Part shown: piece by piece, positions 1 to 64,000 of the stretch
How positions within the stretch are numbered: position 1 is the first letter of the stretch
Layout of the letters: the number at the start of each line of letters is the position of its first letter
Notes under the pieces: model-generated
Seen by the model: the letters and a program-made list of their open reading frames with translations, nothing else
The model's database searches: none
Told to the model about the DNA's origin: nothing
Made by a program: the position numbers and the translations under genes
From: a candidate division WWE3 bacterium
Lineage (GTDB): Bacteria > Patescibacteriota > WWE3 > UBA101185 > UBA10185
Direction of reading: 5' to 3'
DNA: 64,000 nucleotides
Assembly (NCBI GenBank): GCA_014729135.1
Contig: WJKK01000001.1
Location: 260,588-324,587, forward strand

Positions 1-222
1 GAAAGTGCTAAATCTTGGCGACAGGGTTTTCAAAAAGATCAGCTTATTAATGGGGAGAAGGAAGCAAATCCTGTGGAAAAACTTCAAAATCAAACAGGTC
101 ATTTTCAAGGCTTAAAAAACAAGACTAACTTGGTCTTTTTAAATATTGGAGGTTTTTTTACTGCTGCTTTCGTAGGGTTTGCTCAAAAAGACGATGAAAA
201 AGATGATAAAATTGCATGGTGA
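1..222 (+). CDS. 3' end of a hypothetical protein (partial, continues upstream of the window); C-terminal hydrophobic segment
   Basis: Open frame from position 1 with no stop until TGA at 220-222; host-like G/T-rich coding strand; no recognisable domain. Confidence 0.3.
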   Translation, partial: ESAKSWRQGFQKDQLINGEKEANPVEKLQNQTGHFQGLKNKTNLVFLNIGGFFTAAFVGFAQKDDEKDDKIAW

Positions 223-608
223 AAAGGTTTTCAAGATATTTACCTGCAACAATTACTGCCCTTTTAATTTTGGTTTTTACGGCAATGCCCGGCCAAGCAG
301 TAACCTCTGTTGGCTTAGGTAAGGAAAGTTATCATATTAACGGGCACTTTATTGCCTACTTGGTCTTATGCTTAACGCTATTTAGAGCTTTTTCTTTTAT
401 TAAAGGAGCAAAGCGTTTATGGCTCTCCTTTTTAGTAAGCGTAATTTACGGTATTCTTATGGAATTTTTGCAAAAACTTGTGCCGGGACGAGCCTTTCAG
501 TATCTGGATATTGGCGTAAATAGTTTAGGAAGTGTTTTGGCACTTTTGCTCTTATGGAAGCAATCGTTTCTTCTACCAAGGCCACTAAGCAACTGGCTAA
601 AAAAATAG
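216..608 (+). CDS. VanZ-like integral membrane protein
   Basis: 130 aa with 3-4 predicted TM segments; the spacing of TM helices with a conserved E-F-x-Q and a terminal D/G is typical of the VanZ family. Confidence 0.4.
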   Translation: MVKRFSRYLPATITALLILVFTAMPGQAVTSVGLGKESYHINGHFIAYLVLCLTLFRAFSFIKGAKRLWLSFLVSVIYGILMEFLQKLVPGRAFQYLDIGVNSLGSVLALLLLWKQSFLLPRPLSNWLKK

Positions 609-1009
609 CCGAAAAGTTAAAGCCGGGAGATGTTTTGGCTTTATATGGGGATTTAGGTTCAGGCAAGACTACCTTTACACGTTTTTTGGTGGAAGCTTTG
701 GGGATTAAGGCACGTGTTCAAAGCCCTACGTTTATTATTGCGCGTGTTTATGAGGATGATAATGGGGCGGGTAAAGAAAATTTTCTTAGGGCTATTACAA
801 AAGTGAATCATCTAGATCTTTATCGTTTGCAGTCAAAGCCGGAAGTTTTGGATCTTGGCCTACTGGAGTACTTTAAGCAGCCCAAATCCATTACATTGAT
901 AGAATGGCCTGAATTAGCTGAGGATCTATTACCGGAAAAAACTATAGAAATTAAGTTCGAAGTTTTAGCGGAAAATGAAAGGAAAGTTAATGTTCAAAAT
1001 TTACATTGA
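554..1009 (+). CDS. tsaE: tRNA threonylcarbamoyladenosine biosynthesis ATPase TsaE (YjeE)
   Basis: P-loop LALYGDLGSGKTTFTRFLVEALG is the canonical TsaE Walker A context; ~150 aa size; adjacent to a TsaB-like ORF. Confidence 0.75.
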   Translation: MEAIVSSTKATKQLAKKIAEKLKPGDVLALYGDLGSGKTTFTRFLVEALGIKARVQSPTFIIARVYEDDNGAGKENFLRAITKVNHLDLYRLQSKPEVLDLGLLEYFKQPKSITLIEWPELAEDLLPEKTIEIKFEVLAENERKVNVQNLH

Positions 1010-1298
1010 TACAACAAGTCGTTATGAAAAATCAGTGATTTTGTTTAAAGATGGGCAGGAGGTTACTCGAGTGGAGGGGGATATAGATATTGTAGCCTCA
1101 ATTTCTCGGGTTTTAGAAGAAAATAAGCTTTCTTTGGAGGATATCTCGGAAATAGAGCCCAATCCGGGTCCCGGATCTTTTACGGGAATCAAAATCGGAA
1201 TAGTTATTGCTAATGTTTTAAATTGGATCTCAGGAAAGAAGGATCTAGAAGAATTGGCAGATCCTTTTTATGGTGGGGAACCTAACATCCAGTTCTAA
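975..1298 (+). CDS. tsaB: TsaB/YeaZ-like protein, short (N-terminal half only)
   Basis: IYIDTTS...GPGSFTGIKIGIVIANVL matches the Kae1/TsaD/TsaB fold N-terminal region; 107 aa is only about half a normal TsaB. Confidence 0.5.
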   Translation: MKGKLMFKIYIDTTSRYEKSVILFKDGQEVTRVEGDIDIVASISRVLEENKLSLEDISEIEPNPGPGSFTGIKIGIVIANVLNWISGKKDLEELADPFYGGEPNIQF

Positions 1299-1320
1299 TC
1301 TTAATATTTATTCGCAAGTT

Positions 1321-1479
1321 TTAATCTTTATGCTCTACTTCCTTTTTGTCGTCTCCACTTTTCTCCTCTTTTTTTGGAAATCCTATTTTAAAGCTTAAGA
1401 AAAATATAATCCCCCAAATAAGAACCAGCGCTATCGTTACCCGTGGTGAAAGTAAAAATTCTATCCACTCTGCATTCAT
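1321..1479 (-). CDS. small hypothetical membrane protein (52 aa)
   Basis: Manual translation gives MNAEWIEFLLSPRVTIALVLIWGIIFFLSFKIGFPKKEEKSGDDKKEVEHKD; ATGA overlap coupling with the upstream small ORF. Confidence 0.25.
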   Translation of the reverse strand: MNAEWIEFLLSPRVTIALVLIWGIIFFLSFKIGFPKKEEKSGDDKKEVEHKD

Positions 1480-1601
1480 TTTTGATTATTCCTCTTTCGG
1501 TTTTTCAATTTGATTTGCATGTATAGGAAGAGTAATCCAAAAGGAATCATCCCTATAAGTAGCAAAACCTGATTTACTTGTATTCTCGTAATTATATCCA
1601 T
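1476..1601 (-). CDS. small hypothetical membrane peptide (41 aa)
   Basis: Manual translation gives MDIITRIQVNQVLLLIGMIPFGLLFLYMQIKLKNRKRNNQK; an SD-like AAGGGGA lies upstream; its stop overlaps the next ORF's start as ATGA. Confidence 0.25.
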   Translation of the reverse strand: MDIITRIQVNQVLLLIGMIPFGLLFLYMQIKLKNRKRNNQK

Positions 1602-1611
1602 ATCCCCTTTT

Positions 1612-1851
1612 TTATAGAGTTTCTCCCATTTTATCAGTTATCCAAGAGAGTCCCAAAAATAATGAGGATAATGTTAAAGAGTTAATAAGCAGAAACATTG
1701 TTTTAATTGCACTTGCCGGATACGTACCGGTAACAAAGCCTGCAATAAACGAGGCAGTGGCTATGTCTCTAAAGAAGTCTGACAAAATGCGGGCAAGTCT
1801 CGGGTTAAATTCCATTACATACATTGTAATATACTTACTAACGTACGTCAA
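1612..1851 (-). CDS. small hypothetical membrane protein (first of three consecutive small ORFs)
   Basis: 79-aa ORF with hydrophobic stretches, in an otherwise ORF-poor 670-nt region. Confidence 0.3.
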   Translation of the reverse strand: MTYVSKYITMYVMEFNPRLARILSDFFRDIATASFIAGFVTGTYPASAIKTMFLLINSLTLSSLFLGLSWITDKMGETL

Positions 1852-1967
1852 TACATTTTTTCCGTTTTTTTACAGATTTCTAGTCCAACTTGCCCAAAAA
1901 ACTGCGAATTTCTCTGAAATCCCCCATAAAACCCAATCAAAAACCCGATATAGTATAATTCCTCCAT

Positions 1968-2939
1968 ATGAAAATCTTAATCACAGGAGCCGCAGGCTTC
2001 ATAGGATCCAACTTTGCCGACTACTTTCTTAAAAATGACTATGAAGTTGTAGCCGTAGACAACTTTAATGACTTTTATAGTCCCAAAATAAAGGAATTTA
2101 ACATTTCCGAATTTAAAGATCACCCGAATTTCAAACTTTACCGAGTTGACATTTCAGATCGAGCCGCTTTGGAACCTGTTTTTTCCGAAAACACTGATAT
2201 AGATGCTGTAGTTCACTTGGCAGCTTGGGCCGGCGTAACTCAATCCGTTGAAAACCCCCATCAATATGTAAAGGACAACGTCTTGGGAACTAACAACTTA
2301 ACCGATTTTTGCATAAAATACGGAATCAACAACTTTATCTTTGCTTCAACTTCTTCTGTCTACGGGGACAACCCAACGCCCTTCACTGAAGACATGAACA
2401 CAAGCTTTCCAAATGCTCCCTATCCGGCAACAAAAAAATCCAGTGAGGTGCTGCTTTATACAATAAATAAAAATCAGGATCTAAATGTGACAATTTTTAG
2501 GTTTTTTAATCCTTTAGGGCCTCGAATGCGTCCGGATCTGGCGTTGCCTAAGCTAGTTAAATCTGTTGAATACGGCAAGGTTTTTGAGTTGTGGCAGGAC
2601 CCAACTTCAAGTGCGCGTGATTACACCTATATTGATGACATGGCACGTGCTGTTGAGGCTGTAATAAAGGAGCCTCAGGATTTTGTAATTATGAACCTTG
2701 GTAACTCCAATCCTATAAGTCTGCAGGATATGATTGAGACGGTGGAGGAAGTTACGGGAAAATCTGTTACAACAACGGAAAATTATTTGCCAGGTCAAAT
2801 GAAGGAAACTTTTGCGGATATTTCTAGGGCACGTGATCTGATTGGTTATGATCCCAAAACGACTTTAAAGGAGATGGTGGAATTTTATTACAATTGGTTT
2901 TTGCAGCAGCCGGAATGGTATAGAAAGGATGATTATTAG
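1968..2939 (+). CDS. NAD-dependent epimerase/dehydratase (UDP-sugar epimerase family)
   Basis: N-terminal Rossmann MKILITGAAGFIGSNFADYFL with GxxGxxG; 323 aa SDR extended family; upstream of a GT2 gene. Confidence 0.8.
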   Translation: MKILITGAAGFIGSNFADYFLKNDYEVVAVDNFNDFYSPKIKEFNISEFKDHPNFKLYRVDISDRAALEPVFSENTDIDAVVHLAAWAGVTQSVENPHQYVKDNVLGTNNLTDFCIKYGINNFIFASTSSVYGDNPTPFTEDMNTSFPNAPYPATKKSSEVLLYTINKNQDLNVTIFRFFNPLGPRMRPDLALPKLVKSVEYGKVFELWQDPTSSARDYTYIDDMARAVEAVIKEPQDFVIMNLGNSNPISLQDMIETVEEVTGKSVTTTENYLPGQMKETFADISRARDLIGYDPKTTLKEMVEFYYNWFLQQPEWYRKDDY

Positions 2940-2942
2940 CCT

Positions 2943-3947
2943 ATGTCTGAAAATGTAGCTAAGCCTAAGCAGGAAAAGTTAGTTTCACTAGTTATTCCTT
3001 GTTATAACGAAGAGAAAAATATAGAGCGTTATGAGGCGGAGCTAATTCCGGTTTTGGAGGATTTGCCTTATGATTACGAGGCTATCTTAGTGGATGACGG
3101 CTCTACAAAGGATGATACTTGGGGCGCTATTAAGCGTTTGTCGGAAAAGTTTGATACGGTGACGGGGTTGAAGCATTCGCGCAATTATGGGATGGGGGCA
3201 GCTTATCAGACGGGTTTTGACCATTCTAAGGGCGATTATGTAGTGGTGTATTCTTCGGATTTGGAGATTCCTCCTGTAGAGATTGCTAGAGTAGTGGCAA
3301 AAATGGACGAAGGTTTTGATCTTGTTAATACGCATCGTGTTGGTCGCTGGAGTGAAGGCGGAGGGCTGGCTTCTGCCATTAGGCGAGTTCCTTCTAAGAT
3401 TGCTAACGGCCTAATTAAAAGGATTTCCGGTGTTGAAATGCATGACACGGGGTCCGGATTGAAAGGCTTTAAGCGCTTTATCATTGAGAATTTGCGTATT
3501 TACGGAGATATGCATCGGTTTTTGCCTGCTTATGCGGGTCTTTACACCAAAAATTTCTGTGAGTTTGAAGTTGAATATCAGGAGCGTACCTATGGCGAGT
3601 CTGCCTATGGCTCTTTAATGCGAACTTTTAGCGTGTTTTTGGATCTTTTTACAATGAAGTTCATGCTTTCCTTTGCTACAAAGCCCTTCACTATGATGCC
3701 GGGGCGCTTGTTTGGCAGTACGGGATTAGTTTCATTTAGTGTTGGTTTTGTTGCTACTTTATATGCTTTGTTTTTGAAGTTTGGTTTAGGCCAGCCTATT
3801 GGTCAGCGTCCTTTGTTTATCGGGGGTCTTTTACTTACTGTTTTTGGAATGCAGTTAATTATGACCGGTCTTTTAGGAGAGCTTATGATGCGTACGTATT
3901 TTGAGAGTAGTCACAAAACCCCCTACATTGTTTCTGAAGAAGCCTAA
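2943..3947 (+). CDS. family 2 glycosyltransferase, polyprenol-phosphate sugar transferase type (GtrB/ArnC-like) with C-terminal TM helices
   Basis: VSLVIPCYNEEKNI ... VDDGSTKDDT are GT2 signatures (DxD context); C-terminal ~100 aa are hydrophobic. Confidence 0.8.
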   Translation: MSENVAKPKQEKLVSLVIPCYNEEKNIERYEAELIPVLEDLPYDYEAILVDDGSTKDDTWGAIKRLSEKFDTVTGLKHSRNYGMGAAYQTGFDHSKGDYVVVYSSDLEIPPVEIARVVAKMDEGFDLVNTHRVGRWSEGGGLASAIRRVPSKIANGLIKRISGVEMHDTGSGLKGFKRFIIENLRIYGDMHRFLPAYAGLYTKNFCEFEVEYQERTYGESAYGSLMRTFSVFLDLFTMKFMLSFATKPFTMMPGRLFGSTGLVSFSVGFVATLYALFLKFGLGQPIGQRPLFIGGLLLTVFGMQLIMTGLLGELMMRTYFESSHKTPYIVSEEA

Positions 3948-4028
3948 GTTTTAGGTAAAGGATATCTCATTATATTTACGAATATTATACTTGTAAGTAT
4001 AATCTTTGAAATTGGAGATTTTTCCGGA

Positions 4029-4334
4029 CTAGCGATTTGGGGATTCTGTTGACTCGGTAGATTCCGTGCTTTCCTCCGCCAGCTCTTTGCGTACCAGTTC
4101 AAAATAAAGCTTTTTCCAGTCGGGCTCGTTTGGATCACGCTCTTCTTCTTTCGGTTCTGCAACATCCTGTGCCGACAAAACCCCTCCGGTGGAGGATGCA
4201 GGAGACTTAAACCCTGCCAACCCTATAGATGTAATTGGAACTGCCAGAATACCTAACAACAGCGCGGTTAATAAAGCATTAACTCCCAATGCATGTAACT
4301 TGTCTAATCCTTTAAATGAAGCTTCTTTAAACAT
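4029..4334 (-). CDS. hypothetical small membrane/secreted protein with C-terminal EST repeats
   Basis: 101 aa with one TM segment and an ESTESTESTES low-complexity tail. Confidence 0.3.
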   Translation of the reverse strand: MFKEASFKGLDKLHALGVNALLTALLLGILAVPITSIGLAGFKSPASSTGGVLSAQDVAEPKEEERDPNEPDWKKLYFELVRKELAEESTESTESTESPNR

Positions 4335-4394
4335 AGCTTAATAAATCTACCAAAACAGAGTCTTAGTGACTTCTAACTCCTTTTTAACCTTAAC

Positions 4395-5126
4395 TTAAAC
4401 ATAATCATCTCCAAATTCTAAAATGAAATCCTCTTGAGCATCCTCATAGTAATCAAAATCGCTACCCTCCAGCTTACTAATGTCAATTTCCTTTTCCACA
4501 TCAACAATAAAAAGGACAGAAGCTATAATTCCCACAGCTAAATTCACGTAAAAAACCCAAGAATAAACCAAACTAAAAATTGCCATAATCCCTGCTACTA
4601 AGAGCAATAAATATAAATAAGAAACCCAAATAGCTCCTTGAGAGTAAATTTCAAAGGAGTTTTGAATAAACGACGACATTTTTAGCGAAAAAACCTTAGC
4701 GGTAAGCTTAGGCGTGATATGCGAATCATGAAGAAACAAAGACTTTACCAACGTAATTCCCAGGCCTAAAACCAAAGCAGCCAACATAGCAATCAAAGAA
4801 TAAGAGTTAATTTTTAAGTAATCCTCCGGTGAGTTAAAAACAAATCCGGAATTTGAAATTGAATAGGGAATTTCTAAGTATTGACTAATTAAAATTACAG
4901 ACACCAACCGCACCGTCAAAAGTAGAATGGCGGGAACTATGGCTTCGTCGATGAGTTTGATTAGTATTTTTGAAAACATGGCAGGTTTGTATTGATAGAA
5001 TAATAGCAGCATGTTTTTGTTTAAGTCAATTTTCACGAAGGTTTTAAAGGCGTTGTTTTGGGTTTTGGTGATCTTAACTCCTTTAATTTTTGTGTCGGAG
5101 ACCAATGAGTTGTTTGAATTTCCCAA
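4395..5126 (-). CDS. hypothetical polytopic membrane protein
   Basis: Multiple TM helices. The true start is probably an internal Met (about 4976 or 5012), which removes the overlap with the next gene. Confidence 0.4.
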   Translation of the reverse strand: MGNSNNSLVSDTKIKGVKITKTQNNAFKTFVKIDLNKNMLLLFYQYKPAMFSKILIKLIDEAIVPAILLLTVRLVSVILISQYLEIPYSISNSGFVFNSPEDYLKINSYSLIAMLAALVLGLGITLVKSLFLHDSHITPKLTAKVFSLKMSSFIQNSFEIYSQGAIWVSYLYLLLLVAGIMAIFSLVYSWVFYVNLAVGIIASVLFIVDVEKEIDISKLEGSDFDYYEDAQEDFILEFGDDYV

Positions 5127-6384
5127 GATGTTTTTTGTTTATGGAGTAGGGTCTACGATTGTTTTTTTGTTTTTGATGGGGGTGGTTTTGGGGTTTTTTG
5201 AGGTGCGAATTCCTCCCTTGCCGGTGCTTTTATTTGTTGGTAGCGTTTTGGTTTCGGCTGTTTTTTCCACACATGTTTATACGTCTTTTTGGGGGTATTT
5301 TTCGCGTTTCAATGGAGGGGCAGTTTCATTGTTGGTTTATTTTGGCCTTTTTGTTGCAGCAACCAGTTTACTTAATCGTCGTGAAATTTTAGGATTTGTT
5401 TTTTACGGGCTGGTGCTAACTTCTGTGCCCATTAGCATTTTGGCTATTTCGCAGTATTTTGGGTGGGGCAACGTTTCTGCCGAGCGCGTTTATTCCACTT
5501 TAGGTCAGGCTAATTGGTTGGCTGCTTATATTTCCTGGGCCGTTTTGCTCTTTGCTCACGTGCTTTTGAAAATGGACTTTAATAAAAAGTTTTTCCTGTG
5601 GTTGTTTCTTTTTGGTTTGTCTTTTATGTGTTTGTGGTTTACGTTTTCTTTATCGGGTCTTTTAAGTTTTGCATTTGGTTTGGTAGCGCTACTTGGGTTA
5701 AATTACAAGGAGTATTTTTTGAAACGTGCTTTTGTTTTGGCCTTTTTAATGCTTTTTGTGGCAGTTTCCTTTCCGGGTTTGTTTTTTCTAAAGTTTCACG
5801 ACGGTCTGCAGGATGTTTTTAACTTGCTTTCCGGATTGTCTGCTTTAACTCCAGTTTTTGCCCAGGATGTTGCCCATAAGGTTTCAGATCCGGGGTTTAT
5901 TCGTTTTGGCTTGTGGAAGGGAACTTTGGATATGATTTTTTCTTCCTGGCGTAATTTTTTATTGGGAACCGGTCCGGAAACTTTTCCCTATCAATTTCCT
6001 TTTTTTCGACCAAATAATTTAAATTTTTCTTCGGAGTGGGATTACATTTTAAATAAACCGCATAACTTTTTTCTGGAGATTTGGGCAGAAACGGGGGTTT
6101 TTAGTCTGCTTTTTTACGCTTGGCTTAATATGAAAGCTATTTTAAAAAAGCATGCTTGGGTTACTCCTTTAATAATTTCGTTTTTGGTTTCCAACTTTTT
6201 TGGATGGCCTACAGTTACAACCTCTCTTTATTTTTGGTTGATGTTGGCTGCGCTTTTTACAGAGGATTCGGCAAGGTCTTTAAAGGATTCTTTTTTTCGA
6301 GATCCTCCTTTGAAGTTGTTGGCAAAGTTTAGAAAACAGCCGGAGCTGCTAAGTCGGGTTTCAAAAAAAATCTTAAATGTCTAA
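5011..6384 (+). CDS. O-antigen ligase/polymerase-like polytopic membrane protein
   Basis: 457 aa with >10 TM segments and a large loop; Wzy_C-like architecture; glycan-gene neighbourhood. Confidence 0.5.
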   Translation: MFLFKSIFTKVLKALFWVLVILTPLIFVSETNELFEFPKMFFVYGVGSTIVFLFLMGVVLGFFEVRIPPLPVLLFVGSVLVSAVFSTHVYTSFWGYFSRFNGGAVSLLVYFGLFVAATSLLNRREILGFVFYGLVLTSVPISILAISQYFGWGNVSAERVYSTLGQANWLAAYISWAVLLFAHVLLKMDFNKKFFLWLFLFGLSFMCLWFTFSLSGLLSFAFGLVALLGLNYKEYFLKRAFVLAFLMLFVAVSFPGLFFLKFHDGLQDVFNLLSGLSALTPVFAQDVAHKVSDPGFIRFGLWKGTLDMIFSSWRNFLLGTGPETFPYQFPFFRPNNLNFSSEWDYILNKPHNFFLEIWAETGVFSLLFYAWLNMKAILKKHAWVTPLIISFLVSNFFGWPTVTTSLYFWLMLAALFTEDSARSLKDSFFRDPPLKLLAKFRKQPELLSRVSKKILNV

Positions 6385-6994
6385 ATCTATAAGTTTTAAA
6401 AAAGTTCCGTTAATAGTTCGTTTGACTTTGATAGCAGGTTTGATGGGGTCTTACGGAGCTTTTATTTCAATTATTTCAGATTTTTACAGGGCGGATTTAA
6501 AAGCGGTGTCTTCCAAAGATGCTCTCCTCCGGGAGGATTTTGATGCGGCTTTGAAACTAGCAAAGGAGGCTGTAGAACTAAATCCGGAAGAACCTTATTA
6601 CTACAGAATGCGCGCTAAGGCTTATTTGGCAAAGGCAGCTGCAACTGAAACTTACGAGTTTAAAAAAGAGGCGCTGGCTGATTTGATGCGTTCTCGTGAG
6701 TTGAATCCTTTGAATTTGGCTACGCTTAGAAATAATATTCCGCTTTATTATTATCTGGCGCTGACTGATTTTTCGCAGCCGTCTAAGCAGGCGGATTTGG
6801 ATAGTGCTTATTTGTCTTTTGCAGAGGCTTATTTTCAGGATTTAAAGGAGATCTACCCTAATGATGCAGGGCTTTTGGTTTCTTTGGCGCATTATGAGAA
6901 GCGTTTAGACCTTTTAGGGGAGTCTAAATCAACGTTGGAGATGATTAAGCAGCTTCGCCCAGCTCTTTTAGACTGGCATCCCCTGTTGCAGTAG
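6377..6994 (+). CDS. membrane-anchored TPR-repeat protein
   Basis: N-terminal TM then TPR-like helical repeats (YYYRMRAKAYLAKAAATE ...). Confidence 0.45.
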   Translation: MSKSISFKKVPLIVRLTLIAGLMGSYGAFISIISDFYRADLKAVSSKDALLREDFDAALKLAKEAVELNPEEPYYYRMRAKAYLAKAAATETYEFKKEALADLMRSRELNPLNLATLRNNIPLYYYLALTDFSQPSKQADLDSAYLSFAEAYFQDLKEIYPNDAGLLVSLAHYEKRLDLLGESKSTLEMIKQLRPALLDWHPLLQ

Positions 6995-7000
6995 TCTTAG

Positions 7001-8200
7001 TTACTCAATCTCAACATAGGTGGCTGAAACCCATCCCGCTTCGTCAGCAGTCACTTGCAACTTAACCCAAGTCCCCTGCACCTCCAAAACTGGAAACGAC
7101 TCCCCCACATTCACCTTAGTCAACTCCGCTGCTCCCAGACTAGGCTCCGTACGCACACGCAACCATCCCAAACCGGTGGGCAAAATCTTACCCATCTGAC
7201 GAGCCTCAAAAAGCTCCAAATAAGTCTCCTTTGCCGGCTCCGTTAAGCCCGCTCCCAAAGTACCAACACCCAAATAACCTCCTACATCTGCCTCCTGCAA
7301 AGCCTCAAAACCCTCCTGTGTAGAAACCAAATTCCCCAGATTGTCATAAACATTACCTGCGCTATCAAGGAAAAAGTCAAAACCGCCTGCACTTTCTAAC
7401 TCAGCCGCATTACCCACATCCGAAAAACCACGCGTATCTGCCCAATAAACAACCGCCTTAGCCCTATCAGGAGAAGTTCCAAAAGACTCATTGCTAATTG
7501 TCAAATCATACAAATTTTCCGAACCCTCAAACTTCTGAATAGTTTTTGGCATTGGGATAGGGAAAAGCTTAGCCGACACCATCAACTTATAACCATCCTT
7601 AACCTGAATTGGAGCACTTTGACCTTCATAGCCTTCCATACGAACATCCAAAGTATAACTACCCTCAGTAACCTTATCTAAAGTCAAAGGAGTTTCTCCC
7701 ATTTCGGTCCCGTCCAAATAAACGGTAGCTCCCGAAGGCTGCGAAATCACCGTCAAAGTAGTAGCATCCTTTTCCATTACAAAGTTCATTCCCGAAGCAA
7801 AAACAGCCGAAACCCCTGTATCCCGCTGCAAAGCTGTCTCAACTTCCGGGTTAAAATCAAGCCTGTCTATAAATTCCGCCTCAGCACCCACAAGCTTAAT
7901 TTCATGCGTTCCCGGCTCCACCGAAAACTTCTCCAAAGGCGACTCTCCCACTTTTTCACCATCAACATAAACTTCCGCAGTATCATACTGAGTTTGCACC
8001 GTTAAAGCCGACTTCTGCTTCAATCCCGGAACCTGCTGCATTCCTATAGTAACTCCATACGCAATACCTCCCAACACCGCAAAAAGCACCAGATAAGTCA
8101 AAAGAGGCTTAATTTTAGAAAAAAAGGATTGGTTTTGATTTGCAATGGTATATGCCATATGTACCTTAACGTTATCATGGTCTTTAGCAAAATACAACAC
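7001..8200 (-). CDS. PEGA-domain and SH3b-domain membrane-anchored protein
   Basis: Two PEGA-like repeats (AEVYVDGEKVGESPLE ...; ATVYLDGTEMGETPLTLD) and a C-terminal SH3b-like segment (GWLRVRTEPS...). Confidence 0.6.
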   Translation of the reverse strand: MLYFAKDHDNVKVHMAYTIANQNQSFFSKIKPLLTYLVLFAVLGGIAYGVTIGMQQVPGLKQKSALTVQTQYDTAEVYVDGEKVGESPLEKFSVEPGTHEIKLVGAEAEFIDRLDFNPEVETALQRDTGVSAVFASGMNFVMEKDATTLTVISQPSGATVYLDGTEMGETPLTLDKVTEGSYTLDVRMEGYEGQSAPIQVKDGYKLMVSAKLFPIPMPKTIQKFEGSENLYDLTISNESFGTSPDRAKAVVYWADTRGFSDVGNAAELESAGGFDFFLDSAGNVYDNLGNLVSTQEGFEALQEADVGGYLGVGTLGAGLTEPAKETYLELFEARQMGKILPTGLGWLRVRTEPSLGAAELTKVNVGESFPVLEVQGTWVKLQVTADEAGWVSATYVEIE

Positions 8201-8217
8201 TCGACAAAGAGGTTTAT

Positions 8218-10212
8218 TTGCTTTATTATGGCCAAGATATGTCGTTAAGTTCTAAAAATAATCATGATTTGATGCAGCAGGATTCGGCGAATTCTGAGGG
8301 GTCGGATTCGAAGATGCTAAGTTCTAAAGAAATTATTGAGAAATATTTAGATTTTTATAAGAAGCGGGATCATAAAGAGATTCCCAATGTTTCGCTGCTT
8401 CCTAAGGAGGACTCTACACTTTTGTTTGTTAATTCGGGGATGTTTCCGCTGGTGCCCTATTTAATGGGGGAGCCTCATCCTATGGGGACGCGTTTGGTGA
8501 ATGTGCAGCGTTGCATTCGTTTTGAGGATATTGAGGAGGTTGGTGATAATCGGCATACGACGGCTTTTCACATGTTGGGAAATTGGAGTTTGAATGATTA
8601 TTTTAAGGAGGAGCAGCTTCATTGGGTTTATGAGTTTTTTTGGGATGTTTTGAGGCTTAAACCGGAGAAGACTTTTGCTACGGTTTTTGGAGGACGTGAT
8701 GGTGCTTCCAAGGATGAGATTTCTGTTGAGATTTTGGAGGAGATTTTTCGGGGGAAGGGTTTGGAGCTTAAGGAAGGTGAGCGACTCTTTTATTTAGGGA
8801 GTAATTGGTGGCAACGTGGAGATGCTGTTGGGGAGCTTGGTGGCCCTGATAGTGAGGTTTTTTACTATGTTCCTTCTGAAGACTCTGCGTCTCGCCATTC
8901 CTCTCAGTCTCCTGATCATCCTGAACTTGATTCAGAATCCATGCCAAAATCAGCTCAAGACCTAGAAGAACGCGAAGACGAATTCATGGAAATTGGTAAC
9001 TCCGTGTTTTTGCAATACGTAAAAACGGAAGACGGCTGGGAACAAATGGAAATGCAAAATGTAGACTTTGGCGGCGGTTTAGAGCGCTTGGCCATGATGG
9101 TTCAAGAGAAAAGCGACATTTTTGAGACCGATAACTTTTGGCCGGTTATACAGCGTTTGCAAGAGCTGACAAAAAAGACTTATAAAGCAGATCCGGAAAC
9201 CACTCGTCACATGCGGATTATTGCCGATCACATCCGTGCTTCAGTGTTTCTAGCAATGGATGGCGTTTTGCCTTCTAACAAAGATCAGGGTTACATCTTG
9301 CGCCGGTTACTTCGTCGGATTGTTCGGTCAGGTAAAAGTTTAGGTCTAGAAAAGGACATTTCCGTTGAGTTGGTGGGAATTGTGGTTAAAATGTTTTCTT
9401 GGTTGTATCCCGATCTTACGGAAAAGCAGTCCTCGCTTGAGGCGCTTTTTGCAGAGGAGGAGGCGAAGTTTAGAAAGACTTTAAATCGCGCTTCACGGGA
9501 GGTTGAACGTTTTTTGGAGAAGTCTAGCGAAAAGGATTTAAGTGCAGAGAAGCTGGCAAAACAGGCCTTTACTTTCTATCAATCCATGGGTTATCCCGAG
9601 GAGATTTTCCTTGAAGACTTGCGCGAACATGGCGTTACTATTGATACAGCAGACTTCAAATCCCATTTTGACAAGCTAGAACAGCGTCACAAAGAAAAAT
9701 CCCGTAAAGGTGCTGCCAAAAAATTTGAAGGGGGTTTGGCTGCCCATAGCGAAACTACAATTAAGTATCATACTGCAACTCATCTTTTGCATACGGCTTT
9801 GCGGGCGGTTTTAGAAGCGGATTCTGAAACTGATGTGGCTCAAAAAGGGAGTAATATCACGGATGAGCGTTTGCGTTTTGACTTTTCGTTCACGCGAAAG
9901 CTGGAGGAGTCTGAGTTGAAAGAAGTGGAGGCCCTGGTTAATGATGTTATTGAAGCAGGTTTGCCGGTTAATTTTGAGGTTATGCCTTTGGAGGATGCTG
10001 TAGAAACGGGGGCTTTGCACTTTTTTGATGAGAAGTATGGGGATAAGGTAAAGGTTTATTATGTAGGTGAAACTTTGGAATCAGCTTTTAGCAAGGAGTT
10101 TTGTGGGGGGCCTCATGTGGAAAACACTTCTGAGCTTTTTCCAATTGAGATTTACAAGCAAAAGAAGATTGGTAAGGGAGTAATTCGTCTTTACGCTCGT
10201 TTTAAAGAGTAA
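8218..10212 (+). CDS. alaS: alanine--tRNA ligase, short form lacking the C-Ala domain; true start probably near 8314
   Basis: Class II AlaRS core (LLFVNSGM, VQRCIR, HTTAFHMLGNWS, DFGGGLERL, IADHIRAS, GYILRRLLRR) and editing-domain motifs (HTATHLLHTALR, CGGPHV); 664 aa. Confidence 0.85.
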   Translation: MLYYGQDMSLSSKNNHDLMQQDSANSEGSDSKMLSSKEIIEKYLDFYKKRDHKEIPNVSLLPKEDSTLLFVNSGMFPLVPYLMGEPHPMGTRLVNVQRCIRFEDIEEVGDNRHTTAFHMLGNWSLNDYFKEEQLHWVYEFFWDVLRLKPEKTFATVFGGRDGASKDEISVEILEEIFRGKGLELKEGERLFYLGSNWWQRGDAVGELGGPDSEVFYYVPSEDSASRHSSQSPDHPELDSESMPKSAQDLEEREDEFMEIGNSVFLQYVKTEDGWEQMEMQNVDFGGGLERLAMMVQEKSDIFETDNFWPVIQRLQELTKKTYKADPETTRHMRIIADHIRASVFLAMDGVLPSNKDQGYILRRLLRRIVRSGKSLGLEKDISVELVGIVVKMFSWLYPDLTEKQSSLEALFAEEEAKFRKTLNRASREVERFLEKSSEKDLSAEKLAKQAFTFYQSMGYPEEIFLEDLREHGVTIDTADFKSHFDKLEQRHKEKSRKGAAKKFEGGLAAHSETTIKYHTATHLLHTALRAVLEADSETDVAQKGSNITDERLRFDFSFTRKLEESELKEVEALVNDVIEAGLPVNFEVMPLEDAVETGALHFFDEKYGDKVKVYYVGETLESAFSKEFCGGPHVENTSELFPIEIYKQKKIGKGVIRLYARFKE

Positions 10213-10250
10213 GTCTTGCTAAGGTTTCTTTGAGACCTTGTCGGCTTAGC
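10213..10250 (+). terminator. hairpin downstream of alaS (possible terminator)
   Basis: gctaagg...ccttagc nested inverted repeats immediately after the stop codon. Confidence 0.35.
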
Positions 10251-10301
10251 CGCGTTTTCCTGCTCAGTAAAGCTTAACAGGTGTGTTTAAAATCTGACCC
10301 C

Positions 10302-10331
10302 TTGACACTCTCACCCATCGAGTGCTATAAA
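10302..10331 (+). promoter_or_regulatory. CIRCE (HrcA operator) overlapping a sigma70-like promoter of groES-groEL
   Basis: TTGACACTC-N9-GAGTGCTAT versus the CIRCE consensus TTAGCACTC-N9-GAGTGCTAA; also reads as -35 TTGACA, 18 nt, -10 TATAAA. Confidence 0.6.
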
Positions 10332-10428
10332 ATAGAGTGCAAGCAGCCGGTTGAAGGGGATACTCCCTTAAAACGGCCTGCCAAAAACTTAAAAATTACA
10401 AAATTACACAAATAATAAAGGAGGAAAA

Positions 10429-10722
10429 ATGAAAAAAATCAAACCCTTATTTGACTACCTGCTCATAGAACCCATGGAGAAAGAGACAACTCTTCCCTCC
10501 GGTATAGTAATTCCCGATTCAGCAAAAGAAAAACCTCAGCAAGGAAAAGTGATAGCTGCCGGTCCCGGTGCAAAAGACGCCGACGGCAAAACTGTTCCCA
10601 TGCAGGTGAAAGTTGACGATATAGTTATGTACAAAAAGTGGGGAGGTACAGAAATTCAGCTTAAAGGCAAAGACTATATTCTAGTTAAGCAGGAGGATCT
10701 TTTAGCAATTATTGAGGAATAA
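10429..10722 (+). CDS. groES: co-chaperonin GroES
   Basis: 97 aa, LIEPMEKETTLPSGIVIPDSAKEKPQQGKVIAAGPG. Confidence 0.9.
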   Translation: MKKIKPLFDYLLIEPMEKETTLPSGIVIPDSAKEKPQQGKVIAAGPGAKDADGKTVPMQVKVDDIVMYKKWGGTEIQLKGKDYILVKQEDLLAIIEE

Positions 10723-10852
10723 ACTTCTCTCAAGTTTCAAGGCAGGTGCTTTTAAGGTGCTTGCCAAAACAATCTGCCTAAAAACCTGCTCCAAAAAAGA
10801 AAACAAATTAAAGAGTAGCTAGTTAATTATCAGAAAAGAAAGGAAGATAGAA

Positions 10853-12523
10853 ATGGCATCAAAAAACATAATTTATGACGACAAGGCTCGTCAAAAACTT
10901 AAGACAGGAATTGACAAGTTGGCTAAGGCTGTAGTAACAACCTTAGGCCCTAAAGGTCGAAATGTAGGAATAGAAAAAAATTGGGGAGCTCCACAGGTTG
11001 TGCACGACGGAGTTACCGTAGCAAAGGAAGTAGAGCTGGCGGATCCGTTTGAGAACATGGGCGCTCAGCTTGTAAAAGAAGCTGCTACAAAAACCAACGA
11101 CATAGCAGGAGACGGAACTACAACCGCCACCTTGCTAACTCAGTCCATTGTAGATGAAGGGTTGCGCAACATTTCAGCGGGGGCTAACCCTATGATTTTG
11201 CGTCGCGGTTTAGAAGAAGCTTCTAAAAAAGTAGTGGCTCGCATTCAAGAGCTTTCCACAGAGATTTCCACTAAGGAAGAGCGTGCTCAGGTAGCTACAA
11301 TTTCCGCTCAAAGCGAAGAAATCGGTGAAATTATTGCAGAGGCTATGGAAAAAGTAGGCGATGACGGCGTCTTGACCGTTGGAGAATCCCGCGGTTTAGA
11401 GATGGAGCTTGAATACAAGGAAGGTATGCAGTTTGATAAAGGCTATGCTTCCCCTTATTTTGTAACCGACTCCGAAAAAATGATTGCCGAAATTGAAGAC
11501 CCTTACATTTTAGTGACCGACCTTAAAGTGACAAGCATTCAAGAGCTTTTACCTATGCTTGAAAACTTGGTTAAGGTTTCTAAGAATTTGGTGATTTTAG
11601 CGGAAGGAATTGAAGGAGAAGCTTTGGCAACTTTAGTGGTTAACAATTTGCGGGGTACTTTTAATGCCTTAGCTATAGAGGCTCCCGGATTTGGTGACCG
11701 CCGTAAGGCAACCTTGGAAGATATAGCGATTTTAACAGGGGCAACTATGATAAGCGAAGACACAGGTCGAGATTTGGCTTCTGTGACAGTGGATGATCTA
11801 GGGCGCGCCGAAAAGGTGCTTTCCACTAAGGACGACTCCACGATAGTTGGTGGCCAGGGTGACAAGGAAAAGATTGAAGCTCGTGTGGCGCAGCTTAAGG
11901 CGCAAATTGAGCAGTCTGATTCTGACTATGATCAGGAGAAGCTAAAGGAGCGTATGGCTAAGCTTTCGGGAGGTGTGGCAGTGCTTAATGTGGGTGCTGC
12001 AACTGAAACTGAGTTGAAGGAGAAGAAGTTGCGTGTTGAGGATGCTGTTAATGCTACAAAGGCTGCTGTTGAGGAGGGAATTGTTCCCGGTGGAGGAGTG
12101 GCTTTGTTTAGAGCACGAGAAGCTATTCGTGATTTGAAGTTGGAAGGTGACGCTGCTACAGGTGCTAATATTTTGTTGGCAGCTTTGGATCGGCCAATTC
12201 GTCGTTTAATTGAAAATGCCGGTAGAGATGCCGGAGAGGTTGTGGCCGGTATGGAGCAGTTTGCTGAGAGTTCTGACTACAAAGGGAAGAAGGAAAATGT
12301 TGGATTTAACGTGATGACGCTGGAGTATGGCGACATGATTAAGGAGGGAATTATTGATCCGGCTAAGGTTACGCGAACGGCTTTGCAGAATGCAGTTTCC
12401 GTTGCCAACATGGTTCTAACTACTGATTGCTTGATAGCGGAGGAGCCTGAGAAGGATGAGGGTGGTCCCGCTGCAGGGGCCGGTGGTATGGGTGGAATGG
12501 GCGGTATGCCGGGAATGATGTAG
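10853..12523 (+). CDS. groL: chaperonin GroEL
   Basis: 556 aa; [23 protein letters not shown]-terminal GGM repeats. Confidence 0.95.
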
Positions 12524-12552
12524 TAGAGAACTTTTTATTGTGATTAAGCAGG

Positions 12553-12582
12553 AAAGCCCCTTTTTCAAGGGGCTTTTTTGTT
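12553..12582 (+). terminator. rho-independent terminator after groEL
   Basis: aaagcccctt-tttca-aaggggcttt followed by TTTTGTT. Confidence 0.65.
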
Positions 12583-12633
12583 GCTCACTGTTTCTGCTTC
12601 CTTTTAATAAAGCAAATACCTTTCTTCTATAGC

Positions 12634-12677
12634 ACACTATACTAGTAACTTGACTTTCTACTATAGTGTAGTATAGT
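12634..12677 (+). promoter_or_regulatory. promoter (-35 TTGACT 12650-12655, -10 TATAGT 12672-12677) flanked by an imperfect inverted repeat (possible operator); the mRNA is probably leaderless
   Basis: cacactatactag (12634-12646) and ctactatagtgtag (12658-12671) are near-palindromic; the CDS starts 9 nt after the -10 with no SD. Confidence 0.4.
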
Positions 12678-12686
12678 AGTAACCAA

Positions 12687-14147
12687 ATGACCGAAGTAAA
12701 CCTCCAAAAATACATAAGCAATCAAGTAGCGCGCGCTCCGGAAATGCTAAAAATTTATACAGAAGACACCTCCGGGGAAGCCTATTTAAAAAGGGATAAG
12801 TTCTCTTCTTTACTCAAACTTATTGAGGATTTTACCTCTAAAGAAAGCGACGTTCGTGTTATAGGCATTCCCGGATTGCGTGGAACAGGAAAAACTACTT
12901 TGCTTGCTCAACTCTATCTTCACCTTTTTCCTGACCATCCGGGGGATATGCTTTTTATTTCTGCAGATGAACTTGTGGAGGATTTAAACACAGATTTATT
13001 CACTATATTCAAGGAATATGAAAAATATTTGGGAACCCCCTTTGCTGAGCTTGATAGAGACATTTTTATCTTTATAGACGAGATTCAATTTGATCCTAAA
13101 TGGGCAAGTGCTCTTAAAATACTTTATGACCGTTCTCGTCGTGTTTTCGTTTTATGTACGGGATCTTCTGCCCTTTCTTTGCAATCAAATACAGATGCTG
13201 CACGTAGAATTCTTTTTCAAAAACTTTTTCCATTGTCATTTCCGGAATATATGCGTTTAAAGTCCAAGTATGCTTCCATAAAGGATCCTTCCCTTTCAGT
13301 AAAAGATGTTAACAGAGATCTGCGAAATTCCTTAAAAGATGCTCTGTTTTATAGTGAAAATGCTTCCATGGTTCACGAAAACCTTCTTAAAGTTAATGAT
13401 GAAGTGAAAGAATATTGGAAGGGTATTGACACGCTGGAGTTAGGTCGTTATTTACGTTTTGGTACGATGCCCTATTCCCTTAAGTCCCTGGACAATCAGC
13501 GTTTACTAAATCTTACCGATTCGCAAATAGATCGTGTAATTGAGCGTGACTTACCGGAGCTTGGAAAATTTGATACTTCTACGCTTTCTTCTGTGCGTAA
13601 TGTTTTGCTGCTTCTAGCCGGAAGTACAGAGGTTAGTATCACCAATCTTTCAAATAATTTGGCAGGGATGTCGGCTGTGACCCTGCGCAACGTTTTGGAG
13701 GCTTTAGAAAAAGCTGAATTGCTGATTCGTGTTTATCCTTATGGTTCTTCCAGTTATAAAAAAGTTCGTAAGCCGTCAAAATATCACTTTATGTCTCCTG
13801 CAATACGCCATGTTTTGCTTTCTCTGCTGGAAGGTGAGTTATCTTTTTCTAAGCACAAGGGGAATTACTTGGAGGATGCAATGGCTTTATATTTGCATCG
13901 GATTTTTAGTTCTGATCTGATTTCCCCCATTTTTTATGATAGTTCCAAAGGAGGGGCTGATTTTTTAATAAATCTTGTAGTTCGTCGTATTGTCCTTGAA
14001 GTAGGCATGGGACATAAAGGAGTTGAGCAAGTTTTGTCGACTTTGGAAAGGACTAAAAGCACTTATGGTTTGGTGGTTAGTGATTCTGATCTCTCTTTAA
14101 AGGGGGATGTTGTCAAGGTTCCTTTGGAGTTTTTCCTTTTGTTGTAG
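12687..14147 (+). CDS. AAA+ ATPase of the DUF4143 family (AAA_14 + DUF4143)
   Basis: Walker A IGIPGLRGTGKTTLL; ~480 aa architecture typical of the archaeal/CPR-abundant DUF4143 ATPases. Confidence 0.7.
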   Translation: MTEVNLQKYISNQVARAPEMLKIYTEDTSGEAYLKRDKFSSLLKLIEDFTSKESDVRVIGIPGLRGTGKTTLLAQLYLHLFPDHPGDMLFISADELVEDLNTDLFTIFKEYEKYLGTPFAELDRDIFIFIDEIQFDPKWASALKILYDRSRRVFVLCTGSSALSLQSNTDAARRILFQKLFPLSFPEYMRLKSKYASIKDPSLSVKDVNRDLRNSLKDALFYSENASMVHENLLKVNDEVKEYWKGIDTLELGRYLRFGTMPYSLKSLDNQRLLNLTDSQIDRVIERDLPELGKFDTSTLSSVRNVLLLLAGSTEVSITNLSNNLAGMSAVTLRNVLEALEKAELLIRVYPYGSSSYKKVRKPSKYHFMSPAIRHVLLSLLEGELSFSKHKGNYLEDAMALYLHRIFSSDLISPIFYDSSKGGADFLINLVVRRIVLEVGMGHKGVEQVLSTLERTKSTYGLVVSDSDLSLKGDVVKVPLEFFLLL

Positions 14148-14160
14148 TAAAATTTGTTGG

Positions 14161-14189
14161 TTGACAGATATGGCTTTTAGGGTTATAAT
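14161..14189 (+). promoter_or_regulatory. consensus sigma70-like promoter driving the T-box leader
   Basis: TTGACA (14161-14166), 17 nt spacer, TATAAT (14184-14189). Confidence 0.55.
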
Positions 14190-14195
14190 TACCCA

Positions 14196-14540
14196 CGTTA
14201 GTTTGAAAATTAATTAAAAGCTTTGACGGAAGGTCATTAGTAGAATATCTTCAGTGACACCAGAGATTGTGCGGTAGCTGAAAGCACAACGTATGAAGTA
14301 GTTTGAATTACCCTTTCTGAGCTTTCCGACTGAAAAACCTTTTTTAGGTAGTAAGTTGGAACGGGCGATCCCGTTATAGATTTTGGAGTGTGTCACGAAT
14401 CGTAAAACGAAGCAACAGAGCACTTCTCAAGACTCTTATGGTGACATAAGGGTGAATTTAAGGTGGTACCGCGGTAATAAAGCCGTCCTTAGACTTTATC
14501 TATTAATTTAGATGAGGTTTGAGGACGGCTTTTTTTGTTG
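14196..14540 (+). promoter_or_regulatory. T-box riboswitch leader (tRNA-sensing transcription attenuator); specifier tentatively UAC (Tyr)
   Basis: T-box sequence aatttaaGGTGGTACCGCGG (14455-14474); F-box-like CCCGTTATA (14370-14378); AGUA S-turn element and AGAGA box in Stem I; terminator aaagccgtcc...ggacggcttt plus T-tract (14479-14537). Confidence 0.65.
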
Positions 14541-14673
14541 TAAAAAAGTCTTTTAAAAGCACTTTGAAAGAAAAATACTACTGACAATGCAGGAACTATT
14601 GAGATAGTGAGAATTTTTCGCTATTTCTGCGTTTCTGTATTGTTTGTTTCACTACCTAAAAAGGAGGAGCATT

Positions 14674-14886
14674 ATGGAGATGGAGGTAAGACTAGCCCCT
14701 ATTGGTGGGGGGATCTATGTGTTGAAGTCGGTTGTGAGTGGCGATTTTGTGTGTTTGGACCATGGGGGTACTCCGAGAATCACGAGTTTTGAAAGAGCCC
14801 GGAAGGGGACGGCTCAAGAGTTGGAGGAATTGGTCCGAAACCACATAGGATTGTATCTGCAAGAGGATGAGGCGTTGGGATACTAG
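14674..14886 (+). CDS. small hypothetical protein (70 aa from MEMEV...; ORF track gives 14644)
   Basis: Strong SD aaaggagg 8 nt before ATG 14674; GC content rises through the ORF; no recognised domain. Confidence 0.3.
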   Translation: MEMEVRLAPIGGGIYVLKSVVSGDFVCLDHGGTPRITSFERARKGTAQELEELVRNHIGLYLQEDEALGY

Positions 14887-14916
14887 AAAGCACGTGAAAA
14901 CCAGAGGAGATATAAG

Positions 14917-15828
14917 ATGAAAGCTTTACCTGAAAGTTTGGAGGGTTTCAACATCCTCCATGTCGTTTTGGATTCGTTGCGCTTTGACAGCGCGTCCCGG
15001 GCAGATACACCTGTGCTTGATTCCCTGGGGCCACTAATTGCCGCGCGAACTTTGGCACCCTACACTCCCGCAGCACATGCTGCTGCCTGGTTGGGCCACT
15101 TTCCGAGTGCGCCCACATCGGCGCTGCCTTACTACAATGAGACCGTACGGCAGCCCCTACGTATCACCACGGGTCCCGCCCGTGACGCGAACAAAGGCTG
15201 TGGGATGCTTTTGGATGGCGCCGATGTGCTGGATGGCCTGTGTCGAAAGGGTTATTCCACGTTAGGTTGGGGAGGTGTTTCCCAATTTAGTACAGGTAGC
15301 TGGCTTCGCCAGTTTGCCTGGGACCATTTCACTTATTTTGGAGTGGATATGGACGAGGAGCCTCTGGCACCGCGCGCACCTGAAACCTTTCCCTTGAATC
15401 TGAATCGTGTGGGCGAGATTTTGTCCACAATGTCTGATTATGGGAAGGTTCCTTGGTTCCTTTTTCTCAACGACCCCGCGCCACACTATCCCTATGATTG
15501 GGGGGAAGGTATTACCGAGGAAGTGCGGGAGGAGGCTTTTCCCTTGCTTAAGCTCAATCTGCGTTCTCACCATCTTGCCATGGAGAAGCGCGACATGCTG
15601 GCGCTTTATGCCCCTCTCCTTCAGCAGATGCAAGTAGATGGTTTGGAACGTTATATCGATCCTGGTCTTGGGGAACTTTTCAAAGGTCTTCGGCAGATCT
15701 CGGATCGCCCCGTCTTTGCAATTGTGCACGCCGATCATGGTGAGTACTTTGGTGAGGACGGACTGTATGGTCACATGCATGGAGGAATCTATGATATGAC
15801 TGTTCCTCTGTGGATTGGTGTACTCTAA
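14917..15828 (+). CDS. alkaline-phosphatase-superfamily enzyme (sulfatase / nucleotide pyrophosphatase-phosphodiesterase-like); GC-rich, likely acquired
   Basis: N-terminal metal-ligand motif NILHVVLDSLRFD and C-terminal HADHGEYFGE...GHMHGG resemble AlkP-superfamily signatures; local GC (estimated by eye) is far above the flanks. Confidence 0.5.
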   Translation: MKALPESLEGFNILHVVLDSLRFDSASRADTPVLDSLGPLIAARTLAPYTPAAHAAAWLGHFPSAPTSALPYYNETVRQPLRITTGPARDANKGCGMLLDGADVLDGLCRKGYSTLGWGGVSQFSTGSWLRQFAWDHFTYFGVDMDEEPLAPRAPETFPLNLNRVGEILSTMSDYGKVPWFLFLNDPAPHYPYDWGEGITEEVREEAFPLLKLNLRSHHLAMEKRDMLALYAPLLQQMQVDGLERYIDPGLGELFKGLRQISDRPVFAIVHADHGEYFGEDGLYGHMHGGIYDMTVPLWIGVL

Positions 15829-15853
15829 AGGAGGTGAAACAACTATAGTCATC

Positions 15854-15900
15854 GGGCTCCTCGCTCTTGCCAAGCGTCAACTAAGCTTAGCGAGGAGCCC
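15854..15900 (+). terminator. GC-rich hairpin closing the GC-rich block
   Basis: gggctcctcgct (15854-15865) pairs with agcgaggagccc (15889-15900), a 12-bp stem with a 23-nt loop; no clear T-tract. Confidence 0.4.
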
Positions 15901-15938
15901 GGTAGAATTTTACCAGAAACGTTTTAACAAGTTAGAAT

Positions 15939-16520
15939 ATGATTATGAAACTAAAAATACTAGGTATTGCCCAAGATGGGGGAGTACCGCAAATAAATTG
16001 TCAGTGTAAAAATTGTAAGACATCTCGTACTGAAGGTGTGCCTTTGTTTGCGACCTCCTTACTTGTAGAGAGAGCTAAAGGAAAAAGTACCTTAATTGAT
16101 GTTTCTCCCGATATAAAAAATCAGCTGACACCCACTGAATTTAATGGTATAGACAGTATTGTTTTAACCCATGCACATGTAGGTCACATTGGCGGGTTGC
16201 TTCAGTTTGGCTTTGAGATAGCAAATAAAAAAGGCGTTAATCTTTTTGCATCTCCGGAAATGCACTCTTTCTTACAGGATAATGAGCCTTGGAAACAGTT
16301 ATTTGAAAATGGAAATATAGTTCCGTGCAAATTTAGATTTGAAGAAACTTTTGCTCTTGAGGAGTTAAGAGTTACCCCTTTAAAAGTTCCTCATAGGGAT
16401 GAAATAGCAGATACAAGCGGTTTTATATTGGAAGGTGATTTCAAAAAAGTTTTATTTATTCCCGATATTAAGAACTGGCTTGTTTGGGAGAAAGACTTGA
16501 AAGAGGAAGTAAGTAAGTAA
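15939..16520 (+). CDS. MBL-fold metallo-hydrolase (PqqB-like), N-terminal part; interrupted by an in-frame TAA inside a (GTAA)5 repeat
   Basis: LTHAHVGHIGGL metal-binding motif; the ORF ends in ...EVSK* within gtaagtaagtaagtaagtaa. Confidence 0.55.
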   Translation: MIMKLKILGIAQDGGVPQINCQCKNCKTSRTEGVPLFATSLLVERAKGKSTLIDVSPDIKNQLTPTEFNGIDSIVLTHAHVGHIGGLLQFGFEIANKKGVNLFASPEMHSFLQDNEPWKQLFENGNIVPCKFRFEETFALEELRVTPLKVPHRDEIADTSGFILEGDFKKVLFIPDIKNWLVWEKDLKEEVSK

Positions 16521-16529
16521 GTAAGTAAG
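16506..16529 (+). repeat. tetranucleotide repeat, five to six (GTAA)/(AGTA) units
   Basis: gaagtaagtaagtaagtaagtaagg seen directly; it sits between two in-frame ORFs. Confidence 0.8.
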
Positions 16530-16787
16530 GTGGATATTGCCCTTATTGATGGTACCTTTTTTAGTTTAGATGAGTTACCCGGTAGGGATGTTGCGGAAAT
16601 AGGTCATCCCTTAATTAGAGATAGTATTGAGGAATTGGAAGGCTTGTCTGATATCGGGAAAAAGAAAGTTCATTTTATACACTTTAATCACAGCAATCCT
16701 GTTTTGAGTGCCAAAGGAGAAGCGAGGAAATTTATTGCGGAGGCAGGTTTCAATTTGGCGGAGCAAGGAATGGTATTAGAAATATAA
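16530..16787 (+). CDS. MBL-fold metallo-hydrolase (PqqB-like), C-terminal part; same frame as 15939..16520, GTG start
   Basis: Continuation of the beta-lactamase-fold C-terminal region (HFIHFNHSNP); both ORFs start at positions divisible by 3. Confidence 0.45.
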   Translation: MDIALIDGTFFSLDELPGRDVAEIGHPLIRDSIEELEGLSDIGKKKVHFIHFNHSNPVLSAKGEARKFIAEAGFNLAEQGMVLEI

Positions 16788-16797
16788 CTAAGAGTAT

Positions 16798-16883
16798 CCG
16801 GGGATACCAAAGTGGTCAACTGGGGCGGTCTGTAAAACCGCTGGCTTTTGCCTACGCTGGTTCGAATCCAGCTCCCCGGACCA
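16798..16883 (+). tRNA. tRNA-Tyr (anticodon GUA), long variable arm, CCA encoded
   Basis: Acceptor ccgggga/tccccgg; anticodon stem gcggt/accgc with loop CUGUAAA; variable arm tggcttttgcctacgctgg; T-arm gctgg-ttcgaat-ccagc. Confidence 0.8.
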
Positions 16884-16893
16884 ATTTAGAACT

Positions 16894-17976
16894 ATGAAAA
16901 AAGAAGTTAAGAGAAATAAAATTCAGAGGGATTACACGCGCCAAGTGCCTAATCCGGAAGATTTTCAGAGATTTGACCTCTCCGGGGGTAATCCTTGGTT
17001 CCGCGATTTGATTGATGAATGGGTCAGGGAGCTTCCTTTAGATACCCTTATTCATTTTCCTGATAATTTTTCTCGAGTTAAAGCTTTATTAGCGGATTGG
17101 TTAGGTGTTCCTTCTGATATGTTATTCATCAATAATGGTAGCGATTCTATTATAGAGTTACTCCCTAGAGTATTTTTAAAGAGTGATGCCTCTGTAGTCG
17201 TTCCCGTGCCCACCTTCTTTAGATTTATTCAGGCCTCGGAGCGTAATTGCAACAATGTCATAAAAGTTCGTTTTGGAAATAATTTTGTTTGGACACCTGC
17301 GTTTCTTGAACGTTTTTTAACCTCTGTGAACGATCCCTCAGTAAAGCTTGCTTGGTTGGCCAGTCCTAATAACCCCACAGGACTATGTATTCCCCCAGCA
17401 ATGTTAAAAGAAGTTCTTCGTACTGGAAAGCTTGTCGTTTTAGATAGGGCTTTAAATGGATTTGCCCCCGATTTGAGGAAGGACACCTATCTATTAGAGG
17501 AATATCCCAATTTGATTATCTTATCAAGTTTCTCGAAGAATTTCGGGTTGGCGGGATTACGCTTTGGGTTTAGTTTAGCCTCTCCCTCAAATACGCAAAA
17601 ATTGAGGGAATATTCCCTGCCCTTTACCGTTTCCGGTCCTTCTCTGTGGTTTATGGAACGCTTTTTACACTGTCTTGTCCAAGGTGTTGTTTCTGGTGAG
17701 GACTCGGCATCTATCGAGTCTTCGAGGCTTGAGTTAGAGAATTCCCTGCGAACCATCCCGGGATTAGAAGTTGTTTCTGGTTCGCAGGCAAACTTTCTTA
17801 TGTTTCGTCATTCCATGGAGCCTGACTTGTTTGGTAGGTTAAAGGATAGTGGGATTTTAGTTGCTGATTTGAACAATACCTCCGGAATTGAGGGAGAGGG
17901 TTTTGTTCGAATGACCATTCGTAGTGTTTCTGAGAATAGAAAGTTTGTTGAAAAATTAAAGGAGATAGTCGGCTAA
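16894..17976 (+). CDS. class I/II PLP-dependent aminotransferase (HisC/aromatic aminotransferase-like)
   Basis: LASPNNPTG and the PLP-lysine context SFSKNFGLAGLRFG. Confidence 0.75.
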   Translation: MKKEVKRNKIQRDYTRQVPNPEDFQRFDLSGGNPWFRDLIDEWVRELPLDTLIHFPDNFSRVKALLADWLGVPSDMLFINNGSDSIIELLPRVFLKSDASVVVPVPTFFRFIQASERNCNNVIKVRFGNNFVWTPAFLERFLTSVNDPSVKLAWLASPNNPTGLCIPPAMLKEVLRTGKLVVLDRALNGFAPDLRKDTYLLEEYPNLIILSSFSKNFGLAGLRFGFSLASPSNTQKLREYSLPFTVSGPSLWFMERFLHCLVQGVVSGEDSASIESSRLELENSLRTIPGLEVVSGSQANFLMFRHSMEPDLFGRLKDSGILVADLNNTSGIEGEGFVRMTIRSVSENRKFVEKLKEIVG

Positions 17977-17981
17977 GCTGT

Positions 17982-18452
17982 ATGTGGACTTTTGAAAAAA
18001 TAACCTCACTTTTGAGGAGAAGAGGTATTGCTTTTGAAGAAATTCACTTTATGGATGACGGAGCCGTTTCGGCCCGTGCTGCAGATACATCAAAAAACAA
18101 TAACTATGATCCTGACAAGGCTATCAAAACCCTAGTTGTTGTTTCGGGTGACTTCTTGTACGGTGTTGTATTGCGCGCAGATAGTCGCATCGACTCTATC
18201 AAGTTAAAAAAATTGATAGGGAAATGGAGTGTAGTTTCCCTAGATGCTTTAGAGGATTTGGGGTTTGTGCCCGGTGGAGTTAACCCTTTTGTTCTGGATT
18301 TTCCTGTCTTTGCGGATGCTGCAGTTTTGGATTTACCTTTTCTTAGCATGGGTGCCGGTAGTCGAACTAAAGGCATCAACGTTTCTGTATCTGAGTTTGA
18401 AAAAAACCTTGATTATAAAGTTATAGACATAAAGGAGAATGTAAGTACATGA
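17982..18452 (+). CDS. YbaK/ProX-family aminoacyl-tRNA deacylase (trans-editing protein)
   Basis: 156 aa; the KTLVVVSGD...FVPGGVNPF pattern is typical of the YbaK editing domain; it sits directly upstream of tyrS. Confidence 0.6.
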   Translation: MWTFEKITSLLRRRGIAFEEIHFMDDGAVSARAADTSKNNNYDPDKAIKTLVVVSGDFLYGVVLRADSRIDSIKLKKLIGKWSVVSLDALEDLGFVPGGVNPFVLDFPVFADAAVLDLPFLSMGAGSRTKGINVSVSEFEKNLDYKVIDIKENVST

Positions 18453-19582
18453 CTACAAAAGAGAAGTTTAATTTAATTGAGCGTAACACTGAAGAAGTAA
18501 TTATGCCCGAGGAGTTAAAAGGGCTTTTGGATGCAGAGGAAAAGCTTAAGCATTACATTGGTTTCGAGATTTCCGGAAAAATACATTTAGGAACTGGTCT
18601 AATGTGTATGGGTAAAGTAAAAGATTTTATGGAGGCTGGTGTTGAGTGTACGATTTTTTTGGCAGACTGGCATACTTGGATAAACGATAAGTTGGGGGGA
18701 GATATGGAGACAATCCAGGAGATTGCTGTCGGCTATTTTAAGGAGGGTTTGAAAGCCTCCTTGAAAGCCCTCGGAGGCGATCCCGAAAAACTGAATTTTG
18801 TTTTGGGAAGTGAGCTTTACCACAACAATGATGCGTATTGGGCTACCGTTATTGAAGTGTCTAAGAACATAACTTTGTCTCGGAATTTGCGCAGTATCTC
18901 TATTATGGGACGCGAGGAGGGTGAAGGAGTGGATTTTGCTAAATTGATTTATCCACCCATGCAAGTTGCGGATATTTTTGCACAAGGGATTACCTTAGCG
19001 CATGCGGGCATGGATCAGCGTAAGGCCCATGTAGTTATGCGTGACGTTGCGGACAAACTCACTATTTGTCCTGCAAGGAACTCTTTGGGGAAGAAGATCA
19101 AACCCTTAGCAGTGCATCATCCCCTTCTTCTAGGTTTACAGAAACCTCCTATGTGGCCTGTTCCAAAAGAAAAATTGCGTGATGTATGGGCTTCTGCAAA
19201 AATGAGCAAGTCCAAGCCCAAATCTGCTGTTTTTATTACGGATTCTCCTGATGAGATACGGGAAAAGATTCTGGATGCTTTTTGTCCTCAGAACAATGCG
19301 GAGTTTAACCCTGTTTTAGATTGGGTAAAGCGCCTTGTTTTTATGAGCCCTTCGACGATTTTTGAAGTGGATCGCGAAGAAAGGTTTGGGGGTAAAATTT
19401 CTTTTAGCTCTTTTGCGGAAGTAGAAGACGCTTTTGTTTCAGGAGATTTACATTCGCAGGATTTAAAAAGAGCCCTGGCCGAATTTTTGGTAGTTTTGTT
19501 GGAACCTGTTAGGGAGCACTTTGATCTTTCGGAGAATAAAAAGTTATTAGAGCGTATGAACGACTTAGCGATTACTCGTTAG
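18449..19582 (+). CDS. tyrS: tyrosine--tRNA ligase, archaeal/eukaryotic type
   Basis: Near-collinear with Methanocaldococcus TyrRS: FNLIERNTEEV, GFEISGKIHLG (HIGH-like) and KMSKSKP (KMSKS); 377 aa. Confidence 0.85.
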   Translation: MTTKEKFNLIERNTEEVIMPEELKGLLDAEEKLKHYIGFEISGKIHLGTGLMCMGKVKDFMEAGVECTIFLADWHTWINDKLGGDMETIQEIAVGYFKEGLKASLKALGGDPEKLNFVLGSELYHNNDAYWATVIEVSKNITLSRNLRSISIMGREEGEGVDFAKLIYPPMQVADIFAQGITLAHAGMDQRKAHVVMRDVADKLTICPARNSLGKKIKPLAVHHPLLLGLQKPPMWPVPKEKLRDVWASAKMSKSKPKSAVFITDSPDEIREKILDAFCPQNNAEFNPVLDWVKRLVFMSPSTIFEVDREERFGGKISFSSFAEVEDAFVSGDLHSQDLKRALAEFLVVLLEPVREHFDLSENKKLLERMNDLAITR

Positions 19583-19597
19583 AATCTCTTAATGAAA

Positions 19598-19632
19598 CGA
19601 GAAACCCCGGAAAATCCGGGGTTTCTTTGTTT
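19598..19632 (+). terminator. bidirectional rho-independent terminator between tyrS and hsp20
   Basis: gaaaccccgg-aaaat-ccggggtttc followed by TTTGTTT. Confidence 0.55.
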
Positions 19633-19655
19633 AGAGCTTTATTATTCTTAAAGCC

Positions 19656-20075
19656 CTACTTGCTCGTTTTAACCTCAATCTTCTTTCGTTTCTCCTCCTC
19701 TGCAATAGGAACCGTAATCTTTAGGAGACCTTGATTCACTTCCGCTTCTGCCTTATCAGCATTCACACCACGAGGCAAATTAACAGAGTATCGGAAAGAT
19801 CGTTGACGAGTCTCTCGGTAAACAGCTGTCTTTTCATCCCTTTCCTCCTGGGTTTCCGCCGTAGAAGCCTCAATAGTTAGAACATTTCCTTCGACAGAAA
19901 TGTCCACATCTTCCTCAGGAATTCCGGGGACTTGCGCCTCTACAACAACGTTTTCATCCGTTTCGTAGACGTCCAAACCGGAACTAGCGGGAGAGCCTCC
20001 CCAAAAGGGTTCCATCCAGTTGTCATCATCAAAAAATGAAGTGGGGAAATAAGGATTCCATTTTACAATTGCCAT
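19656..20075 (-). CDS. Hsp20/alpha-crystallin family small heat-shock protein
   Basis: 139 aa; alpha-crystallin domain pattern (VYETDENVVVEAQVPGI...GLLKITVP). Confidence 0.85.
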   Translation of the reverse strand: MAIVKWNPYFPTSFFDDDNWMEPFWGGSPASSGLDVYETDENVVVEAQVPGIPEEDVDISVEGNVLTIEASTAETQEERDEKTAVYRETRQRSFRYSVNLPRGVNADKAEAEVNQGLLKITVPIAEEEKRKKIEVKTSK

Positions 20076-20233
20076 GTTTTTTGCTTCACCTCCTTTTATA
20101 ACTTTGTAGATTAAAGATAAAATTTAGTGTTTAGGTTTCCGTTAAGCTTTTGTAAGAGTTGTGTAAGCCAACGGAGTTTCTTTTTTCTCTTCCTGCGCAC
20201 TTATTATCAGTCTAGTACTACAAGTGCCAAGTG

Positions 20234-21097
20234 TCAAGCAATTTTTGTTGAAATATTTTTGAATTTCTCCAAAATGGCTTCTGTTTTGTCGTCTCTATTA
20301 AAGTGGATAAACTTCAATGAAATTTGCTCACTTGTTATTTTCTTTGACATGTAAAACTTTTGCCCAATAAACGCAAAATATTCCAAAACATCCAAAACCC
20401 CAAAATTAAAATTCTTCTTTTTTTCCGGGGTTTGCCACCTAAAATTTGGGAAAAAACCCTTAATCCATGAATTAGCCTCCAAAAACCTCAAATAAGTATC
20501 CCTTTTATCCAAAATCGGCTGCATTCTTACAATTTCAGAAGCCACATACAAATTTTGCCTCTTACTATCCCACGCCAGATTATCTTCAGTAACAAGCAAA
20601 TTAGGGCACACTTTTCCCGCAGGATTCTTATCCGTTCGATACTTTCCCAAAGCCTTCAAATACAAAAACACAAAAAAACGCGTCAACCATAATCGTCTTT
20701 TTTTAGAAACAATGAAAACATCCACATCCCCTTTTTTATCCGGATTAGCAGCAGCTAGCGGTCCTGTTAAAGCAATCATTTGAATCCAGGGAATCTTCTG
20801 CAAAACTTCCAAAATCTCTACATCCTCTTTTACCTTTTTTTTAGTCAGCTTCAACTTCTTATCCCATTTAACCGTATGTTTACCAAAAAGATGATATTTC
20901 CCGTATTTTTGAGAAATCTTTTTTTGCTTTTCCAGTTGCCGAAGAGCTTTAACAAACTTTTTGTACTCATTAACTTCCGCTCCCACATAAGTCCCAAGTT
21001 GGTGAAAGCTTAGAGGATATTTGAAAACTGCGGAATAAGCCAGGGTCTCAAGAATAGCTTTTTTAAGGGTTTTAATATCAGGAGATTTTTTACTCAT
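20234..21097 (-). CDS. hypothetical protein with N-terminal wHTH-like region and a nucleotidyltransferase-like core
   Basis: GDVDVFIVSKK resembles the Pol-beta-type NTase GS...DxD motif; otherwise unrecognised. Confidence 0.3.
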   Translation of the reverse strand: MSKKSPDIKTLKKAILETLAYSAVFKYPLSFHQLGTYVGAEVNEYKKFVKALRQLEKQKKISQKYGKYHLFGKHTVKWDKKLKLTKKKVKEDVEILEVLQKIPWIQMIALTGPLAAANPDKKGDVDVFIVSKKRRLWLTRFFVFLYLKALGKYRTDKNPAGKVCPNLLVTEDNLAWDSKRQNLYVASEIVRMQPILDKRDTYLRFLEANSWIKGFFPNFRWQTPEKKKNFNFGVLDVLEYFAFIGQKFYMSKKITSEQISLKFIHFNRDDKTEAILEKFKNISTKIA

Positions 21098-21175
21098 TTA
21101 ACTTAGCCCTTCCTTTGTTTTTGTAAGGTTTGTCAAAGCGTGTTTTTAAAAAGCTCCCTAAAATTAAGAAGAAAT

Positions 21176-21601
21176 TTAAACCTTGGAATTATCTAAAACC
21201 TCATTTACCAAAGCGTCCGCTTTCTTATTTTTCTCACGAGGAACGTGTTTGTAGGCCACGCGCTCTAACTCCAATTCCAAAGCCTTAATCTCATCAAAAA
21301 ACACCTTCAGCCTAGCATTTTTCATTTTATAAATTCCCCGAAGCTGTTTAACAATTAATTCACTATCTAAATAACATACCAACTGTTTAGCCCCCGCCCT
21401 AAGAGCAGCCTTCATTCCCAAAACTAAAGCAGCATACTCTGCTTCATTATTAGTAGCCTTTCCAAGATAAGTTCCCATTTCCTTTACAAAGCTTTTATCA
21501 GGGGTGCATAAAAACACTCCCGTTGCTGCCGGTCCCGGATTGCCTCTAGAACCTCCATCTGTAAATAAAACAAACTTGTTATTTAAATTTTTCGATTTCA
21601 T
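21176..21601 (-). CDS. rnhA: ribonuclease HI
   Basis: FTDGGSRGNPGPAATGV, EAEYAALVLGMKAA, YLDSELIVKQL catalytic DEDD context. Confidence 0.85.
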   Translation of the reverse strand: MKSKNLNNKFVLFTDGGSRGNPGPAATGVFLCTPDKSFVKEMGTYLGKATNNEAEYAALVLGMKAALRAGAKQLVCYLDSELIVKQLRGIYKMKNARLKVFFDEIKALELELERVAYKHVPREKNKKADALVNEVLDNSKV

Positions 21602-21627
21602 TTTTTAATAGCCTTTCTAATTTAATT

Positions 21628-22245
21628 TTAATTTTGCGCCTCTTTTAAATAATCCTTTAGTGCTAGGAAAAACACACCTAATCCCCAAGTCATAAGTCCC
21701 CCAACAGCAGAAAACACATAAAGATTTCTATAACCTTCCTGAATAACCGGCTTTTCCTTTACACGCGTAATTTTAAGCTGAGGATCCCCTTGAAGGTTAA
21801 TCTCTTTTGAAGTGTTTTCAATATTTAATGTCAAAGCTTCCCAAATTTTTGCAGCATTTTCAGAGGAGTTGTTTTTAACTTCCAGGCCCACCAATTGAGG
21901 TCCTCCATCTTTAACCCGAATTTTTCTTTCTAAATTTCGCAGATTTTTATCCGTAACAGGAATTTCCAAAGTTTCCAAAGCTTTAGCATGTAAAACCTCA
22001 TTTTCCAGAAGGCCTCTAACAGTGTCCGCATAAGACAAAGCTGTTTGCTGCGCATAATATCCTGAATAAGTGTAAAACTCTGCAGACTCTTCCGGGATTC
22101 GCGACACAAATAAAGTCCCTTTACTAACAAAACTTTTCGGTAGCGCAAAAAACGCAGTCCCTCCCAAAATCAACCCGCAAATAAAAAACACCGCTAAATT
22201 TTTCGCCGGCCTCTTAAAAAACTCAAAAAATTCCTTTAGTTCCAT
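21628..22245 (-). CDS. Wzz-like polysaccharide co-polymerase / chain-length determinant (short form)
   Basis: TM helices at both termini flanking a periplasmic-type domain; glycan-gene neighbourhood. Confidence 0.4.
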   Translation of the reverse strand: MELKEFFEFFKRPAKNLAVFFICGLILGGTAFFALPKSFVSKGTLFVSRIPEESAEFYTYSGYYAQQTALSYADTVRGLLENEVLHAKALETLEIPVTDKNLRNLERKIRVKDGGPQLVGLEVKNNSSENAAKIWEALTLNIENTSKEINLQGDPQLKITRVKEKPVIQEGYRNLYVFSAVGGLMTWGLGVFFLALKDYLKEAQN

Positions 22246-22305
22246 AAAAACATTATATCGAATAAATTTTTGTTATATACTTAAATTAGTTTAACGACTG
22301 CCCGT

Positions 22306-25300
22306 ATGTCTAAAAATAGTGTTATTAAAAAATCGCCTTTGGCGCCAACTGTTCTTGTTGCCAATGGAATTTCCTTTCTTGGCCTTAATTTGTGCTCTGC
22401 TTTGCTTGATAAAGGTGCTCGAGTTGTTGTTATAGATCAAGTGGATGAGGAGGTTCGTTCTCGTGCAAAGAAGCTTTTGGCACATCCTAATTTTGCTTTG
22501 TTTAATGCGGATCCTGAGCAGGGGGTTCCCGACAAGATTCAATCTGTTGACTACATTTTTTCGCTGACGTATCCGGATGATTATACGCTGAAAAATCGTA
22601 ATTTGGTTTCGGAGGCTTTTGCTACTAAGAGTTTGCTGGATCTGGCTGTTAAGTCTAAGGCTCGTTTTGCTCTTGTGGAGCCGCTGTTTTATAAGAAGGT
22701 GTCTTCAAAGGAGGGGTCTCGGGGGAAGAGGTCTTCGTCGTTTTCACAGGCGGAAACTTTCTCTAGCCGTCATCCTGAACTTGATTCAGGATCCACCGCA
22801 CAAGACAACGATCAGGCAGGCTACACCTACAGAAAAAACAGCTCCTTTTTGCGGTCGCTAATTTGGGATTACATTGAAAATCGTAAACTGAATGGCCGCA
22901 TTATTCGTCTGCCCGTAATTTATGGTCCCGGCATGCCTTTGGAGTCTTCGATTGGATTAACTCGGTTTTTAAGCGCGCTTTTGCAAGGGAAGAACTTTAA
23001 AATTTTTGGAGACGGTGTTGCAAAAGGGCATTATTTGTATATTGATGAGGCTGTTGAGGGTATTATTAAGCCCTTGTTTTATAAGCGCACTTCAGGAAGG
23101 ATCTTTAAGGTTTTAGGCAGTGACTCTCATGCGGATTTGGAGTTGGCTTTTATTTTGAAGGGTTTGGCTAGTGGTGAGGTGAATTTGGAGTATGGTGAGG
23201 GGGGTTATGCGGAATTTGTTTTTGATACTTTTTTAGGGGAGGCAGTTCCTCGTTGGGAGCAGGAGGTTTCTTTAAAGGAGGGTTTGCAGCAAACCTTGGA
23301 AGGCTTTGGTTATGCGGTAAATGAGCATGCGTTTAAGCCTACAAAGGTGCTTGAGAATAAGTTGCGGGAACGTGAGGAGGTTGAGGCTATTAATTCTTTG
23401 TTGGGGTTGAAGCGCGATCAGGAGGAGGAGATTGCTTCGGGAGAGGTTGCGTATCCGGATGGTCTGGGAGTTTCTCTGCCTTCTTTACCTCGGCTGAGAT
23501 TGCCAAAAATAAAGCTGCCAAAGTTGAGTTTGCCGAAATTAGAGTTCCCGTTTTTCAAGGGAAGGATTCTCAAAGGAAGGTCAGCAAGGGTCAAAAAAAC
23601 CTCCGCAGTGAAATCCAAAAAGACGTCATCCCGGACCTCGACCCGGGAGCCTTCCCCAAAGGCAACCGGCTTCAAAAACGCCGGCTTTAATACAGCTCCT
23701 TCCAAAATCGGCACTGGCTTTAAAGGAACTTGGGTAGGCTATCTAATCACATTTTTAATCTTCATCTTCCTTTTCACACTGGGAGCTCCTTTAGGTCTAA
23801 CCGCCTACTCACTTAAAAAAGCAGCCACCTCTCTAGAAGAAGTTTCGCTTACAATGGCGCAATTGCAGACGAATACCTCCAAAGAATCTGCGGGAGACGC
23901 TTTTGCCAACTTGCATAAAGCTAAAAACTCCTTCAAGCGTTTAAGCTGGGTTTTTACAATCACCGGCCAAAAAGATACATACAAATCCTTGGATAACTTG
24001 TTGGACTCAGTCACCTATTTTACGGGCGCTTTATATCGCTCCTCTAAAGCCTTAGACCCCTTCAGCTCTACTTGGGATGTTCTCAACCCCAACTCCCCAG
24101 AGGTTTTTGCAACGGAAGACTTTGAAGCTAGTCGGCAAGAACTCTCCTATGCTCGCAACACGTTGGATCAGGCTTTGGCAAGCTTTAAGACAGTGCAGCG
24201 TGAAAATCTCCCAAAATTTGTGCAACCAAAATACGACGAATACGCCACTGTTTTGACTAAAGCGGATTCCTTCCTAAGAGATGCCTTGCTGCTTACCAGG
24301 GCGCTTCCCGACGTTGTAGGAGTAGATAGCGAAAAAGAGTATTTGCTGCTTTTACAAAACTCCAATGAGTTGCGCCCCACAGGAGGTTTTATAGGTTCGT
24401 ATGCAACCTTAAGCTTAAAAGAAGGAAAAATTCGCGAACTCACTTTAGATGACATTTATAATCCGGATGGCCAAATTGACAGTCGCGAGATTGTTTCAGA
24501 AATTCCCACGCCTTTAGCGGAATTTTTGGACGAGGAATACCTGCATATTAGAAATGCAAACTGGGATCCTGACTTTCCCACAAGTGTTGACCGTATAGAG
24601 GATCTCTTTTTTAAACTTGAAAATCGTACTTTTGATGGTGTTATAGCCCTAGATTTAAATTTCATTCAGTCGCTTTTGGATGTAACGGGTCCTGTCTTTT
24701 TGGCGGCTTATAACGAGGAAATAAATTCGGAAAATCTATATGAGCGCACGCAATATTACAGCGAGTTTGACTATCAAGAAGGGATTAGTGATAAGCGAGG
24801 CTTCTTGACGGTTTTAGGAAGCAAGCTTTTGGAGCAGGTTTTTGCGTTACCTTCAGAGGAGCTTCCGGAGTTTACTTCGCAAGTTTATCAAGCCTTAGAA
24901 GAGCGTCATCTGCTGGTTTCTTTGGATAATCCCACGATGTCTAACTTTTTGGCGGAGCGCAAGTGGGATGGGGCTATGGTGACTCCCGAGAAGGACTATT
25001 TAATGGTGGTGAACGCCAATTTGGGAGGTACTAAGGCGAACTATTTTGTGGAAAATTCTTATGATTATTCGGTTACGTCGGATACGCGTGATGGTTTGCT
25101 GCGGGCTCAGCTGGATTTGAGTTATAAGCACAATGGCCTTGATAATGCTTGGCCGGGCGGTCCTTATACTGATTATGCGCGTGTGTATGTTCCGCGAGGG
25201 GCTAAGCTTACGGGAGCAACTCAAAGTTTTGATAATGCTGTTCCGGAGAACGTCTTTGAGGAGGTTACGGCTTATGCAGAAGGAGATTATACGGTTTTTG

Positions 25301-25578
25301 CTTTTGATTTTGTTTTGGAGCCTCAGCAGGAGGCGCGTTTTGAGTTGAACTATGATTTGCCCGAAGCTTTGTCTTTTAGTAAGGAGAGCAAGGAGTATGC
25401 GCTGTATTGGCAGAAGCAACCGGGAACTAGTGAGGATGTTTTTAGGTTTGATTTTAAAGGACCTTTTGGAACTGAGATTGTTTCTTACAGCCCTGCCGGA
25501 GTGGTTAAGGAGAAGAATATTGCTGCTTATGAAGGTCTTTTGCAGTCGGACCAATCTGTTGACCTGGTGCTGAAATAG
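22306..25578 (+). CDS. large fusion protein: degenerate SDR/epimerase-like N-domain, basic LPKL-repeat linker, one TM helix, DUF4012-like extracytoplasmic domain
   Basis: N-terminal Rossmann-like domain with a degenerate GxxGxxG (VLVANGISFLGLNL); LPKIKLPKLSLPKLEFP repeats; TM GTWVGYLITFLIFIFLF; NSNELRPTGGFIGSYA motif recalled as a DUF4012 hallmark. Confidence 0.5.
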   Translation: MSKNSVIKKSPLAPTVLVANGISFLGLNLCSALLDKGARVVVIDQVDEEVRSRAKKLLAHPNFALFNADPEQGVPDKIQSVDYIFSLTYPDDYTLKNRNLVSEAFATKSLLDLAVKSKARFALVEPLFYKKVSSKEGSRGKRSSSFSQAETFSSRHPELDSGSTAQDNDQAGYTYRKNSSFLRSLIWDYIENRKLNGRIIRLPVIYGPGMPLESSIGLTRFLSALLQGKNFKIFGDGVAKGHYLYIDEAVEGIIKPLFYKRTSGRIFKVLGSDSHADLELAFILKGLASGEVNLEYGEGGYAEFVFDTFLGEAVPRWEQEVSLKEGLQQTLEGFGYAVNEHAFKPTKVLENKLREREEVEAINSLLGLKRDQEEEIASGEVAYPDGLGVSLPSLPRLRLPKIKLPKLSLPKLEFPFFKGRILKGRSARVKKTSAVKSKKTSSRTSTREPSPKATGFKNAGFNTAPSKIGTGFKGTWVGYLITFLIFIFLFTLGAPLGLTAYSLKKAATSLEEVSLTMAQLQTNTSKESAGDAFANLHKAKNSFKRLSWVFTITGQKDTYKSLDNLLDSVTYFTGALYRSSKALDPFSSTWDVLNPNSPEVFATEDFEASRQELSYARNTLDQALASFKTVQRENLPKFVQPKYDEYATVLTKADSFLRDALLLTRALPDVVGVDSEKEYLLLLQNSNELRPTGGFIGSYATLSLKEGKIRELTLDDIYNPDGQIDSREIVSEIPTPLAEFLDEEYLHIRNANWDPDFPTSVDRIEDLFFKLENRTFDGVIALDLNFIQSLLDVTGPVFLAAYNEEINSENLYERTQYYSEFDYQEGISDKRGFLTVLGSKLLEQVFALPSEELPEFTSQVYQALEERHLLVSLDNPTMSNFLAERKWDGAMVTPEKDYLMVVNANLGGTKANYFVENSYDYSVTSDTRDGLLRAQLDLSYKHNGLDNAWPGGPYTDYARVYVPRGAKLTGATQSFDNAVPENVFEEVTAYAEGDYTVFAFDFVLEPQQEARFELNYDLPEALSFSKESKEYALYWQKQPGTSEDVFRFDFKGPFGTEIVSYSPAGVVKEKNIAAYEGLLQSDQSVDLVLK

Positions 25579-25635
25579 CCTCCCGGAGTGATTTCTTTTA
25601 TTCACAATAGTTTGTAGAACCTCTATAATAAGGAA

Positions 25636-26433
25636 ATGAGGAAATATTTATCTCTTTTTAAAAGCCACTTATCTGTATCTTTAGATTACAGAGCTGATTT
25701 AATTGGTACCTTTATTCTAGAGCTATTGAGTGTTGGTAGTGCAATAATTTTATGGTTTGCGATATACCGTACGAATGAAGATGTTGGAGGTTACTCATTG
25801 GAGGAAGTTGTTCTATATTATGTGCTAGTGCCCTTTGTGGGGTTTCTTACATCTGTAGACGTATCCAGGAAGTTAGCACAAAGTGTACGAAATGGTAGCT
25901 TATCTAATCAGCTTTTAAAACCCTATAAGATTTGGCTGGATGCTTTAATGGAGGCTTTGTCAAAGAAGGTGGTGTATTTGTCTATCTCTTTACCTCTATA
26001 TGTCTTATTCTTGTTTCTTGGAATTAATGCTCGAGTGCTTTCACCGTACATCTTAAGCATTCAGAGCTTGCTATTAGGTTTTTCTTTTATTGTTCTAGCT
26101 TTTTTGCTTCATTTCTTTTTGGATTTGTTTGTTTCGTGGTTGGCTTTTTGGTTTAGCGACATATGGTCTTTTAAACATTTCAAACGCATTGTTTTTGCCA
26201 TGTTGGGAGGGGTCAGTTTTCCCTTTGATCTCTTGCCGGCAAATGTTAGGGCGTTTTTTGAATTACTGCCGTTTAAATATTTTTATTTTACGCCTATAAG
26301 CTATTTACTGGGAAAAGGTACAAATGTTTTAAAGGATATACTTTTGCTGTTGTTTTGGTTTCTCGTTTTTGTTTTATTGACAAACTTGATTTGGAGAAGA
26401 GGTATTAAAAAGTATGAGGCATATGGTAATTAA
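25636..26433 (+). CDS. ABC-2 family transporter permease
   Basis: 265 aa with 6 TM helices, paired with a second permease and a COG4586-like ATPase. Confidence 0.6.
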   Translation: MRKYLSLFKSHLSVSLDYRADLIGTFILELLSVGSAIILWFAIYRTNEDVGGYSLEEVVLYYVLVPFVGFLTSVDVSRKLAQSVRNGSLSNQLLKPYKIWLDALMEALSKKVVYLSISLPLYVLFLFLGINARVLSPYILSIQSLLLGFSFIVLAFLLHFFLDLFVSWLAFWFSDIWSFKHFKRIVFAMLGGVSFPFDLLPANVRAFFELLPFKYFYFTPISYLLGKGTNVLKDILLLLFWFLVFVLLTNLIWRRGIKKYEAYGN

Positions 26434-27232
26434 AGATCTGCCAAGGTACATAAGAATATATAGAGTATTACTGAAATTTAGTTTCATTCAAGCAACAGCT
26501 TATCCTGTAAGTTTTATTATCGAGCTTTTTGTGGAGGTTGGTCATCAGTTAGTATCCATCGTGTTTTTCAAAATAATGTATACAAACGTTGAAGAGATAG
26601 CAGGTTGGACTTTTTATGAAATTTTGTTTTTTGTTGGCATGAGTATTGTGGTCGCGGAAATATTTTTAGGCCTTGTATATATTTGGAATCTACGGGAGTT
26701 ACCGGAAAAGGTGCGCACCGGGGATGTTGATCTCGCTCTATTAATGCCTATTAACTCGCTCTTTAACTTAAGCTTGGGCAGACCCTATTTTACAAGTATT
26801 CTTTCCACATTTTCAGGGTTTTATCTTATGTTTTACGCTTTTGGTAAGTCAGGAAGTGTGTTCAGTTTTCCAAATCTGCTTGTAGGTTTTTTGATATTGC
26901 TGGCGGGTCTTGTGATTTGTTACTCCTTTGGTGTTATTTTCAGTTCTTTTGCCTTTGTAGTTGATAATGCCTATACACTGCCTTATATAGCCGAGAGAAT
27001 TTTCATATATTTTGCAGAGAATCCCCATCAGGTTTACAGAGGTGTGCTAAGGGCCTTATTCTTTTTTGTAGTACCTGTTATATTTGTTATAAGTGTACCT
27101 TCTGCAACTATATTAAAAGGTATCGATTGGAAGTATGTTTGGCAAAGCTTGTTGCTTGCGTTTATATTTTTGGTTGTTGCGGTAAAGACGTGGAAGCACA
27201 TGCTTAGCAAGTATTCAAGTGCAAGCAGTTAA
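26414..27232 (+). CDS. ABC-2 family transporter permease
   Basis: 272 aa with 6 TM helices; overlaps the neighbouring genes. Confidence 0.6.
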   Translation: MRHMVIKDLPRYIRIYRVLLKFSFIQATAYPVSFIIELFVEVGHQLVSIVFFKIMYTNVEEIAGWTFYEILFFVGMSIVVAEIFLGLVYIWNLRELPEKVRTGDVDLALLMPINSLFNLSLGRPYFTSILSTFSGFYLMFYAFGKSGSVFSFPNLLVGFLILLAGLVICYSFGVIFSSFAFVVDNAYTLPYIAERIFIYFAENPHQVYRGVLRALFFFVVPVIFVISVPSATILKGIDWKYVWQSLLLAFIFLVVAVKTWKHMLSKYSSASS

Positions 27233-28232
27233 TAAATGTATGGAAACTGTAATAAAGGTAGACAACTTAACTAAAAACTTCAGAGTCAGAGACAAGGAGC
27301 CTGGTTTTAAAGGTAGTTTGAAAGGACTTTTTAAGCGGGAATATAAGAATATAGAGGCTGTAAAAAATGTAAGTTTTGAAATTGGGCGCGGTGAGTTAAT
27401 TGGCTTTATAGGTCCGAACGGTGCGGGGAAAACTACTACGCTTAAAATGCTAAGTGGTTTGCTTTATCCAACAGAGGGGACTGTGGAAGTTTTGGGATAT
27501 AGGCCTCAAGATCGAAGTCATGATTTTCTCAAGAGTATAAGTTTGATTATGGGTCAAAAAAATCAGCTGTGGTGGGATTTACCTGCTATTGAGGCCTTTA
27601 ATCTTAATAGGGAAATATATGAAATAGAGGAAAAGAGTTACAAACGAATACTGGGTGAATTAATAGACTTGCTGGATGTTAGTGATGCTGTTCAGCATCA
27701 AGTGAGGAGATTGAGCCTTGGCCAGCGAATGAAATGTGAACTGATTGCTTCACTCCTTCACACACCGGATGTGCTTTTTTTAGATGAGCCGACGATAGGC
27801 TTGGATGTGGTAATGCAGAAAAAAATTCGAGAATTTATTTTGGAATATAACAAGCGCCATAATGCCACGATAATACTAACTTCTCATTATATGGATGATG
27901 TTAAGGAAATATGTGACAGGGTTATTATGATAAATGAGGGCAGTAAAGTCTATGATGGTGACCTGGACAGCATGATTAAAGAATATGCTGATTACAAAAT
28001 ACTTATTCCAATATTCAACGACAGAGTGTCACGAAAAGAACTTTCGAAATACGGTGATGTGGTGTCCTACGATCATCCTAAAGCTGTTATAAATGTTTCC
28101 CGAAGAGATGCTTCCAAAATTGCTTCTGAAATTTTAAACAACTATGATATTGACGATCTTGATATAAATGAGCCACGTCTTGAAGATATAATTAGAGATG
28201 CTTTTGAAAATGGCATTAAAACTGTTGTCTAA
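27219..28232 (+). CDS. ABC transporter ATP-binding protein
   Basis: Walker A GPNGAGKTT, signature LSLGQRMK, Walker B LFLDEPTIGLD. Confidence 0.85.
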   Translation: MQAVNKCMETVIKVDNLTKNFRVRDKEPGFKGSLKGLFKREYKNIEAVKNVSFEIGRGELIGFIGPNGAGKTTTLKMLSGLLYPTEGTVEVLGYRPQDRSHDFLKSISLIMGQKNQLWWDLPAIEAFNLNREIYEIEEKSYKRILGELIDLLDVSDAVQHQVRRLSLGQRMKCELIASLLHTPDVLFLDEPTIGLDVVMQKKIREFILEYNKRHNATIILTSHYMDDVKEICDRVIMINEGSKVYDGDLDSMIKEYADYKILIPIFNDRVSRKELSKYGDVVSYDHPKAVINVSRRDASKIASEILNNYDIDDLDINEPRLEDIIRDAFENGIKTVV

Positions 28233-28266
28233 AGTAGTCGTTGAGCTGGTGTTGAAATAGTTTTTT

Positions 28267-28722
28267 ATGGATCACGTAGCAATTCTCAGAAAATCCAACC
28301 TTAAAAAGGGAGATGATTTGTTAGGGGACATTCTAGCGGGAACAAAGACTATAGAATCTCGATGGTATGTAAATCGAGTAGCTCCTTGGGATAGAGTAGC
28401 TAAAGGAGATACTGTTTACTTCAAGCAATCAGGATGCAATGTTACAGCTAGAGCAAAGGTTTCCAAAGTACTTCAATTTTCAGATCTAACTGACACAACA
28501 ATTGAGTATATTTTGCAGACTTACGGGCGGAAAATAGCCCCACATACTCCCCCCGAGGAGTTTATTGCCTGGGTTAAGCGGCAAAAGAAGAAACGTTATT
28601 GTATTCTAATTTTTTTGACAGACGTGGAAAAAGTGGAACCCTTTTCCATTGATAAATCCGGTTACGGCAGTGCTTGTGCTTGGTTGGTTACTGAAGATAT
28701 TGAGGAATTGAAAGCTTGTTAG
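28267..28722 (+). CDS. ASCH-domain (PUA-like) protein
   Basis: ILAGTKTIESRWY matches the ASCH GxKxxExR motif. Confidence 0.5.
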   Translation: MDHVAILRKSNLKKGDDLLGDILAGTKTIESRWYVNRVAPWDRVAKGDTVYFKQSGCNVTARAKVSKVLQFSDLTDTTIEYILQTYGRKIAPHTPPEEFIAWVKRQKKKRYCILIFLTDVEKVEPFSIDKSGYGSACAWLVTEDIEELKAC

Positions 28723-28922
28723 ACATTAGTTTCAAGAGAAGGAACATTTAGCGAAGGAACGAAATTTTCCACATTCTTAACTTCAACTTCTTCTCTATAA
28801 ACAACCATGTTTTATCAACAATTATTTTTTAATATCTCTCATGTGTGATCTGTACGAGATAATGGTCATTTTTGGCAAGGTTCTCATATAATCCACACAT
28901 TTTTGGATGATATACTGTCACC

Positions 28923-29864
28923 ATGCACATCATGCAATCCCCCATTTGGGAACAATTTAAAAACGCATACGGAACCACTGCAATTCGCGTAGAAAACACA
29001 CTCTACACAAAACACAGGATTCCCTTTACCAACAGCTACTATGCCTACTGTCCCAAAGCAGACCCTTTTAAAATAAACTTTGATGTCCTTCGCAAATCTC
29101 TAGCCCAAAACAACTGCATAGCTATAAACTTTGACGTTCCCAACATAGTCGACTCTTCCGAAGAGGCCTCAGAAGCCATGGAAATCTTTACAGAAGCCGG
29201 TTGTAAAAAGGCTCCTCGTGACACTTTTACTCCCTACAACCTAATCCTTGATTTAACCCCCTCCAAAGAAGATCTTTTAAAAAACATGCACTCAAAACAG
29301 CGTTATAACGTTCGCTACGCCAAAAGAAAAGGTGTAGAAGTGCGCGAAGAATTCGGCAAAAAAGCTTTTGAAATTTTTTACGATTTGGCTATAAAAACGG
29401 CGGAGCGACAGGGTTTTTACATTCATCCAAAAACTTACTACGAAAAAATGTGGGAAACTTTAGGCAATGAAGGTGTAGCTCATATTTTAAACGCTTACTA
29501 CAAAGATGAACCGCTAGCTTCTTGGATGTTTTTTGTTTATGACGAGGTTTTGTACTACCCTTATGGGGGTTCTGCTGCTAAATTGCGTAACCTTCAAGCC
29601 AGCACTTTAGTTGGTTGGGAAGGTATGCTTTTAGGTAAGCGCTTGGGTTGTAAGACTTTTGATTTGTGGGGAGCTTGCGAAGATCCCAATGACCGCAGTG
29701 ATCCTGAGTGGGGCTTTACCCATTTTAAGCAAAAGTTTGGGGCTAAGCATGTGAAATACATTCCTTCTTATGATTTGGTTTTGAATCCCTTTTTATACGA
29801 GAGTTTTAACTTTGCTAACAGAGCTCGTTGGACAGTGTTAAATTTTAAAAAGCAGTTTTCTTAG
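28923..29864 (+). CDS. FemAB-family aminoacyl-tRNA-dependent peptidyltransferase (FemX-like)
   Basis: N-terminal QSPIWEQFK start and C-terminal FTHFKQKFGAKHVKY resemble FemAB/lipid II:glycine glycyltransferase family ends; paralog of the next gene. Confidence 0.6.
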   Translation: MHIMQSPIWEQFKNAYGTTAIRVENTLYTKHRIPFTNSYYAYCPKADPFKINFDVLRKSLAQNNCIAINFDVPNIVDSSEEASEAMEIFTEAGCKKAPRDTFTPYNLILDLTPSKEDLLKNMHSKQRYNVRYAKRKGVEVREEFGKKAFEIFYDLAIKTAERQGFYIHPKTYYEKMWETLGNEGVAHILNAYYKDEPLASWMFFVYDEVLYYPYGGSAAKLRNLQASTLVGWEGMLLGKRLGCKTFDLWGACEDPNDRSDPEWGFTHFKQKFGAKHVKYIPSYDLVLNPFLYESFNFANRARWTVLNFKKQFS

Positions 29865-29888
29865 GTTTGCGCTTTTTTTCGTCTGTGT

Positions 29889-30842
29889 TTGCATATGGCA
29901 GCTTCTAATTCTTCTTCACCCGCTTCACCCTATCCTCTAGACCTTCGCCAATCAAAAGAGTGGGGTCAATATTTAGAGTTTTTGGGATGGCAGATTTTTA
30001 CTACTTCTAATGGTGTTCGTTATGCGGTTATGCAGGACCGCTTGGGAAACGTGGTTAAGGTACAGCGCCCTCGTGGAGTTACTCCGGTGGATTTGCAGGA
30101 AATTGAGGAAAAGGCGCAAGAACTGGGGTCCGCTTTAATAAAAGTAGAGCCCGATTTAAGTCAAGATTTAGAGGTTTTTAAAAAGGAGGGTTATGTAAAA
30201 AATATGTCTCCTTTATGCCCGCCATCAACGCTATTTATTGATTTACGCAAGTCTGAAAAGGAGCTTTATGCCGATTTGTCGGGGAGTTGTAAGTATTCTA
30301 TTCGGCGTGCTTATCGTGAAGGGGCGCAGGTTGAATTTTTTGTGAATCCTAAGGGGGAGATTTTGGAGAAGTTTTTTAAGATTCACAAGTCCACAGGCAA
30401 GCAAAAGAGTTTTTATACGCAGGGTTTTGATGATATTTCTAAGAAAGTGGAAGTTTTTGGTGACCAGGCGGTTTTGGGAGTGGTTTCATCCCCTTTGGAG
30501 GAAGGTGGCGATCCCGTTGCTACAGGTGCTAATTTGTATCTGGGTTTTGGTAAGGGTGTTTGGTATATGCATGGAGGCACTACGGAGGAGGGGCGTAATA
30601 CTCGCAATGGTTATGTGCTTTACTGGGAGTTAATTTTGCATTTGAAGAAGCTGGGTTATGAATGGCTCGATTTTGAAGGAGTCGATGATAAGCGTTTTCC
30701 TAGTTTTACACGCAATTGGGGTGGTTTGAGTCATTTTAAGGAGAAGTTTGGCGGTGGGCGTGTTGAGTTTCCCGCACCTCGTGTGAAGTATCTAAAGCCT
30801 ATTCTAAAAAAGCTCTCTAAGTTTATCGACCTTCCGGTTTAA
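29889..30842 (+). CDS. FemAB-family aminoacyl-tRNA-dependent peptidyltransferase (FemX-like), paralog
   Basis: GGLSHFKEKFGGGRVEF C-terminus parallels the upstream paralog; GNAT-like duplicated fold size. Confidence 0.6.
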   Translation: MHMAASNSSSPASPYPLDLRQSKEWGQYLEFLGWQIFTTSNGVRYAVMQDRLGNVVKVQRPRGVTPVDLQEIEEKAQELGSALIKVEPDLSQDLEVFKKEGYVKNMSPLCPPSTLFIDLRKSEKELYADLSGSCKYSIRRAYREGAQVEFFVNPKGEILEKFFKIHKSTGKQKSFYTQGFDDISKKVEVFGDQAVLGVVSSPLEEGGDPVATGANLYLGFGKGVWYMHGGTTEEGRNTRNGYVLYWELILHLKKLGYEWLDFEGVDDKRFPSFTRNWGGLSHFKEKFGGGRVEFPAPRVKYLKPILKKLSKFIDLPV

Positions 30843-30850
30843 GTTGGTCT

Positions 30851-33763
30851 TTAGCCCTTCCAAACTTTGGGGCAGATGTCCTTGTAATCACACCACCTGC
30901 AATGATAACCCGGGTCAGCTTCAAACCCGCCTTCTTTAATATTTGCAATAATCTCCTTTGTTTCCTCCCTCACACTCTCAATATCCTCCTCCGTACGTGT
31001 CGTACTAACCCTTTCTCCTGCCTCCACAAAATGCAGTGTCATCTTTTGCGGATCAAGTCCCAATGCCTCCTTAGCCCCTAAAGCATAAAAAGTCACCTGC
31101 TTGTCCTTATCAACATCCTTTTGGCTTTTTAACTTGCCTGTCTTATAGTCAATAATTTCAACACCCTGCGAATTCCCTGACTCTTCGGAACCCAACCGAT
31201 CAATCCGGTCAATACGTCCATAAAACCTAATCCCATCAATCTTAATATTAAACGACTTCTCCAACCCCAAAGGTTTCTGCCCCTTATCAACCTCCTCATA
31301 ATAATTTTGCAACAAATTCTCTCCCGCTTTAAAACGCTCCCGACGATGTTCTTCATTTAAATAACCCAAAGGCTCCCAATTTTTCTCATAAATTTCCATC
31401 AAATCCTCCAAAGAAACCTCCTCAAACAAAAGCTTCTCATGAAACTCCTTTAACGTCTCATGAATTGTAATTCCAAAACTTAACGCATGACTTGGCAGCG
31501 TTGGAACATGCAAAATATATTTGTACTTATACTGAAGGGGACAAGTTTCATACGTTGAAATTTGCGTATAACTTAAAAAGCTTGGTGTAAAATTTGAAAT
31601 CTTTTTTAGCGCCGGCTCCCGATAAGAAGAATTAACGCCAAACAAACTTTCCTGCTTCTCCTTTTGATCCCGCTCCATAACCACCTCCTGCGTTTCCAGA
31701 CCCGCCTCCTCCAAAAACCCACTAGGACGCTTTTCACGAGTACCTCCATAATCCTTTGCATACGCCATATACAGATACTTTTTCGCCCGCGTCATTCCCA
31801 CATAAAACAAACGACGCTCCTCTTGAATATGCGCATTGCCTTCAGGAAGCGTCTCCTTAATTAGGTCATCGGGAATTTCAATTTTATCGCTTCTATTTCG
31901 CGTAGGAAAACGGCTTGCCACCAAATTCACCATAAAAATCACCGGAAACTCCAGCCCCTTGGAAGCATGCACCGTCAGCAAATTAATCGTGTCAATATCC
32001 TCAATTTCAGCCTGCGCCGGATTATCTCCCGCCTCAATAAGCATCTCCATATGCTCCACAAAATCCACTAACGTAGGAATCTCTCCCGTATCCCGATTAA
32101 ACTGCACTTCAAACTTTTTCACCTTGTCCAAAAACAGGTCCATGTTTTTAATGCATAGCTGATTTTGGATAGTATCTTCCTCCAGAAACTGCTCCACATA
32201 GCCAATTTCACTTACAAGATTGTAAATCAGTTCCACCGGAGTCTTTTTTGCAATTTCCTGCCGATATTTATTGGTTAGCTCTTTAAAATTTTGTAGCCCT
32301 GCATTCTTGGAAGCTTTCACCGCCTCCCATAGGTCAATTTTTTTAAACTTGGCTGTTGAAAGCGTTTTAGCAACTGTCTCCTTATTAATGCCTGTTCCAT
32401 CAACCCCCAAAGTCTCAATATTTAGAGCTCGATATAGGCTTATAGCATCGTTAGGGTCTATCAAAGTTTTAACTAAAGCCATAATATCGCGGACTTCATT
32501 ACGATCATAAAGACCTCGATTTCCCACCAGCTGGTAAGGCAGTTTATATTTTCGTAGCGCTAAAACAAAAGGATCCAAATGGTTATTGGCACGCGCTAAA
32601 ATTGCAAAGTCTTTATAGGTGTATTGCGGCTCTTTTCCTAAAATCTCAATAATTTTTGTAATCACAAAATCCACTTCATCTTCTGCTGTCTCCACCTCAA
32701 TAACTTGCGGTTTTTGGTTGGTTTGTTTAATTTGGCTAACAAGCTCTTTTGAAATTCCCAGCTTGGTTTCCAGCGTATCGGGATTATTGTTTTGCACAAC
32801 TTTGTAAGCTGCATCCAAAATGTCCTGTTCTGATCGGTAGTTTTTTAGAAGCGTTACCATTTCCGCATTTGGGTAATCGTCTTTAAATTGGAGAATGTTG
32901 GAGATTGCTGCTCCCCGAAATTTGTAGATTGATTGGGAGTCGTCTCCCACTACGGTTAGGGATCTTTCTGTGGTGTTTTTGTTTGCTTTTTCGGTAGGGA
33001 ACAGAAGTTTAATAAGTTCATATTGCGCATAGTTAGTGTCTTGAAACTCGTCTACTAAAATGTGCTTAAATTTTTTACGATAGTTTTCCAAGATGTTTGG
33101 GCGTTCTTTAAAAAGTTTTATAGTCCAGGTGATTAAATCGCCAAAATCCATTTTTGATTCTTGAATTTTAATTTCCTGGTAAGTTTTGTAAATTTTTACC
33201 AGCTCTTGCCAGCGCTCTTTTTCTTCTTTTTCGGGGAATTCCTTTGTTTCCACATAGTTTTTTAACTCTTCCGGTGAGATGTTTTCATCTTGAAGGCGTG
33301 AAATAAACTTTAAAATTGCGGATATAAACTTAGTCGGATTGCCTAAGGGAAGGTAATATTTCAGGTTCATGGAGAAGATGTTTTTCCTAAGGAGCATCCA
33401 TTGTTCAGGGTAGGCGATGATTTTATAGGAGGGATCTAGGCCAATTTCCAGTGCTTCTTTTTTTAGGAGGCGATCACAAAAGGAGTGAAATGTGTAGATC
33501 CAGGGTTCTTCGTAGGCTAGGGGCATTGATTCTTGGGAGCGAAAGAGCATTTCTTCGGAGGCTTTTTCTGTGAATGTTAAAGCAAGGATTTGCATGGGGT
33601 CGATTTTGTCATGGTTTATAAGGGAGTTGATTTTTTCGGAAATGACGCGGGTTTTTCCGGTTCCGGCGCCTGCTACTACAATGAGGGGTCCTTGTTTGTG
33701 ATCTACCGCTTTTTGCTGGTTTTTATTAAGTGTGATTTTTTGATCTGCTTGTGGTGTTGGCAT
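30851..33763 (-). CDS. UvrD/PcrA-family SF1 helicase fused to a C-terminal Cas4/AddB-like PD-(D/E)XK nuclease with an Fe-S cysteine cluster
   Basis: Walker A VVAGAGTGKTRV; helicase motifs (TFH, VDEFQDTN, GDDSQSIYKFRGA); C-terminal YETCPLQYKYKY ... IDRIDRL ... IIDYKTGK ... CRWCDYKDICP. Confidence 0.8.
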   Translation of the reverse strand: MPTPQADQKITLNKNQQKAVDHKQGPLIVVAGAGTGKTRVISEKINSLINHDKIDPMQILALTFTEKASEEMLFRSQESMPLAYEEPWIYTFHSFCDRLLKKEALEIGLDPSYKIIAYPEQWMLLRKNIFSMNLKYYLPLGNPTKFISAILKFISRLQDENISPEELKNYVETKEFPEKEEKERWQELVKIYKTYQEIKIQESKMDFGDLITWTIKLFKERPNILENYRKKFKHILVDEFQDTNYAQYELIKLLFPTEKANKNTTERSLTVVGDDSQSIYKFRGAAISNILQFKDDYPNAEMVTLLKNYRSEQDILDAAYKVVQNNNPDTLETKLGISKELVSQIKQTNQKPQVIEVETAEDEVDFVITKIIEILGKEPQYTYKDFAILARANNHLDPFVLALRKYKLPYQLVGNRGLYDRNEVRDIMALVKTLIDPNDAISLYRALNIETLGVDGTGINKETVAKTLSTAKFKKIDLWEAVKASKNAGLQNFKELTNKYRQEIAKKTPVELIYNLVSEIGYVEQFLEEDTIQNQLCIKNMDLFLDKVKKFEVQFNRDTGEIPTLVDFVEHMEMLIEAGDNPAQAEIEDIDTINLLTVHASKGLEFPVIFMVNLVASRFPTRNRSDKIEIPDDLIKETLPEGNAHIQEERRLFYVGMTRAKKYLYMAYAKDYGGTREKRPSGFLEEAGLETQEVVMERDQKEKQESLFGVNSSYREPALKKISNFTPSFLSYTQISTYETCPLQYKYKYILHVPTLPSHALSFGITIHETLKEFHEKLLFEEVSLEDLMEIYEKNWEPLGYLNEEHRRERFKAGENLLQNYYEEVDKGQKPLGLEKSFNIKIDGIRFYGRIDRIDRLGSEESGNSQGVEIIDYKTGKLKSQKDVDKDKQVTFYALGAKEALGLDPQKMTLHFVEAGERVSTTRTEEDIESVREETKEIIANIKEGGFEADPGYHCRWCDYKDICPKVWKG

Positions 33764-33884
33764 GGTTTTGTTTGTGTTGTCCTATTATACATTTGAGTTG
33801 AAGGGAAGTTATTTTAGTTGCGGTTTCCTTTGCTATGGGGTATTATTTATGCAGCTAAAGAATCTATTTAGAGGGGGTGAGGAA

Positions 33885-33977
33885 ATGGATCCGCTGGGCT
33901 GGTGTGTGGTTGGGTTTGTCTTTGTGATTGTAGGAGTTGTGGGCTATGCCCGCACCGTTCTGGGCTCCTCGAGTTAG
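33885..33977 (+). CDS. small hydrophobic peptide (30 aa) in a GC-rich mini-island
   Basis: SD agggggtgagg 6 nt upstream of ATG; MDPLGWCVVGFVFVIVGVVGYARTVLGSSS has one TM helix. Confidence 0.3.
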   Translation: MDPLGWCVVGFVFVIVGVVGYARTVLGSSS

Positions 33978-33987
33978 GAGGTGGGTG

Positions 33988-34104
33988 ATGGGGATCGGTA
34001 TTGGCATCGGCGTTGGCATTTTGGTGCTCGGTTTCGCGATTCTTGTGGTGACCCGTGGTCGCGAAGCGAGCGAGGAGACCGCCGAAATGTTTCGGAATCG
34101 GTGA
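33988..34104 (+). CDS. small hydrophobic peptide (38 aa) in a GC-rich mini-island
   Basis: SD aggaggtgggtg immediately upstream; MGIGIGIGVGILVLGFAILVVTRGREASEETAEMFRNR has a Gly-zipper TM helix and a charged tail. Confidence 0.3.
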   Translation: MGIGIGIGVGILVLGFAILVVTRGREASEETAEMFRNR

Positions 34105-34219
34105 TCTTCTCGTTTTGGCAAGGAGTCGGTTGGAAATGAAAGGGGAGGAGGTTTTCCTCAATCATTTCCAGCCGGCTTGCAGTAAGCGCTTCGGAGCTTT
34201 TTCATGCTAAACTTTCCCC

Positions 34220-35989
34220 ATGACAGAACCAAAAACATTCCCTGGTAAACCCAAAACCACCTGGAACTTAGACCTCATAGGCAACACAACCCTCCAAAAA
34301 GTTCAAAAAGAAGCCAAGAAATTCATCGAAAAATGGAAAAAGCGCAAAGATTACCTCCAAAAACCCTCCATATTAAAAGAAGCTCTGGATGACTACAACC
34401 AATGGGAGGAAAAATACTCCATGGGAGGCGATGAAGCCTACAAACTGATACTAAAACTCACACTTGATCAAAACAACGCAAAATTAAAAGCTCAATACAA
34501 CAAACTTCATGAAAAATACATTGAACTCTACAACTCACTCCAGTTTTTTATGCTAAACATCTCAAAAATTCCGCCAAAGGAACAGCCAAAATTCCTAAAA
34601 GCACCGGAGCTTGCAAAATACCGTTACTTTTTAAAAGGTCAGTTTGAAATAGCTAAATACCTGCTTACCGAAAAGGAAGAGCGAATTCTAAACTTAAAAT
34701 CAAAAGTAGCCTTTGGCAATTGGGTGGACATGACAGAAAATCTTATTTCAAAAGAAACTCGTGACGGCAAAAGTTTCTCCGAAATCCTATCTGAAACAAG
34801 CGACCCTAATAAATCCAAGCGGGATAAAGCAGCAAAATGGCTAAATGAAATCTTTGAAAATCACATTGATCCGGGGGAGCATGAGTTAAATTCGGTTTTA
34901 GAAAACGCCAAAATTAATCAAAAGTTGCGCGGTTATAAGCGCCCTGATGAGCCTCGGCACGTTGGCGATGACATAGAAACCGAAGTAGTAGATGCTTTGC
35001 TTACGGCGGTAACTTCTCGTTATGACATTTCGCAAAAGTTTTATGAGTTAAAGGCTAAGCTTTTGGGCTTTGAGCAGCTGGAATATCACGAGCGCAATGT
35101 GCCTTATGGCAAGGCCGAGAAGGAGTATGAGTTTGAAGATGCTTTGGCACTTGTAAATGAGACTTTTTATGATTTGGATCCCGAGTTTGCCCAGTATTTT
35201 CATAACTATTTTAAGCAAGGTCAATTTGATGCCTTCCCCAAAAAAGGAAAAAGTTCAGGTGCAGCTTGCTTTTCCGGTTTAAAAACCCAGCCGATTTATA
35301 TCTATTTAAACTTCACAAAAAAGCTTAGAAACGTTACTACAATAGCGCATGAGATGGGACATGCAATTCATAGCGAGTTGGTTTTTAAGTCGCAGCCGGC
35401 TATTTATGCAGGCACTTCTTTGGCAACGGCAGAAACGGCTAGCACTTTAATGGAGGATTTTGTTGTTCAACGGATTCTGCATGACGCCGATGATGAGTTG
35501 AAGCTGGCACTCCAAATGGAGCAGCTTAATGATTCGGTTTCTACAATTCAGCGTCAAATTGCTTGTTATAAGTTTGAGCAAGAGCTTCATGAGAGTTTTC
35601 GCAGGGAGGGCTATCTTTCCAAGGAGCAAATTGGGGAGCTTTTTCAAAAGCACATGGCTGCTTATATGGGGGATTTTGTGGAGCAGTCAAAGGGTTCGCA
35701 AAATTGGTGGCTTTATTGGAGTCATATTCGCCGTCACTTTTATGTTTATTCTTATGCCAGCGGGCTTTTAATTTCTAAGTCGCTGCAAAAGCGTGTTAAG
35801 GAGACTCCGGAGTTTATAAAGGAGGTTAAGGAGGTTTTAGCTTTAGGTACTTCAAAATCCCCTAAGGATGCGTTTTTGGAGATAGACATTGACATTTCTA
35901 ATCCTGATTTTTGGTTGCAGGGTTTAAAGGAGCAGTCGCAGCTTTTAGATGACACTTGGACATTAGCGGAAAAACTTGGCAAAATATAG
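34220..35989 (+). CDS. pepF: oligoendopeptidase F (M3B family)
   Basis: HEMGHAIH zinc motif; ~590 aa M3B architecture. Confidence 0.85.
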   Translation: MTEPKTFPGKPKTTWNLDLIGNTTLQKVQKEAKKFIEKWKKRKDYLQKPSILKEALDDYNQWEEKYSMGGDEAYKLILKLTLDQNNAKLKAQYNKLHEKYIELYNSLQFFMLNISKIPPKEQPKFLKAPELAKYRYFLKGQFEIAKYLLTEKEERILNLKSKVAFGNWVDMTENLISKETRDGKSFSEILSETSDPNKSKRDKAAKWLNEIFENHIDPGEHELNSVLENAKINQKLRGYKRPDEPRHVGDDIETEVVDALLTAVTSRYDISQKFYELKAKLLGFEQLEYHERNVPYGKAEKEYEFEDALALVNETFYDLDPEFAQYFHNYFKQGQFDAFPKKGKSSGAACFSGLKTQPIYIYLNFTKKLRNVTTIAHEMGHAIHSELVFKSQPAIYAGTSLATAETASTLMEDFVVQRILHDADDELKLALQMEQLNDSVSTIQRQIACYKFEQELHESFRREGYLSKEQIGELFQKHMAAYMGDFVEQSKGSQNWWLYWSHIRRHFYVYSYASGLLISKSLQKRVKETPEFIKEVKEVLALGTSKSPKDAFLEIDIDISNPDFWLQGLKEQSQLLDDTWTLAEKLGKI

Positions 35990-37290
35990 GTATGGTGGAT
36001 AAAACAGCTAATTTGGAGGTGGGCCAACCCGACAATTCAGGCCAGGTTCAACCGACAGGAGACTTGGAAAATTCCTCGAACAAAATTGAAAATTCCGGTG
36101 AGGGCAATCAAAAAGCTTCTCCGAAGGGCAATCAAAAACAAAAAAAGCGTTTTCACATGTCATTTCTATTAAAACTTCTGCTACTTGGAGCAGCCGCTTT
36201 TCTAGCAGTTTTTGCTTACCTTGTGATAACTCAAAACCCTGCTGTGATGCGAGACGAGCTAGAACCTGAAGAGCCTCAAGTTATAACAAAGCCCGAGCTG
36301 GAAAATCCTATAAAGACGTACACAAGTGAAAAGTTTAAATTTTCGATTCAATATAATACTGACATTCATGAATTTGAGCGTCGTGCTGCTTTTTCAACAC
36401 AGCCTCCGCAGTTTGTTATTACGCATCAAGGAGCTAATCAGGCTGATTTAGACACGGAAAAGGACTTAACGGATGGTTACATTGTTAAAATTTCAGCTTA
36501 TGAAAATCCGGGAATTGATGCGCTTGTTTCGGCTCAAAGGAAGCGGGAAAAGTTTACGCTGGAGTGTCCGGAAATTACGGAGGTTCGGGAAATTTATTCT
36601 CGCAATATTGATGGCGCTGAAGCAAAAAGTTTTGAAGTTATTAATTGTCCGCAAAATTACGTAGAGAATTTTATTGGTTTTGGTGACGATGTTTTGGAGA
36701 TTACGCAGATTTATCGCGGGGATATTGGTTTTAAGCAAAGTTACAGAGCCCAAACGGATGAAATTGTTCGAAATTTTAAGTTGCTGCGGGATCCTGAGGA
36801 GGCTCCGGAAATAGCTTCGTTTGAAAGCCTTGAATATCAGCTTAGCTTTATCCATCCCGTTTTAAATGCTAAGTGTTGTTCGGTTACGGCTCCTTCTATT
36901 GAAGGGCTGGAGAAGGTGGTGGTTTTGGCGGATGCCTCCGAAACGGATGAGGAGGGTAATGTTTTAAACAAACTGGGGATTTTTGCATATCCGTCTAAAG
37001 GTAAGTCGTTTGATTTGTTTTTAAATGAGCAAAAGCAAGCGCTAATTCAGGAGTTTAAGATTGTTGAGGAGGAGAATCCTACAAATTTGCGTGAGGAGGT
37101 AGTTTCTGTAGGTGGTCGTGACGCTTATAAGTTGGTGAATTATGCTTGGTGGGGGGATATTGTGTTTTTGGAGCATCCTAATGCGAATTATTTTTTGGTG
37201 TTTGTTATTCCTGAAGATGCAACAGAGGATTTTTCGGCTGTAGTTGGGGAGATTTTCGCCTCCTTTGGATTTGTGGTTGAAGAGGAGTAG
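35956..37290 (+). CDS. hypothetical membrane-anchored extracytoplasmic protein
   Basis: Low-complexity N-terminus, TM LLKLLLLGAAAFLAVFAYLVI, ~350 aa extracellular region with no recognised motif. Confidence 0.4.
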   Translation: MDISGKTWQNIGMVDKTANLEVGQPDNSGQVQPTGDLENSSNKIENSGEGNQKASPKGNQKQKKRFHMSFLLKLLLLGAAAFLAVFAYLVITQNPAVMRDELEPEEPQVITKPELENPIKTYTSEKFKFSIQYNTDIHEFERRAAFSTQPPQFVITHQGANQADLDTEKDLTDGYIVKISAYENPGIDALVSAQRKREKFTLECPEITEVREIYSRNIDGAEAKSFEVINCPQNYVENFIGFGDDVLEITQIYRGDIGFKQSYRAQTDEIVRNFKLLRDPEEAPEIASFESLEYQLSFIHPVLNAKCCSVTAPSIEGLEKVVVLADASETDEEGNVLNKLGIFAYPSKGKSFDLFLNEQKQALIQEFKIVEEENPTNLREEVVSVGGRDAYKLVNYAWWGDIVFLEHPNANYFLVFVIPEDATEDFSAVVGEIFASFGFVVEEE

Positions 37291-37324
37291 AGAGCTGCAA
37301 GTCTTGGGCTTGTGTGCGAAGTTT

Positions 37325-37400
37325 TGGTGACCCCACGGGGAATTGAACCCCGGTTTTCGGGATGAGAACCCGATGTCCTAGTCCACTAGACGATGGGGCC
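37325..37400 (-). tRNA. tRNA-Glu (anticodon CUC), CCA encoded
   Basis: Reverse complement ggccccatcgtctagtggactaggacatcgggTTCTCATcccgaaaaccggggttcaattccccgtggggtcacca parallels E. coli tRNA-Glu; anticodon loop UUCUCAU. Confidence 0.75.
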
Positions 37401-37517
37401 TAAGGAAAACCGCAAAGCTTCGTCATTCTAACAAAAAAATCCTTGGTAGTTAAGCTTTAAATAGATTATCTTTTTGACGACTTCCGTGAATTAAAAAAGT
37501 AACCCTGTTCGAATAAC

Positions 37518-37934
37518 CTAAAACTTCACCAACTCCATCTCCTCAAACACCTCAAAATCCTTAACATTATTCGTTGCAATCTTATAAATAGAATTTGACA
37601 AGGCTGTTGCCACTAAATAGGCATCATATATCTTATTTGAAGTTACTTTGTACTTTTTAAGCAACCTAAAGAAATGTTCCCTTGTGTATATGTTAGGAGA
37701 AATATGTATGCATAAATCACTTACTCTTTTTACCGCTTCCATTGCATCCTTTAAAGAAGCCGTCTTTTTGTACTTTTCATGTGTAAGGACTCTAATTGCT
37801 TCGTTTATGTTTTGATCTGCTAAGGCAAGCTGGGGAAGATGAAGGTTTATGAATTCCCTTGCTTGCTGATTTAAGAGATCATTTTCATTTATAGAGAAGA
37901 TCAGAATATTTGTGTCCAGGAGGATTTCAGGCAT
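37518..37934 (-). CDS. PIN-domain ribonuclease (VapC-like toxin)
   Basis: MPEILLDTNILI N-terminal PIN signature with downstream acidic residues; 138 aa. Confidence 0.7.
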   Translation of the reverse strand: MPEILLDTNILIFSINENDLLNQQAREFINLHLPQLALADQNINEAIRVLTHEKYKKTASLKDAMEAVKRVSDLCIHISPNIYTREHFFRLLKKYKVTSNKIYDAYLVATALSNSIYKIATNNVKDFEVFEEMELVKF

Positions 37935-38591
37935 TTAGCTTTGGTAATAGTCCTCTCGTGTTAAATCGTGAGGAATATCCAGATCTAAGGTCATAAAGTT
38001 CACTTTTTTCTTACTGGGGATTTTCTTTCGTAACTCGTTTTTTTTCTGAGCTCTGAAAATATTTTTTCTGTAGTATTCCAGTTCCGCAATGGATTCTTTG
38101 ATATCTTCTAAGGCTCTGTGGTTCTTTTTCTTTTCGAACTTCGGAATTTCCGGGAACCATCTCTGAGCTAGAAGCTTAGTTGTAGTTATATCTATCAATC
38201 TGTAATGTAAGTAACTATCAAGTTTTTTCATATAGTTTTTTAAGAACATCCTATCCATATATATTGAGTTTCCACATAAAGGAGATTCACCTTCTGCAAC
38301 ATGTTTTTTAATAAATTCCAAAATTTCTTTTTCAGCGCTTTCCTCTGTATATGAAGATTCTTTCATTTTTTCGATGAATCCTGAGTCAAAAAAAGTTTCC
38401 TTCATAAAGGGATTTGTTACATCAAATAGGCTTTCCTCTTGTTTTATGATTATTTCTGGGCCTTCTGCAATAACTTCAAGATTTTCATTTGTTATGAGGC
38501 ACGCTATTTCTGTGATTCGATCTGTAAATGGATCCAGTCCTGTCATTTCAAGATCCATCCAAACCAGATTACTTGCCTTTCTGTGAGTCAT
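37935..38591 (-). CDS. orn: oligoribonuclease (DEDDh 3'-5' exonuclease) with a ~37 aa basic/acidic C-terminal extension
   Basis: WMDLEMTGLDP (Exo I), HRALEDIKESIAELEYYR (Exo III H-x4-D); 218 aa versus ~181 aa typical. Confidence 0.8.
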   Translation of the reverse strand: MTHRKASNLVWMDLEMTGLDPFTDRITEIACLITNENLEVIAEGPEIIIKQEESLFDVTNPFMKETFFDSGFIEKMKESSYTEESAEKEILEFIKKHVAEGESPLCGNSIYMDRMFLKNYMKKLDSYLHYRLIDITTTKLLAQRWFPEIPKFEKKKNHRALEDIKESIAELEYYRKNIFRAQKKNELRKKIPSKKKVNFMTLDLDIPHDLTREDYYQS

Positions 38592-38630
38592 ATCGGAATT
38601 TTATCATAAAGTGCATGCTATAATCCCCCT

Positions 38631-39476
38631 ATGACAACAACAGAACTCAAACAAGATATTATCTCTGTTGAAACGCGGGCCTGGTTAGACAATCCTCAAA
38701 AGATCAAGACAGCTTTGGAAAATCAAGGAGCCAAGTTAATTTCCTCTTTCACAATAGAAGACGAATTTTATGCGGATTTAAGCAATCTTTCAGCAAAAAG
38801 TCACACATTTGACCAAAAACAAGAAGCTGCGCGAATCCGTAAGATCACAAACGCCAATGATTCCATGTTTGTAGCTTGTGTAAAGTCTGCCTTAGAAGAA
38901 ACTCCCGAGAATTTAAACCTGCATGACATGACGCAAATAACCTACTACGAAGAGGCTCCCGTGGAAAAGGCGCAAAAGGATCGTTTGGTTAAAAAGTTGG
39001 CGGAAAAAGGCTTTCCGACTCTGCTTAAAAAGATAACTAAAGAGCGAACGGCCTATACTTTGAATAATTTTACAGTCACAATTGACGAGATTAAAGGATT
39101 TAGTACGGCTATAGAAGTTAGAACTTCGCTTTCTAATCCGGCGGAAGCTCCGGAGGTTAAGATGACAGAGATTGAATTTTTAAAGGCTTTGGGTATTCCA
39201 CAGGAGGATATTATTGAGAAAAGTTACACTCACCTGATTTTAGATGCGCACATTAGGTCGAATCCGGATTTGAAGCTGCCACATTTGAAGGAGGAGTTGA
39301 AGCGCCTAAAGGAGAAGCGTAAGGAGCTTTTGTTGCGAAGTGAGGAGCATTACAGAGAAGGTGGCGATGGGTGGCACGATAATGCAAGCTGGGATATTCT
39401 AATGGAGCGTATTAAGGTGCTTGATGCTAAGATTTCTAATTTGAAAATGGAGATTTTTGAGTTGCGCCGGAAATAG
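38631..39476 (+). CDS. hypothetical protein; C-terminal coiled-coil segment with a Gre-factor-like GDxxENAxY-type motif
   Basis: GGDGWHDNASWDILMERIKVLDAKISNL resembles the GreA N-terminal motif (MGDISENAEYDAARQEQ in the greA nearby). Confidence 0.35.
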   Translation: MTTTELKQDIISVETRAWLDNPQKIKTALENQGAKLISSFTIEDEFYADLSNLSAKSHTFDQKQEAARIRKITNANDSMFVACVKSALEETPENLNLHDMTQITYYEEAPVEKAQKDRLVKKLAEKGFPTLLKKITKERTAYTLNNFTVTIDEIKGFSTAIEVRTSLSNPAEAPEVKMTEIEFLKALGIPQEDIIEKSYTHLILDAHIRSNPDLKLPHLKEELKRLKEKRKELLLRSEEHYREGGDGWHDNASWDILMERIKVLDAKISNLKMEIFELRRK

Positions 39477-39541
39477 CGGAAACTCCCTTGTTTTAAAACT
39501 CCTACTAAGAGTCTCAGAAATTTTGTTAAAATACCCTTACC

Positions 39542-40672
39542 ATGACACCTGCTCAAACAACTCTCATAATCACAATCGTAATACTCTCCGGTTTAGGCCT
39601 TTTGGCCTATGTAGTAACGCAAAAGCTCAACTCCATAAAAAACGACCTTAAAGAGGACCTCAAAAAAGACACCGTTTTAACCCAATGGCTTGCGGAAATG
39701 AAAAAATCCATGGATCGCAACACAGACACCTTGCAAAGTCAGCTAAACGAGCAGCGTAAAACTTTAGATACAGAGCTTAAAAGTCAGCGGGAGGCTATGA
39801 ACAAGCAAACAAAGGTTATGTGGGAGCGCTTGGAAAACGCCTCCAAAGTTATTGGAAACGTCCAAAAGCACCTGGGAGGTCTAACCGAGTTGGGCAAGGA
39901 CATGAAAGACCTAAACAACATCTTAAAATCGCCAAAACTTCGAGGAGGTTTAGGTGAACAATTTTTATACGAAATCCTTGAAACTGCCCTTCCTAACGAC
40001 CTTTTCAAAACGCAATACAAATTTAAAAACGGTGCTACTTGTGATGCAGTTGTCTTCACAGATAAAGGCATAATTCCAATAGACTCCAAATTCCCCATGG
40101 AAAATTTTAAGGCCATGATTACAGCGGAAATAGAAAAAGAGCGTACAAGTTTTAAGCGCAAATTCATTCGCGATGTTAAAAAGCGAATAGATGAGATTTC
40201 CGATAAATACATCTTGCCGGAAGAAGGCACTACAGAGCAGGCAATAATGTACATTCCTTCTGAAAACGTCTTCTATGATTTAATAGTGCATTCCCCTAAA
40301 GTAGAGGAATATGCCCGTAGGAAGAGCGTTTTAATGACCTCGCCTAACACGCTTTCATTTTTTGTAAAAACGGTTTTAGTGGCTTATCAGCAGCATGAAC
40401 TGGCGAAGCACGCGCAACATATCATTAAGGCTTTAGCTGGAATAAAAGTGGAGGCTAGCAAGTTTGGTAGTGATTTAGAGACTTTGGGCAGGCATATAAC
40501 CAACTCCCATAAGAATATGGACAAAATTACGTCATCCTTTAATGAGCTTTTTGGTCGTATTGAAAGGGTTCAAACAGTAGAAGGAGTTGAAAACCTAGAC
40601 ACCCTAAATGAAGCGGAATCCATAGATAAATTGACAACAAAAAATACCTCTGATAAACTTCCCTCTGTTTGA
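39542..40672 (+). CDS. rmuC: DNA recombination protein RmuC
   Basis: N-terminal TM plus long coiled coil plus C-terminal RmuC nuclease-like domain; 376 aa. Confidence 0.7.
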   Translation: MTPAQTTLIITIVILSGLGLLAYVVTQKLNSIKNDLKEDLKKDTVLTQWLAEMKKSMDRNTDTLQSQLNEQRKTLDTELKSQREAMNKQTKVMWERLENASKVIGNVQKHLGGLTELGKDMKDLNNILKSPKLRGGLGEQFLYEILETALPNDLFKTQYKFKNGATCDAVVFTDKGIIPIDSKFPMENFKAMITAEIEKERTSFKRKFIRDVKKRIDEISDKYILPEEGTTEQAIMYIPSENVFYDLIVHSPKVEEYARRKSVLMTSPNTLSFFVKTVLVAYQQHELAKHAQHIIKALAGIKVEASKFGSDLETLGRHITNSHKNMDKITSSFNELFGRIERVQTVEGVENLDTLNEAESIDKLTTKNTSDKLPSV

Positions 40673-40735
40673 GCTTATGAAATGACTATAAAGCTTTTTT
40701 CATCAACGCCCCAATTTTAGAGGCGTTGTTTTTAT

Positions 40736-41227
40736 TTGATTAAAATTTACGGAGGAAATATGTCCGATACTGTCTACATAACAAAAGAAGGTTTAGAAAA
40801 ATTAAAGAAACAACTTACGGAACTCAAGGAAGAGCGTCGTCCGGCTGTTGCCAAAAGGATTAAAGAGGCAAGAGAGATGGGTGATATTTCCGAGAATGCC
40901 GAGTATGATGCTGCACGTCAGGAGCAGGCCTTTATTGAAGGTAAGATCTCGGAATTAGAGGAAGTTATTAAGGATGCTGAGGTAGTTGAGGAAGGTGCTA
41001 ATGGAGGCGATGGAGTTGTTCGTGTAGGCGCCAAGGTAACGGTGCATATTGAGGGTGAGGAAGAGACGTTTCATTTGGTAGGTGCTCATGAGGCTAATCC
41101 TATGGAGAACAAGATTTCGCATGAGTCTCCTTTGGGTGCTTCTTTGATGGGCAAAAAGGTTGGGGATAGCTTTGAGGTTGAAGCTCCTATTGGGAAGTTG
41201 ATTTATAAGATTAAGGCTGTTGAGTAG
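40736..41227 (+). CDS. greA: transcription elongation factor GreA
   Basis: MGDISENAEYDAARQEQAFIEGKISELE plus C-terminal FKBP-like domain; 163 aa. Confidence 0.85.
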   Translation: MIKIYGGNMSDTVYITKEGLEKLKKQLTELKEERRPAVAKRIKEAREMGDISENAEYDAARQEQAFIEGKISELEEVIKDAEVVEEGANGGDGVVRVGAKVTVHIEGEEETFHLVGAHEANPMENKISHESPLGASLMGKKVGDSFEVEAPIGKLIYKIKAVE

Positions 41228-41267
41228 GTTTTGTCTTAAGGGATTTTGTTGATTCCCTAAGTGTGTG

Positions 41268-41945
41268 TTAGATACTCTTCTGAAGCTGATTTAATCCCAG
41301 TTGCAAATCCTTTTTATCAATAATAAACGTCAACTCTGTTGCAGTGGAAACAACCTCAATAAGATTGATATTTTTAAGAGCCATTCTACGCATTAATCCG
41401 TACATAACATTGGGAATTTTTAAACAGCTTAGATCAAATTTTACTGTAATTCCCACCAAATCCTCCTTGTAATAGATAGTTTTTTTGTCCTTCAGAGCCT
41501 CTTTAAACTCAGCTAGCACCGAACTTTCAGCAACTATAGTAATCTCATTGATTCCCTGAGTGACCGTGACATAGGTTTTATTGTCCACATTTGTTTCTTT
41601 GTATATGTCTCGGATTCTCCTTGAAGTCTCCTCCGTCCTCTCATAGCTTATCCCTTCTAGATTGGAATGCACCGCAAGACTTTGAATTATGTTTTCTGTG
41701 GGAACCTTGTACGGAGGTATAGTGTCAATATACCTATTTACGGCTACAACTATGGATCCTACTTTAACCTCTTTCATTAAGGTTTCCTCTATTTCCGGCC
41801 TTATCTCACGAGCATAAGCTGAAGCATTTAGAAGTCCTCTAGAGGCCAGTGCTATAACTAAATCATCCCTTTTTATTATTTCTTCCACTATTTCTGAGAT
41901 TTTTATCATGTTTGTATTATAGCAAAACTGTATAAAATTATACAA
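41268..41945 (-). CDS. hypothetical protein with tandem ACT-like regulatory domains
   Basis: Two beta-alpha-beta-beta-alpha-beta-like segments reminiscent of aspartokinase regulatory ACT domains; weak. Confidence 0.3.
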   Translation of the reverse strand: MYNFIQFCYNTNMIKISEIVEEIIKRDDLVIALASRGLLNASAYAREIRPEIEETLMKEVKVGSIVVAVNRYIDTIPPYKVPTENIIQSLAVHSNLEGISYERTEETSRRIRDIYKETNVDNKTYVTVTQGINEITIVAESSVLAEFKEALKDKKTIYYKEDLVGITVKFDLSCLKIPNVMYGLMRRMALKNINLIEVVSTATELTFIIDKKDLQLGLNQLQKSI

Positions 41946-42012
41946 ACGTATAATTAATGTACATTAAGATTAAAAATTTTACATGATCTCTTTATTATCC
42001 TAAAATCCTGCC

Positions 42013-42285
42013 ATGCTATTTATCTCGTTATCATTAATAATTGGTTTTACGTTGGGGCTTGTGTTTAGGGGAAGATTCAGTAACCTTGAATTTTTGGAAA
42101 AGGTCATGGACCTATTGGTCCTACTACTTATTTTCTCTATAGGCATGAATTTAGGTTCCAACACCGTTTTGTTGGAGAATTTCTCCACACTTGGATTTCA
42201 GAGTATCCTTTTGGCTCTCTTCTGCTCCGCAGGAAGTGTCCTCTTAGTATTTCTTTTTACACTTAGGAGAAATAAGAATGTTTAA
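42013..42285 (+). CDS. LysO/DUF340-family membrane protein, small subunit
   Basis: 90-aa three-TM protein overlapping a 197-aa paralogous-fold membrane protein, the typical split DUF340 pair. Confidence 0.4.
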   Translation: MLFISLSLIIGFTLGLVFRGRFSNLEFLEKVMDLLVLLLIFSIGMNLGSNTVLLENFSTLGFQSILLALFCSAGSVLLVFLFTLRRNKNV

Positions 42286-42871
42286 AACAGGTACTGCTTT
42301 CTTATTGGGGACATTTGGAGGTTATTTGCTGTTGCGCAATTTTTCCCTTGATATAAGTTCCGCCATTTCTTACCTAGTTGCTCTTTTGCTGTTTTTTGTT
42401 GGTTTTTTGGTTGGAAATGATAGTAGGATTCTCGGAGATTCTTCCTGGAGAGTTCGTGATTATTTGGTGCCTTTGTTTTCCTTGATGGGTTCTGTCCTTG
42501 GGGGTTTATTAGTTGCTGCCCTTATTGGATCATTGCCTTTTTCGGATGCACTTCTCGCCTCTTTGGGAATGGGTTATTACAGTGTTCCTAGCATAATAGT
42601 TACCGCTCGTTTAAGTACCTCTATTGGTTCTTTAGTTCTGCTTACAAACATTTTACGTGAGGTGCTGGTTTTACTCTTTACTCCTCTTTTGGTTAAGAAA
42701 TTAAATAGGTTAGCACCCATTGCTCTTGGAGGTACTACAACAATGGATGTTTCGCTGCCCATAATTACAGAGTATTCGGGAAAGGACTATGTGGTGCCTG
42801 CTTTTATAAATGGAGTTGTTTTAACGGTAATAGTTCCATTGTTAGTAAGTTTAACCGTTTCTTTAATTTAA
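42278..42871 (+). CDS. LysO/DUF340-family membrane protein, large subunit
   Basis: 197-aa six-TM protein; ATGA-type overlap with the upstream partner. Confidence 0.4.
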   Translation: MFKTGTAFLLGTFGGYLLLRNFSLDISSAISYLVALLLFFVGFLVGNDSRILGDSSWRVRDYLVPLFSLMGSVLGGLLVAALIGSLPFSDALLASLGMGYYSVPSIIVTARLSTSIGSLVLLTNILREVLVLLFTPLLVKKLNRLAPIALGGTTTMDVSLPIITEYSGKDYVVPAFINGVVLTVIVPLLVSLTVSLI

Positions 42872-42880
42872 GGAGTTTTT

Positions 42881-43306
42881 ATGAAACAGGATTTTAGTAA
42901 AAAGATTAGTATAGTTATTAGCAATGAAATTCCCGACTGGAAGGCTATGAATGCTGTAGGCCATATAGCCGCTTATTTCGGTAATAAAATGGATGCAGTA
43001 TTTGATACGGGGGAGTCTTTTGTTGCACAGGATGGTGTGGCAATACCCCGTAACTCTCAATATGGCATTGTCGTTCTACAGGCGGATCAGGAGGGCTTGA
43101 ACGAATGGGCTTTAGAAATGCGTTCTGTCACCGATGTCCAGACAATGTTTTTTGTTAAAGAGATGATTGATACGGGGGATGATATTGAGTTGCAGCAAAT
43201 GTTGGATGTTCAAGACTTCAAGGATATTATCTTTTATGGAGTGGGTCTTTTTGGAGGGAATGAGATTTTAAGGGGTTATACAAATGCTTTCAAACTCTGG
43301 AGTTAG
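42881..43306 (+). CDS. hypothetical cytoplasmic protein
   Basis: 141 aa with no recognised motif; SD-adjacent to the previous gene. Confidence 0.35.
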   Translation: MKQDFSKKISIVISNEIPDWKAMNAVGHIAAYFGNKMDAVFDTGESFVAQDGVAIPRNSQYGIVVLQADQEGLNEWALEMRSVTDVQTMFFVKEMIDTGDDIELQQMLDVQDFKDIIFYGVGLFGGNEILRGYTNAFKLWS

Positions 43307-43330
43307 GATTTGCCTGAGTAAGTGAATAAG

Positions 43331-43359
43331 TTGTCTCCTCTGCTTTTTCATGCTAGAAT
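43331..43359 (+). promoter_or_regulatory. sigma70-like promoter driving the second T-box leader
   Basis: TTGTCT (43331-43336), 17 nt spacer, TAGAAT (43354-43359). Confidence 0.45.
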
Positions 43360-43365
43360 CCTGTC

Positions 43366-43675
43366 ATTGAAAAATAAATACTAAAAGCTATGATGAAGAG
43401 AGTACCAATAGGAAACGGTTTTACAGAGAGCGGTGCAAAGGTGAGAGTGCCGCATTTACGCCCTTTTGGGAACAAAGCTTCGGAGCTGCTGGAAGAAATT
43501 GCGTTTCGCGCAAGAGTAGAACCGTGCCGGGAGAGCCCGTTATAGCCGAAAACCTTGCTAGAGGTTGTAAGGCCTGTCTGGAAACGGATAGGTAAAAAGA
43601 GGTGGTACCGCGACAATAATCGCCCTCATTTGGATCTAAGTATATGCTTGGGTTTAGGTGAGGGCGTTTTTTGTT
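43366..43675 (+). promoter_or_regulatory. T-box riboswitch leader; specifier tentatively AAA (Lys)
   Basis: Stem I parallels the glyQS Stem I: K-turn AUGAUGA, GAAG, AGAGAGUA, upper stem ccaatagg/ccttttgg, loop GAACAAAG, CUUC. F-box CCCGTTATA (43536-43544), T-box GGTGGTACCGCGA (43601-43613), terminator cgccctca...tgagggcg plus T-tract (43621-43672). Confidence 0.65.
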
Positions 43676-43720
43676 GCCCTAATAAATAACGGGTTACATT
43701 TATAAGCAAGGAGGTTCGAG

Positions 43721-44908
43721 ATGGGGAAGCAAGTTTTGGTGATGGGGGTTAGGCGGCAATATCAGTTCGACGGAGATTGGGGAGACTGGCTTCGGCTCGG
43801 TGTTCGGCGTCTTCTGACTTTACAGTCAGGAGATGTTGCAGTCCTGCCGGAGATTTGGGGCATTCCCGAGTATGTGGAGCACTTGCAGGAGGTTTGGGGT
43901 ATCAATTTGGAGGTCCTGTGGGTGAGCGGTAGGTTTTACCTCCTGGATAGCGCTATTCTGGAGACCCCGAGGGTTCTCGGGCGTCTTCAGGAACTGGGAG
44001 GACAAGGTGCAGTTTTTGTGCTGTACGATAGTTCGACGTCACACTTCCAGTCTTGGTGGCGATTGATGCCGCAGGAAGCTCGTTTGTGTGGAGAGACTTT
44101 GGAGTGGGGTAGTCGATGGAACACCAAGAAGTGGTTGTACCGAGACGCTAGGAATCCAGAGCAACCTTCGATTGCCGAACGGTTGGATATTCCGGTACTC
44201 TCAGGCTACAATGCAGGATCCGTCGCGGAGCTGTTGAAGGCTTGGGACCTAATAGGATGTGGCTCGGTTATCATCAAGCCGTTGACAGCGGCGTTTGGTG
44301 ACGGTTTGGTGGTTGCGCATGAACGGAGTGATTTGGAGTCCTATACTTTCCCACTCGGTTCGGTGGGTGTGGAGGAGTATGTGGAAGGTTATCCCCAGCC
44401 TTGGTCCACCCACTGGGTAGGGGAGGAGCTGCTTGGACCTCCGACTTCCCAGCTTCTTCACGGGAGCACTGCCGTGGGAAACGTCACTCCAGGGGATTTT
44501 GACGCGGCGATGCAGGGGCAGCTTCTGGCGTTGACCCGTGAGTTTGTTCGGGCAGCCCAGCCCCGCGGCTATGGGGGCCTCAACGGGTTGATCGACGCCG
44601 AAGGGGTACCCCGCGTGACGGATGCCAATTGTAGGGAGACGGGTGTTTGCTCGACGCTCGTTTTCCGTGACCGTTATTGTCCCGGGGCGGTGACGGTAAA
44701 CAAGAAGTTGGGGAGACCTAACATGTCCGTTGGAGATGCTTGGCAGTGTCTTCAAGCGGCAGGCTTAGCATTCGACATCTCGGCGCGACGAGGAATAGCC
44801 CTCCAGGGGTGGTTACCCTCGATGTGGAGTCGCATGACCTGCGCCGCAGACACGAGGCAAGAGGCCTTAGAGCTGCTCAATGCAGCAAAGGAGGCTTTAG
44901 GTATGTAA
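43721..44908 (+). CDS. ATP-grasp-fold enzyme (RimK/LysX-like ligase family); GC-rich, likely acquired
   Basis: Strong SD aaggagg. VIIKPLTAAFGDGLVV (central ATP-grasp lysine strand), VGVEEYVEGY (E-x-Y-I/V hinge), LIDAEGVPRVTDANCRETG (Mg-binding Asp/Asn loop). Local GC (estimated by eye) is well above the flanks. Confidence 0.5.
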   Translation: MGKQVLVMGVRRQYQFDGDWGDWLRLGVRRLLTLQSGDVAVLPEIWGIPEYVEHLQEVWGINLEVLWVSGRFYLLDSAILETPRVLGRLQELGGQGAVFVLYDSSTSHFQSWWRLMPQEARLCGETLEWGSRWNTKKWLYRDARNPEQPSIAERLDIPVLSGYNAGSVAELLKAWDLIGCGSVIIKPLTAAFGDGLVVAHERSDLESYTFPLGSVGVEEYVEGYPQPWSTHWVGEELLGPPTSQLLHGSTAVGNVTPGDFDAAMQGQLLALTREFVRAAQPRGYGGLNGLIDAEGVPRVTDANCRETGVCSTLVFRDRYCPGAVTVNKKLGRPNMSVGDAWQCLQAAGLAFDISARRGIALQGWLPSMWSRMTCAADTRQEALELLNAAKEALGM

Positions 44909-44927
44909 TGTAAAAAGTTGTGTTGAC

Positions 44928-44976
44928 GCGATGGGAGGGTATGGGCCGGTTGGATATCGTCCAACCCTCCTATCGC
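44928..44976 (+). terminator. long imperfect GC-rich hairpin closing the second GC-rich block
   Basis: gcgatgggagg...[ggttgg-atatcgt-ccaacc]...cctcctatcgc nested stems 20 nt after the ATP-grasp stop. Confidence 0.4.
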
Positions 44977-44996
44977 GCATCAATTGTAAGGTAAAA

Positions 44997-46091
44997 ATGA
45001 TAAACAGACAAAGATTAATAAATACATTTTTAGAAATAGTTCAGATTGATAGCCCTTCGGGTGCGGAAGGAGCTATGGTGGAATACGTAACTTCTTTTCT
45101 ACACGCGTTAGGAGTGCGCCATGTAGTGGATTCTTTTGGCAACGTTATTGCTTATACTGAAGGTTCCGGAGGGCCTCTCTTGTTAAGTGCGCACTTAGAT
45201 ACAGTTGAGCCCGGAAGAGCTATTGCTCCTGTCATTGAAGACGGCTTTATCAGAAGTTCCGGCGACACCATTTTAGGCGCTGATAACAAGGTTGCAGTAG
45301 CCTCTCTGTTGGAGTTGATACGTACACTGACGGAAGCATCTGTAACCGATATTCCTTCTTTAGAGGTTATTTTTACGCTTTCAGAGGAAGTTGCGAATTT
45401 GGGAGCTGTAAATCTTGATTATTCTCTTCTGAGTGCGCGAGAAGGTTTTACTTTTGATAGTGGAAGTTCTTTGGGTACAGTTATTACCGACTCTCCTTTC
45501 TATAATCGGTTTGATATAGTTGTTAATGGTGTTGCCTGCCATGCAGGACATCCGGAAAGAGGCCTAAATGCTTTAAGTTTGGTGGTTAATGCGCTATCTC
45601 AAATTACTCTGGGTCAGACCGGTCTTGAAACCACTTGCAACATAGGTTTGATTGAGGGGGGAGTTGCACGCAATATTGTCCCCGGGCAAATTACTCTCCG
45701 AGGAGAAGTACGCAGTTTTGTAGAGAGTGTCCTAGAGGAAATGTGCACGGATATTAGTAGCGTTTTTCAGAAAGTAGTTGCAGAAAATGAGGGCTCCGTG
45801 GAAATAGAGATTGTTCGCGAAAATAGTGGCTTCAGTTTTTCTGCTGATGACCCTCTGTTGAGATACACTATGCGAATTCTAGAAGATTTAGAGCTTTCCC
45901 CAACCCCGCGTGTTTCTACGGGTTGTTATGATGCTAACATATTTCAGGAGCATGGGATTTGTGTTCTAAACTTGGGTAATGGTTCCGTGGATAATCACAC
46001 AATTAGGGAAAAGATTTCTGTGGTAGACTTAGAAATGCTGGCAAACCTTGTATATAGTTTAGTGATGGGTTTTAATAGGTACAGGAATTAA
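44997..46091 (+). CDS. M20-family metallopeptidase (PepT/tripeptidase-like); the ORF-track start 44931 lies inside the upstream hairpin, so ATG 44997 is preferred
   Basis: MINRQRLINTFLEIVQIDSPSG, HLDTVEPG and the dimerisation-domain layout of M20B peptidases. Confidence 0.7.
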   Translation: MINRQRLINTFLEIVQIDSPSGAEGAMVEYVTSFLHALGVRHVVDSFGNVIAYTEGSGGPLLLSAHLDTVEPGRAIAPVIEDGFIRSSGDTILGADNKVAVASLLELIRTLTEASVTDIPSLEVIFTLSEEVANLGAVNLDYSLLSAREGFTFDSGSSLGTVITDSPFYNRFDIVVNGVACHAGHPERGLNALSLVVNALSQITLGQTGLETTCNIGLIEGGVARNIVPGQITLRGEVRSFVESVLEEMCTDISSVFQKVVAENEGSVEIEIVRENSGFSFSADDPLLRYTMRILEDLELSPTPRVSTGCYDANIFQEHGICVLNLGNGSVDNHTIREKISVVDLEMLANLVYSLVMGFNRYRN

Positions 46092-46105
46092 AAGGAGTTT
46101 ATAAA

Positions 46106-47581
46106 ATGTCGACAATAGCAGATCTTCGTAAGGTAAGGCTTGAACAACTGGAGAAAATAAAAAAGCTTGGTTTAAATCCCTATCCTGCTGAATCCAAAAA
46201 AGACTATCCAAATAAAGAAATTCTAGATAATTTTGAGGATCTTGAAGGCAAGAGCGCAAATATTACAGGGCGCATAACTTCAATACGTGAACATGGAGCT
46301 TTAGTTTTCATAGATTTAGCCGATGAGTCCGGTGTAATTCAACTTTATATTAGAGAGGACACACTAAAAGCAACAGATCTCCAAGATCAGATTTTAGGTT
46401 TTGACCATATAAGCCTTTTAGGTACAGGTGATTTTATTCAAGCTTTTGGAGAAGTTACAAAAACAAAGTCGGGTCAAATTTCCCTAAAAGTAGAATCACT
46501 AAAACTTCTCTCAAAGTCCTTGCGACCAATCCCGGAAGAACTAAAAGATATTGAAGAGCGTTACCGCAAACGTTACCTGGATTTTCTACTAAATCCCCGT
46601 TCAAAGGAAATCTTGGATACGCGTTGGAAAATAGAGGAAGAAACACGTAAATTCCTTTGGAATCAAGGATTTAAAGAGGTGGAAACTCCCATTTTGCAGA
46701 CGCTTTATGGAGGTACTAATGCCGAACCTTTTACAACACATTTTAATGCTTTAAATACCGATTTTTATCTTCGTATAGCCCCAGAACTTTATTTAAAGCG
46801 TTTAATAGTGGGAGGTTACGAAAAAGTTTTTGAAATAGCCCGCAACTTTAGAAACGAGGGCATAGATCAAACGCACTTTCCTGAATTTACAATGCTTGAA
46901 TGGTATGAGGCTTATGCTGATTACCATCGGGTTATGGATTTAGCGGAGGCTTTGACAAAGCATCTGGTCTTGAAATTAACAGGCGGAACAACAATAAAAG
47001 TTAATGATCAAGAAATAGATATTAGCGGTACTTGGCCACGTATTCCTGTAGAGGATTTGGCGAAGGAACACCTGGGCATTGAGTGGGATTCCATAGCGGA
47101 TGATGAAATTAAGGATCTGTTGAATAAGCACAAAATTCAAGTTGCAGGTGTTTGGGATCGGGAAAAAGCTTTGTTTACTTTGTATGATCATCTGGTTACG
47201 CCTAAATTAATAGAGCCTGTTTGGGCAATAGATTATCCGCAGTCTGTAAGTCCTTTATCTAAGGCGCATAGAACCAAGGAAAAGCGTGCAGAAAGATTTG
47301 AAGGTTACATTGGAGGTGTGGAGATTTTTGACGGATGGAGTGAGATTGTTTCAGGTCTTGAACAACGTCGTCGTTTTGAGGTGGAGCAGCGAAACATGAA
47401 AGAGGGCGATAAGGAAGCCATGCCTTTAGATGAGGAGTTTATTGAAGCCTTAGAGTACGGTTGCCCTCCTTTGGGTGGAATTGGTTTTGGGATTGACCGC
47501 TTGGTTATGTTTTTAACGGATACTTGGGGTATAAAAGATGTTGTAGCCTTCCCGATTTTAAAGCCTCGCTCCGATAGTTAA
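46106..47581 (+). CDS. lysS: lysine--tRNA ligase (class II)
   Basis: N-terminal OB-fold anticodon-binding domain; class II motifs (FRNEGID, LGGIGFGIDRLVM); 491 aa. Confidence 0.9.
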   Translation: MSTIADLRKVRLEQLEKIKKLGLNPYPAESKKDYPNKEILDNFEDLEGKSANITGRITSIREHGALVFIDLADESGVIQLYIREDTLKATDLQDQILGFDHISLLGTGDFIQAFGEVTKTKSGQISLKVESLKLLSKSLRPIPEELKDIEERYRKRYLDFLLNPRSKEILDTRWKIEEETRKFLWNQGFKEVETPILQTLYGGTNAEPFTTHFNALNTDFYLRIAPELYLKRLIVGGYEKVFEIARNFRNEGIDQTHFPEFTMLEWYEAYADYHRVMDLAEALTKHLVLKLTGGTTIKVNDQEIDISGTWPRIPVEDLAKEHLGIEWDSIADDEIKDLLNKHKIQVAGVWDREKALFTLYDHLVTPKLIEPVWAIDYPQSVSPLSKAHRTKEKRAERFEGYIGGVEIFDGWSEIVSGLEQRRRFEVEQRNMKEGDKEAMPLDEEFIEALEYGCPPLGGIGFGIDRLVMFLTDTWGIKDVVAFPILKPRSDS

Positions 47582-47637
47582 CCCCCTCTCTAAAAAACTG
47601 GCCAAAAACATATATAATTACAACGAAAGGAAAAAAG

Positions 47638-47859
47638 ATGTCAAAAAAACTAGACCCAAAAGACAAAAATTACGTCGACAAACTAGCTGACAACCTTGAA
47701 GGTGTAGGATTTTCCGGCTCCGAAGAATTAGGCGCTGCCGTAAAAGAAGTAGCAGAAGCCAACGGATATTCCTCCAAAAAAGGACGCGGAAAATTTTTCA
47801 CCACAATAAAAAGACTTTTAGGATTACCTGTAAAATCAAAGGACGAAGCTAATGATTAA
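47638..47859 (+). CDS. small hypothetical protein
   Basis: 73-aa ORF with an SD; no recognised motif. Confidence 0.3.
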   Translation: MSKKLDPKDKNYVDKLADNLEGVGFSGSEELGAAVKEVAEANGYSSKKGRGKFFTTIKRLLGLPVKSKDEAND

Positions 47860-48397
47860 TCGTGAGGAAGCTCAAGCACTTTTGGAAGAGCATGTAACGG
47901 ACGAATATCAGCTGCTGCACGCTTTTATGGTGGCCTCTGCAATGGAAGCTTACGCTGAAGAGTTGGGTGAAGATGCTGACGTTTGGTTTCTGACGGGACT
48001 TTTGCATGACCTGGATTACGAGGAATTCCCTGAAGAGCACCCTATGCGGTCGATTCACTGGTTATCCGATGAGGACGTTCCGGAAGAGCTTTTGCATGCA
48101 ATTGAAGCGCACGCCTATTTAAGAACCGGTGTTGAACCTGAAACTAATCTGGCAGCAGCGCTAATTGCGGTGGATGAGCTTTCCGGCTTTATGTACGCTT
48201 ATTCGCTAATGAGACCTTCCGGTTTTGAAGGCATGAAAGCATCCAAAGTGGTTAAAAAGCTGAAAGATAAAGCCTTTGCAGCAAAGATCTCTCGTGAGGA
48301 TATTTATTATGGCGTTGAAAAATTTGAGGTTGATATGAAGGAGCATATTAACTTTTTGCTGGGGGTTTTTAACGATTTACCGGAGTTGGAAAAATAA
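47852..48397 (+). CDS. HD-domain phosphohydrolase
   Basis: H...HD motif (LLHDLDYEEF) and downstream His/Asp ligands; 181 aa. Confidence 0.6.
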   Translation: MINREEAQALLEEHVTDEYQLLHAFMVASAMEAYAEELGEDADVWFLTGLLHDLDYEEFPEEHPMRSIHWLSDEDVPEELLHAIEAHAYLRTGVEPETNLAAALIAVDELSGFMYAYSLMRPSGFEGMKASKVVKKLKDKAFAAKISREDIYYGVEKFEVDMKEHINFLLGVFNDLPELEK

Positions 48398-48403
48398 ACT
48401 TTC

Positions 48404-49750
48404 ATGCTTGATATCAGCTTTATTAGAGAAAATCCGGAGGAGGTTAAGCAGGCTCTGTATGATAGGCAAGTTGAGCTTGATTTGGATGCGTTTTTAAATC
48501 TGGACTCTCGTCGTAGAAGTTCTCTGCAGCATTTGGAAACTAAGCGAGCCCTGCGAAATTCTTTATCTGAGGCAATTGCAGAGGTGGCCGATTCGGAGAG
48601 AGCTTCTTTAATAGAGGAGGCGCGTCAAGTGAAAAACGATATTAAGGACTTGGAAAAAGAGTTTGACGTTTTAGACAAGGAATATCATGAGACTCTAATT
48701 CGAATTCCCAATGTTCCCTCTAAAGAAATGCCTGTTGGTAAGGGCGAAGAGGATAATGCTGTTTTAAAAGTATGGCTGCCTAAAGAGGGCTATTTAGATG
48801 TTGAAGGCGCTGATTACACCGATGTTTCTTACATGCCGCAAACTTCTTTTAAATACAAGGATCATGTTGAACTTGGTAAGGATCTGGATCTAATTGATGT
48901 TGAGCAGAGTGCTATTGTTTCCGGGAGTCGCTTTTACTATTTGAAAAATGAGGCGGTTTTGCTGCAGGAGGCGGTTTTTGCCTTGTTGAAAAACAAGCTT
49001 TTAAAGGAAGGTTACATGCCCATGATTTCTCCTCTGTTGGTAAAGGAAAAGTCTTTGTTTGGTACAAGTCATTTTCCGGAAGGGCGCGATCAAATTTATA
49101 AAATAGAAAGCTTTAATGTTGAGGATAAAAATGAGCTTTATTTAGTGGGGTCTTCGGAGCCTTCAAACTTTTCATATTTCATGGATAAAAAGTTTTCGGT
49201 TGAAGAGCTGCCTATTAAGGTTTTTGTGGAGAGCACTTGTTTTAGGAGTGAGGTAGGCTCTTGGGGGAAGGATGTTCGTGGAATTAAGCGGGTGCATCAG
49301 TTTGATAAGGTGGAGATGAATACTATTTGTACTCCTGCTAAGGCTCGCGAAGTTTTTGATGAGTACTTGGCAATTAACGAGTGGATGCTGCAGGAGCTAA
49401 AGCTTCCTTATCGAATTATTAGCAAGTGTACGGGGGATGCCGGTTATAACGCGTCGCATCTTCAGTTTGATTGGGATTATTGGCGTCCGGGTGAGCGCGA
49501 GTTTATGGAAGGTGGAACGGATACTTGGGCTACTGATTATCAGGCCCGTCGTTTAGGGATTCGCTATGAGGCTGATGATGAAGCTGCTTATGTGCATACG
49601 GTTAACGACACGGGAGCAACTACGCGAGTTATAATTGCAATTTTGGAAAACTATCAGCAGGAGGACGGCTCCATTTTGATCCCGGAGGCCTTGCACCCTT
49701 ATGTGGGTGGACTTGAAAAAATCTCTCATGCTAAGATTAAGCGGAAATAA
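48404..49750 (+). CDS. serS: serine--tRNA ligase
   Basis: N-terminal coiled-coil tRNA-binding arm and class II core motifs; 448 aa. Confidence 0.9.
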   Translation: MLDISFIRENPEEVKQALYDRQVELDLDAFLNLDSRRRSSLQHLETKRALRNSLSEAIAEVADSERASLIEEARQVKNDIKDLEKEFDVLDKEYHETLIRIPNVPSKEMPVGKGEEDNAVLKVWLPKEGYLDVEGADYTDVSYMPQTSFKYKDHVELGKDLDLIDVEQSAIVSGSRFYYLKNEAVLLQEAVFALLKNKLLKEGYMPMISPLLVKEKSLFGTSHFPEGRDQIYKIESFNVEDKNELYLVGSSEPSNFSYFMDKKFSVEELPIKVFVESTCFRSEVGSWGKDVRGIKRVHQFDKVEMNTICTPAKAREVFDEYLAINEWMLQELKLPYRIISKCTGDAGYNASHLQFDWDYWRPGEREFMEGGTDTWATDYQARRLGIRYEADDEAAYVHTVNDTGATTRVIIAILENYQQEDGSILIPEALHPYVGGLEKISHAKIKRK

Positions 49751-49753
49751 GCT

Positions 49754-50449
49754 ATGTCTGTTTTTGCCGGAATAAAACCACCCGAAATTTTGCTTGAAAC
49801 TTCCTCTAAGTACAATAAATCCATTAAGGTTCTAAAAGTTGGGGATGTTTTGAAGCTAAGCGTTAATAATTTTATTCAGTCATTTAGTAAGAATTCTAAG
49901 TCGGCTCATAGGCTTTGTTGGGGTCAGGCTGTTGATTTGATTAAAAAGGAGTCTAGTGATGTGCCGGTTGATAAGATTTTAGTTCTTGGAATGGGTGGGG
50001 GAACTATGCAGCACATGCTTAGGGAGCAGTTTCCTGAGGCGCATATTGTGAGTGTGGAAATTGATCCGGTAATGGTTGATATTGCCCGGGAGTATTTTGA
50101 TATTGAGGATCTTGATAACCACGAAATCGTTGTCGAGGATGCTTTGCGTTTTGTGGTGGAGCCGCAGGAGCATGGTTTTGAGAAGCAGTCTTTTGATGTG
50201 ATTGTTGTGGATACGGTTTTAGGTGATGAGTTTCCTGATCTTGGTAAGTCAGGCAATTTTTTGGCCGCTGTTAAGCAGTTGTTGGTTCCTGGTGGATTGA
50301 TTTTGTTTAATCGCATGTATTTGGATGAGCATCAGGAAAGCGCTAATACTTTTGTGGAGTATGTGGAGAATTTTTTTGAGGGAGTTGATACGCATGTGGT
50401 TGCAGGGCATACGAATTCGGATAATATTTTGATTTACGGGCGTTCTTAG
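49754..50449 (+). CDS. spermidine-synthase-like / class I SAM-dependent methyltransferase-fold protein
   Basis: ILVLGMGGGTMQ glycine-rich motif I and VEIDPVMVDIAREYF spermine/spermidine synthase-like context. Confidence 0.55.
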   Translation: MSVFAGIKPPEILLETSSKYNKSIKVLKVGDVLKLSVNNFIQSFSKNSKSAHRLCWGQAVDLIKKESSDVPVDKILVLGMGGGTMQHMLREQFPEAHIVSVEIDPVMVDIAREYFDIEDLDNHEIVVEDALRFVVEPQEHGFEKQSFDVIVVDTVLGDEFPDLGKSGNFLAAVKQLLVPGGLILFNRMYLDEHQESANTFVEYVENFFEGVDTHVVAGHTNSDNILIYGRS

Positions 50450-50479
50450 GCTTTTTAAGAGCCTGAGTATGGCGAGGGT

Positions 50480-51256
50480 TTGGCTTTTATGACTGTTTTT
50501 CAAGCTTTAATTTTAGGTGTAGTTCAGGGGTTAACTGAGTTTTTACCTGTTTCTTCTTCAGCACATTTAGTGGTTTTACCGGAAATTTTTGGTTGGCAGG
50601 CGCATTCTTTGGTTTTTGATACTACTTTGCATTTGGGAACCTCCTTGGCTTTGCTGGCTTACTTTTGGAAGGATTTGTGGGAGATTTTACGTAGTCCTAA
50701 GAAGTGGTGGTTTAAGTTATTTTTAGGGATGTTGCCGGCGGGAGTTTTGGGATTTTTGTTTAATGATTTATTTGAGGAGTATTTCCGGGATATTTCTTTT
50801 GTGGTTGTGTTTTTGGTTTTAGGGAGTGTTTTAATGCATGTAGCTGAGAAGTTTTTTTCTTCCGGTAATGCTTCTGCTGAGGAGGTTTCCGCTAAGAAAA
50901 GTTTTTTGGTAGGACTTTTTCAGAGCTTAGCTTTGTTTCCGGGATTTTCTCGTTCCGGTTCTACGATTTCAGGGGGTATGATTCTTGGAATGTCGAGGGA
51001 AGCAGCAGCTAAGTTTTCGTTTTTACTTTCAATTCCTTTGGTGTGGGCAGCGGGAGGTTTGGAGTTTGTTCAATTGTTTTCTGCAGGTGTTGGTGGGAGC
51101 AGCGTTTCTGCTTTTGCTCTGTTAGTGGGAGCAGTTTCCAGCTTTTTAACGGGAGTTTTATGCATTAAATTCTTCATGCGCTTTGTAAAAAGCAATTCCT
51201 TAATCCCTTTTGTAGTCTACCGCCTTCTCCTCGCCCTGGCTTTGATTATGCTTTAA
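50480..51256 (+). CDS. uppP: undecaprenyl-diphosphatase
   Basis: QGLTEFLPVSSSAHL and GFSRSGSTISGG conserved BacA motifs; 8 TM helices. Confidence 0.85.
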   Translation: MAFMTVFQALILGVVQGLTEFLPVSSSAHLVVLPEIFGWQAHSLVFDTTLHLGTSLALLAYFWKDLWEILRSPKKWWFKLFLGMLPAGVLGFLFNDLFEEYFRDISFVVVFLVLGSVLMHVAEKFFSSGNASAEEVSAKKSFLVGLFQSLALFPGFSRSGSTISGGMILGMSREAAAKFSFLLSIPLVWAAGGLEFVQLFSAGVGGSSVSAFALLVGAVSSFLTGVLCIKFFMRFVKSNSLIPFVVYRLLLALALIML

Positions 51257-51860
51257 AATCCGCTGCTGATTCTCGTAAAAAAGTTTTAACTTCTTGCCAT
51301 TTGGTGGGTTTCAAATAATCCGGTTCCAGGTCACTCTCAACATCTACAAAATACGTTAACGATTTAAGAATATGTGTTCTTTGATAATCTCTCTTTTCGT
51401 ACTTTTTTTCCAAGGCCTTCACTAAATCCTTTAAATCGAGTGTTTGCAATATCTCGTACAGATCCACAAAGTCTTTTTTGGCACTCCTTTGAGAAATGGC
51501 AATTATTTTCATGCAGGCAATATCTAGTACAGATGCCATTTTTATCGCCTTATATCTAACAGTTTCTTTCAAAAGGGGATATGCATATTCCAAAAAGCTT
51601 ATTTTTACTCCCTCAATTTGCAAATGTAGCGTTCCCGGTTTTTCTTCAGTTATTGTTGGTTGATATTTTTCCAGAGCTTTGATGAGTTTTTCTTGTGAAG
51701 GAAACTTTTTTGCAAAAAAATCCAGATCAATGGATTTTCTATGCCCTAGTTGCAGCGCTAGAGCGGTTCCTCCTGCCAAGTAAAACTTCTCTAAAATTGG
51801 CTCATTTTGAATCTTTTCAAGAACTTCTTTTGTTTTTAAATAGAGTGTTTCTTCATGCAT
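51246..51860 (-). CDS. AbiEii/AbiGii-family nucleotidyltransferase toxin (DUF1814)
   Basis: LAGGTALALQLGHRKSIDLDFF matches the DUF1814 GGTAL...R.S.D(I/L)DF nucleotidyltransferase motif. Confidence 0.6.
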   Translation of the reverse strand: MHEETLYLKTKEVLEKIQNEPILEKFYLAGGTALALQLGHRKSIDLDFFAKKFPSQEKLIKALEKYQPTITEEKPGTLHLQIEGVKISFLEYAYPLLKETVRYKAIKMASVLDIACMKIIAISQRSAKKDFVDLYEILQTLDLKDLVKALEKKYEKRDYQRTHILKSLTYFVDVESDLEPDYLKPTKWQEVKTFLRESAADFKA

Positions 51861-52114
51861 TCTAGATTTTTCGCGGGAACTTTGTAATATAAGGCATAAA
51901 AATTCCCTGTTTTGGGGCTTATATTTTTGGAGTTTTTTAGGGTTTCTACAATCTTTTTTCTATCATAAGTCTTATTTAGCCATTTTATTTCTTCCAGATC
52001 TCCCCACTCCAGAATTCGCTCAATAATAAATTTATAGTGTTTGTCTATTGAAATGTTTTCCAAAGGAGTATCCCAAAAGAATACCTTAAAAGACTTAGGT
52101 AGCTTCCTTTCCAT
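51836..52114 (-). CDS. small protein overlapping the AbiEii-like gene; putative cognate antitoxin
   Basis: 92-aa ORF immediately upstream of the toxin gene, overlapping it by 25 nt in the typical TA arrangement; no motif recognised. Confidence 0.3.
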   Translation of the reverse strand: MERKLPKSFKVFFWDTPLENISIDKHYKFIIERILEWGDLEEIKWLNKTYDRKKIVETLKNSKNISPKTGNFYALYYKVPAKNLECMKKHSI

Positions 52115-52139
52115 GCTTTAATTATACCAAGCCTATTCA

Positions 52140-52168
52140 TTCTGAGTTTGCTGCAGCAATGATATAAT
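52140..52168 (+). promoter_or_regulatory. candidate secA promoter
   Basis: TTCTGA, 17 nt spacer, TGATATAAT extended -10 (52160-52168). Confidence 0.35.
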
Positions 52169-52177
52169 CCCTACGTC

Positions 52178-54826
52178 ATGCTAGAAAAAATATTTGGCGT
52201 AATCTTTGACACCAACGAAAAACAACTCAAAAAACTGCAACCTCTTGTGCAAAAAGTAAACTCCCATGAAAACGAAGTGCAAAATTGGTCAGCCCAAGAC
52301 TTTAAAGATCAGACAAAAAAATGGCAAGAACAACTGCAACAAAAACCCTACGAAAAACAGCAAGAAATCCTAAACCAAATACTCCCTAAAGCCTTTGCTG
52401 CAGCCAGAGAGGCTGCAAAAAGAACCGTAGAAATGCGCCCTTACGACGTACAGGTTTTAGCAGGAATCGTCCTCCATCAGGGAAAAATTGCCGAGCAAAA
52501 AACAGGAGAAGGAAAGACCCTAACAGCCACAATGCCTCTTTATCTAAACGCCCTAACCGGAAAAGGCTGCCACTTAGTCACTCCCAACGACTACTTATCC
52601 AGACACGGCGCAGGCTGGATGGGCTCCGTTTACAACTACCTAGGACTTTCCGTTGGCGTAATCATGCAGGAAAAAGCCTTCATCTACGACTCCGAATACG
52701 AAAACTCTACATTTCAAGACGAATACGCCAAGCATCTAAAAGAAGTTGATCGAAAAGAAGCCTACAAAGCCGACGTAACCTATGGAACAAATCACGAATT
52801 TGGCTTTGACTACCTTCGCGACAACATGAAACACAACTTAGAAGAACTCGTTCAAACCAATCCCAATGGAACCTTAGGCACACACAATTTTGCCATTGTT
52901 GACGAAGTAGACTCCATTTTAATTGACGTGGCACGAACGCCTCTAATAATTTCCACGTCATACTCGCAACCCACTTCTCGCTATCAGGAAGCCAACAATA
53001 TTGTTAAAGGGCTTTTAAAAGGAACCGACTATGAGGTGGATGAGAAGTATCGCAGCTCCACTCTAACCGAGTTAGGAATTCGCAAAGTGGAAAAACTTTT
53101 AGGTGTGGGGAATTTGTACGAGGAAGATTTTGAGATGGTGCATTTAATTGAGCAAGCTTTAATTGCAAATACGCTTTATGAAAAGGACACGGACTATGTG
53201 GTTAAGGATGGTCAGGTAGTTATTGTGGATCAGTTTACAGGGCGTTTGTTGCCAAGTAATCGCTATTCGCATGGGTTGCATCAGGCTATTGAGGCTAAAG
53301 AAGGAGTTGCTATTCAGGAAGAATCCCGTACGCTTGCGGAAATCTCGTATCAGAACTATTTTAGGATGTATTCAAAACTTGCCGGCATGACAGGTACTGC
53401 AGCAACGGAGGCGGAGGAGTTTAAAAAGATTTACGATCTTGACGTTGTTATTGTTCCGACGCATCGTCCTATTGCGCGAAAAGATCACAACGATGTGGTC
53501 TATAAAACTATTTCCGCTAAGTTTAAGGCAGTGGCGGATGAAATTGAGGAGCGTCACAACAAGGGTCAGCCGGTTTTGGTGGGTACGACTTCAGTTGAGA
53601 AGAGCCAACTTTTGCATAATTATTTGGTGCGAAAAAAGATTTCTCATGAGATTTTGAATGCTAAGAATCATGAGCGGGAGGCTTTAATTATTGCTCAGGC
53701 AGGTAAGCCGGGAGCAGTTACGGTTTCTACAAATATGGCCGGTCGAGGTGTGGACATTATTTTGGGAGGGGATCCTTCTACTGATGAGGAGCAGGAGAAG
53801 GTTAAGGAGTTGGGTGGTTTGCATGTTATTGGTACTGAGCGGCATGAGTCTCGCCGTATTGACAATCAGCTTAGAGGCCGTTCAGGGAGGCAGGGCGATC
53901 CGGGGTCTTCCAGGTTTTTTGTGTCTCTGCAGGATGATTTGATGCGAATTTTTGGAGGAGCTCGTGTGGAGGCGCTGATGAATCGTTTTGGGCTGGATGA
54001 GAATGTGCCTTTGGAAGCAGGAATGGTGAGTAAGGCCATTGAGAACGCGCAAAAGAAGGTGGAGGGTTTTAACTTTGACCGCCGTAAGAGTTTGGTGGAG
54101 ATGGATGACGTTATGAATGTGCATCGTGAGGTAGTTTATAAGTTGCGTCGTCGTATTTTGGAGCTTGCTTCTGGGGATGAGTCTCATGTGGATTGGTTTT
54201 TGCAGGAGCTTGCGGAGAAGGCTGGTTTTGATGCTGCGGTTTGGGAGGAGAAGAAGTCTTCGTTTGTTTCGGAGCATGGTTTGGGGCAGTGGCGGGAGGT
54301 TTTGAAGCAGTTGACTTTGCCGGTGGTGGATCTTTTGTGGATGGAGCATTTGGTGGATATGGATCAGCTGAAGGAGGGGATTGGTTTGCGGGGTTATGCG
54401 CAGCGGGATCCTATGGTGGAGTATAAAAAGGAGGGGCATGCGCGGTTTGAGGTTTTGGTTCGCAAGATTTATGCGTCTATTGCGGATCGGCTGGAGCGTT
54501 TTCGTGGGGCGGGTCGTGCAGAGGATTCGTCGGCTTTGTCGGGAGGTTCTCGAGGGGATGTTTTGGAGCGTAGTATGGCTCAGGCGCAGTATACGAAAGG
54601 GGATTTGGAGGCGGGGGTTTCTGATGAGGCTGCTTTGGTCCAGCAGGGGCGTGGGCCGGGTAGTTCCGGAGGTTCCGGTAGCTCTGATGACGGCTTGCGC
54701 GACAGGATAGGTCGCAATTTCAAGGTTAAAAAGGTCAGTGGATCTTCTTCAGAGGATGTAGGTAGAAACGATCCCTGCCCTTGTGGAAGCGGCAAAAAAT
54801 ACAAGTACTGCTGCGGCAAAAACTAA
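52178..54826 (+). CDS. secA: preprotein translocase ATPase SecA
   Basis: DEAD-motor motifs, preprotein cross-linking domain, C-terminal zinc finger CPCGSGKKYKYCCG; 882 aa. Confidence 0.95.
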   Translation: MLEKIFGVIFDTNEKQLKKLQPLVQKVNSHENEVQNWSAQDFKDQTKKWQEQLQQKPYEKQQEILNQILPKAFAAAREAAKRTVEMRPYDVQVLAGIVLHQGKIAEQKTGEGKTLTATMPLYLNALTGKGCHLVTPNDYLSRHGAGWMGSVYNYLGLSVGVIMQEKAFIYDSEYENSTFQDEYAKHLKEVDRKEAYKADVTYGTNHEFGFDYLRDNMKHNLEELVQTNPNGTLGTHNFAIVDEVDSILIDVARTPLIISTSYSQPTSRYQEANNIVKGLLKGTDYEVDEKYRSSTLTELGIRKVEKLLGVGNLYEEDFEMVHLIEQALIANTLYEKDTDYVVKDGQVVIVDQFTGRLLPSNRYSHGLHQAIEAKEGVAIQEESRTLAEISYQNYFRMYSKLAGMTGTAATEAEEFKKIYDLDVVIVPTHRPIARKDHNDVVYKTISAKFKAVADEIEERHNKGQPVLVGTTSVEKSQLLHNYLVRKKISHEILNAKNHEREALIIAQAGKPGAVTVSTNMAGRGVDIILGGDPSTDEEQEKVKELGGLHVIGTERHESRRIDNQLRGRSGRQGDPGSSRFFVSLQDDLMRIFGGARVEALMNRFGLDENVPLEAGMVSKAIENAQKKVEGFNFDRRKSLVEMDDVMNVHREVVYKLRRRILELASGDESHVDWFLQELAEKAGFDAAVWEEKKSSFVSEHGLGQWREVLKQLTLPVVDLLWMEHLVDMDQLKEGIGLRGYAQRDPMVEYKKEGHARFEVLVRKIYASIADRLERFRGAGRAEDSSALSGGSRGDVLERSMAQAQYTKGDLEAGVSDEAALVQQGRGPGSSGGSGSSDDGLRDRIGRNFKVKKVSGSSSEDVGRNDPCPCGSGKKYKYCCGKN

Positions 54827-54880
54827 CCCTCAATTTTTCCCAAAGGAGCTGTCCCTTAAATCTGGTACAATCTAAGCACA

Positions 54881-55312
54881 ATGAAATTTACTAAAAAGTT
54901 TTATTTCAGCTTTGCCTTGCTCCTCACAGTTAGCGCTTTAAGTTACACTGCCTTTATCACATTCAGCCCACGCCTCTTAGCCAAAGTTTCCGAAAGCGTA
55001 AAAGGCACCTACATCCACAGCGAATTCTCCTACCTTCCCTCCATTGAAGACGCCACCGAAATCAGCGCCAACTACAAATCCGAAGGGTTTGAACGCTCCT
55101 TTGTAATGAGTCAATCCTGCGAAAACGTTCCCCAACGCTTCTATAAAAACGTATTAACTGCCGACGAATGGATTGCCGAAAAAACAGAAAGCAAAGAAAG
55201 CTACCAAGCCACCACCTACAAAAAAGGAACGCAAAAAATTAGAGTCGCCTCCTTTGATGATCCCGAAAAAGATGAATGTCTAATAACCCTAGTAGGCTAC
55301 CGCTCCGAATAA
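54881..55312 (+). CDS. hypothetical secreted protein
   Basis: N-terminal signal peptide/TM MKFTKKFYFSFALLLTVSALSYTAF; 143 aa. Confidence 0.4.
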   Translation: MKFTKKFYFSFALLLTVSALSYTAFITFSPRLLAKVSESVKGTYIHSEFSYLPSIEDATEISANYKSEGFERSFVMSQSCENVPQRFYKNVLTADEWIAEKTESKESYQATTYKKGTQKIRVASFDDPEKDECLITLVGYRSE

Positions 55313-55320
55313 ACCGCCGT

Positions 55321-57117
55321 CTACTCCGCCGTTCCCACCAAAAACACCGCTCGCCAAGGCCTATACACACTCTTATAAGTCTCCTCAAACAAAACCTCCT
55401 CATCCTTACTAACCGTACGCGAAAAAACAGAAGTCCCTCCCGGAGCAGCAAAATCTATCTGTCTAGTTACCCCTTTAGCCAGAGTATCCGTTTCCTCATA
55501 CAAAGGGGCCGGCGCACCCGTCACTCCTGTAATTTCAGGATCCGTAATTTCAACCTCACGCCCATCGGGAGTTCCATAAATATTAAAAGCCAACTTACTT
55601 TCTTCCGGCATCGATTCAGCCTGCACCAAAACGTAATTTGGCGTATCGTTTTTAAATCTAAAATCCAGGGCGGGCTGATAAATGGAGGCGTCAAAGCCCA
55701 CAGGTTTGTCCTGCTCGTAATAGGAAACTCGATAAGCATGTGGATGGCGCTCTACAACAGGAAGGCCTGAATTCAAAACCGCCCTAAAAAGTGTAGTAGA
55801 CGTTTGGCAGACCCCTCCTCCCGCACCTAAAATAGTTCGTCCGTTAGAAATTATCCAGGCAGAGTTATATCCGGTTGCTCCACTAATGGCGCCAACAGCT
55901 TGGTTTAAAGAATAAGTTTCCCCGGGAGGTACCAGGACTCCACTTGCCCTTTCAGCAGCCAGCGTTAAATTATGAACTCGAGAAGCTCCTGAACCTGAAT
56001 AATCCGATTCCCCTCGCCCCAACAGAGCAAAAATCCCATACTTAGTTAGATCTGAGGAATTGTTTGTTGGAATAGTTGTAACAGCAACTTTTTCTTTATT
56101 TTCAAAAAGAGCTTCCTTAAAATCCTCTGTAAAGGCTTTAATATCAAGTTCCTCGCCTTCCTCAATAATTTCAAACTCTAAAACTTGGCCTTCCTCCGTT
56201 TCCTCAGTAACCAAACCTCTAGGAAGCACATTAACTTTTTCCGCCAGCCTTTCCAGATAACTTTCAAAAGTCTTAGTATTTAATTTCAAGCTTAATTCTC
56301 CCTCTCCTAGATCCCCATCCGTTTTAGCCACGCTCACATACTCCAACTTTTCCTTAGGGGTAATTTCCCAAGCATTTTCATTATGCGTTACCGTTAAATC
56401 GTTGCGCGCCAAAATCTCCACATCTGCTTTCAATCCCTGCAAATCCGACGCCAAAATATCAGCTTCTTCCACAACAACCGGCAGCTCCTTCTCGGAATAC
56501 TCCAGATTTTCAAAACTTTGCAGCACCAGGCGATAAAGCGCATTACTGTTAATCTTCCTGCCCACTTGATCCTTTTGGATTTGCACGTTTTCCTCTTCAT
56601 CCAGATAGAAGCGCGCATTTACAGAAGGTTGATCCACCAAACCCTTAATTTCACTTAAACGCTGCTCCAAAAGGTTGGTATTAAAGTCGCTTGCCGCCTT
56701 TATAGGTTGCGGTTTAATTAAACCAGCCAGCTTTGTCTTTAAATCAACGAGAAAATTTCCGGTTCGCCCGGCATTAAAAGCTGCTTTAACTGTGCTTTCA
56801 GCGTCATATTCCAACTCTAAATTTTGGGTTTTAATTTCATAAACGGCGCTCTCCTCCGAGTCCTTTAAAACTAGCGTATACTCCTTCTCAAAAGGATTCT
56901 CCAAAACCTTTAAAGCTTCCGTTGCAGTCATCCCTCCAAGTTTTATATCTGCAACTCTAACCCCCGGGATTATCTTGTTGGCAAAGTAAGCATGATAGGC
57001 CGAAAATATCAAAAGCCCCCCAAAGACAGCAAGCACAAGGGTTTTCCCCCACACAGGTAACTTTGCCTGCATCATCTTATCCCAGGTTTTGTTGATTTCC
57101 TTTTTAGCTTTAGCCAC
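55321..57117 (-). CDS. VanW-family protein (membrane-anchored, peptidoglycan-associated)
   Basis: N-terminal TM; GGGVCQTSTTLFRAVLNSGLPVVERHPH matches the conserved VanW-domain core. Confidence 0.6.
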   Translation of the reverse strand: MAKAKKEINKTWDKMMQAKLPVWGKTLVLAVFGGLLIFSAYHAYFANKIIPGVRVADIKLGGMTATEALKVLENPFEKEYTLVLKDSEESAVYEIKTQNLELEYDAESTVKAAFNAGRTGNFLVDLKTKLAGLIKPQPIKAASDFNTNLLEQRLSEIKGLVDQPSVNARFYLDEEENVQIQKDQVGRKINSNALYRLVLQSFENLEYSEKELPVVVEEADILASDLQGLKADVEILARNDLTVTHNENAWEITPKEKLEYVSVAKTDGDLGEGELSLKLNTKTFESYLERLAEKVNVLPRGLVTEETEEGQVLEFEIIEEGEELDIKAFTEDFKEALFENKEKVAVTTIPTNNSSDLTKYGIFALLGRGESDYSGSGASRVHNLTLAAERASGVLVPPGETYSLNQAVGAISGATGYNSAWIISNGRTILGAGGGVCQTSTTLFRAVLNSGLPVVERHPHAYRVSYYEQDKPVGFDASIYQPALDFRFKNDTPNYVLVQAESMPEESKLAFNIYGTPDGREVEITDPEITGVTGAPAPLYEETDTLAKGVTRQIDFAAPGGTSVFSRTVSKDEEVLFEETYKSVYRPWRAVFLVGTAE

Positions 57118-57129
57118 GTTTTTGTTTTG

Positions 57130-57660
57130 CTATTTTCTTGATCCGTTTTTCTTAGGATTGCCTATTAAGTATTTTGGAGCGTCTTCTGACATGTCGATCA
57201 TTTCTTCGGCTTCTTCCGACAAGTGTTTGGAAGCTGTTTGTCCAAAAGCAATGACCTCTGCTTTAACACCTCTACTCTTAGCATACTTCAAAAGCTCTGT
57301 GTAGTCACCATCTCCGGAGACCAGCACCACTACGTCTATTTTAGGAAGTAGTCGAATTACGTCCATACAGATTCCCACGTCCCAGTCGCCTTTTTTAGCC
57401 CCTCCATAGAAAATTTGAAGTTCTTTTTCTTTAACTTCAAAGCCTATTTTATTTAGCGCTTCGAAAAACTGTTCTTCAGCACCAACATCAGCTTTAATTA
57501 CATAGGCAAAGGCTCTAATTAGCTTCCTTTTTCCTACGGCTGCTTTTAATACTTGGGAAAAATCTACTTTAGCGGAGTAGAGATTTTTTGCGGAGTAGTA
57601 CATGTTTTGCACGTCTACAAAGACGGCTACACGTTGCTCTTTATATTTTGTTGTACTCAT
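57130..57660 (-). CDS. NYN-domain (LabA-like) protein
   Basis: VAVFVDVQNMYY ... VVLVSGDGDY are NYN/LabA PIN-like signatures. Confidence 0.7.
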   Translation of the reverse strand: MSTTKYKEQRVAVFVDVQNMYYSAKNLYSAKVDFSQVLKAAVGKRKLIRAFAYVIKADVGAEEQFFEALNKIGFEVKEKELQIFYGGAKKGDWDVGICMDVIRLLPKIDVVVLVSGDGDYTELLKYAKSRGVKAEVIAFGQTASKHLSEEAEEMIDMSEDAPKYLIGNPKKNGSRK

Positions 57661-57765
57661 TTTTTAAACCTTTCTTGTGAATAATTTTTAAAAGTCAGCC
57701 CCTAATTCACTTTTGTTTATAGGGCTGTTGGGGGTATTTTAACATGTGGGGGAGTTTTTTCTTTT

Positions 57766-58197
57766 TTATTTAAGATACTTAGCGAATATCACATAATCAG
57801 TGTCGCCAAAGTGTCTTGGCAAACTTCCTTCAATTTTGTATCCAAGTTTCTTATAAAATTCCACGGCAGATCTCCAATTTTCTCCGGTTTCAAAATAGAT
57901 TTTATGAACATCATTATTTCCGGATACTTCTTCCACCTTTTCCATTAGCTTTTTTCCAATACTCTTTCTGTAGTGTTTTGGACTCACAATTATTTCATCC
58001 AGATAAGTCACATTTGCCTGAATTGTGAACTCTATATAGCCCACTATTTCATCTTCTTGTACGGCTGTGTACATGAATTTACGTTTTTCCCAGTCAAAAC
58101 TTCTGCCGGGATAGTGTTCTTTATCTGCATGGTCCCAAGCTTCATCAAGGAATTTGTTTAATCTATCTGATTTTTCTTGTATCTTTGTTATTCTCAT
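57766..58197 (-). CDS. GNAT-family N-acetyltransferase
   Basis: acetyl-CoA binding motif YRKSIGKKLMEKV (R/Q-x-x-G-x-G/A); 143 aa. Confidence 0.75.
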   Translation of the reverse strand: MRITKIQEKSDRLNKFLDEAWDHADKEHYPGRSFDWEKRKFMYTAVQEDEIVGYIEFTIQANVTYLDEIIVSPKHYRKSIGKKLMEKVEEVSGNNDVHKIYFETGENWRSAVEFYKKLGYKIEGSLPRHFGDTDYVIFAKYLK

Positions 58198-58227
58198 GGG
58201 GTTAAAAGCTTTGTATGCTTTTGTACT

Positions 58228-58830
58228 TTAGAGCTCAATTTCCCACGCGTGCCTAACTTTTTTGTTTTCATCTGTGTATCTGAAAGCAATTTTAGCAATT
58301 TCGATTTTTTTCGGTGCTTCCTCCACGCATTTTTCAAACGCTTCTTCTGCCTTTTCGGGTTTACACCAAATACACATGTTCATATGATCTCCAACTATGC
58401 TTTCTCCCTTACTCCTTGGGTCAATTTTGTGTATATACTCCACGTATTCCCGTGTTGTAGAAACTCCTAGTTTTTCAAGAATTTCTTCGCAGAATCCGGA
58501 AAAATCTTGCAAATGTTTATCGTGGAATCTAAGTGCTATCCAGTTATGCGCTACGTTTTTTTCATCATTAGCCGATTTATGTACGTTGGTTACATGGTCG
58601 TATGTTACCGGAAACGGTTTTTTCTTTTTCAGGGTGTTTTCAAAGGTTTTTTTGATGGTTTCGATTTGTGTCTCGTCTTTATAAACACCGGAGGCCAGTG
58701 TTATATGAGCATCATTAACGTTGTTGCTTCTAGTATCTCTAAATCCGTTTTTATTGAAGAAGAGTCTGATTTCGTTTAATTTTTCTAAGTTTTCCTTTTT
58801 TGGTAAGGCTACTATGAAGAATCTGTTCAT
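58228..58830 (-). CDS. 2H-phosphoesterase-superfamily protein (LigT-like)
   Basis: HITL H-x-T-x motif near the N-terminus; a second motif was not confidently found. Confidence 0.35.
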   Translation of the reverse strand: MNRFFIVALPKKENLEKLNEIRLFFNKNGFRDTRSNNVNDAHITLASGVYKDETQIETIKKTFENTLKKKKPFPVTYDHVTNVHKSANDEKNVAHNWIALRFHDKHLQDFSGFCEEILEKLGVSTTREYVEYIHKIDPRSKGESIVGDHMNMCIWCKPEKAEEAFEKCVEEAPKKIEIAKIAFRYTDENKKVRHAWEIEL

Positions 58831-58878
58831 GTGAGTATTGTAGCGTGTATTGTTTTGTATTTCCTTTTATTTCCAGGT

Positions 58879-59445
58879 TTATGCAATTAATAATTCCAGC
58901 AATTCGGGGAACTCCTCTGTTCCTAGATTGTCAAAGCAAAAGTGTCCCTTATTCTCAAATTTAGTTACGGGCAAACCATCTACAGCCGAAGTAAGTTTTT
59001 TCACGGATTCGAGAACACTAGGCATATCATCCGCTGAATACAATACGTGAAATTTGTTGGCTTTTGCTACCAAATTCTTATCTACGTCAAAGTCAAAGAA
59101 ATCAGACGTTCTTCTATTTTCCGGATCGAGCCAAGGGGCAACTAGAACTACCTTGTCAACATTAACATCGTTTTCACTCAACCATCTGACTAAAAACCCT
59201 CCCCCGCAGCTATGCCCTACTAGAATTGTTTCCGCTGTTATGTCATGTCTTTCAAACTCTTTTTTCCAATCTTCGTATGTAGGTCCATATGCTTTTGGCA
59301 ATTCGGGTGTCTGCGTAAATATGTCTCTGATCAAAAGCTGCTTTTGCAGCCATGGGAACCAATGACTATTCGATAAAGAGGGATACTCATCACTGTAGTA
59401 CTCTTCTTTATCACAAGAACCATGTAATAGAAGTGCGTTTTTCAT
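58879..59445 (-). CDS. YdeN/RBBP9-family alpha/beta serine hydrolase
   Basis: LLLHGS ... WFPWL ... VGHSCGG nucleophile elbow; 188 aa. Confidence 0.65.
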   Translation of the reverse strand: MKNALLLHGSCDKEEYYSDEYPSLSNSHWFPWLQKQLLIRDIFTQTPELPKAYGPTYEDWKKEFERHDITAETILVGHSCGGGFLVRWLSENDVNVDKVVLVAPWLDPENRRTSDFFDFDVDKNLVAKANKFHVLYSADDMPSVLESVKKLTSAVDGLPVTKFENKGHFCFDNLGTEEFPELLELLIA

Positions 59446-59450
59446 ATCAA

Positions 59451-59969
59451 TTATATTTCCTTTAAAACTTTATACCTTAATTGAACTAATTCGTTATTGA
59501 TCTCCTTGGTTTCCAAAAGTTGGAGTTTTACATCTAAATCTGATTTTCCAAAGAGAGTTAGACCCTGTCCTATAATCAGGGGATGCACACTTAACACAAT
59601 CTCATCTATTAAATCCGCCCTTAAAAATTGCCCATTTGTATTTTCACCGCCAATAATCAGTAGATTTTCAAATCCCTTTTTTCTTGCAAAATTCACAATG
59701 TCGTTTGCACTACCTTCCCTTATCGAGAGATTCTCTGCTTCCTTGTGTAAATCTTCATTTGAAGTTAGGACTATGTTAAAGGAGTTTTCTATGGGGAATT
59801 CATCGGAATCAAACTGTTCCATGGTTTTTCTACCCATTATTACAGCATCGCTTGCCTTTATATAGGAGTAGAATTGATCCCAATCAGTCTCAGATACCCA
59901 ACTACTGTCTTCCTGCCCTCTTGTTATGTAGCCATCTATTGATGTAGCCATGTATAAAGTTATTTTCAT
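59451..59969 (-). CDS. dihydrofolate-reductase-family protein (RibD C-terminal-like)
   Basis: MKITLYMATSIDGYI ... LLIIGG ... resembles the RibD_C/DHFR fold. Confidence 0.65.
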   Translation of the reverse strand: MKITLYMATSIDGYITRGQEDSSWVSETDWDQFYSYIKASDAVIMGRKTMEQFDSDEFPIENSFNIVLTSNEDLHKEAENLSIREGSANDIVNFARKKGFENLLIIGGENTNGQFLRADLIDEIVLSVHPLIIGQGLTLFGKSDLDVKLQLLETKEINNELVQLRYKVLKEI

Positions 59970-60250
59970 GATAATGGAATTATATCAGTTTAGATTTATG
60001 GGAGTTATCCGGTATTATTTGCTTTAGTTAAAGGAGCAGCCCACCATTTGCCTTTGGCAAATGCTCCAGGTAGTTTCAACCCTTTTCAAGTTCTGACGAA
60101 CTTGAAAGGTAGCAAACAAATGTTCGCTTTCGCTCACATTTGCTTGGACCAAACGGGTCGCAAAGCGACACGTTTGGCTGAGCATACGGATCTAGAACTA
60201 TTTTACTCTCCAGGATGCATTTGAGACAAATGAGACAGTATAAAAAGGTA

Positions 60251-60823
60251 TTAGTTTGTTACATTTGGGTAATAACCATTGAATTCTTCAGTGGACAATA
60301 TATTTTGAGCATCCTGTTTAACTTTAATCTTGCTTTTACTATTAATTCTGGATGGTAAGCAATCCTGAAATATCTTTTTTATAGATTCATTTGGAGGTGT
60401 AATAAACCTATAGCCGCTAATTCTTCTCTCAACCCGATTTACAAGATTTCTGTTGTATTTTTTGCTGCCATTTCCAAAAACAAGCACATAACTCTCTCCA
60501 ACCTCAAACATAGGCACTATTGAAAGAAGTTCCTTTTTACCTTTTTTTAGTTCAACTTTCGGACGTTCAAAGCCATCACGTTTTAAAGTTCGGATGTCTG
60601 TTTTAACACCAAGTCCAGTTACTTCCTCAATATTTTTAAACACTTCAACTGCGTTTTCAAAAGCACACTCGTTTACGAATATATCAACGTCCTCGTTATT
60701 TCTATAAAAATGGCCCTGAACCGCTGCAAGTGCTATACCTCCATAAACCCAATATTCTATTCCACTATTTTCTAGTGAGGGCATAACAGTTTCAAAAATT
60801 ACTTTGAGATGTTTGTTGTTCAT
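60251..60823 (-). CDS. nucleotidyltransferase, aminoglycoside 2''-adenylyltransferase (ANT(2'')/LinB-like) family
   Basis: WVYGGIALAAVQG ... EDVDIFV parallels ANT(2'')-Ia WIGGGWAIDA ... DDIDL. Confidence 0.5.
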   Translation of the reverse strand: MNNKHLKVIFETVMPSLENSGIEYWVYGGIALAAVQGHFYRNNEDVDIFVNECAFENAVEVFKNIEEVTGLGVKTDIRTLKRDGFERPKVELKKGKKELLSIVPMFEVGESYVLVFGNGSKKYNRNLVNRVERRISGYRFITPPNESIKKIFQDCLPSRINSKSKIKVKQDAQNILSTEEFNGYYPNVTN

Positions 60824-60829
60824 GTGATT

Positions 60830-61441
60830 TTAGCTTACCTCCACCATAAACATTGCACCATCATAGAAAACATAAACCCAGACATAAATAAACTCTTCAT
60901 CATTATTATAAGCTCTCCAATACCTGAAAACTCCATCTCCAATCTCAGCATATCGGAATTTATTTAGTGTATTATCAATCAGATCTTGAGTCGGTTTCAA
61001 CATGGTTACTTTATATTTTTTGTTTATTGGGTTAATTTCGGGTCTGTGGTGAACTATTAATCCTTTAGTGAGCCTAATCAAAAATTTCTCAGCTCTCTCT
61101 ACAGGAATTGTAATTGCGGAATGTTGTAGTCCCTGTGCATCAGTCAAATTTGTTCTTATTAAGCTTTTTTTAACATTTTCTTTCAGTTTAGGACTCCTTT
61201 TGAATGAAGATCCCATAACCTTATTTTTCCATATCCAAGCGCCTTCAGAAGATCTGTTGATTTGTGCCGTTGTAAAAATTCTAAATGCTTCATCATCAAG
61301 GGATAAAACTTTATGGCAGTCTCCACAACAGCTAACCGTAACTAGGTTATATCTTTTATTTGGTGGAAAAAAACCCTTAGGTGGAATATGATCTCTTGTT
61401 AAATTTTCAGTTGAGCCACAAAGATAACAATTATCTTCCAT
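60830..61441 (-). CDS. HNH endonuclease-domain protein with an uncharacterised C-terminal domain
   Basis: CYLCGSTENLTRDHIPPK ... CCGDCH is a C-x2-C ... DH ... C-x2-C-H HNH zinc-finger nuclease motif. Confidence 0.65.
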   Translation of the reverse strand: MEDNCYLCGSTENLTRDHIPPKGFFPPNKRYNLVTVSCCGDCHKVLSLDDEAFRIFTTAQINRSSEGAWIWKNKVMGSSFKRSPKLKENVKKSLIRTNLTDAQGLQHSAITIPVERAEKFLIRLTKGLIVHHRPEINPINKKYKVTMLKPTQDLIDNTLNKFRYAEIGDGVFRYWRAYNNDEEFIYVWVYVFYDGAMFMVEVS

Positions 61442-62556
61442 TACATTCCTGCTAAAATCTCGTGTAGACCGCGATCTTCAATTTTAAATAATTCGTCACT
61501 AATCCCTGAAATATTTTTATATATAGGTATATCTGCAGTTGAAATATAGTATTTTGGAATATCTTGGTATCCAAGATCACGCAGTTTCTTTAAAACACAT
61601 CCGACAAACATATTTATTGCAATATAAAAATGGGGGTCATTCTTAGTTGTAATATCCTCTGTATCGTTGAATACAAAGTCTGTTGTTGAAACTACATTAC
61701 CATGAATAATTCGATGCCTTAGTTTATAGAATTCTTCAGCCCATATTTCCGGTAAAGATAAGTTAAGATTTCTAATTACAGCTCCTGTCTGCGTGTGAAC
61801 TTCGGGATAAGAGTATTTTTGCTCTGAGCTGGGATCACGTGAAACGTAATTTAAAATATTACTTCTAAAATTTGATCTGCTTGATTCCCCAAATAGTAAC
61901 TCAAAGGCCATTATGAGATTTAGTATTCTTGTATGCATTGGTATTTCAGTAGTATTTTTGTATGTGTAAAAGAAAGGTCCTAGGGAATTGTAAATATTTG
62001 CTTTGTCCAAATTAGTTTCCCGATCTTTGTATAAATCTAAAAGCGCGCTAAGGGTAGGAATATCAAAATTCACAGGTTGGTTTGCTACATGTATGTATTC
62101 TGGTTTTTGAAATTGAATTTCATCCATAGTATATCCACCGGTTGATATACCATGAATTGCACCAGCCTGGGTAGAAATCCCAGTATTTCCTATCTGGAAT
62201 CTCTGGTAATAGCTCAAAAAATTATCGCTGGTTATAAAATTCCATGAATTCATTTTTAATATAGAAGGTATAAGTAGTGCCTGTTTTGTGTATTCAATTT
62301 TATCTATTGTCTTTTTGTAGATATTTGGAAACTCATATCTGTAATTAGTTATAATGGTTGGATTTTCTATGCTTCTACCACTGACGTACGTATATGTTTG
62401 AAGAATTTTTTCAAGATGTGTCTTTAAAGCGGTATCACTTATATTTTTATCCTTATATTTATGAAAAGGCCAAATTCTTAAGTTATCAAACCCAATCTCA
62501 CCATTTAAATATAAGTAAGGTAATATTGTGACTGTATTGTAATTTCTTGTTGGCAT
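61441..62556 (-). CDS. hypothetical protein with a HEPN-like Rx4H motif (Abi-like?)
   Basis: No recognised domain except KLRHRIIHGN near the C-terminus (R-x4-H); ends 1 nt from the HNH gene. Confidence 0.3.
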   Translation of the reverse strand: MPTRNYNTVTILPYLYLNGEIGFDNLRIWPFHKYKDKNISDTALKTHLEKILQTYTYVSGRSIENPTIITNYRYEFPNIYKKTIDKIEYTKQALLIPSILKMNSWNFITSDNFLSYYQRFQIGNTGISTQAGAIHGISTGGYTMDEIQFQKPEYIHVANQPVNFDIPTLSALLDLYKDRETNLDKANIYNSLGPFFYTYKNTTEIPMHTRILNLIMAFELLFGESSRSNFRSNILNYVSRDPSSEQKYSYPEVHTQTGAVIRNLNLSLPEIWAEEFYKLRHRIIHGNVVSTTDFVFNDTEDITTKNDPHFYIAINMFVGCVLKKLRDLGYQDIPKYYISTADIPIYKNISGISDELFKIEDRGLHEILAGM

Positions 62557-62635
62557 ACCAATAAAAAACCCACGCTAAACTAAAGCATGGGCAGTTACTT
62601 TCTGCATCTATTCTAGTAGAAACATCAACGGAGTG

Positions 62636-62866
62636 CTATTTCTTGCTTGAAGAAACCGTAATTTTAGGCTTTTCTTTTTCTATTTTTGGATGTTTTTTAA
62701 GGAATTCCTTGTTCTCATAGACAAAAAACACTGTGCAGTAAATAGCCCCACTAGAATCTTTAAGCTGGCTGGCCTTCAAAAATCCAGTTCTTACGTATTT
62801 TCCTCTAGTTGCAGGATGAACACCGTGTTTTAAGGCATAAAAGTACTGAAAACATAAGATTAGCAT
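62636..62866 (-). CDS. small hypothetical protein
   Basis: 76-aa ORF; unrecognised. Confidence 0.2.
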   Translation of the reverse strand: MLILCFQYFYALKHGVHPATRGKYVRTGFLKASQLKDSSGAIYCTVFFVYENKEFLKKHPKIEKEKPKITVSSSKK

Positions 62867-62914
62867 TAAAGTGTATAAATAAAGCCCTTTACCTGCATAA
62901 TAGAAGCATTCTCC

Positions 62915-63736
62915 CTAGTCCTGTGTCTTCTTGATACCTGTTGTGAAAAGGTATAGAGGATAAAAGGAGTATTTTGTAAGTTCTGGATATTTTCCTAATA
63001 CCTTATCATCCTTTAGTAAAGGTTCTTCTGTTTTTACTTTATTAAATCCTACTTGCTCAAATATTTGTTTGTACCTTTCAATAGGTCTCATATAATAGGT
63101 TAAAGGTCCTACCGTTTTATTAAGATACACCTCAAACTGCCGTTCTTTAGTAATATCCTTTGTTAATACATACTTAGGTTTGTCTGTATCTAGGTTCTCC
63201 CAATAACCTACATGAAAAGTATTAGGGTTAATACTTGATGTAACAAAAGTTCCTCCTGGTTTTAAGATTCTAAACATTTCTTTTGCGATGGTGCTCAAGT
63301 CCACTACCCAATGAAACATAAGTGAGGAAATTACTAAGTCAAAGCTATTGTTTTCAAAGGGTAGTTCATGACAGTCCGCTGGAATCAGTTCTATAGCGTC
63401 TTTTTCTATGGCAGTTTCCTCTAGCATATTTGGAAGATCCATTCCCACTAAATTACAATTCTTACAAATAAAGCTTAACTTATTCAACATATAACCATCT
63501 CCACACCCTATGTCTAATATCCTTTTGTTAGTTAAGTCTGGCAGTAAAGAAAAGAAGAAAGGGTCATGGTAAAGCTTCTTAGTTAAGTTGATTTCATTTG
63601 CGGAATTAGGATCTATGCTCTTGACATAAATTTGACTAACTTCCTTATCTTCCCAACTTTTTTTACTCATATAACTGAAAGGTAGATTAATATCTATCTC
63701 GAAAGGAATTTTGAATTTTTGACATAAAACCGCCAA
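62915..63736 (-). CDS. class I SAM-dependent methyltransferase (true start possibly Met at 63670)
   Basis: Motif I ILDIGCGDGYM, motif post-I GMDL, motif II/III region; 273 aa. Confidence 0.75.
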   Translation of the reverse strand: MAVLCQKFKIPFEIDINLPFSYMSKKSWEDKEVSQIYVKSIDPNSANEINLTKKLYHDPFFFSLLPDLTNKRILDIGCGDGYMLNKLSFICKNCNLVGMDLPNMLEETAIEKDAIELIPADCHELPFENNSFDLVISSLMFHWVVDLSTIAKEMFRILKPGGTFVTSSINPNTFHVGYWENLDTDKPKYVLTKDITKERQFEVYLNKTVGPLTYYMRPIERYKQIFEQVGFNKVKTEEPLLKDDKVLGKYPELTKYSFYPLYLFTTGIKKTQD

Positions 63737-64000
63737 TTTTTATGCTTGTAACCATCTTCATAGTCGCCAATTCCCACTCGTTTATCTGTTTCTACTTCAA
63801 AGTTTACAAAATCCCCTAAATCGCAAATTATTATATCAGAGGTCCTTAAATTTTGCCCATAGTTTTTTTTAGTTATATTTAATGCTTGTGTAATTTTTGC
63901 AGGACCGCTTAAAAGATTAGCTGGCTTTTCAGTACCTCTGCGTCTTTTAATTTCCTCTATTCCAAAGATTGGCTTGATGGCTCTAATTAGGGTTACGTTG
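63694..64000 (-). CDS. DNA-3-methyladenine glycosylase (MPG/AAG family), C-terminal part; the gene continues beyond the window end
   Basis: Manual minus-strand translation is open to position 64000: ...LSGPAKITQALNITKKNYGQNL ... KRVGIGDYEDGYKHKNWRFYVKNSKF, matching MPG family GP.KL.QAL.I and PLRFYV motifs; stop at 63694-63696. Confidence 0.6.
   Translation of the reverse strand, partial: NVTLIRAIKPIFGIEEIKRRRGTEKPANLLSGPAKITQALNITKKNYGQNLRTSDIIICDLGDFVNFEVETDKRVGIGDYEDGYKHKNWRFYVKNSKFLSR

What the first reader, a model, noticed from the sequence alone, without database searches (positions are those of the whole stretch)
37518..38591. Oligoribonuclease with a C-terminal tail directly abutting a PIN-domain toxin gene
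orn (218 aa) is about 37 aa longer than canonical Orn. Its stop is immediately adjacent to the start of a VapC-like PIN gene on the same strand, and no separate antitoxin ORF lies between or upstream. The Orn tail (KKIPSKKKVNFMTLDLDIPHDLTREDYYQS) might act as an in-cis antitoxin-like segment, or the PIN RNase may act together with Orn in RNA turnover. Either would be an unusual arrangement.
Basis: inference. Interest (0 to 1): 0.5.

Follow-up and report, generated by a model that had tools for sequence, protein, structure and literature searches.

The report
Antitoxin tail fused onto oligoribonuclease
In this candidate-division WWE3 genome, the toxin-binding half of a small antitoxin has been fused in frame onto the end of the housekeeping enzyme oligoribonuclease, so that enzyme probably now keeps the neighbouring PIN-domain toxin in check; no second genome with this orn fusion was found.

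Summary
Close Orn orthologues are 180-182 aa.

The tail has a clear origin. The sequenced close PIN relatives, and nearly all of 80 more distant loci, carry a ~75-aa ORF directly upstream. Its N-terminal half looks ribbon-helix-helix (RHH) and its C-terminal motif is conserved. Orn residues 178-218 are homologous to that C-terminal half (BLASTP E=2e-14) and keep the family's invariant Arg and Tyr. The RHH half is absent from the window.

Both enzymes look intact: the PIN keeps its conserved acidic residues and a VapC fold, and Orn keeps its DEDDh residues. The best reading is a VapBC-type toxin-antitoxin module whose antitoxin lost its DNA-binding domain and now rides on Orn.

orn-PIN adjacency is not conserved elsewhere, so a joint RNA-turnover pathway is not supported. 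Binding and neutralisation are inferred, because the AlphaFold2 docking surrogates were inconclusive. The fusion frame also depends on an A8 run in a single MAG assembly.

A Type III restriction enzyme in another genome carries the same kind of tail. This is a new variant of a known kind, of moderate interest.

The parts
37935..38591 (-). orn::vapB' fusion ORF, 218 aa including the stop: oligoribonuclease plus an antitoxin-derived tail
   Evidence: ORF list. NCBIfam Orn equivalog 239.6 bits against a cutoff of 106. 100% identical to NCBI MBD3365989.1, annotated 'oligoribonuclease [candidate division WWE3 bacterium]'.
38052..38591 (-). Orn core, residues 1-180, corresponding to the full length of the orthologues
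   Evidence: Alignment A1: orthologues end at the position of R180/A181, and the DEDDh residues D13, E15, D113, H158 and D163 are invariant. PDB Orn chains align to residues 6-180.
38037..38063 (-). Junction zone, residues N177-N185 (NIFRAQKKN). The breakpoint cannot be placed more exactly. The zone contains an A8 homopolymer at 38038..38045.
   Evidence: Orn orthologues end ...N/H-L/I-F-K/R, and the antitoxins read ...IFNRALxxEL. DNA alignment shows ATTTTC(AAC)AGAGC shared with the L007 antitoxin. These 8 residues are 25% identical to the antitoxins, against 75-88% among true antitoxins. Sequence read.
37938..38036 (-). Antitoxin-derived segment, residues E186-S218 (ELRKKIPSKKKVNFMTLDLDIPHDLTREDYYQS), inferred to be the toxin-binding part
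   Evidence: BLASTP of Orn218 against the L007 antitoxin gives E=2e-14, and against L009 E=5e-12. tblastn within the window gives E about 1e-12. The segment is 58-64% identical to the same segment of four true antitoxins. The family-invariant R212 and Y216 are kept.
37932..37937 (-). TAAATG stop/start junction, the native antitoxin-toxin gene boundary, probably giving translational coupling
   Evidence: Sequence read. In relatives the antitoxin stop lies between 19 nt of overlap and a 4-nt gap from the PIN start in most loci.
37518..37934 (-). PIN-domain (VapC-like) toxin gene, 138 aa
   Evidence: Pfam PIN E=1.4e-7. D7, E45, D104 and D126 are invariant across 12 relatives. The AlphaFold2 PIN part has pLDDT above 90, and the Foldseek top hits are VapC chains of solved VapBC complexes (7vwo_A TM 0.85, 3tnd_A and others).
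37325..37400 (-). tRNA-Glu(CTC), 117 nt downstream of the PIN gene on the same strand; a conserved neighbour of this toxin-antitoxin module
   Evidence: ARAGORN. The same order, antitoxin-PIN-tRNA-Glu(ctc), occurs in WWE3 UBA1401 (L007).

Best explanation
This is a VapBC-type type II toxin-antitoxin module whose antitoxin gene has been truncated and fused to the upstream housekeeping gene.

In related genomes the PIN toxin gene is preceded by a ~75-aa antitoxin. That antitoxin has an N-terminal ribbon-helix-helix (RHH) DNA-binding and dimerisation half and a conserved C-terminal half that, by analogy with solved VapB antitoxins, binds the toxin. In this WWE3 genome a deletion or rearrangement removed the orn stop codon, any spacer and the RHH half. 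It joined the remaining ~33-41 codons in frame to the last codons of orn.

Orn is therefore made with the toxin-neutralising peptide as a C-terminal tail. The PIN gene keeps its native, translationally coupled position (TAAATG).

Shown: the homology and boundaries of the tail, the absence of the RHH half and of any separate antitoxin in the window, and intact catalytic residues in both Orn and PIN.

Inferred:
- The tail binds the PIN protein and blocks its active site, probably using the invariant R212 and Y216.
- The Orn homodimer replaces the RHH dimer as scaffold.
- Operator-based autoregulation is lost, and the pair is expressed from the orn promoter.
- Loss or truncation of the orn 3' end would release the toxin.
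For: 1. The tail matches the antitoxin C-terminal half. BLASTP gives E=2e-14 and 5e-12, and tblastn shows it is the only hit in the window. The upstream 74-77-aa antitoxins of the closest PIN relatives end ...ELQKxxPSKKKKIDFxxxxLDIPHDLxRxDYY.
2. Differential conservation: the 34 residues presumed to bind the toxin are 58-64% identical to true antitoxins, comparable to the PIN (47-60%). The preceding former RHH-helix residues are 25% identical, against 75-88% among true antitoxins. The invariant R and Y are kept.
3. The N-terminal halves of stand-alone family members are RHH-like. Of 40 members, 10 hit Pfam RHH_1 (best E 2e-5), 5 hit Antitox_RHH and 2 hit VapB_antitoxin. The profile also hits PDB CopG/omega RHH proteins. 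This half is absent here.
4. The PIN is intact and VapC-like.
5. The Orn core is intact.
6. The module sits at an orthologous place. The order antitoxin-PIN-tRNA-Glu(ctc) occurs in WWE3 UBA1401, and a homologue of the 444-aa neighbour lies next to the module in L001.
7. Established knowledge: C-terminal segments of antitoxins are the toxin-binding parts and can suffice for binding. In the crystal structures only VapB5 53-86 is seen on VapC5, and CcdA 37-72 on CcdB (table in PMC4803016).
8. An independent precedent for grafting this tail onto a large enzyme exists: the L068 Type III restriction enzyme.
Against: - Only one genome and one assembly carry the fusion. The protein cluster has a single member, and the junction sequence is absent from the metagenome collection.
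- The in-frame fusion depends on the length of an A8 run at 38038..38045.
- AlphaFold2 single-chain surrogates (tail-PIN and PIN-tail) left the tail at pLDDT 41-67, so there is no confident docking.
- No expression, binding or toxicity data exist.
- The remaining ~800 kb of the genome could not be searched for a trans-acting antitoxin paralogue.
- A tail anchored to a folded, presumably stable enzyme may not behave as a labile antitoxin, so the module may be permanently switched off rather than regulated.
Confidence: 0.7

Rival explanations
1. Decaying remnant. The deletion was a neutral product of genome reduction, and the module is no longer functional. The PIN gene is silent, weakly active or neutralised in trans, and the tail is a passenger that has not yet eroded.
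For: The fusion is unique to one genome. Nothing shows selection directly. AlphaFold2 did not dock the tail. Chromosomal toxin-antitoxin modules commonly decay (general knowledge).
Against: The PIN ORF is full length with all conserved acidic residues. The toxin-binding motif, including its invariant R and Y, is retained, while the adjacent former RHH residues have diverged. That pattern is expected under continued selection for neutralisation, not neutral decay. The native TAAATG coupling is intact.
Confidence: 0.15
2. Sequence or assembly artefact. A miscalled homopolymer (A8 at 38038..38045) or a local mis-assembly creates an apparent in-frame fusion. In reality Orn would stop a few codons later and the tail would be read in another frame or belong to a separate small ORF.
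For: The genome is a MAG with a single assembly. The A8 run lies exactly in the junction. With A7, by my reading, a 49-aa alternative-frame ORF starting at 38160 would run into the tail frame, giving an overlapping ORF of roughly 75 aa.
Against: Whatever the length of the run, the RHH half is absent in all frames. A canonical antitoxin therefore cannot be restored by a 1-nt correction. The alternative-frame N-terminus overlaps the conserved orn coding sequence, has no RHH similarity and has no Shine-Dalgarno motif. No repeat long enough to cause mis-assembly was seen in the junction sequence as read; no repeat search was run.
Confidence: 0.07
3. Functional RNase partnership. The PIN endonuclease and the Orn exonuclease form a dedicated RNA-degradation pair, and the tail is merely a docking peptide, with no toxin-antitoxin logic.
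For: Both are RNases, are co-oriented and are translationally coupled. A 'double-ribonuclease' toxin-antitoxin pair has been described (PMC10714953).
Against: No orn-PIN synteny exists anywhere else: 0 of 80 PIN loci, and none of the orn relatives examined. The tail descends from an antitoxin whose homologues accompany this PIN family as small stand-alone RHH proteins.
Confidence: 0.05
4. Separate mini-antitoxin. The conserved motif is translated on its own from an internal start, GTG V197 or ATG M200, as a 19-22-aa peptide, and the read-through from orn is incidental.
For: In-frame GTG and ATG codons precede the LDLDIPHDLTREDYY motif.
Against: No Shine-Dalgarno-like sequence lies upstream, where the sequence is ...CCCAGTAAGAAAAAAGTGAACTTTATG. 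Methionine is not conserved at that position in relatives, which have I/V/F/A. Such a peptide would lack the conserved KKI-x-F part of the motif.
Confidence: 0.03

Closest known systems
RHH-type VapBC / FitAB type II toxin-antitoxin modules (e.g. M. tuberculosis VapBC complexes 7vwo, 3dbo, 6a7v; N. gonorrhoeae FitAB 2bsq)
   Same: The toxin is a PIN domain with conserved acidic residues and a VapC fold. The antitoxin family has an RHH-like N-terminus and a C-terminal tail. The antitoxin gene abuts or overlaps the toxin gene.
   Different: There is no stand-alone antitoxin gene here. The RHH DNA-binding and dimerisation domain is missing, and the C-terminal tail is carried by a 180-aa exoribonuclease. 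Operator-based autoregulation is therefore not possible.
Unannotated ~75-aa antitoxin family of Patescibacteria and other phyla (e.g. P0133-P0252; the antitoxins in L001, L002, L007, L009)
   Same: The Orn tail is a homologue of the C-terminal half of this family, with 58-64% identity to the closest members and the invariant R and Y kept.
   Different: All 120 listed members are 59-88-aa stand-alone proteins. The window copy lacks the N-terminal half and its own start codon.
Multidomain antitoxins in which a small module neutralises and another domain has a different role (PanA-containing antitoxins; Ernits et al. 2023, PMC10440598)
   Same: The architecture is modular, with a short neutralising element attached to an unrelated domain.
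   Different: There the partner domain is a dedicated antitoxin or sensor domain recurring in many systems. Here it is a housekeeping enzyme, and the arrangement is known from one genome.
Single-polypeptide (fused) toxin-antitoxin proteins such as EzeT (discussed in PMC4803016)
   Same: Gene fusion has reshaped a toxin-antitoxin pair.
   Different: In those proteins toxin and antitoxin share one chain. Here the toxin remains a separate protein and the antitoxin is fused to a third, unrelated protein.
L068 (JADZEA010000197.1): Type III restriction enzyme Res subunit with a VapB-like tail followed by a PIN gene
   Same: A large enzyme of 898 aa ends in the same family of C-terminal motif (...KKSFKTFRLGGKFDKQDVRKLAYE). 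The PADLOC REase_III match (E=1.5e-133) covers protein residues 1-859. The PIN gene overlaps the end of the ORF by 8 nt.
   Different: The carrier enzyme is different and belongs to a defence system. The tail belongs to a different subfamily. This case is also known from one contig only.
Double-ribonuclease toxin-antitoxin pair Aave_1720/Aave_1719 (PMC10714953)
   Same: The antitoxin-bearing protein is itself a ribonuclease.
   Different: There the antitoxin's RNase activity targets the toxin mRNA and belongs to the antitoxin fold. Here the RNase is a pre-existing housekeeping Orn with a grafted peptide.

Membership tests
Oligoribonuclease (Orn, DEDDh; NCBIfam NF003765) | Full-length match above the curated cutoff | tested here: met
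   239.6 bits against a cutoff of 106, residues 4-185. PDB Orn chains match at E about 1e-53.
Oligoribonuclease (Orn, DEDDh; NCBIfam NF003765) | DEDDh catalytic residues | tested here: met
   D13, E15, D113, H158 and D163 are invariant in alignment A1.
Oligoribonuclease (Orn, DEDDh; NCBIfam NF003765) | Single-domain protein of about 180 aa ending shortly after the ELxYYR helix | tested here: not met
   43 residues follow the motif, against 5-23 in the other Orn homologues where the motif was recognised (89 of the 120 listed, counting the window's own protein).
VapBC type II toxin-antitoxin module | Toxin is a PIN domain with conserved acidic active-site residues | tested here: met
   Pfam PF01850 scores 32.5 bits against a cutoff of 23.6. 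D7, E45, D104 and D126 are invariant.
VapBC type II toxin-antitoxin module | Toxin reaches the curated VapC subfamily model (TIGR00028) | tested here: not met
   36 bits against a cutoff of 73.6. The protein is a divergent PIN clade, VapC-like by fold only.
VapBC type II toxin-antitoxin module | VapC-like three-dimensional fold | tested here: met
   The AlphaFold2 model has pLDDT above 90 over the PIN part. Foldseek finds 36 PDB hits at E<=1e-3, almost all VapC/FitB-type PIN toxins (one is a Cas9-complex chain). The best is 7vwo_A with TM 0.85.
VapBC type II toxin-antitoxin module | Separate small antitoxin gene immediately upstream of the toxin | tested here: not met
   No such ORF occurs in the window. 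It is present in the sequenced close relatives and in nearly all of 80 loci.
VapBC type II toxin-antitoxin module | Antitoxin N-terminal DNA-binding domain (RHH, AbrB, Phd or HTH) | tested here: not met
   The RHH-like half of the family has no counterpart in any frame of the window.
VapBC type II toxin-antitoxin module | Antitoxin C-terminal toxin-binding segment | tested here: met
   Met by homology: E=2e-14 to the L007 antitoxin, with the invariant R212 and Y216 kept.
VapBC type II toxin-antitoxin module | Toxin inhibits growth and is neutralised by direct binding of the antitoxin | not testable with these tools
   This needs co-expression and binding assays. The AlphaFold2 single-chain surrogates were inconclusive.
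Fused single-chain toxin-antitoxin proteins (EzeT-like) | Toxin and antitoxin in one polypeptide | tested here: not met
   A TAA stop separates the Orn tail from the PIN.

The most novel reading that the evidence does not exclude
The fusion is a selected design rather than an accident. A housekeeping or defence enzyme serves as the carrier, and possibly the sensor, of a portable PIN-neutralising peptide. PIN activity would then be tied to the abundance, folding, proteolysis or substrate state of Orn, for example nanoRNA or dinucleotide load. The independent Type III restriction enzyme-tail-PIN arrangement in L068 would be a second instance of a general 'enzyme-borne antitoxin' architecture.
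Probability: 0.12. Interest if true: 0.75.

Novelty: new variant of a known kind. Interest (0 to 1): 0.45.

Why it matters
If the tail works as inferred, nature has done the minimal-antitoxin experiment. About 33 residues of an antitoxin, detached from its DNA-binding and dimerisation domain and grafted onto an unrelated enzyme, would be enough to keep a PIN toxin in check.

Three consequences follow:
- It would delimit the neutralising element of a large antitoxin family of Patescibacteria and other phyla. None of the 120 listed members carries an informative name, and only two have any Pfam assignment.
- It would show one way toxin-antitoxin modules are remodelled in reduced CPR genomes.
- It would create an unusual dependency in which the 3' end of a housekeeping gene cannot be lost without releasing a toxin.

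Together with the restriction-enzyme example, it suggests searching for antitoxin peptides hidden as C-terminal tails of larger proteins upstream of 'orphan' toxins.

Tried and rejected
- **AlphaFold2 docking surrogates.** Two single-chain constructs were run with a PIN-only alignment: tail-PIN (A6) and PIN-tail (A8). The PIN part was confident, but the tail stayed at pLDDT 41-67, so the result is inconclusive.
- **Block-diagonal alignment for the docking runs.** MAFFT mis-aligned the antitoxins onto the PIN or Orn (A4, A5, A7).
- **phmmer of the 42-aa tail against 1.8 billion representatives.** It returned only two long proteins matched in 5-11 stretches, probably low-complexity (K-rich) matches, so it is a dead end.
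- **Junction sequence in metagenome contigs.** There was no exact match to the 28-nt query, so there is no independent confirmation of the fusion.
- **Relatives of the L068 restriction enzyme-tail protein in metagenomes.** None were found.
- **Contig look-up for the window's PIN protein.** The protein is not on record.
- **Conserved orn-PIN synteny.** It is absent, so the joint-pathway idea was rejected.
- **Promoter and terminator scan of 37200..38900.** It gave 5 promoter-like sites against 4.6 expected, which is no signal. No internal promoter or terminator separates the Orn core from the tail.
- **Internal ribosome-binding sites.** None is convincing, either for the tail or for the alternative-frame ORF at 38160.
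- **Literature.** Searches for Orn-antitoxin fusions, antitoxins fused to housekeeping genes and toxin-antitoxin modules in CPR bacteria found no description of this arrangement.
- **Antitoxin family against PDB.** The single L007 antitoxin gives no significant hit. A 40-member profile gives only weak RHH hits.
Full report
**1. What is in the sequence**

Both genes lie on the minus strand. An ORF of 218 aa runs 38591..37935. Its TAA stop is followed without a gap by the ATG of a 138-aa ORF at 37934..37518. A tRNA-Glu(CTC) gene lies 117 nt further downstream on the same strand, at 37400..37325.

The first protein is a bona fide oligoribonuclease. The NCBIfam equivalog NF003765 scores 239.6 bits against a cutoff of 106 and covers residues 4-185. 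Pfam RNase_T matches at E=2.6e-27.

The second protein is a PIN domain (PF01850, 32.5 bits against a cutoff of 23.6). Both are 100% identical to NCBI entries MBD3365989.1 and MBD3365988.1 from an 864-kb contig of a candidate division WWE3 (CPR) MAG.

**2. The extension is real and unique**

The closest Orn orthologues (61-69% identity) are 180-182 aa and end at ...ELKYYRKHLFK/R. The window protein continues for about 38 more residues.

The ELxYYR motif was recognised in 89 of the 120 listed Orn homologues, counting the window's own protein. In the other 88, 5-23 residues follow it. Here 43 follow. Solved Orn structures align only to residues 6-180, or to 191 for the human enzyme. The DEDDh residues (D13, E15, D113, H158, D163) are invariant, so the enzyme core is intact.

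**3. Where the tail comes from**

The PIN protein has only a dozen detectable relatives in the 5.8-billion-protein set. Each of the four I could place on a contig is preceded by a 74-77-aa ORF that abuts or overlaps the PIN start.

The upstream ORFs I could translate (the P0122 contig has no DNA on record) end in the same motif. The L001 copy reads MNKMKVRTTLYLDKRLKKLADIQAIQENTTLQAIFNRALRAELQKVVPSKKKKIDFISFKLDIPHDLKRADYYE. The Orn tail reads ...NIFRAQKKNELRKKIPSKKKVNFMTLDLDIPHDLTREDYYQS.

- BLASTP of Orn218 against the antitoxin of WWE3 UBA1401 (L007) gives E=2e-14.
- BLASTP against L009 gives E=5e-12, with 54% identity over 41 residues.

I then scanned one genome per species, which returned 80 loci with PIN relatives. 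Nearly all have such an upstream ORF of about 60-90 aa. The C-terminal motifs can be aligned across phyla, and one Arg and one Tyr are invariant. The tail keeps both, as R212 and Y216.

The N-terminal halves of the Patescibacteria-type members look like ribbon-helix-helix (RHH) domains:
- 10 of 40 members hit Pfam RHH_1 (best E 2e-5).
- 5 hit Antitox_RHH.
- 2 hit VapB_antitoxin.
- A family profile hits PDB CopG and omega RHH proteins.

In other phyla the same C-terminal motif follows different N-terminal modules, which is the usual modular build of antitoxins. A profile search with the C-terminal halves found 223 proteins. The 120 listed are all stand-alone proteins of 59-88 aa, and almost none carry a Pfam assignment or an informative name.

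**4. What is missing**

tblastn of five family antitoxins against all frames of the 64-kb window finds only the orn tail (38060..37941, E about 1e-12). It finds no RHH half and no second PIN gene.

The antitoxin of this module therefore exists only as residues ~178/186-218 of Orn. The unusual junction lies about 40 codons upstream.

**5. The junction**

Orn orthologues end ...N/H-L/I-F-K/R. The antitoxins read ...IFNRALxxELQK. The window reads NIFRAQKKNELRK.

At the DNA level the window has ATTTTC-AGAGCT where the L007 antitoxin has ATTTTCAACAGAGCC. This is compatible with a deletion at a short microhomology, but the closest relatives are too diverged to fix the breakpoint. I place it within residues 177-185 (38063..38037).

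That zone contains an A8 run at 38038..38045. The reading frame of the fusion depends on the length of that run. This is the main technical caveat for a sequence known from one MAG.

Even with a 1-nt error, however, no canonical antitoxin could be restored. The RHH half is absent in every frame, and the sequence upstream of the junction is conserved orn coding sequence.

**6. Signs that the tail is still used**

The 34 residues from E186 are 58-64% identical to the same segment of the four closest true antitoxins. That is comparable to the PIN proteins (47-60%), and close to what true antitoxins show among themselves (59-82%).

The eight residues before them correspond to the end of RHH helix 2. 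These are 75-88% identical among true antitoxins but only 25% identical here, with hydrophobic core positions replaced by Q, K and K.

The PIN ORF is full length. D7, E45, D104 and D126 are invariant among 12 relatives. Its AlphaFold2 model has pLDDT above 90 and matches VapC chains of solved VapBC complexes, with 7vwo_A the best at TM 0.85, followed by 3tnd, 6a7v, 2bsq and others.

An intact toxin next to a conserved neutralising motif and a degenerated linker is what continued selection for neutralisation would produce. This remains an inference from a single sequence.

**7. Evolutionary setting**

The module is not a recent arrival next to orn. WWE3 UBA1401 (L007) has antitoxin-PIN-tRNA-Glu(CTC) in the same order and orientation as the window's tail-PIN-tRNA-Glu(CTC).

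In L001 a homologue of the window's 444-aa neighbour lies directly beside the module, and a tRNA-Glu(CTC) gene is 2 kb away. What changed in the window's lineage is the upstream side.

Orn relatives elsewhere have no PIN neighbour. None of the 80 PIN loci has orn within 3 kb. The orn-PIN adjacency is therefore lineage-specific, which argues against a conserved Orn-PIN RNA-turnover pathway.

**8. Most likely mechanism**

Shown:
- Orn carries the C-terminal half of the cognate antitoxin.
- There is no separate antitoxin in the window.
- Both catalytic domains are intact.
- The native coupled gene boundary is kept.

Inferred from knowledge of the family:
- C-terminal segments of VapB-type and other antitoxins are the toxin-binding elements and can bind on their own. 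Only VapB5 53-86 is seen on VapC5, and CcdA 37-72 on CcdB (PMC4803016).
- The Orn tail therefore probably binds the PIN protein and occludes its active site.
- Without the RHH domain the pair cannot repress its own promoter, so it must be expressed with orn.
- Termination-reinitiation at TAAATG would keep the PIN no more abundant than Orn-tail.

More speculative:
- Orn is a homodimer in solved structures (my own knowledge of the Orn literature, not tested here). It could replace the RHH dimer as scaffold for a VapC dimer.
- Whether the tail is still protease-labile decides between a regulated and a permanently locked module.

**9. What failed**

- Single-chain AlphaFold2 surrogates for a complex, tried in both orders, did not dock the tail (pLDDT 41-67).
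- Proper unpaired alignments could not be built with the tools.
- No independent assembly contains the junction.
- phmmer with the tail alone found only low-complexity hits.
- The literature searches found no description of an Orn-antitoxin fusion.

**10. Comparison with known systems**

By its parts this is a VapBC-like type II module. It fails two defining features of the family: a separate small antitoxin gene and an antitoxin DNA-binding domain. The toxin is also below the curated VapC subfamily cutoff (36 bits against 73.6).

It is not a fused single-chain toxin-antitoxin protein of the EzeT type, because a stop codon separates the two proteins. It resembles multidomain antitoxins in which a small module neutralises while another domain does something else (PMC10440598). 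Here, though, the other domain is a housekeeping RNase.

A second, independent case turned up in passing. In L068, an 898-aa Type III restriction enzyme ends in the same kind of tail, and a PIN gene overlaps its end by 8 nt. The PADLOC REase_III match has E=1.5e-133 and covers protein residues 1-859.

**11. Verdict**

This is a new variant of a known kind, seen in a single genome, with function inferred rather than shown. Interest is moderate (0.45). It is a neat natural minimal-antitoxin graft and a pointer to hidden antitoxin tails upstream of apparently orphan toxins. It is not a new principle unless the arrangement proves to be selected and recurrent.

Noticed in passing
L068 300..2996 (+) and 2989..3405 (+) (JADZEA010000197.1, 'bacterium isolate SJ803'): An 898-aa Type III restriction enzyme Res subunit (PADLOC REase_III E=1.5e-133, match covering protein residues 1-859) carries a ~39-aa C-terminal tail with the same antitoxin motif (...KKSFKTFRLGGKFDKQDVRKLAYE). 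It is followed by a PIN gene overlapping by 8 nt. This is a second, independent enzyme-borne antitoxin tail. No relatives were found in metagenome contigs.
   Followed up: partly
window 38631..39476 (+): The divergent neighbour of orn is a 281-aa CYTH-domain protein (Pfam E=1.7e-10; NCBIfam cyaB just below cutoff). Its C-terminal ~65 residues resemble the N-terminal coiled coil of GreA. BLASTP against the window's own GreA (40736..41227) gives E=3e-6, including the loop motif; Pfam GreA_GreB_N gives E=0.009, below threshold. It may be a CYTH enzyme directed to the RNA polymerase secondary channel.
   Followed up: partly
window 37325..37400 (-); L007 3478..3552; L001 5390..5465: The toxin-antitoxin module is linked to tRNA-Glu(CTC) in the window and in WWE3 UBA1401, in the same order and strand. 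In L001 it lies beside a homologue of the window's 444-aa protein (35956..37290). The locus is therefore older than the fusion.
   Followed up: partly
L007 2034..2678 (-): In WWE3 UBA1401 the gene divergently upstream of the intact antitoxin is also a DEDDh exonuclease. It is DnaQ/epsilon-like (214 aa), not Orn (BLASTP to Orn E=5e-4). This is probably coincidence, but it puts the same superfamily next to the same module.
   Followed up: partly
P0133-P0252 and the upstream ORFs in L001-L086: The ~75-aa antitoxin family (223 hits at E<=0.01) is essentially unannotated. The entries are named 'hypothetical protein', almost none has a precomputed Pfam domain, and NCBIfam gives no hit. Across phyla its conserved C-terminal motif is combined with different N-terminal modules, some RHH-like and others not.
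   Followed up: partly
window 37400..38600: G+C drops to 31-36% across the PIN gene and orn, against about 38-47% in the flanking genes. This could reflect foreign origin of the segment or gene-specific composition.
   Followed up: no
window 38038..38045: An A8 homopolymer (minus strand CAGAAAAAAAACGAG) sits exactly in the orn/antitoxin junction. A 1-nt change would uncouple the tail from Orn. This is relevant both as a possible sequencing-error site and as a potential slippage site.
   Followed up: partly

What the first reader, a model, noticed from the sequence alone, without database searches (positions are those of the whole stretch)
43331..43675. Second T-box leader, Stem I closely parallel to the glyQS Stem I, candidate Lys specifier
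Seen directly: TTGTCT-17-TAGAAT promoter. Stem I elements in order are K-turn AUGAUGA, GAAG, AGAGAGUA, upper stem ccaatagg/ccttttgg, specifier loop GAACAAAG, CUUC closing pairs and K-turn 3' side. An F-box CCCGTTATA and the T-box GGTGGTACCGCGA follow, with the terminator overlapping. In the same register as leader 1 (GAA-N-codon) the specifier is AAA (Lys), and lysS lies downstream on the same strand. The alternative readings CAA (Gln) and ACA (Thr) cannot be excluded by eye.
Basis: partly seen in the sequence, partly recalled or inferred. Interest (0 to 1): 0.75.

Follow-up and report, generated by a model that had tools for sequence, protein, structure and literature searches.

The report
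Lysine T-box riboswitch in CPR bacterium
This is a real tRNA-sensing "T-box" RNA switch that reads tRNA-Lys and should switch on a ligase/peptidase/lysyl-tRNA-synthetase operon when lysine is short; the mechanism is well known, but lysine versions are rare, and this one sits in an ultra-small candidate-phylum (WWE3) bacterium and scores just under the standard detection threshold.

Summary
Window 43381-43630 (+) matches the Rfam T-box model over its full length (89.8 bits, E 3e-18; gathering score 93). All canonical parts are present: K-turn, specifier loop, AGAGA/UGAGA platform, Stem II S-turn, F-box, Stem III, UGGUACC bulge, and a terminator (43621-43672) that overlaps the antiterminator. 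The specifier is AAA (Lys, 43474-43476). Homologous leaders found elsewhere read GAA-AAA-A, GAA-AAG-A and C-AAG-A at the same position. CAA and ACA do not occur in them, so Gln and Thr are excluded. The operon is a PGM1/BesA-like ATP-grasp ligase, a PepT-like M20 peptidase and class II lysS. The source is a candidate division WWE3 (CPR) genome. The lysS gene lies in the lineage's conserved position (lysS-HD-serS-BacA-SecA), so it is probably the housekeeping copy, whereas previously described T-box-controlled LysRS genes were always accompanied by a second LysRS. The same greA/T-box(Lys)/ATP-grasp/M20/LysRS layout recurs in distant relatives. Other relatives have Lys-rich leader peptides with terminators instead. 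Verdict: a new member of a known kind, of moderate interest.

The parts
43331..43359 (+). Promoter-like site: TTGTCT, 17-nt spacer, TAGAAT with TG-extended -10. The inferred transcription start is about 43366.
   Evidence: 9/12 match, TG before -10. Such sites are not enriched over shuffles. A -35/-10 pair lies at the equivalent position in L084 and L208.
43381..43630 (+). T-box leader: full-length match to RF00230.
   Evidence: 89.8 bits, E 3.3e-18 for the whole window, model positions 1-219/219.
43387..43486 (+). Stem I. It comprises basal GC/GC pairs, a K-turn (AUGAUGA / GGA), lower helix GAAG/CUUC, the specifier loop (AGAGUA / GAACAAAG), upper stem CCAAUAGG/CCUUUUGG, AG bulge AGAGA (43425-43429), and a distal helix and loop with UGAGA (43442-43446).
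   Evidence: AGAGA plus UGxRA is the IDTM consensus (PMC7583486). The pair closing the bulge is G-C, C-G and A-U in three homologues.
43474..43476 (+). Specifier codon AAA (Lys), followed by purine G43477 and then helix CUUC.
   Evidence: CM register. TBDB +0 frame. Homologues have AAA+A (L084) and AAG+A (L208/L209, L104, L135).
43489..43526 (+). Stem II with S-turn (AAGAAA / GAGUAGAA) and upper hairpin UUGCGU-UUC-GCGCAA.
   Evidence: The flanking sequence GGAAGAAAUU...AGUAGAACC is conserved in L084 and L208.
43528..43544 (+). Stem IIA hairpin CGGG-AGAG-CCCG and F-box CCCGUUAUA.
   Evidence: The helix is invariant between the window and L084 (helix 8).
43572..43593 (+). Stem III: 9 bp with a GAAA loop, with purine flanks AAGG(G) on the 5' side and AAAAA on the 3' side.
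   Evidence: helix 9: 4 of 9 pairs compensated against L084, 100% paired. The RRRxG-Stem III-AA motif is described in PMC7583486.
43599..43627 (+). Antiterminator. Helix A1 is GAGG/CCUC. The 7-nt T-box bulge UGGUACC lies at 43603-43609, with UGGU expected to pair with tRNA 3'-ACCA. Helix A2 is GCGA/UCGC and closes with G-C instead of G.U.
   Evidence: -7.6 kcal/mol; helices 10 and 11; the A2 closing pair is G-C here and A-U in L084. The G-C variant is known to be functional (PMC11404447).
43621..43672 (+). Intrinsic terminator: a 20-21 bp hairpin (43621-43666) followed by UUUUUU. Its 5' arm (43621-43627) is the 3' half of the antiterminator, so the two folds exclude each other.
   Evidence: (-37.2 kcal/mol, z = -8.3), and (two compensatory pairs against L084).
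43721..44908 (+). First regulated gene: a PGM1/BesA-like ATP-grasp amino-acid/peptide ligase (395 aa). The RBS AAGGAGG lies at 43708-43714.
   Evidence: 115 relatives; PreAtp-grasp and ATP-grasp_3 domains in relatives; pLDDT 95.6; 8ynd, 8yi6 BesA and 3wvq PGM1; TM 0.73-0.78.
44931..46091 (+). Second gene: a PepT-like M20 metallopeptidase (386 aa; NCBI MBD3365998.1).
   Evidence: (3gb0 Peptidase T, E 3e-59).
46106..47581 (+). Third gene: class II lysyl-tRNA synthetase lysS (491 aa; NCBI MBD3365999.1). It starts 14 nt after the M20 stop codon.
   Evidence: NF001756, 557 bits; P0116, 100% identical.

Best explanation
This is a canonical, feature-complete transcriptional T-box riboswitch specific for tRNA-Lys.

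Proposed mechanism:
1. Transcription starts near 43366.
2. Stem I presents the specifier AAA (43474-43476) to the UUU anticodon of tRNA-Lys. The AGAGA/UGAGA platform stacks on the tRNA elbow, and the Stem II S-turn buttresses the codon-anticodon helix.
3. If the bound tRNA is uncharged, its 3'-ACCA end pairs with UGGU (43603-43606) in the 7-nt bulge. This stabilises the weak antiterminator (43599-43627), so RNA polymerase reads through into the operon: ATP-grasp ligase, PepT-like M20 peptidase and lysS.
4. If the tRNA is charged, the much more stable terminator (43621-43672) forms and transcription stops before the RBS at 43708.

The net effect is that low Lys-tRNA-Lys charging raises LysRS, together with two enzymes that presumably feed or manage the lysine pool.

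Shown here: the RNA architecture, the Lys register, the covariation, the operon content and its recurrence in other genomes. Inferred: the start site, tRNA binding, read-through, co-transcription of lysS, and the role of the two enzymes.
For: - Family match: full-length RF00230 match, E 3.3e-18.
- Conserved motifs: all present at canonical positions (consensus from PMC7583486).
- Competing folds: terminator -37.2 kcal/mol (z = -8.3) against antiterminator -7.6 kcal/mol, sharing 43621-43627.
- Specifier: the CM register is GAA-C-AAA-G and the TBDB +0 frame is AAA.
- Homologous leaders: each keeps a Lys codon in that frame with synonymous third-base change. L084 has AAA and lies directly before lysS-HD. 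L208/L209 have AAG before ATP-grasp-M20-LysRS-HD. L135 has AAG before ATP-grasp-M20. L104 has AAG before ORF-M20-tRNA_bind-class I LysRS.
- T-box bulge: all have UGGU, which fits the A73 discriminator that I recall as typical of bacterial tRNA-Lys. This is background knowledge, not a tool result.
- Covariation: the canonical structure on window versus L084 is 93% paired, with 12 compensated pairs, against 36-49% paired and 2-5 compensated pairs when partners are slid. The bulge-closing pair is G-C, C-G and A-U in three homologues.
- Operon: intergenic gaps are 22 and 14 nt. The only terminator-like matches between the leader terminator and the lysS stop codon are two weak 6-bp, noise-level sites, at 45161-45176 inside the M20 gene and 47461-47478 inside lysS.
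Against: - The score is 3 bits below Rfam's gathering cut-off.
- No tRNA-Lys gene is in the window or in any related locus, so the anticodon and discriminator match to the host tRNA is untested.
- Helix A2 closes with G-C rather than the conserved G.U aminoacyl sensor. This is reported as a rarer but working variant.
- The promoter call is at noise level.
- A promoter-like site at 46030-46058, just upstream of lysS, could give T-box-independent lysS expression.
- Close relatives L001, L085, L086 and L087 have the syntenic lysS without any T-box, so this control is dispensable in the lineage.
- There are no expression or binding data.
Confidence: 0.9

Rival explanations
1. It is a T-box, but the specifier is CAA (Gln) or ACA (Thr), read one or two bases 5' of AAA. 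The operon would then respond to tRNA-Gln or tRNA-Thr.
For: The bulge GAACAAAG contains both triplets, each followed by a purine. TBDB lists CAA as an allowed alternative frame, and 95% of Gln specifiers are CAA. UGGU could wobble-pair with a G73 discriminator.
Against: - Homologous leaders read GAAAAAA, GAAAAGA and CAAGA and contain no CAA or ACA in any allowed frame.
- ACA lies outside the five-base range that TBDB considers.
- No Gln- or Thr-related gene lies downstream, whereas LysRS follows in four of the leaders.
- tRNA-Gln in the related locus L002 has G73, which favours UGGC.
Confidence: 0.03
2. The T-box controls mainly the ATP-grasp and M20 genes. lysS is expressed largely from its own internal promoter and is not meaningfully T-box regulated.
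For: A promoter-like site, TAGAAA-17-TATAGT, lies at 46030-46058, about 50 nt before lysS. Relatives L085-L087 and L001 run the syntenic lysS without a T-box. ATP-grasp/M20 pairs occur under Lys-type leaders without a visible LysRS on the contig (L135, L081), but those contigs end just after the pair.
Against: - The gap between M20 and lysS is only 14 nt with no terminator.
- That promoter match is at shuffle level.
- In L084 the homologous T-box sits directly in front of lysS-HD.
- In L208/L209 and L104 a LysRS ends the same operon, so LysRS is a recurrent target of this leader family.
Confidence: 0.15
3. It is a decaying, non-functional T-box relic, which would explain why it falls below the Rfam threshold.
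For: The score is 89.8 against a gathering score of 93. G-C replaces G.U in helix A2. The CM marks several non-canonical pairs in the middle of Stem I and in Stem II.
Against: - Every functional motif is intact.
- The helices are maintained by compensatory changes against L084, and the bulge-closing pair also against L208.
- Three homologous leaders score 90-92 bits, so the low score is a clade property and not decay.
- The CM's 'non-canonical' Stem II pairs are the expected S-turn.
- The G-C variant is reported as functional.
Confidence: 0.04
4. The switch is not strictly mono-specific. AAA-G also offers AAG in the -1 frame, which could bind tRNA-Lys(CUU). As with the B. cereus lysK T-box, near-cognate tRNA-Asn may also partially induce it.
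For: CAAAG contains both AAA and AAG. Homologues use either Lys codon. The B. cereus lysK T-box is partially induced by uncharged tRNA-Asn (PMC2916919). TBDB notes that alternative frames exist.
Against: In the AAG frame, the base 3' of the codon is C43478, which is paired in the lower helix, so the stacking purine would be missing. The tRNA repertoire of the host is not known.
Confidence: 0.15

Closest known systems
[quoted passage not shown] 2010, PMC2916919)
   Same: A transcriptional T-box that senses tRNA-Lys and controls a lysyl-tRNA synthetase. It belongs to the rarest specificity classes (Lys, Glu and Gln are the least common in TBDB).
   Different: [quoted passage not shown]
- Here the host is a candidate division WWE3 (CPR) bacterium with an 864-kb contig.
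- The regulated lysS is the syntenic housekeeping copy.
- It is the third gene, behind an ATP-grasp ligase and an M20 peptidase.
Bacillus subtilis tyrS-type 'feature-complete' T-box (Stem I + Stem II + IIA/B + Stem III + antiterminator)
   Same: The same domain order and the same motifs: K-turn, S-turns, IDTM, F-box, 7-nt UGGNACC bulge and a competing terminator.
   Different: - The specifier is AAA instead of UAC.
- Helix A2 closes with G-C instead of G.U.
- An extra hairpin lies between the F-box and Stem III.
- The score is sub-threshold against the Firmicute-dominated Rfam model.
glyQS T-box
   Same: The general Stem I plan: K-turn, specifier loop and distal platform.
   Different: glyQS leaders lack Stem II and the IIA/B pseudoknot (PMC7583486), and this leader has both. 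Leader 1 of this window is not a glyQS leader either.
Lysine riboswitch (L-box, RF00168)
   Same: A cis-acting RNA that couples lysine supply to gene expression by transcription termination.
   Different: The L-box binds free lysine and has a different fold. There is no RF00168 match in the window. This element senses tRNA-Lys charging.
Ribosome-mediated leader-peptide attenuators (trp, his, thr type)
   Same: They also sense tRNA charging and act through a terminator. Candidate Lys-codon versions precede homologues of the same ATP-grasp gene in L081/L082, L210/L212 and L213.
   Different: The window leader has no leader peptide and works by direct tRNA-RNA contact.

Membership tests
T-box leader (Rfam RF00230) | Statistically significant full-length match to the family covariance model | tested here: met
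   89.8 bits, model positions 1-219/219, E 3.1e-20 for the region and 3.3e-18 for the whole window.
T-box leader (Rfam RF00230) | Reaches Rfam's curated gathering score of 93 bits. This is an operational cut-off, not a structural criterion. | tested here: not met
   89.8 < 93. The homologues L084 (90.0) and L208 (91.8) also fall just below, so the shortfall is clade-wide.
T-box leader (Rfam RF00230) | Stem I with a K-turn at its base, a specifier loop with S-turn (AGUA/GAA) and a codon followed by a purine | tested here: met
   AUGAUGA/GGA; AGAGUA / GAA-C-AAA-G. The flanking helices covary.
T-box leader (Rfam RF00230) | Distal Stem I platform: AG bulge AGAGA plus distal loop UGxRA (IDTM) | tested here: met
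   AGAGA at 43425-43429 and UGAGA at 43442-43446. The consensus is from PMC7583486.
T-box leader (Rfam RF00230) | Stem II S-turn and Stem IIA/B with F-box (CCGUUA) | tested here: met
   AAGAAA / GAGUAGAA and CGGGAGAGCCCGUUAUA. The IIB pseudoknot pairing itself was not examined.
T-box leader (Rfam RF00230) | Stem III with flanking purines (RRRxG ... AA) | tested here: met
   AAGG-G[CCUGUCUG GAAA CGGAUAGG]U-AAAAA. Four of nine pairs are compensated against L084.
T-box leader (Rfam RF00230) | Antiterminator with a 7-nt bulge UGGNACC between helices A1 and A2 | tested here: met
   GAGG-UGGUACC-GCGA...UCGC-CCUC. A1 and A2 are 100% paired in both sequences.
T-box leader (Rfam RF00230) | G.U wobble closing helix A2 (steric sensor of the aminoacyl group) | tested here: not met
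   The pair is G43610-C43623. G-C is a documented, less frequent, functional substitute (PMC11404447 citing Li et al. 2019). L208 also has G-C, L084 has A-U, and L104 and L135 have G.U.
T-box leader (Rfam RF00230) | Mutually exclusive intrinsic terminator (or sequestrator) overlapping the 3' strand of the antiterminator | tested here: met
   Terminator 43621-43666 plus a U6 run; it shares 43621-43627 with A2 and A1.
T-box leader (Rfam RF00230) | Uncharged-tRNA-dependent antitermination | not testable with these tools
   This needs in vitro transcription or an in vivo reporter.
Lys-specific T-box | Lys codon (AAA/AAG) in the specifier frame, conserved in orthologous leaders | tested here: met
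   AAA in the window and L084; AAG in L208/L209, L104 and L135.
Lys-specific T-box | Specifier agrees with the amino acid of the downstream gene(s) | tested here: met
   Class II LysRS in the window, L084 and L208; class I LysRS in L104.
Lys-specific T-box | UGGN pairs with the discriminator of the host tRNA-Lys, and the anticodon UUU is present in the host | not testable with these tools
   No tRNA-Lys is in the window or in any related locus. UGGU predicts A73, which I recall as the usual bacterial tRNA-Lys discriminator; this is background knowledge, not tested here.

The most novel reading that the evidence does not exclude
The leader is one member of an undescribed, CPR-wide lysine-starvation regulon. 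A PGM1/BesA-like ATP-grasp ligase and a PepT-like M20 hydrolase, usually next to greA and LysRS, are switched on by low tRNA-Lys charging. The control is either a sub-threshold clade of Lys T-boxes or, in other lineages, Lys-codon leader-peptide attenuators. I found no description of the latter type of attenuator. The enzyme pair would then be an unrecognised route for supplying or buffering lysine in organisms that cannot make it. In these genomes the T-box would govern the only LysRS, contrary to the published pattern that T-box-regulated LysRS is always a spare copy.
Probability: 0.4. Interest if true: 0.6.

Novelty: new member of a known kind. Interest (0 to 1): 0.42.

Why it matters
T-box control of LysRS was reported in only four species and always alongside a second LysRS (PMC2916919). 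Here it appears on what looks like the housekeeping lysS of a roughly 0.86-Mb candidate-phylum genome, and related leaders recur across distant CPR-like lineages.

All of these leaders fall below Rfam's gathering score (about 49-92 bits against 93). Threshold-based annotation, and resources built on it, would therefore miss them, and T-box use in CPR bacteria is probably under-counted.

The specifier also gives a functional handle on two poorly characterised genes, a PGM1/BesA-like ligase and a PepT-like peptidase. It ties them to lysine economy in organisms that depend on scavenged amino acids.

Tried and rejected
- Whole-window Rfam scan at the gathering threshold missed the element. It was recovered with the E-value threshold.
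- The miRNA-family hits on 43604-43683 (mir-H11 and others) are artefacts of the long terminator hairpin.
- The word-indexed protein search found nothing for the 395-aa ORF. The exhaustive HMMER search found 115 relatives.
- Exact-sequence contig look-ups for the window's LysRS, for P0116 and for the ATP-grasp ORF found no record, so the rest of the genome (tRNA-Lys, a second LysRS) could not be inspected.
- The genome-contig scan with LysRS returned mostly relatives about 40% identical. The two closest loci (L001, L002) have no T-box.
- The metagenome pattern GTAGAACCN{3,4}CGGGNNNGCCCGTTA proved generic, giving mostly Ile-type (ATC) leaders from other lineages. Only L104 and L135 were useful.
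- L081/L082, L083, L210/L212 and L213 have no T-box.
- The G-C closing pair of A2 was considered as a defect and rejected, because it is a known functional variant.
- The alternative promoter TTGAAA-16-TATGAT (43367-43394) was rejected because its -10 is the K-turn itself.
- Literature searches linking T-boxes with Saccharibacteria, CPR, Patescibacteria or Parcubacteria found nothing relevant.
- I did not model the Stem IIB pseudoknot, and I did not obtain the published Lys T-box sequences for direct alignment.
Full report
**1. What is there**

The region 43381-43630 (+) aligns to the Rfam T-box model RF00230 over all 219 model positions. The score is 89.8 bits, with E 3.1e-20 when the region is scanned alone and 3.3e-18 for the whole 64-kb window on both strands. 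It falls 3 bits short of the curated gathering score of 93, which is why the default scan reported only the other T-box, at 14214-14493.

Reading the sequence against the alignment gives every canonical element:
- Basal GC/GC pairs and a K-turn (AUGAUGA / GGA).
- A lower helix, GAAG/CUUC.
- A specifier loop with AGAGUA on the 5' side and GAACAAAG on the 3' side.
- An upper stem, CCAAUAGG/CCUUUUGG.
- The AG bulge AGAGA and the distal-loop pentamer UGAGA. These fit the AGAGA/UGxRA consensus of the double T-loop platform that stacks on the tRNA elbow (PMC7583486).
- Stem II with an S-turn (AAGAAA / GAGUAGAA).
- Stem IIA with the F-box, CCCGUUAUA.
- A 9-bp Stem III with a GAAA loop and purine flanks.
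- An antiterminator, GAGG-UGGUACC-GCGA...UCGC-CCUC.

A 20-21-bp hairpin at 43621-43666 followed by UUUUUU is a strong intrinsic terminator (-37.2 kcal/mol, z = -8.3). Its 5' arm is the 3' strand of the antiterminator (-7.6 kcal/mol), so the two folds exclude each other.

The promoter-like TTGTCT-17-TAGAAT with a TG-extended -10 exists at 43331-43359. Such matches are as common in shuffled sequence, so the promoter stays an inference. It is helped by a -35/-10 pair at the same distance in the homologous L084 leader.

**2. Which tRNA**

The covariance model puts GAACAAAG into the eight unpaired specifier columns as GAA-C-AAA-G. TBDB's rule gives priority to positions 2-4 counted from the 3' end of the bulge, which selects AAA. 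The +/-1 frames give AAG (also Lys) and CAA (Gln), and ACA lies outside the range considered (PMC7778990).

Comparison settles the matter. L084 encodes a LysRS-HD fusion 71% identical to the window's LysRS and shares the same downstream gene order. It carries a clearly homologous leader (90.0 bits) directly upstream of lysS, with the bulge GAAAAAA, so every frame there reads AAA. L208/L209 carry another homologue (91.8 bits) with GAAAAGA, which gives AAG plus A. Two more divergent leaders, in L135 (49.3 bits, short Stem I) and L104 (51.4 bits), have CAAGA, again AAG plus A.

The +0 triplet is therefore always a Lys codon and varies only synonymously, and CAA and ACA are absent from these leaders. 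All five leaders have UGGU in the T-box bulge, which predicts an A73 discriminator. I recall A73 as the usual bacterial tRNA-Lys discriminator, but this is background knowledge and was not tested. The tRNA-Gln of the related locus L002 ends in G73. No tRNA-Lys gene was available to test the pairing directly.

**3. Structural support**

I imposed the canonical 'ON' structure on the window/L084 alignment. 93% of cells pair and 12 of 50 pairs are kept through changes on both sides. When the 3' partners are slid by 1-3 columns, 36-49% of cells pair and 2-5 pairs are compensated. Compensated pairs lie in the lower and upper Stem I helices, the distal helix, Stem III (4 of 9) and helix A2. RNAalifold also finds two compensated pairs in the terminator. 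In a three-way alignment, the pair that closes the specifier bulge is G-C, C-G and A-U.

With only two or three sequences these numbers are indicative rather than statistical. They do argue against a decaying relic.

One departure from consensus is that helix A2 closes with G-C instead of the G.U wobble that acts as the 3'-aminoacyl sensor. G-C is reported to work and to be less frequent (PMC11404447 citing Li et al. 2019). L208 shares G-C, L084 has A-U, and L104 and L135 have G.U.

**4. What it controls**

Downstream, with gaps of 22 and 14 nt, lie three genes. The only terminator-like matches inside this stretch are two weak 6-bp sites at noise level, one within the M20 gene and one within lysS.

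- 43721-44908 encodes a 395-aa protein with no Pfam or NCBIfam hit of its own. It has 115 relatives in the exhaustive search, and several of them carry PreAtp-grasp, ATP-grasp_3 or PGM1_C domains. The AlphaFold model is confident (pLDDT 95.6). Its best structural matches are a Streptomyces ATP-grasp peptide ligase (8ynd), BesA (8yi6) and PGM1 (3wvq), with TM 0.73-0.78. It is therefore an amide-bond-forming amino-acid or peptide ligase.
- 44931-46091 encodes a PepT-like M20 metallopeptidase (TIGR01883, 225 bits; PDB 3gb0, E 3e-59).
- 46106-47581 encodes a class II LysRS.

A lysine exporter (LysO, apparently in two ORFs) and a DUF2000 gene lie immediately upstream.

**5. Organism and context**

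The LysRS and M20 proteins are identical to NCBI MBD3365999.1 and MBD3365998.1 from a 'candidate division WWE3 bacterium', on an 864,248-bp contig. This is a CPR/Patescibacteria genome.

The order lysS-(HD)-serS-methyltransferase-BacA-SecA is shared with L084, L085 and L086. greA directly precedes lysS in L001, L002 and L087. The window's lysS is therefore the syntenic, presumably housekeeping, copy. About 4.9 kb has come to lie between greA and lysS: a minus-strand ORF, LysO, DUF2000, the T-box, the ATP-grasp gene and the M20 gene.

Foy et al. found T-box control of LysRS in only four species, each with a second, unregulated LysRS (PMC2916919). I could not check whether this genome has a second LysRS.

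The layout greA / T-box(Lys) / ATP-grasp / M20 / LysRS recurs in L208/L209, whose LysRS is only 40% identical to the window's. It recurs partly in L135. In L104 the operon ends with a tRNA-binding-domain protein and a class I LysRS. T-box presence is patchy among the closest relatives: it is absent from L001, L085, L086 and L087.

**6. An independent hint that the ATP-grasp/M20 pair belongs to a lysine regulon**

Homologues of the ATP-grasp gene that lack a T-box are preceded by short Lys-rich ORFs and then a strong hairpin with a T-run:
- L081/L082: MQFVAKKSKSKKTSGGG, hairpin -26.2 kcal/mol.
- L210/L212: MIFVVATIAKKAKKRSKGG..., hairpin -25.2 kcal/mol.
- L213 (weaker): MIGVVKMFKGKYEPR, hairpin -14.5 kcal/mol.

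The architecture is that of a leader-peptide attenuator reading Lys codons. I did not test for the alternative antiterminator pairings, so this remains a lead.

**7. Comparison with known systems and novelty**

Its specificity class (Lys) is known but among the rarest.

The new points are:
- the host phylum; I found no paper in the held library that links T-boxes to CPR groups, which is absence of evidence only;
- the sub-threshold score of the whole clade;
- the likely housekeeping status of the regulated lysS;
- the co-regulated ATP-grasp/M20 pair.

I rate it a new member of a known kind, of moderate interest.

**8. Correction to the finding's premise**

'Leader 1' (14214-14493, 108.5 bits) is followed by a 70-80-aa ORF, an STM4013-like hydrolase, an MBL/PqqB-like gene and tRNA-Tyr(GTA). 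It is not followed by glyQS. Its specifier is ambiguous (UAC, ACC or UUA).

Noticed in passing
window 14214-16883: The other T-box (108.5 bits) is not a glyQS leader. Downstream are a small ORF (14644-14886), a 303-aa STM4013/SEN3800-like hydrolase (14917-15828), an MBL/PqqB-like gene and tRNA-Tyr(GTA) at 16798-16883. The specifier bulge GAAUUACC(C) is ambiguous: it could be UAC (Tyr), ACC (Thr) or UUA (Leu), and no purine follows in the CM register. A T-box in front of a hydrolase and a tRNA gene is unusual.
   Followed up: partly
L081 289-400 (= L082 172-283); L210 2752-2890 (= L212 1841-1980); L213 2639-2735: Homologues of the ATP-grasp gene that lack a T-box are preceded by short Lys-rich ORFs: MQFVAKKSKSKKTSGGG, MIFVVATIAKKAKKRSKGGPLLPCRG and MIGVVKMFKGKYEPR. 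Each is followed by a strong hairpin and a T-run (-26, -25 and -14.5 kcal/mol). They look like Lys-codon leader-peptide attenuators, a type I could not find described.
   Followed up: partly
window 42013-43306: A lysine exporter (LysO, PF03956) appears as two overlapping ORFs (42013-42285 and 42278-42871), which suggests a frameshift or a two-part gene. A DUF2000 gene follows, directly upstream of the Lys T-box. Lysine export and lysine-starvation genes are therefore neighbours.
   Followed up: no
window 46106-48397; L002, L084, L086, L208: Many relatives encode LysRS fused to a C-terminal HD domain (about 695-735 aa). In the window, the HDIG protein is a separate gene (47852-48397) after a 73-aa ORF. 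This recurrent LysRS-HD association has no function known to me.
   Followed up: no
window 43721-44908: The exact 395-aa ATP-grasp sequence is not in the 15-billion-protein collection, although its two neighbours are (MBD3365998.1 and MBD3365999.1). A 61-aa fragment (P0008) matches residues 335-395 at 100%. The gene may be annotated with another start, or not called in full, in the public record.
   Followed up: no
window 15939-16787: The MBL-fold/PqqB-like gene is split into two ORFs, 15939-16520 (N-terminal part) and 16530-16787 (matching PqqB profile positions 210-297). This may be a frameshift or a pseudogene.
   Followed up: no
window 43604-43683: Several eukaryotic or viral miRNA-precursor families (mir-H11 at 35.6 bits, MIR4227 and others) match the T-box terminator hairpin at permissive thresholds. 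These are artefacts of a long, near-perfect hairpin.
   Followed up: yes
L104 668-3702: In this metagenome contig, a Lys (AAG) T-box precedes a 238-aa ORF with no family match, an M20 peptidase, a stand-alone tRNA-binding-domain protein (PF01588) and a class I LysRS (PF01921). The same leader type therefore serves both LysRS classes in CPR-like genomes.
   Followed up: partly
window 8218-10212: The alanyl-tRNA synthetase is the short form (664 aa; best match NF002436/PRK01584, profile length 595), not the roughly 850-aa TIGR00344 profile. This fits the reduced genome.
   Followed up: no

What the first reader, a model, noticed from the sequence alone, without database searches (positions are those of the whole stretch)
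43700..44980. Second GC-rich cargo: an ATP-grasp enzyme between T-box leader 2 and pepT-lysS
The 395-aa ORF with a strong SD is again roughly 57% GC (estimated by eye) in a ~40% GC context. It spawns antisense ORF artefacts and ends at a long imperfect GC hairpin (44928-44976). Its motifs fit an ATP-grasp amino-acid ligase. This repeats the layout at leader 1 exactly: promoter, T-box, GC-rich foreign-looking gene, hairpin, then native genes ending in the cognate aaRS. Two independent occurrences suggest a recurrent insertion mechanism, or a selective advantage for placing acquired genes under tRNA-charging control. I am not aware of this being described.
Basis: partly seen in the sequence, partly recalled or inferred. 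Interest (0 to 1): 0.85.

Follow-up and report, generated by a model that had tools for sequence, protein, structure and literature searches.

The report
Lysine-controlled ATP-grasp ligase, not cargo
The GC-rich gene is a real ATP-grasp ligase that, with a tripeptidase and lysyl-tRNA synthetase, forms a lysine-starvation-switched operon also found in other uncultured bacteria, so it is a long-standing operon member rather than recently inserted foreign DNA; why it stays GC-rich is unexplained.

Summary

A 31%-GC contig carries greA, an orthologous Lys T-box, the ATP-grasp gene, a hairpin, an M20 peptidase and lysS in the same order. The ATP-grasp/hairpin/M20 unit recurs in three further lineages. 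There, and in a fourth lineage that has the ATP-grasp gene without M20, the T-box is replaced by short leader ORFs with clustered Lys codons and overlapping antiterminator/terminator structures.

The ATP-grasp gene has higher GC3 than its M20 neighbour in 5 of 5 lineages, so the offset is a family trait. Island 1 (Tyr T-box, sulfatase-like gene, hairpin, MBL, tyrS) is conserved in the same way.

The window's ATP-grasp and M20 proteins are lysine-poor (2.0% and 0.8%, against a mean of 8.0%).

Best reading: a lysine-starvation module analogous to S. aureus hmrA/ldmS. The substrate and the cause of the GC offset remain open.

The parts
43331..43359 (+). Promoter-like site TTGTCT-17 nt-TAGAAT with a TG extension, about 20 nt upstream of the T-box leader
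   Evidence: Consensus scan, 9 of 12 matches. The second candidate at 43367-43394 overlaps the conserved 5' end of the T-box and is less likely. Function is inferred.
43381..43630 (+). T-box leader 2. The specifier loop reads GAA-C-AAA-G with the Lys codon AAA at 43474-43476. The T-box core GGTGGTACCGCG lies at 43601-43612
   Evidence: Rfam RF00230, 89.8 bits (gathering score 93), E 9.2e-20, full-length model match. The specifier was read from that alignment. It aligns with the T-box of L084 upstream of the orthologous gene.
43621..43676 (+). T-box terminator: a 20-pair stem followed by TTTTTTGTTG. Its 5' arm overlaps the 3' strand of the antiterminator
   Evidence: Terminator scan and sequence.
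43708..43714 (+). Shine-Dalgarno sequence AAGGAGG of the ATP-grasp gene
   Evidence: Read directly from the sequence.
43721..44908 (+). ATP-grasp ligase gene, 395 aa, PGM1/BesA clade (pre-ATP-grasp, ATP-grasp and PGM1_C-like regions). GC 56.5%, Lys 2.0%, and all 8 Lys codons are AAG
   Evidence: - Exhaustive phmmer found 115 cluster representatives, the best at 44-48% identity.
- 25 of 42 aligned members hit PF02655 ATP-grasp_3 and 6 hit PreAtp-grasp.
- AlphaFold pLDDT 95.2.
- Invariant K136, K186 and N303; D301 and R305 conserved in at least 90% of members.
- Composition.
44924..44979 (+). Intercistronic GC-rich hairpin between the ATP-grasp and M20 genes, with no U-tract
   Evidence: -38.9 kcal/mol, z -6.2. 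A strong hairpin occupies the same spacer in L084, L081, L089 and L090. The structure is conserved and the sequence is not.
44997..46091 (+). M20 PepT-like tripeptidase gene, 364 aa, with only 3 Lys (0.8%). The start at 44997 is preferred over the ORF-list start at 44931, which lies inside the hairpin
   Evidence: - Pfam M20 and M20_dimer.
- TIGR01883 PepT-like at 224.8 bits, below its cutoff of 274.
- PDB 3gb0 Peptidase T, E 3e-59.
- The N-terminus MINRQRL aligns with the orthologue starts.
- Lys purged: 1 of 23 orthologue-Lys columns retained.
46106..47581 (+). Class II lysyl-tRNA synthetase gene lysS, starting 14 nt after the M20 stop codon
   Evidence: NF001756, 557 bits.
42013..43306 (+). 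Upstream neighbours in this genome only: two LysO lysine-exporter ORFs (42013-42285 and 42278-42871) and a DUF2000 gene (42881-43306)
   Evidence: Pfam PF03956 at E 1e-50 and 3e-8; PF09391 at E 3e-18. Membership of the same functional unit is inferred from adjacency only.

Best explanation
The gene encodes a PGM1/BesA-type ATP-grasp amide-bond ligase. It is the leader-proximal gene of a lysine-starvation operon in a candidate division WWE3 (CPR) bacterium. The operon order is: promoter, Lys T-box (specifier AAA), ATP-grasp, hairpin, PepT-like M20 tripeptidase, LysRS.

Proposed mechanism. When tRNA-Lys is uncharged it pairs with the specifier and the T-box bulge and stabilises the antiterminator. 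RNA polymerase then reads through into the three genes (inferred from T-box anatomy). The two accessory enzymes are almost free of lysine, so they can be made when lysine is scarce.

Conservation. The leader/ATP-grasp/hairpin/M20 unit is an old, conserved module. In other lineages the same unit sits behind Lys-codon leader-peptide attenuators instead of a T-box. This independently ties the module to lysyl-tRNA supply.

Likely role (inferred, not shown). The ligase and the tripeptidase handle a lysine-containing peptide or amide as part of lysine acquisition or sparing in an auxotrophic cell. This would be a lysine counterpart of the S. aureus hmrA (M20D)/ldmS (ATP-grasp L-Asp-L-Met ligase) pair.

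GC content. The high GC is a conserved trait of this gene relative to its neighbours, maintained in situ by an unknown force. It is not a mark of recent import.
For: Identity:
- AlphaFold pLDDT 95.
- Foldseek agrees. The ATP-grasp motif D301-x-N303-x-R305 and K186 are conserved.

Regulation in the window:
- T-box at E 9e-20 with specifier AAA and a terminator.

Conserved synteny:
- L084/L085: greA, T-box (91.8 bits), ATP-grasp, M20, lysS-HD. The two Lys T-boxes align along Stem I, Stem III and the antiterminator.
- ATP-grasp plus M20 also occur in L081/82, L089 and L090-92.
- Pairwise identities of ATP-grasp and M20 correlate (r 0.76 over 10 pairs). Both proteins recover the same two clades.
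- All five spacers between the two genes carry a strong hairpin.

Independent Lys sensing:
- Leader ORFs: MQFVAKKSKSKKTSGGG (L081/82), MIFVVATIAKKAKKRSKGG... (L086), MIGVVKMFKGKYEPR (L089) and MYTITLTNSKQKKCHLSG... (L090/91). Each lies between a promoter-like sequence read by eye and a terminator.
- With a ribosome modelled at the first Lys codon, a leader segment pairs with 8-13 of the 10-14 nt of the terminator 5' arm. With the ribosome at the stop codon, the terminator forms.

Lysine sparing:
- Window ATP-grasp has 2.0% Lys and M20 0.8%, against a window mean of 8.0% (sd 3.4).
- The window M20 keeps K in 1 of 23 columns where at least 2 orthologues have K. L084, L089 and L090 keep 50-58%.

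GC offset is a family trait:
- GC3 of ATP-grasp minus M20 is +0.27 (window), +0.21 (L084), +0.15 (L081), +0.29 (L089) and +0.12 (L090).
- In L084 the NNG codon fraction is 0.35 in ATP-grasp against 0.08-0.12 in other genes.

Functional analogue:
- The hmrA/ldmS operon is controlled by CodY/CymR or an S-box (PMC9486568).
Against: - The two contigs with the most similar LysRS (L001 at 68%, L002 at 57%) have greA directly followed by lysS, with no T-box, ATP-grasp or M20. The module is therefore patchy and could move as a unit.
- The window copy has the amino-acid make-up of a protein from a GC-rich host (GARP 0.31, FYMINK 0.15), like L081 and L086. The L084 copy is host-like.
- Within the close clade, ATP-grasp identities (window-L081 42%, window-L084 33%) do not mirror M20 identities (54%, 53%).
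- Two family members (L086, L093) lack the M20 neighbour.
- Lysine depletion is strong only in the window lineage.
- T-box 2 scores just below Rfam's gathering threshold.
- No substrate, transcript or expression data exist. A ligase that consumes an amino acid under starvation for it is paradoxical; the LdmS authors note the same problem.
- No mechanism for a persistent local GC excess has been demonstrated.
Confidence: 0.62

Rival explanations
1. One reading: a recently acquired foreign gene was inserted between a pre-existing native T-box and native pepT-lysS. A recurrent mechanism would place acquired genes under tRNA-charging control.
For: - Sharp GC step at the 3' end, from 0.59 to 0.35 within about 200 nt.
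- Highest GC3 in the window.
- GC-type amino-acid composition.
- A second GC-rich gene sits behind T-box 1.
- The island-1 protein is not Tyr-depleted, unlike the rest of its operon.
Against: - Same gene in the same position behind an orthologous T-box in L084/85.
- The ATP-grasp/hairpin/M20 unit is present in five lineages.
- Island 1 is conserved in L094/95.
- No boundary repeats, integrase genes or tRNA target sites were found at the edges.
- The hairpin is a conserved operon feature, not an island scar.
Confidence: 0.07
2. The ATP-grasp gene is ancestral in this position. In the window lineage (and perhaps repeatedly elsewhere) the resident allele was replaced in situ by a copy from a GC-richer organism. 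Alternatively, the whole leader/ATP-grasp/M20 module is laterally mobile and only partly ameliorated.
For: - The module is absent from L001 and L002 on the same greA...lysS-HD-serS backbone.
- The window ATP-grasp is closer to copies from GC-rich contigs (P0001 44%, P0002 48%) than to L084 (33-35%), while M20 is equidistant.
- All three codon positions are GC-shifted in the window copy.
- The family is rare: 115 clusters among 1.8 billion representatives.
Against: - The M20 next door has host-like GC3 in every lineage, so the pair did not arrive together recently.
- Replacing only the ATP-grasp gene precisely between a native T-box and native M20 needs homologous flanks, meaning a close relative as donor, and such a donor would not be GC-rich (inference).
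- A positive offset in 5 of 5 lineages with host GC of 31-59% would require five imports, all from GC-richer donors.
- At 33-44% protein identity, an old import would be fully ameliorated at synonymous sites (established expectation).
Confidence: 0.22
3. The ligase is a secondary-metabolite or peptide-tailoring enzyme, like PGM1 or BesA. Its link to lysine would be only regulatory coincidence, and the M20 and LysRS genes would simply be downstream neighbours behind a partial terminator.
For: - The nearest solved structures are natural-product enzymes.
- Some family members are domains of proteins of 900-3200 aa.
- The distant member P0062 lies in an integrase/defence-like island.
- In L089 and L081 the intercistronic hairpin has a U-tail.
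Against: - Lysyl-tRNA-sensing leaders of two unrelated kinds precede the gene in six contexts.
- The M20 partner is retained in 5 of 7 contexts, with correlated divergence.
- The window proteins are purged of lysine.
- No other biosynthetic genes lie in the locus.
Confidence: 0.07
4. Assembly chimera or annotation artefact: the GC-rich stretch does not belong to this genome, or it is not a gene.
For: GenBank annotates only a 61-aa C-terminal fragment of this ORF (MBD3365997.1, GF360_01495). The exact 395-aa product is not on record.
Against: - The ORF is intact over 395 codons.
- It folds at pLDDT 95 and keeps its catalytic motifs.
- It sits on an 864-kb contig.
- It has the same neighbours as its homologues in independent assemblies.
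- The fragment annotation is best explained by a gene caller trained on AT-rich DNA (inference).
Confidence: 0.02

Closest known systems
PGM1 (pheganomycin peptide ligase, PDB 3wvq/3wvr), BesA (L-propargylglycine-L-glutamate ligase, 8yi6) and the Streptomyces ATP-grasp peptide ligase 8ynd
   Same: - Weak Pfam PreAtp-grasp and PGM1_C hits in the right order.
- Canonical ATP-grasp Lys and D-x-N-x-R motif.
   Different: - Only 16-18% sequence identity.
- About 40-60 residues shorter.
- Found in a reduced CPR genome in an operon with a tripeptidase and an aaRS, under tRNA-Lys control, not in an actinomycete biosynthetic cluster.
- Substrate unknown.
S. aureus hmrA/ldmS operon: M20D carboxydipeptidase plus the ATP-grasp L-Asp-L-Met ligase LdmS (PDB 7r8p; PMC9486568)
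   Same: - An ATP-grasp amino-acid ligase co-operonic with an M20 metallopeptidase.
- Switched on by starvation signals for the cognate amino acid: CodY/CymR or an S-box riboswitch there, a T-box or Lys leader peptide here.
   Different: - Different ATP-grasp clade and different M20 subfamily (M20D against PepT-like M20B).
- Reversed gene order.
- Lysine rather than methionine.
- An aaRS is part of the operon.
- The sensors read tRNA charging rather than SAM or Ile/GTP.
LysX/LysK of the LysW-mediated alpha-aminoadipate lysine pathway (RimK-type ATP-grasp plus M20 [LysW]-lysine hydrolase)
   Same: An ATP-grasp ligase and an M20 hydrolase that are both linked to lysine supply.
   Different: - The M20 matches PepT (E 3e-59), not LysK (NF003443 hit limited to residues 32-96).
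- No LysW, LysZ, LysY or LysJ genes in the locus.
T-box leaders (RF00230) upstream of aaRS and amino-acid supply genes
   Same: Full-length match to the model, with specifier loop, T-box core and competing antiterminator/terminator.
   Different: - Occurs in a CPR (WWE3) genome.
- The first regulated gene is an uncharacterised ligase, not the aaRS.
- Score 89.8 bits is 3 bits under Rfam's gathering cutoff.
- I found no paper in the held library on T-boxes in CPR/Patescibacteria.
Classical ribosome-mediated leader-peptide attenuators (trp, his, leu, thr and pheA operons; from general knowledge)
   Same: In the related loci L081, L086, L089 and L090: a promoter, a 15-26 codon ORF with clustered regulatory codons, and an antiterminator that competes with an intrinsic terminator.
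   Different: - The regulatory codons are lysine (AAG).
- The regulated genes are a ligase and a peptidase rather than a biosynthetic pathway.
- Not present in the window itself.
- Predicted only.

Membership tests
ATP-grasp superfamily | Three-domain alpha/beta fold that grasps ATP between two domains | tested here: met
   [not shown]
ATP-grasp superfamily | Conserved ATP-binding Lys and the Mg/acyl-phosphate motif (D/E)-x-N-x-R | tested here: met
   K186 (VIIKPL) and N303 are invariant. D301 and R305 are conserved in at least 90% of 42 family members. The motif aligns to E-I-N-x-R of 3df7 in the profile-PDB alignment. Catalytic competence itself is not testable here.
PGM1/BesA-type peptide ligases (pre-ATP-grasp, ATP-grasp, PGM1_C) | N-terminal pre-ATP-grasp domain and PGM1-type C-terminal domain flanking the ATP-grasp core | tested here: met
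   - Structure superposes on PGM1, BesA and 8ynd over 355-370 residues.
- Pfam PF18604 E 0.017 at residues 29-95 and PF18105 E 0.048 at residues 340-385 for the window protein, both below cutoff.
- PF18604 reaches E 3e-8 in relatives.
PGM1/BesA-type peptide ligases | Ligation of an amino-acid carboxylate to the amine of a peptide or amino acid | not testable with these tools
   No substrate information. Inferred from the fold only.
RimK/LysX-type ATP-grasp (amino-group carrier protein pathway) | RimK-like fold, with LysW carrier and LysZ/Y/J genes alongside | tested here: not met
   [not shown]
T-box leader (RF00230) | Score at or above the Rfam gathering threshold | tested here: not met
   89.8 bits against a threshold of 93. 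The E-value is 9.2e-20 and the match covers model positions 1-219, so this is a near miss rather than an absence.
T-box leader (RF00230) | Stem I specifier loop with GAA, a codon and a following purine, matching the regulated aaRS | tested here: met
   GAA-C-AAA-G at 43470-43477 (alignment). AAA is Lys and the operon ends in lysS. L084 has GAA-AAG-A in the same place (read by eye).
T-box leader (RF00230) | T-box core UGGN bulge in an antiterminator that competes with an intrinsic terminator | tested here: met
   GGUGGUACCGCG at 43601-43612. The terminator at 43621-43666 plus T-run shares CGCCCUC with the antiterminator 3' strand. tRNA binding is not testable here.
Horizontally acquired genomic island | Composition deviating from the host genome | tested here: met
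   GC 0.565 against 0.407. GC3 z +3.6, the highest of 63 ORFs.
Horizontally acquired genomic island | Absent from the same position in related genomes | tested here: inconclusive
   Present at the same position behind an orthologous T-box in L084/85. However, the whole T-box/ATP-grasp/M20 block is absent in L001 and L002. No close WWE3 relative could be retrieved.
Horizontally acquired genomic island | Mobility signatures at the borders (repeats, integrase, tRNA target) | tested here: not met
   No repeats are shared between the islands beyond the T-box core. No integrase or transposase ORF lies in 41000-49000. There is no tRNA gene at the borders.
Intrinsic terminator (for the hairpin at 44924-44979) | GC-rich stem followed by a U-tract | tested here: not met
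   The stem is strong, but the scan reports no terminator there and the following sequence is CATCAATTG. The orthologous hairpins in L089 and L081 do have U-rich tails.

The most novel reading that the evidence does not exclude
Candidate-phyla bacteria carry a previously undescribed lysine-starvation module: a PGM1-type ATP-grasp ligase, an intercistronic hairpin and a PepT-like peptidase, often followed by LysRS. Its sensor has been swapped during evolution between a Lys T-box and Lys-codon leader-peptide attenuators.

In this module, and in the parallel Tyr T-box operon, the leader-proximal gene is actively kept GC-rich and hairpin-bounded. The cause could be selection (for example transcript survival or translation when ribosomes are scarce) or biased gene conversion. 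Either way, a compositional 'island' that looks like horizontal transfer would in fact be a maintained feature of starvation operons.
Probability: 0.3. Interest if true: 0.8.

Novelty: new variant of a known kind. Interest (0 to 1): 0.58.

Why it matters
- It adds a new, uncharacterised enzyme family to the regulon of tRNA-sensing leaders: no Pfam or NCBIfam family model, only 115 clusters among 1.8 billion representatives, and only a 61-aa fragment annotated in GenBank.
- It shows the same gene module wired to two unrelated lysyl-tRNA sensors. That is unusually direct comparative evidence for a lysine-related function in organisms that cannot be cultured.
- It points to a possible lysine salvage or sparing route in auxotrophic CPR epibionts.
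- It provides a cautionary case: a GC-rich 'island' with sharp edges and a terminal hairpin can be an old, conserved operon member.
- If the GC3 excess is maintained by selection, it would be a new kind of constraint on synonymous sites linked to starvation-induced expression.

Tried and rejected
- The word-indexed homology search found nothing with the single protein and only one distant member with the profile. The exhaustive phmmer search was needed.
- Single-sequence AlphaFold was useless, at pLDDT 35.
- phmmer against PDB and NCBIfam gave no hits for the single protein.
- Both metagenome-contig scans (alignment A2, then the single protein) found no relatives. A2 was used because alignment A1 was too diverse for pattern design.
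- The afdb50 fold library was unavailable.
- The genome-contig scan with LysRS returned mostly distant phyla. Only L001 and L002 were useful.
- Rfam found no riboswitch upstream of the ATP-grasp gene in L081-83, L086-89 or L096. This led to finding the leader peptides instead.
- The search for shared boundary sequence between the two islands found only the T-box core.
- Population variation was uninformative, because replicate contigs are 99.3-100% identical.
- The context of the distant member P0062 (Desulfobacter, integrase/SIR2/HEPN neighbourhood) said nothing about the lysine clade.
- Expression-linked codon bias was rejected as the cause of the GC excess: GroEL and SecA in the window have GC3 of only 0.42-0.47.
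- Lysine avoidance was rejected as the cause: the equally Lys-poor M20 has host-like GC3 of 0.34.
- The 'rare codons stay charged under starvation' idea was considered. It is doubtful, because the offset keeps the same sign in GC-rich hosts (L081, L086) and the leader peptides use the same AAG codon as the gene.
- Literature searches found nothing on T-boxes in CPR/Patescibacteria, on Lys leader peptides for such a module, or on 8ynd.
Full report
**1. Observation**

The window is 40.7% GC. The ORF at 43721-44908 (+, 395 aa) is 56.5% GC, with GC1/2/3 of 0.62/0.47/0.61. The adjacent genes have GC3 of 0.31-0.41. Among 63 non-overlapping ORFs of at least 90 aa, mean GC3 is 0.380 (sd 0.064). This ORF is the extreme, at z about +3.6.

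- It has an AAGGAGG Shine-Dalgarno sequence 6 nt upstream of the ATG.
- Antisense ORFs of 168 and 70 aa overlap it.
- A hairpin at 44924-44979 folds at -38.9 kcal/mol (z -6.2) and has no U-tract.
- Upstream lies a full-length T-box at 43381-43630: 89.8 bits, E 9e-20, 3 bits under the Rfam gathering score. Its specifier loop reads GAA-C-AAA-G, where AAA is Lys. The core GGUGGUACCGCG and a terminator at 43621-43666 with a T-run are present.
- A promoter-like TTGTCT-17-TAGAAT lies at 43331-43359.
- Downstream are a PepT-like M20 peptidase and class II LysRS. The true peptidase start is 44997, judged from the orthologue N-termini.

**2. What the protein is**

Direct searches were nearly blind. Pfam gave only sub-threshold PreAtp-grasp and PGM1_C hits. 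NCBIfam and PDB sequence searches gave nothing. The word-indexed search of 5.8 billion proteins gave nothing.

An exhaustive phmmer search over 1.84 billion representatives found 115 clusters. The best were at 44%, 48% and 35% identity (P0001-P0003). The search also found a 61-aa fragment that is 100% identical.

- Of 42 aligned members, 25 hit PF02655 ATP-grasp_3.
- With this alignment AlphaFold gave pLDDT 95.2.
- K186, N303, D301 and R305 form the canonical ATP-grasp motif.

The protein is therefore a PGM1/BesA-clade amide ligase. It is not LysX/RimK-like, cyanophycin-synthetase-like or Ddl-like.

**3. Source and annotation**

The island-1 protein is 100% identical to GF360_01340 of a candidate division WWE3 bacterium, on an 864-kb contig. 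The 61-aa fragment is MBD3365997.1, GF360_01495, on the same contig. GenBank therefore annotates only the C-terminal 61 residues of this 395-aa gene. The full product is not on record.

**4. Synteny refutes recent cargo insertion**

The closest homologues sit in the same neighbourhood.

- L084/L085 (31-33% GC) carry greA, a T-box (91.8 bits), the ATP-grasp gene (P0003), M20 and lysS-HD. That T-box aligns with T-box 2 through Stem I, Stem III and the antiterminator. It carries a Lys codon (AAG, read by eye) in the specifier position.
- L081/82 (59% GC), L089 (45%) and L090-92 (40%) carry ATP-grasp followed by M20.
- L086-88 and L093 have the ATP-grasp gene without M20.

Pairwise identities of ATP-grasp and M20 correlate (r 0.76). 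Both proteins recover the clades {window, L084, L081} and {L089, L090}.

Each of the five spacers between ATP-grasp and M20 holds a strong hairpin of unrelated sequence. The hairpin is therefore a conserved operon element, not an island boundary.

**5. A second, independent lysine sensor**

Where there is no T-box, the upstream region holds three elements: a promoter-like sequence (read by eye), a short ORF with clustered Lys codons, and an intrinsic terminator. The leader ORFs are:

- MQFVAKKSKSKKTSGGG (L081/82)
- MIFVVATIAKKAKKRSKGGPLLPCRG (L086)
- MIGVVKMFKGKYEPR (L089)
- MYTITLTNSKQKKCHLSGRSLLS (L090/91)

Constrained folding gave a consistent result. With a ribosome footprint at the first Lys codon, a 3' segment of the leader pairs with 8-13 of the 10-14 nt of the terminator's 5' arm (-11.8 to -27.8 kcal/mol). 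With the ribosome at the stop codon, the terminator forms.

This is the classical attenuator design, tuned here to lysyl-tRNA. Two unrelated sensors of the same signal upstream of the same gene family are strong comparative evidence. They tie the module to lysine limitation.

**6. Lysine sparing**

The window ATP-grasp protein has 2.0% Lys, all eight codons being AAG. The M20 protein has 0.8% (3 of 364). The window mean is 8.0% with sd 3.4.

In the 23 alignment columns where at least two orthologues have Lys, the window M20 keeps Lys once. L084, L089 and L090 keep it in 50-58% of the corresponding columns.

The Tyr operon shows the same logic. MBL has 0% Tyr, the aminotransferase 1.1% and TyrRS 1.3%, against a mean of 3.7%. 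This fits proteins that must be made while the cognate amino acid is scarce. Cognate-amino-acid bias is a known phenomenon (from my own knowledge).

**7. The GC anomaly is a family trait**

GC3 of ATP-grasp minus GC3 of the adjacent M20 is positive in every lineage:

| Lineage | Offset |
|---|---|
| window | +0.27 |
| L084 | +0.21 |
| L081 | +0.15 |
| L089 | +0.29 |
| L090 | +0.12 |

- L086 is slightly positive and L093 negative, both measured against unrelated neighbours.
- In L084 the fraction of G-ending codons in two-fold A/G positions is 0.35 in ATP-grasp, against 0.08-0.12 elsewhere.
- Expression-linked codon bias does not explain the offset. GroEL and SecA have GC3 of 0.42-0.47.
- Lysine avoidance does not explain it either. 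The Lys-poor M20 has GC3 of 0.34.
- Recent joint import of the pair is excluded, because M20 is host-like everywhere.
- Five separate precise replacements of the ATP-grasp gene alone, always from GC-richer donors, is unparsimonious but not excluded.

In favour of replacement: the window copy has a GC-type amino-acid make-up (GARP 0.31, FYMINK 0.15). It is also closer to the copies from GC-rich contigs than to L084, whereas M20 is equidistant.

I regard the cause as unexplained. Candidates are selection on transcript structure or stability together with the 3' hairpin, biased gene conversion at a frequently exchanged locus, and repeated allelic replacement.

**8. Island 1 behaves the same way**

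L094/95 (37% GC) carry a Tyr T-box (104 bits; specifier UAC by eye) and a small ORF. These are followed by a sulfatase-like gene (57% identical, GC3 0.44 against 0.21-0.33 in neighbours), a long hairpin, MBL and tyrS.

It reflects conserved operon architecture, not repeated insertion. No sequence is shared at the island borders apart from the T-box core.

**9. Patchiness**

On the shared backbone greA...lysS-HD-serS, the block T-box/ATP-grasp/M20 is present in the window and in L084. It is absent in L001 (LysRS 68% identical) and L002 (57%).

The unit of gain or loss is thus the whole module including its sensor. It is not a gene slipped behind a resident T-box.

**10. Function**

What is shown: the fold, the catalytic motifs, the regulation signals, the conserved partnership and the lysine depletion.

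What is inferred: the ligase and the tripeptidase act on a lysine-containing peptide or amide to secure or spare lysine in an auxotrophic cell.

The closest working analogue is S. aureus hmrA/ldmS. That operon pairs an M20D peptidase with an ATP-grasp L-Asp-L-Met ligase under Met/Cys-starvation control. Its authors note the same paradox of a ligase that consumes the scarce amino acid (PMC9486568).

In this genome, lysine-exporter (LysO) and DUF2000 genes lie directly upstream of the T-box. This adds to the lysine-homeostasis flavour of the locus.

**11. Verdict**

The foreign-cargo and insertion-mechanism interpretation is not supported.

What is there is a new variant of a known kind: a starvation-switched ligase/peptidase/aaRS operon. 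It has two features of real interest. The lysyl-tRNA sensor has been swapped between lineages, and an unexplained GC excess of the leader-proximal gene is conserved across lineages.

Noticed in passing
window 43721-44908: GenBank (candidate division WWE3 bacterium, 864-kb contig) annotates only a 61-aa C-terminal fragment of this 395-aa gene, as MBD3365997.1 / GF360_01495. The full-length product is absent from the 15-billion-protein collection. The likely cause is a gene caller penalising the GC-rich ORF.
   Followed up: partly
L081 287-340; L082 169-222; L086 2752-2832; L089 2639-2686; L090 328-399: Short leader ORFs with clustered AAG Lys codons (for example MQFVAKKSKSKKTSGGG) lie between a promoter and an intrinsic terminator, upstream of ATP-grasp homologues. 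Constrained folding supports a Lys-responsive ribosome-mediated attenuator.
   Followed up: yes
window 44997-46091: The PepT-like M20 peptidase has only 3 Lys in 364 residues (0.8%), the lowest in the window. Its orthologues have 3.7-8.7%. It has lost Lys in 22 of 23 positions where orthologues have it.
   Followed up: yes
window 14214-19582: The Tyr T-box operon contains a GC-elevated sulfatase-like gene (14917-15828), a hairpin (about 15851-15903), MBL, a tRNA-Tyr gene (16798-16883) inside the operon, an aminotransferase, a YbaK-like editing-domain protein and archaeal-type TyrRS. Most of its proteins are Tyr-poor (0-1.9% against a mean of 3.7%), but the sulfatase-like protein is not (4.3%).
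   Followed up: partly
window 16500-16530: The MBL-fold gene of the Tyr operon is split into 193-aa and 85-aa ORFs in the same frame by a (GTAA)5 tetranucleotide repeat that creates an in-frame TAA at 16518-16520. The orthologue in L094 is one 273-aa gene. It could be a pseudogene, a contingency repeat or a split gene.
   Followed up: no
window 33885-34104: This is a third GC-rich patch (about 0.55 GC). It holds two small hydrophobic ORFs of 30 aa (33885-33977) and 38 aa (33988-34104), each with a strong GGAGG-type ribosome-binding site. A hairpin follows, just upstream of an M3 oligopeptidase F gene (34220-35989). There is no Rfam match. GC-rich patches in this genome are therefore not confined to T-box operons.
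   Followed up: partly
window 42013-43306: Two LysO lysine-exporter ORFs and a DUF2000 gene lie immediately upstream of the Lys T-box promoter. They are absent from the corresponding place in L084.
   Followed up: no
L086 1370-2671: In the P0004 context, the gene directly upstream of the Lys leader peptide and ATP-grasp gene is MnmA, the 2-thiouridylase that modifies the wobble base of tRNA-Lys, tRNA-Glu and tRNA-Gln. The downstream partner is a CobA/BtuR-like protein instead of M20.
   Followed up: no
L084 12435-14642; window 46106-47581 and 47852-48397: LysRS is fused to an HD-domain protein in L084 (735 aa) and in L002. In the window, the HD protein is a separate gene two ORFs downstream of lysS.
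   Followed up: no
L098 8001-9257: A distant family member (P0062, 21% identity) in an uncultured Desulfobacter genome lies among SIR2, HEPN and three tandem integrase genes. This suggests the wider family also occurs in mobile or defence-type islands.
   Followed up: no
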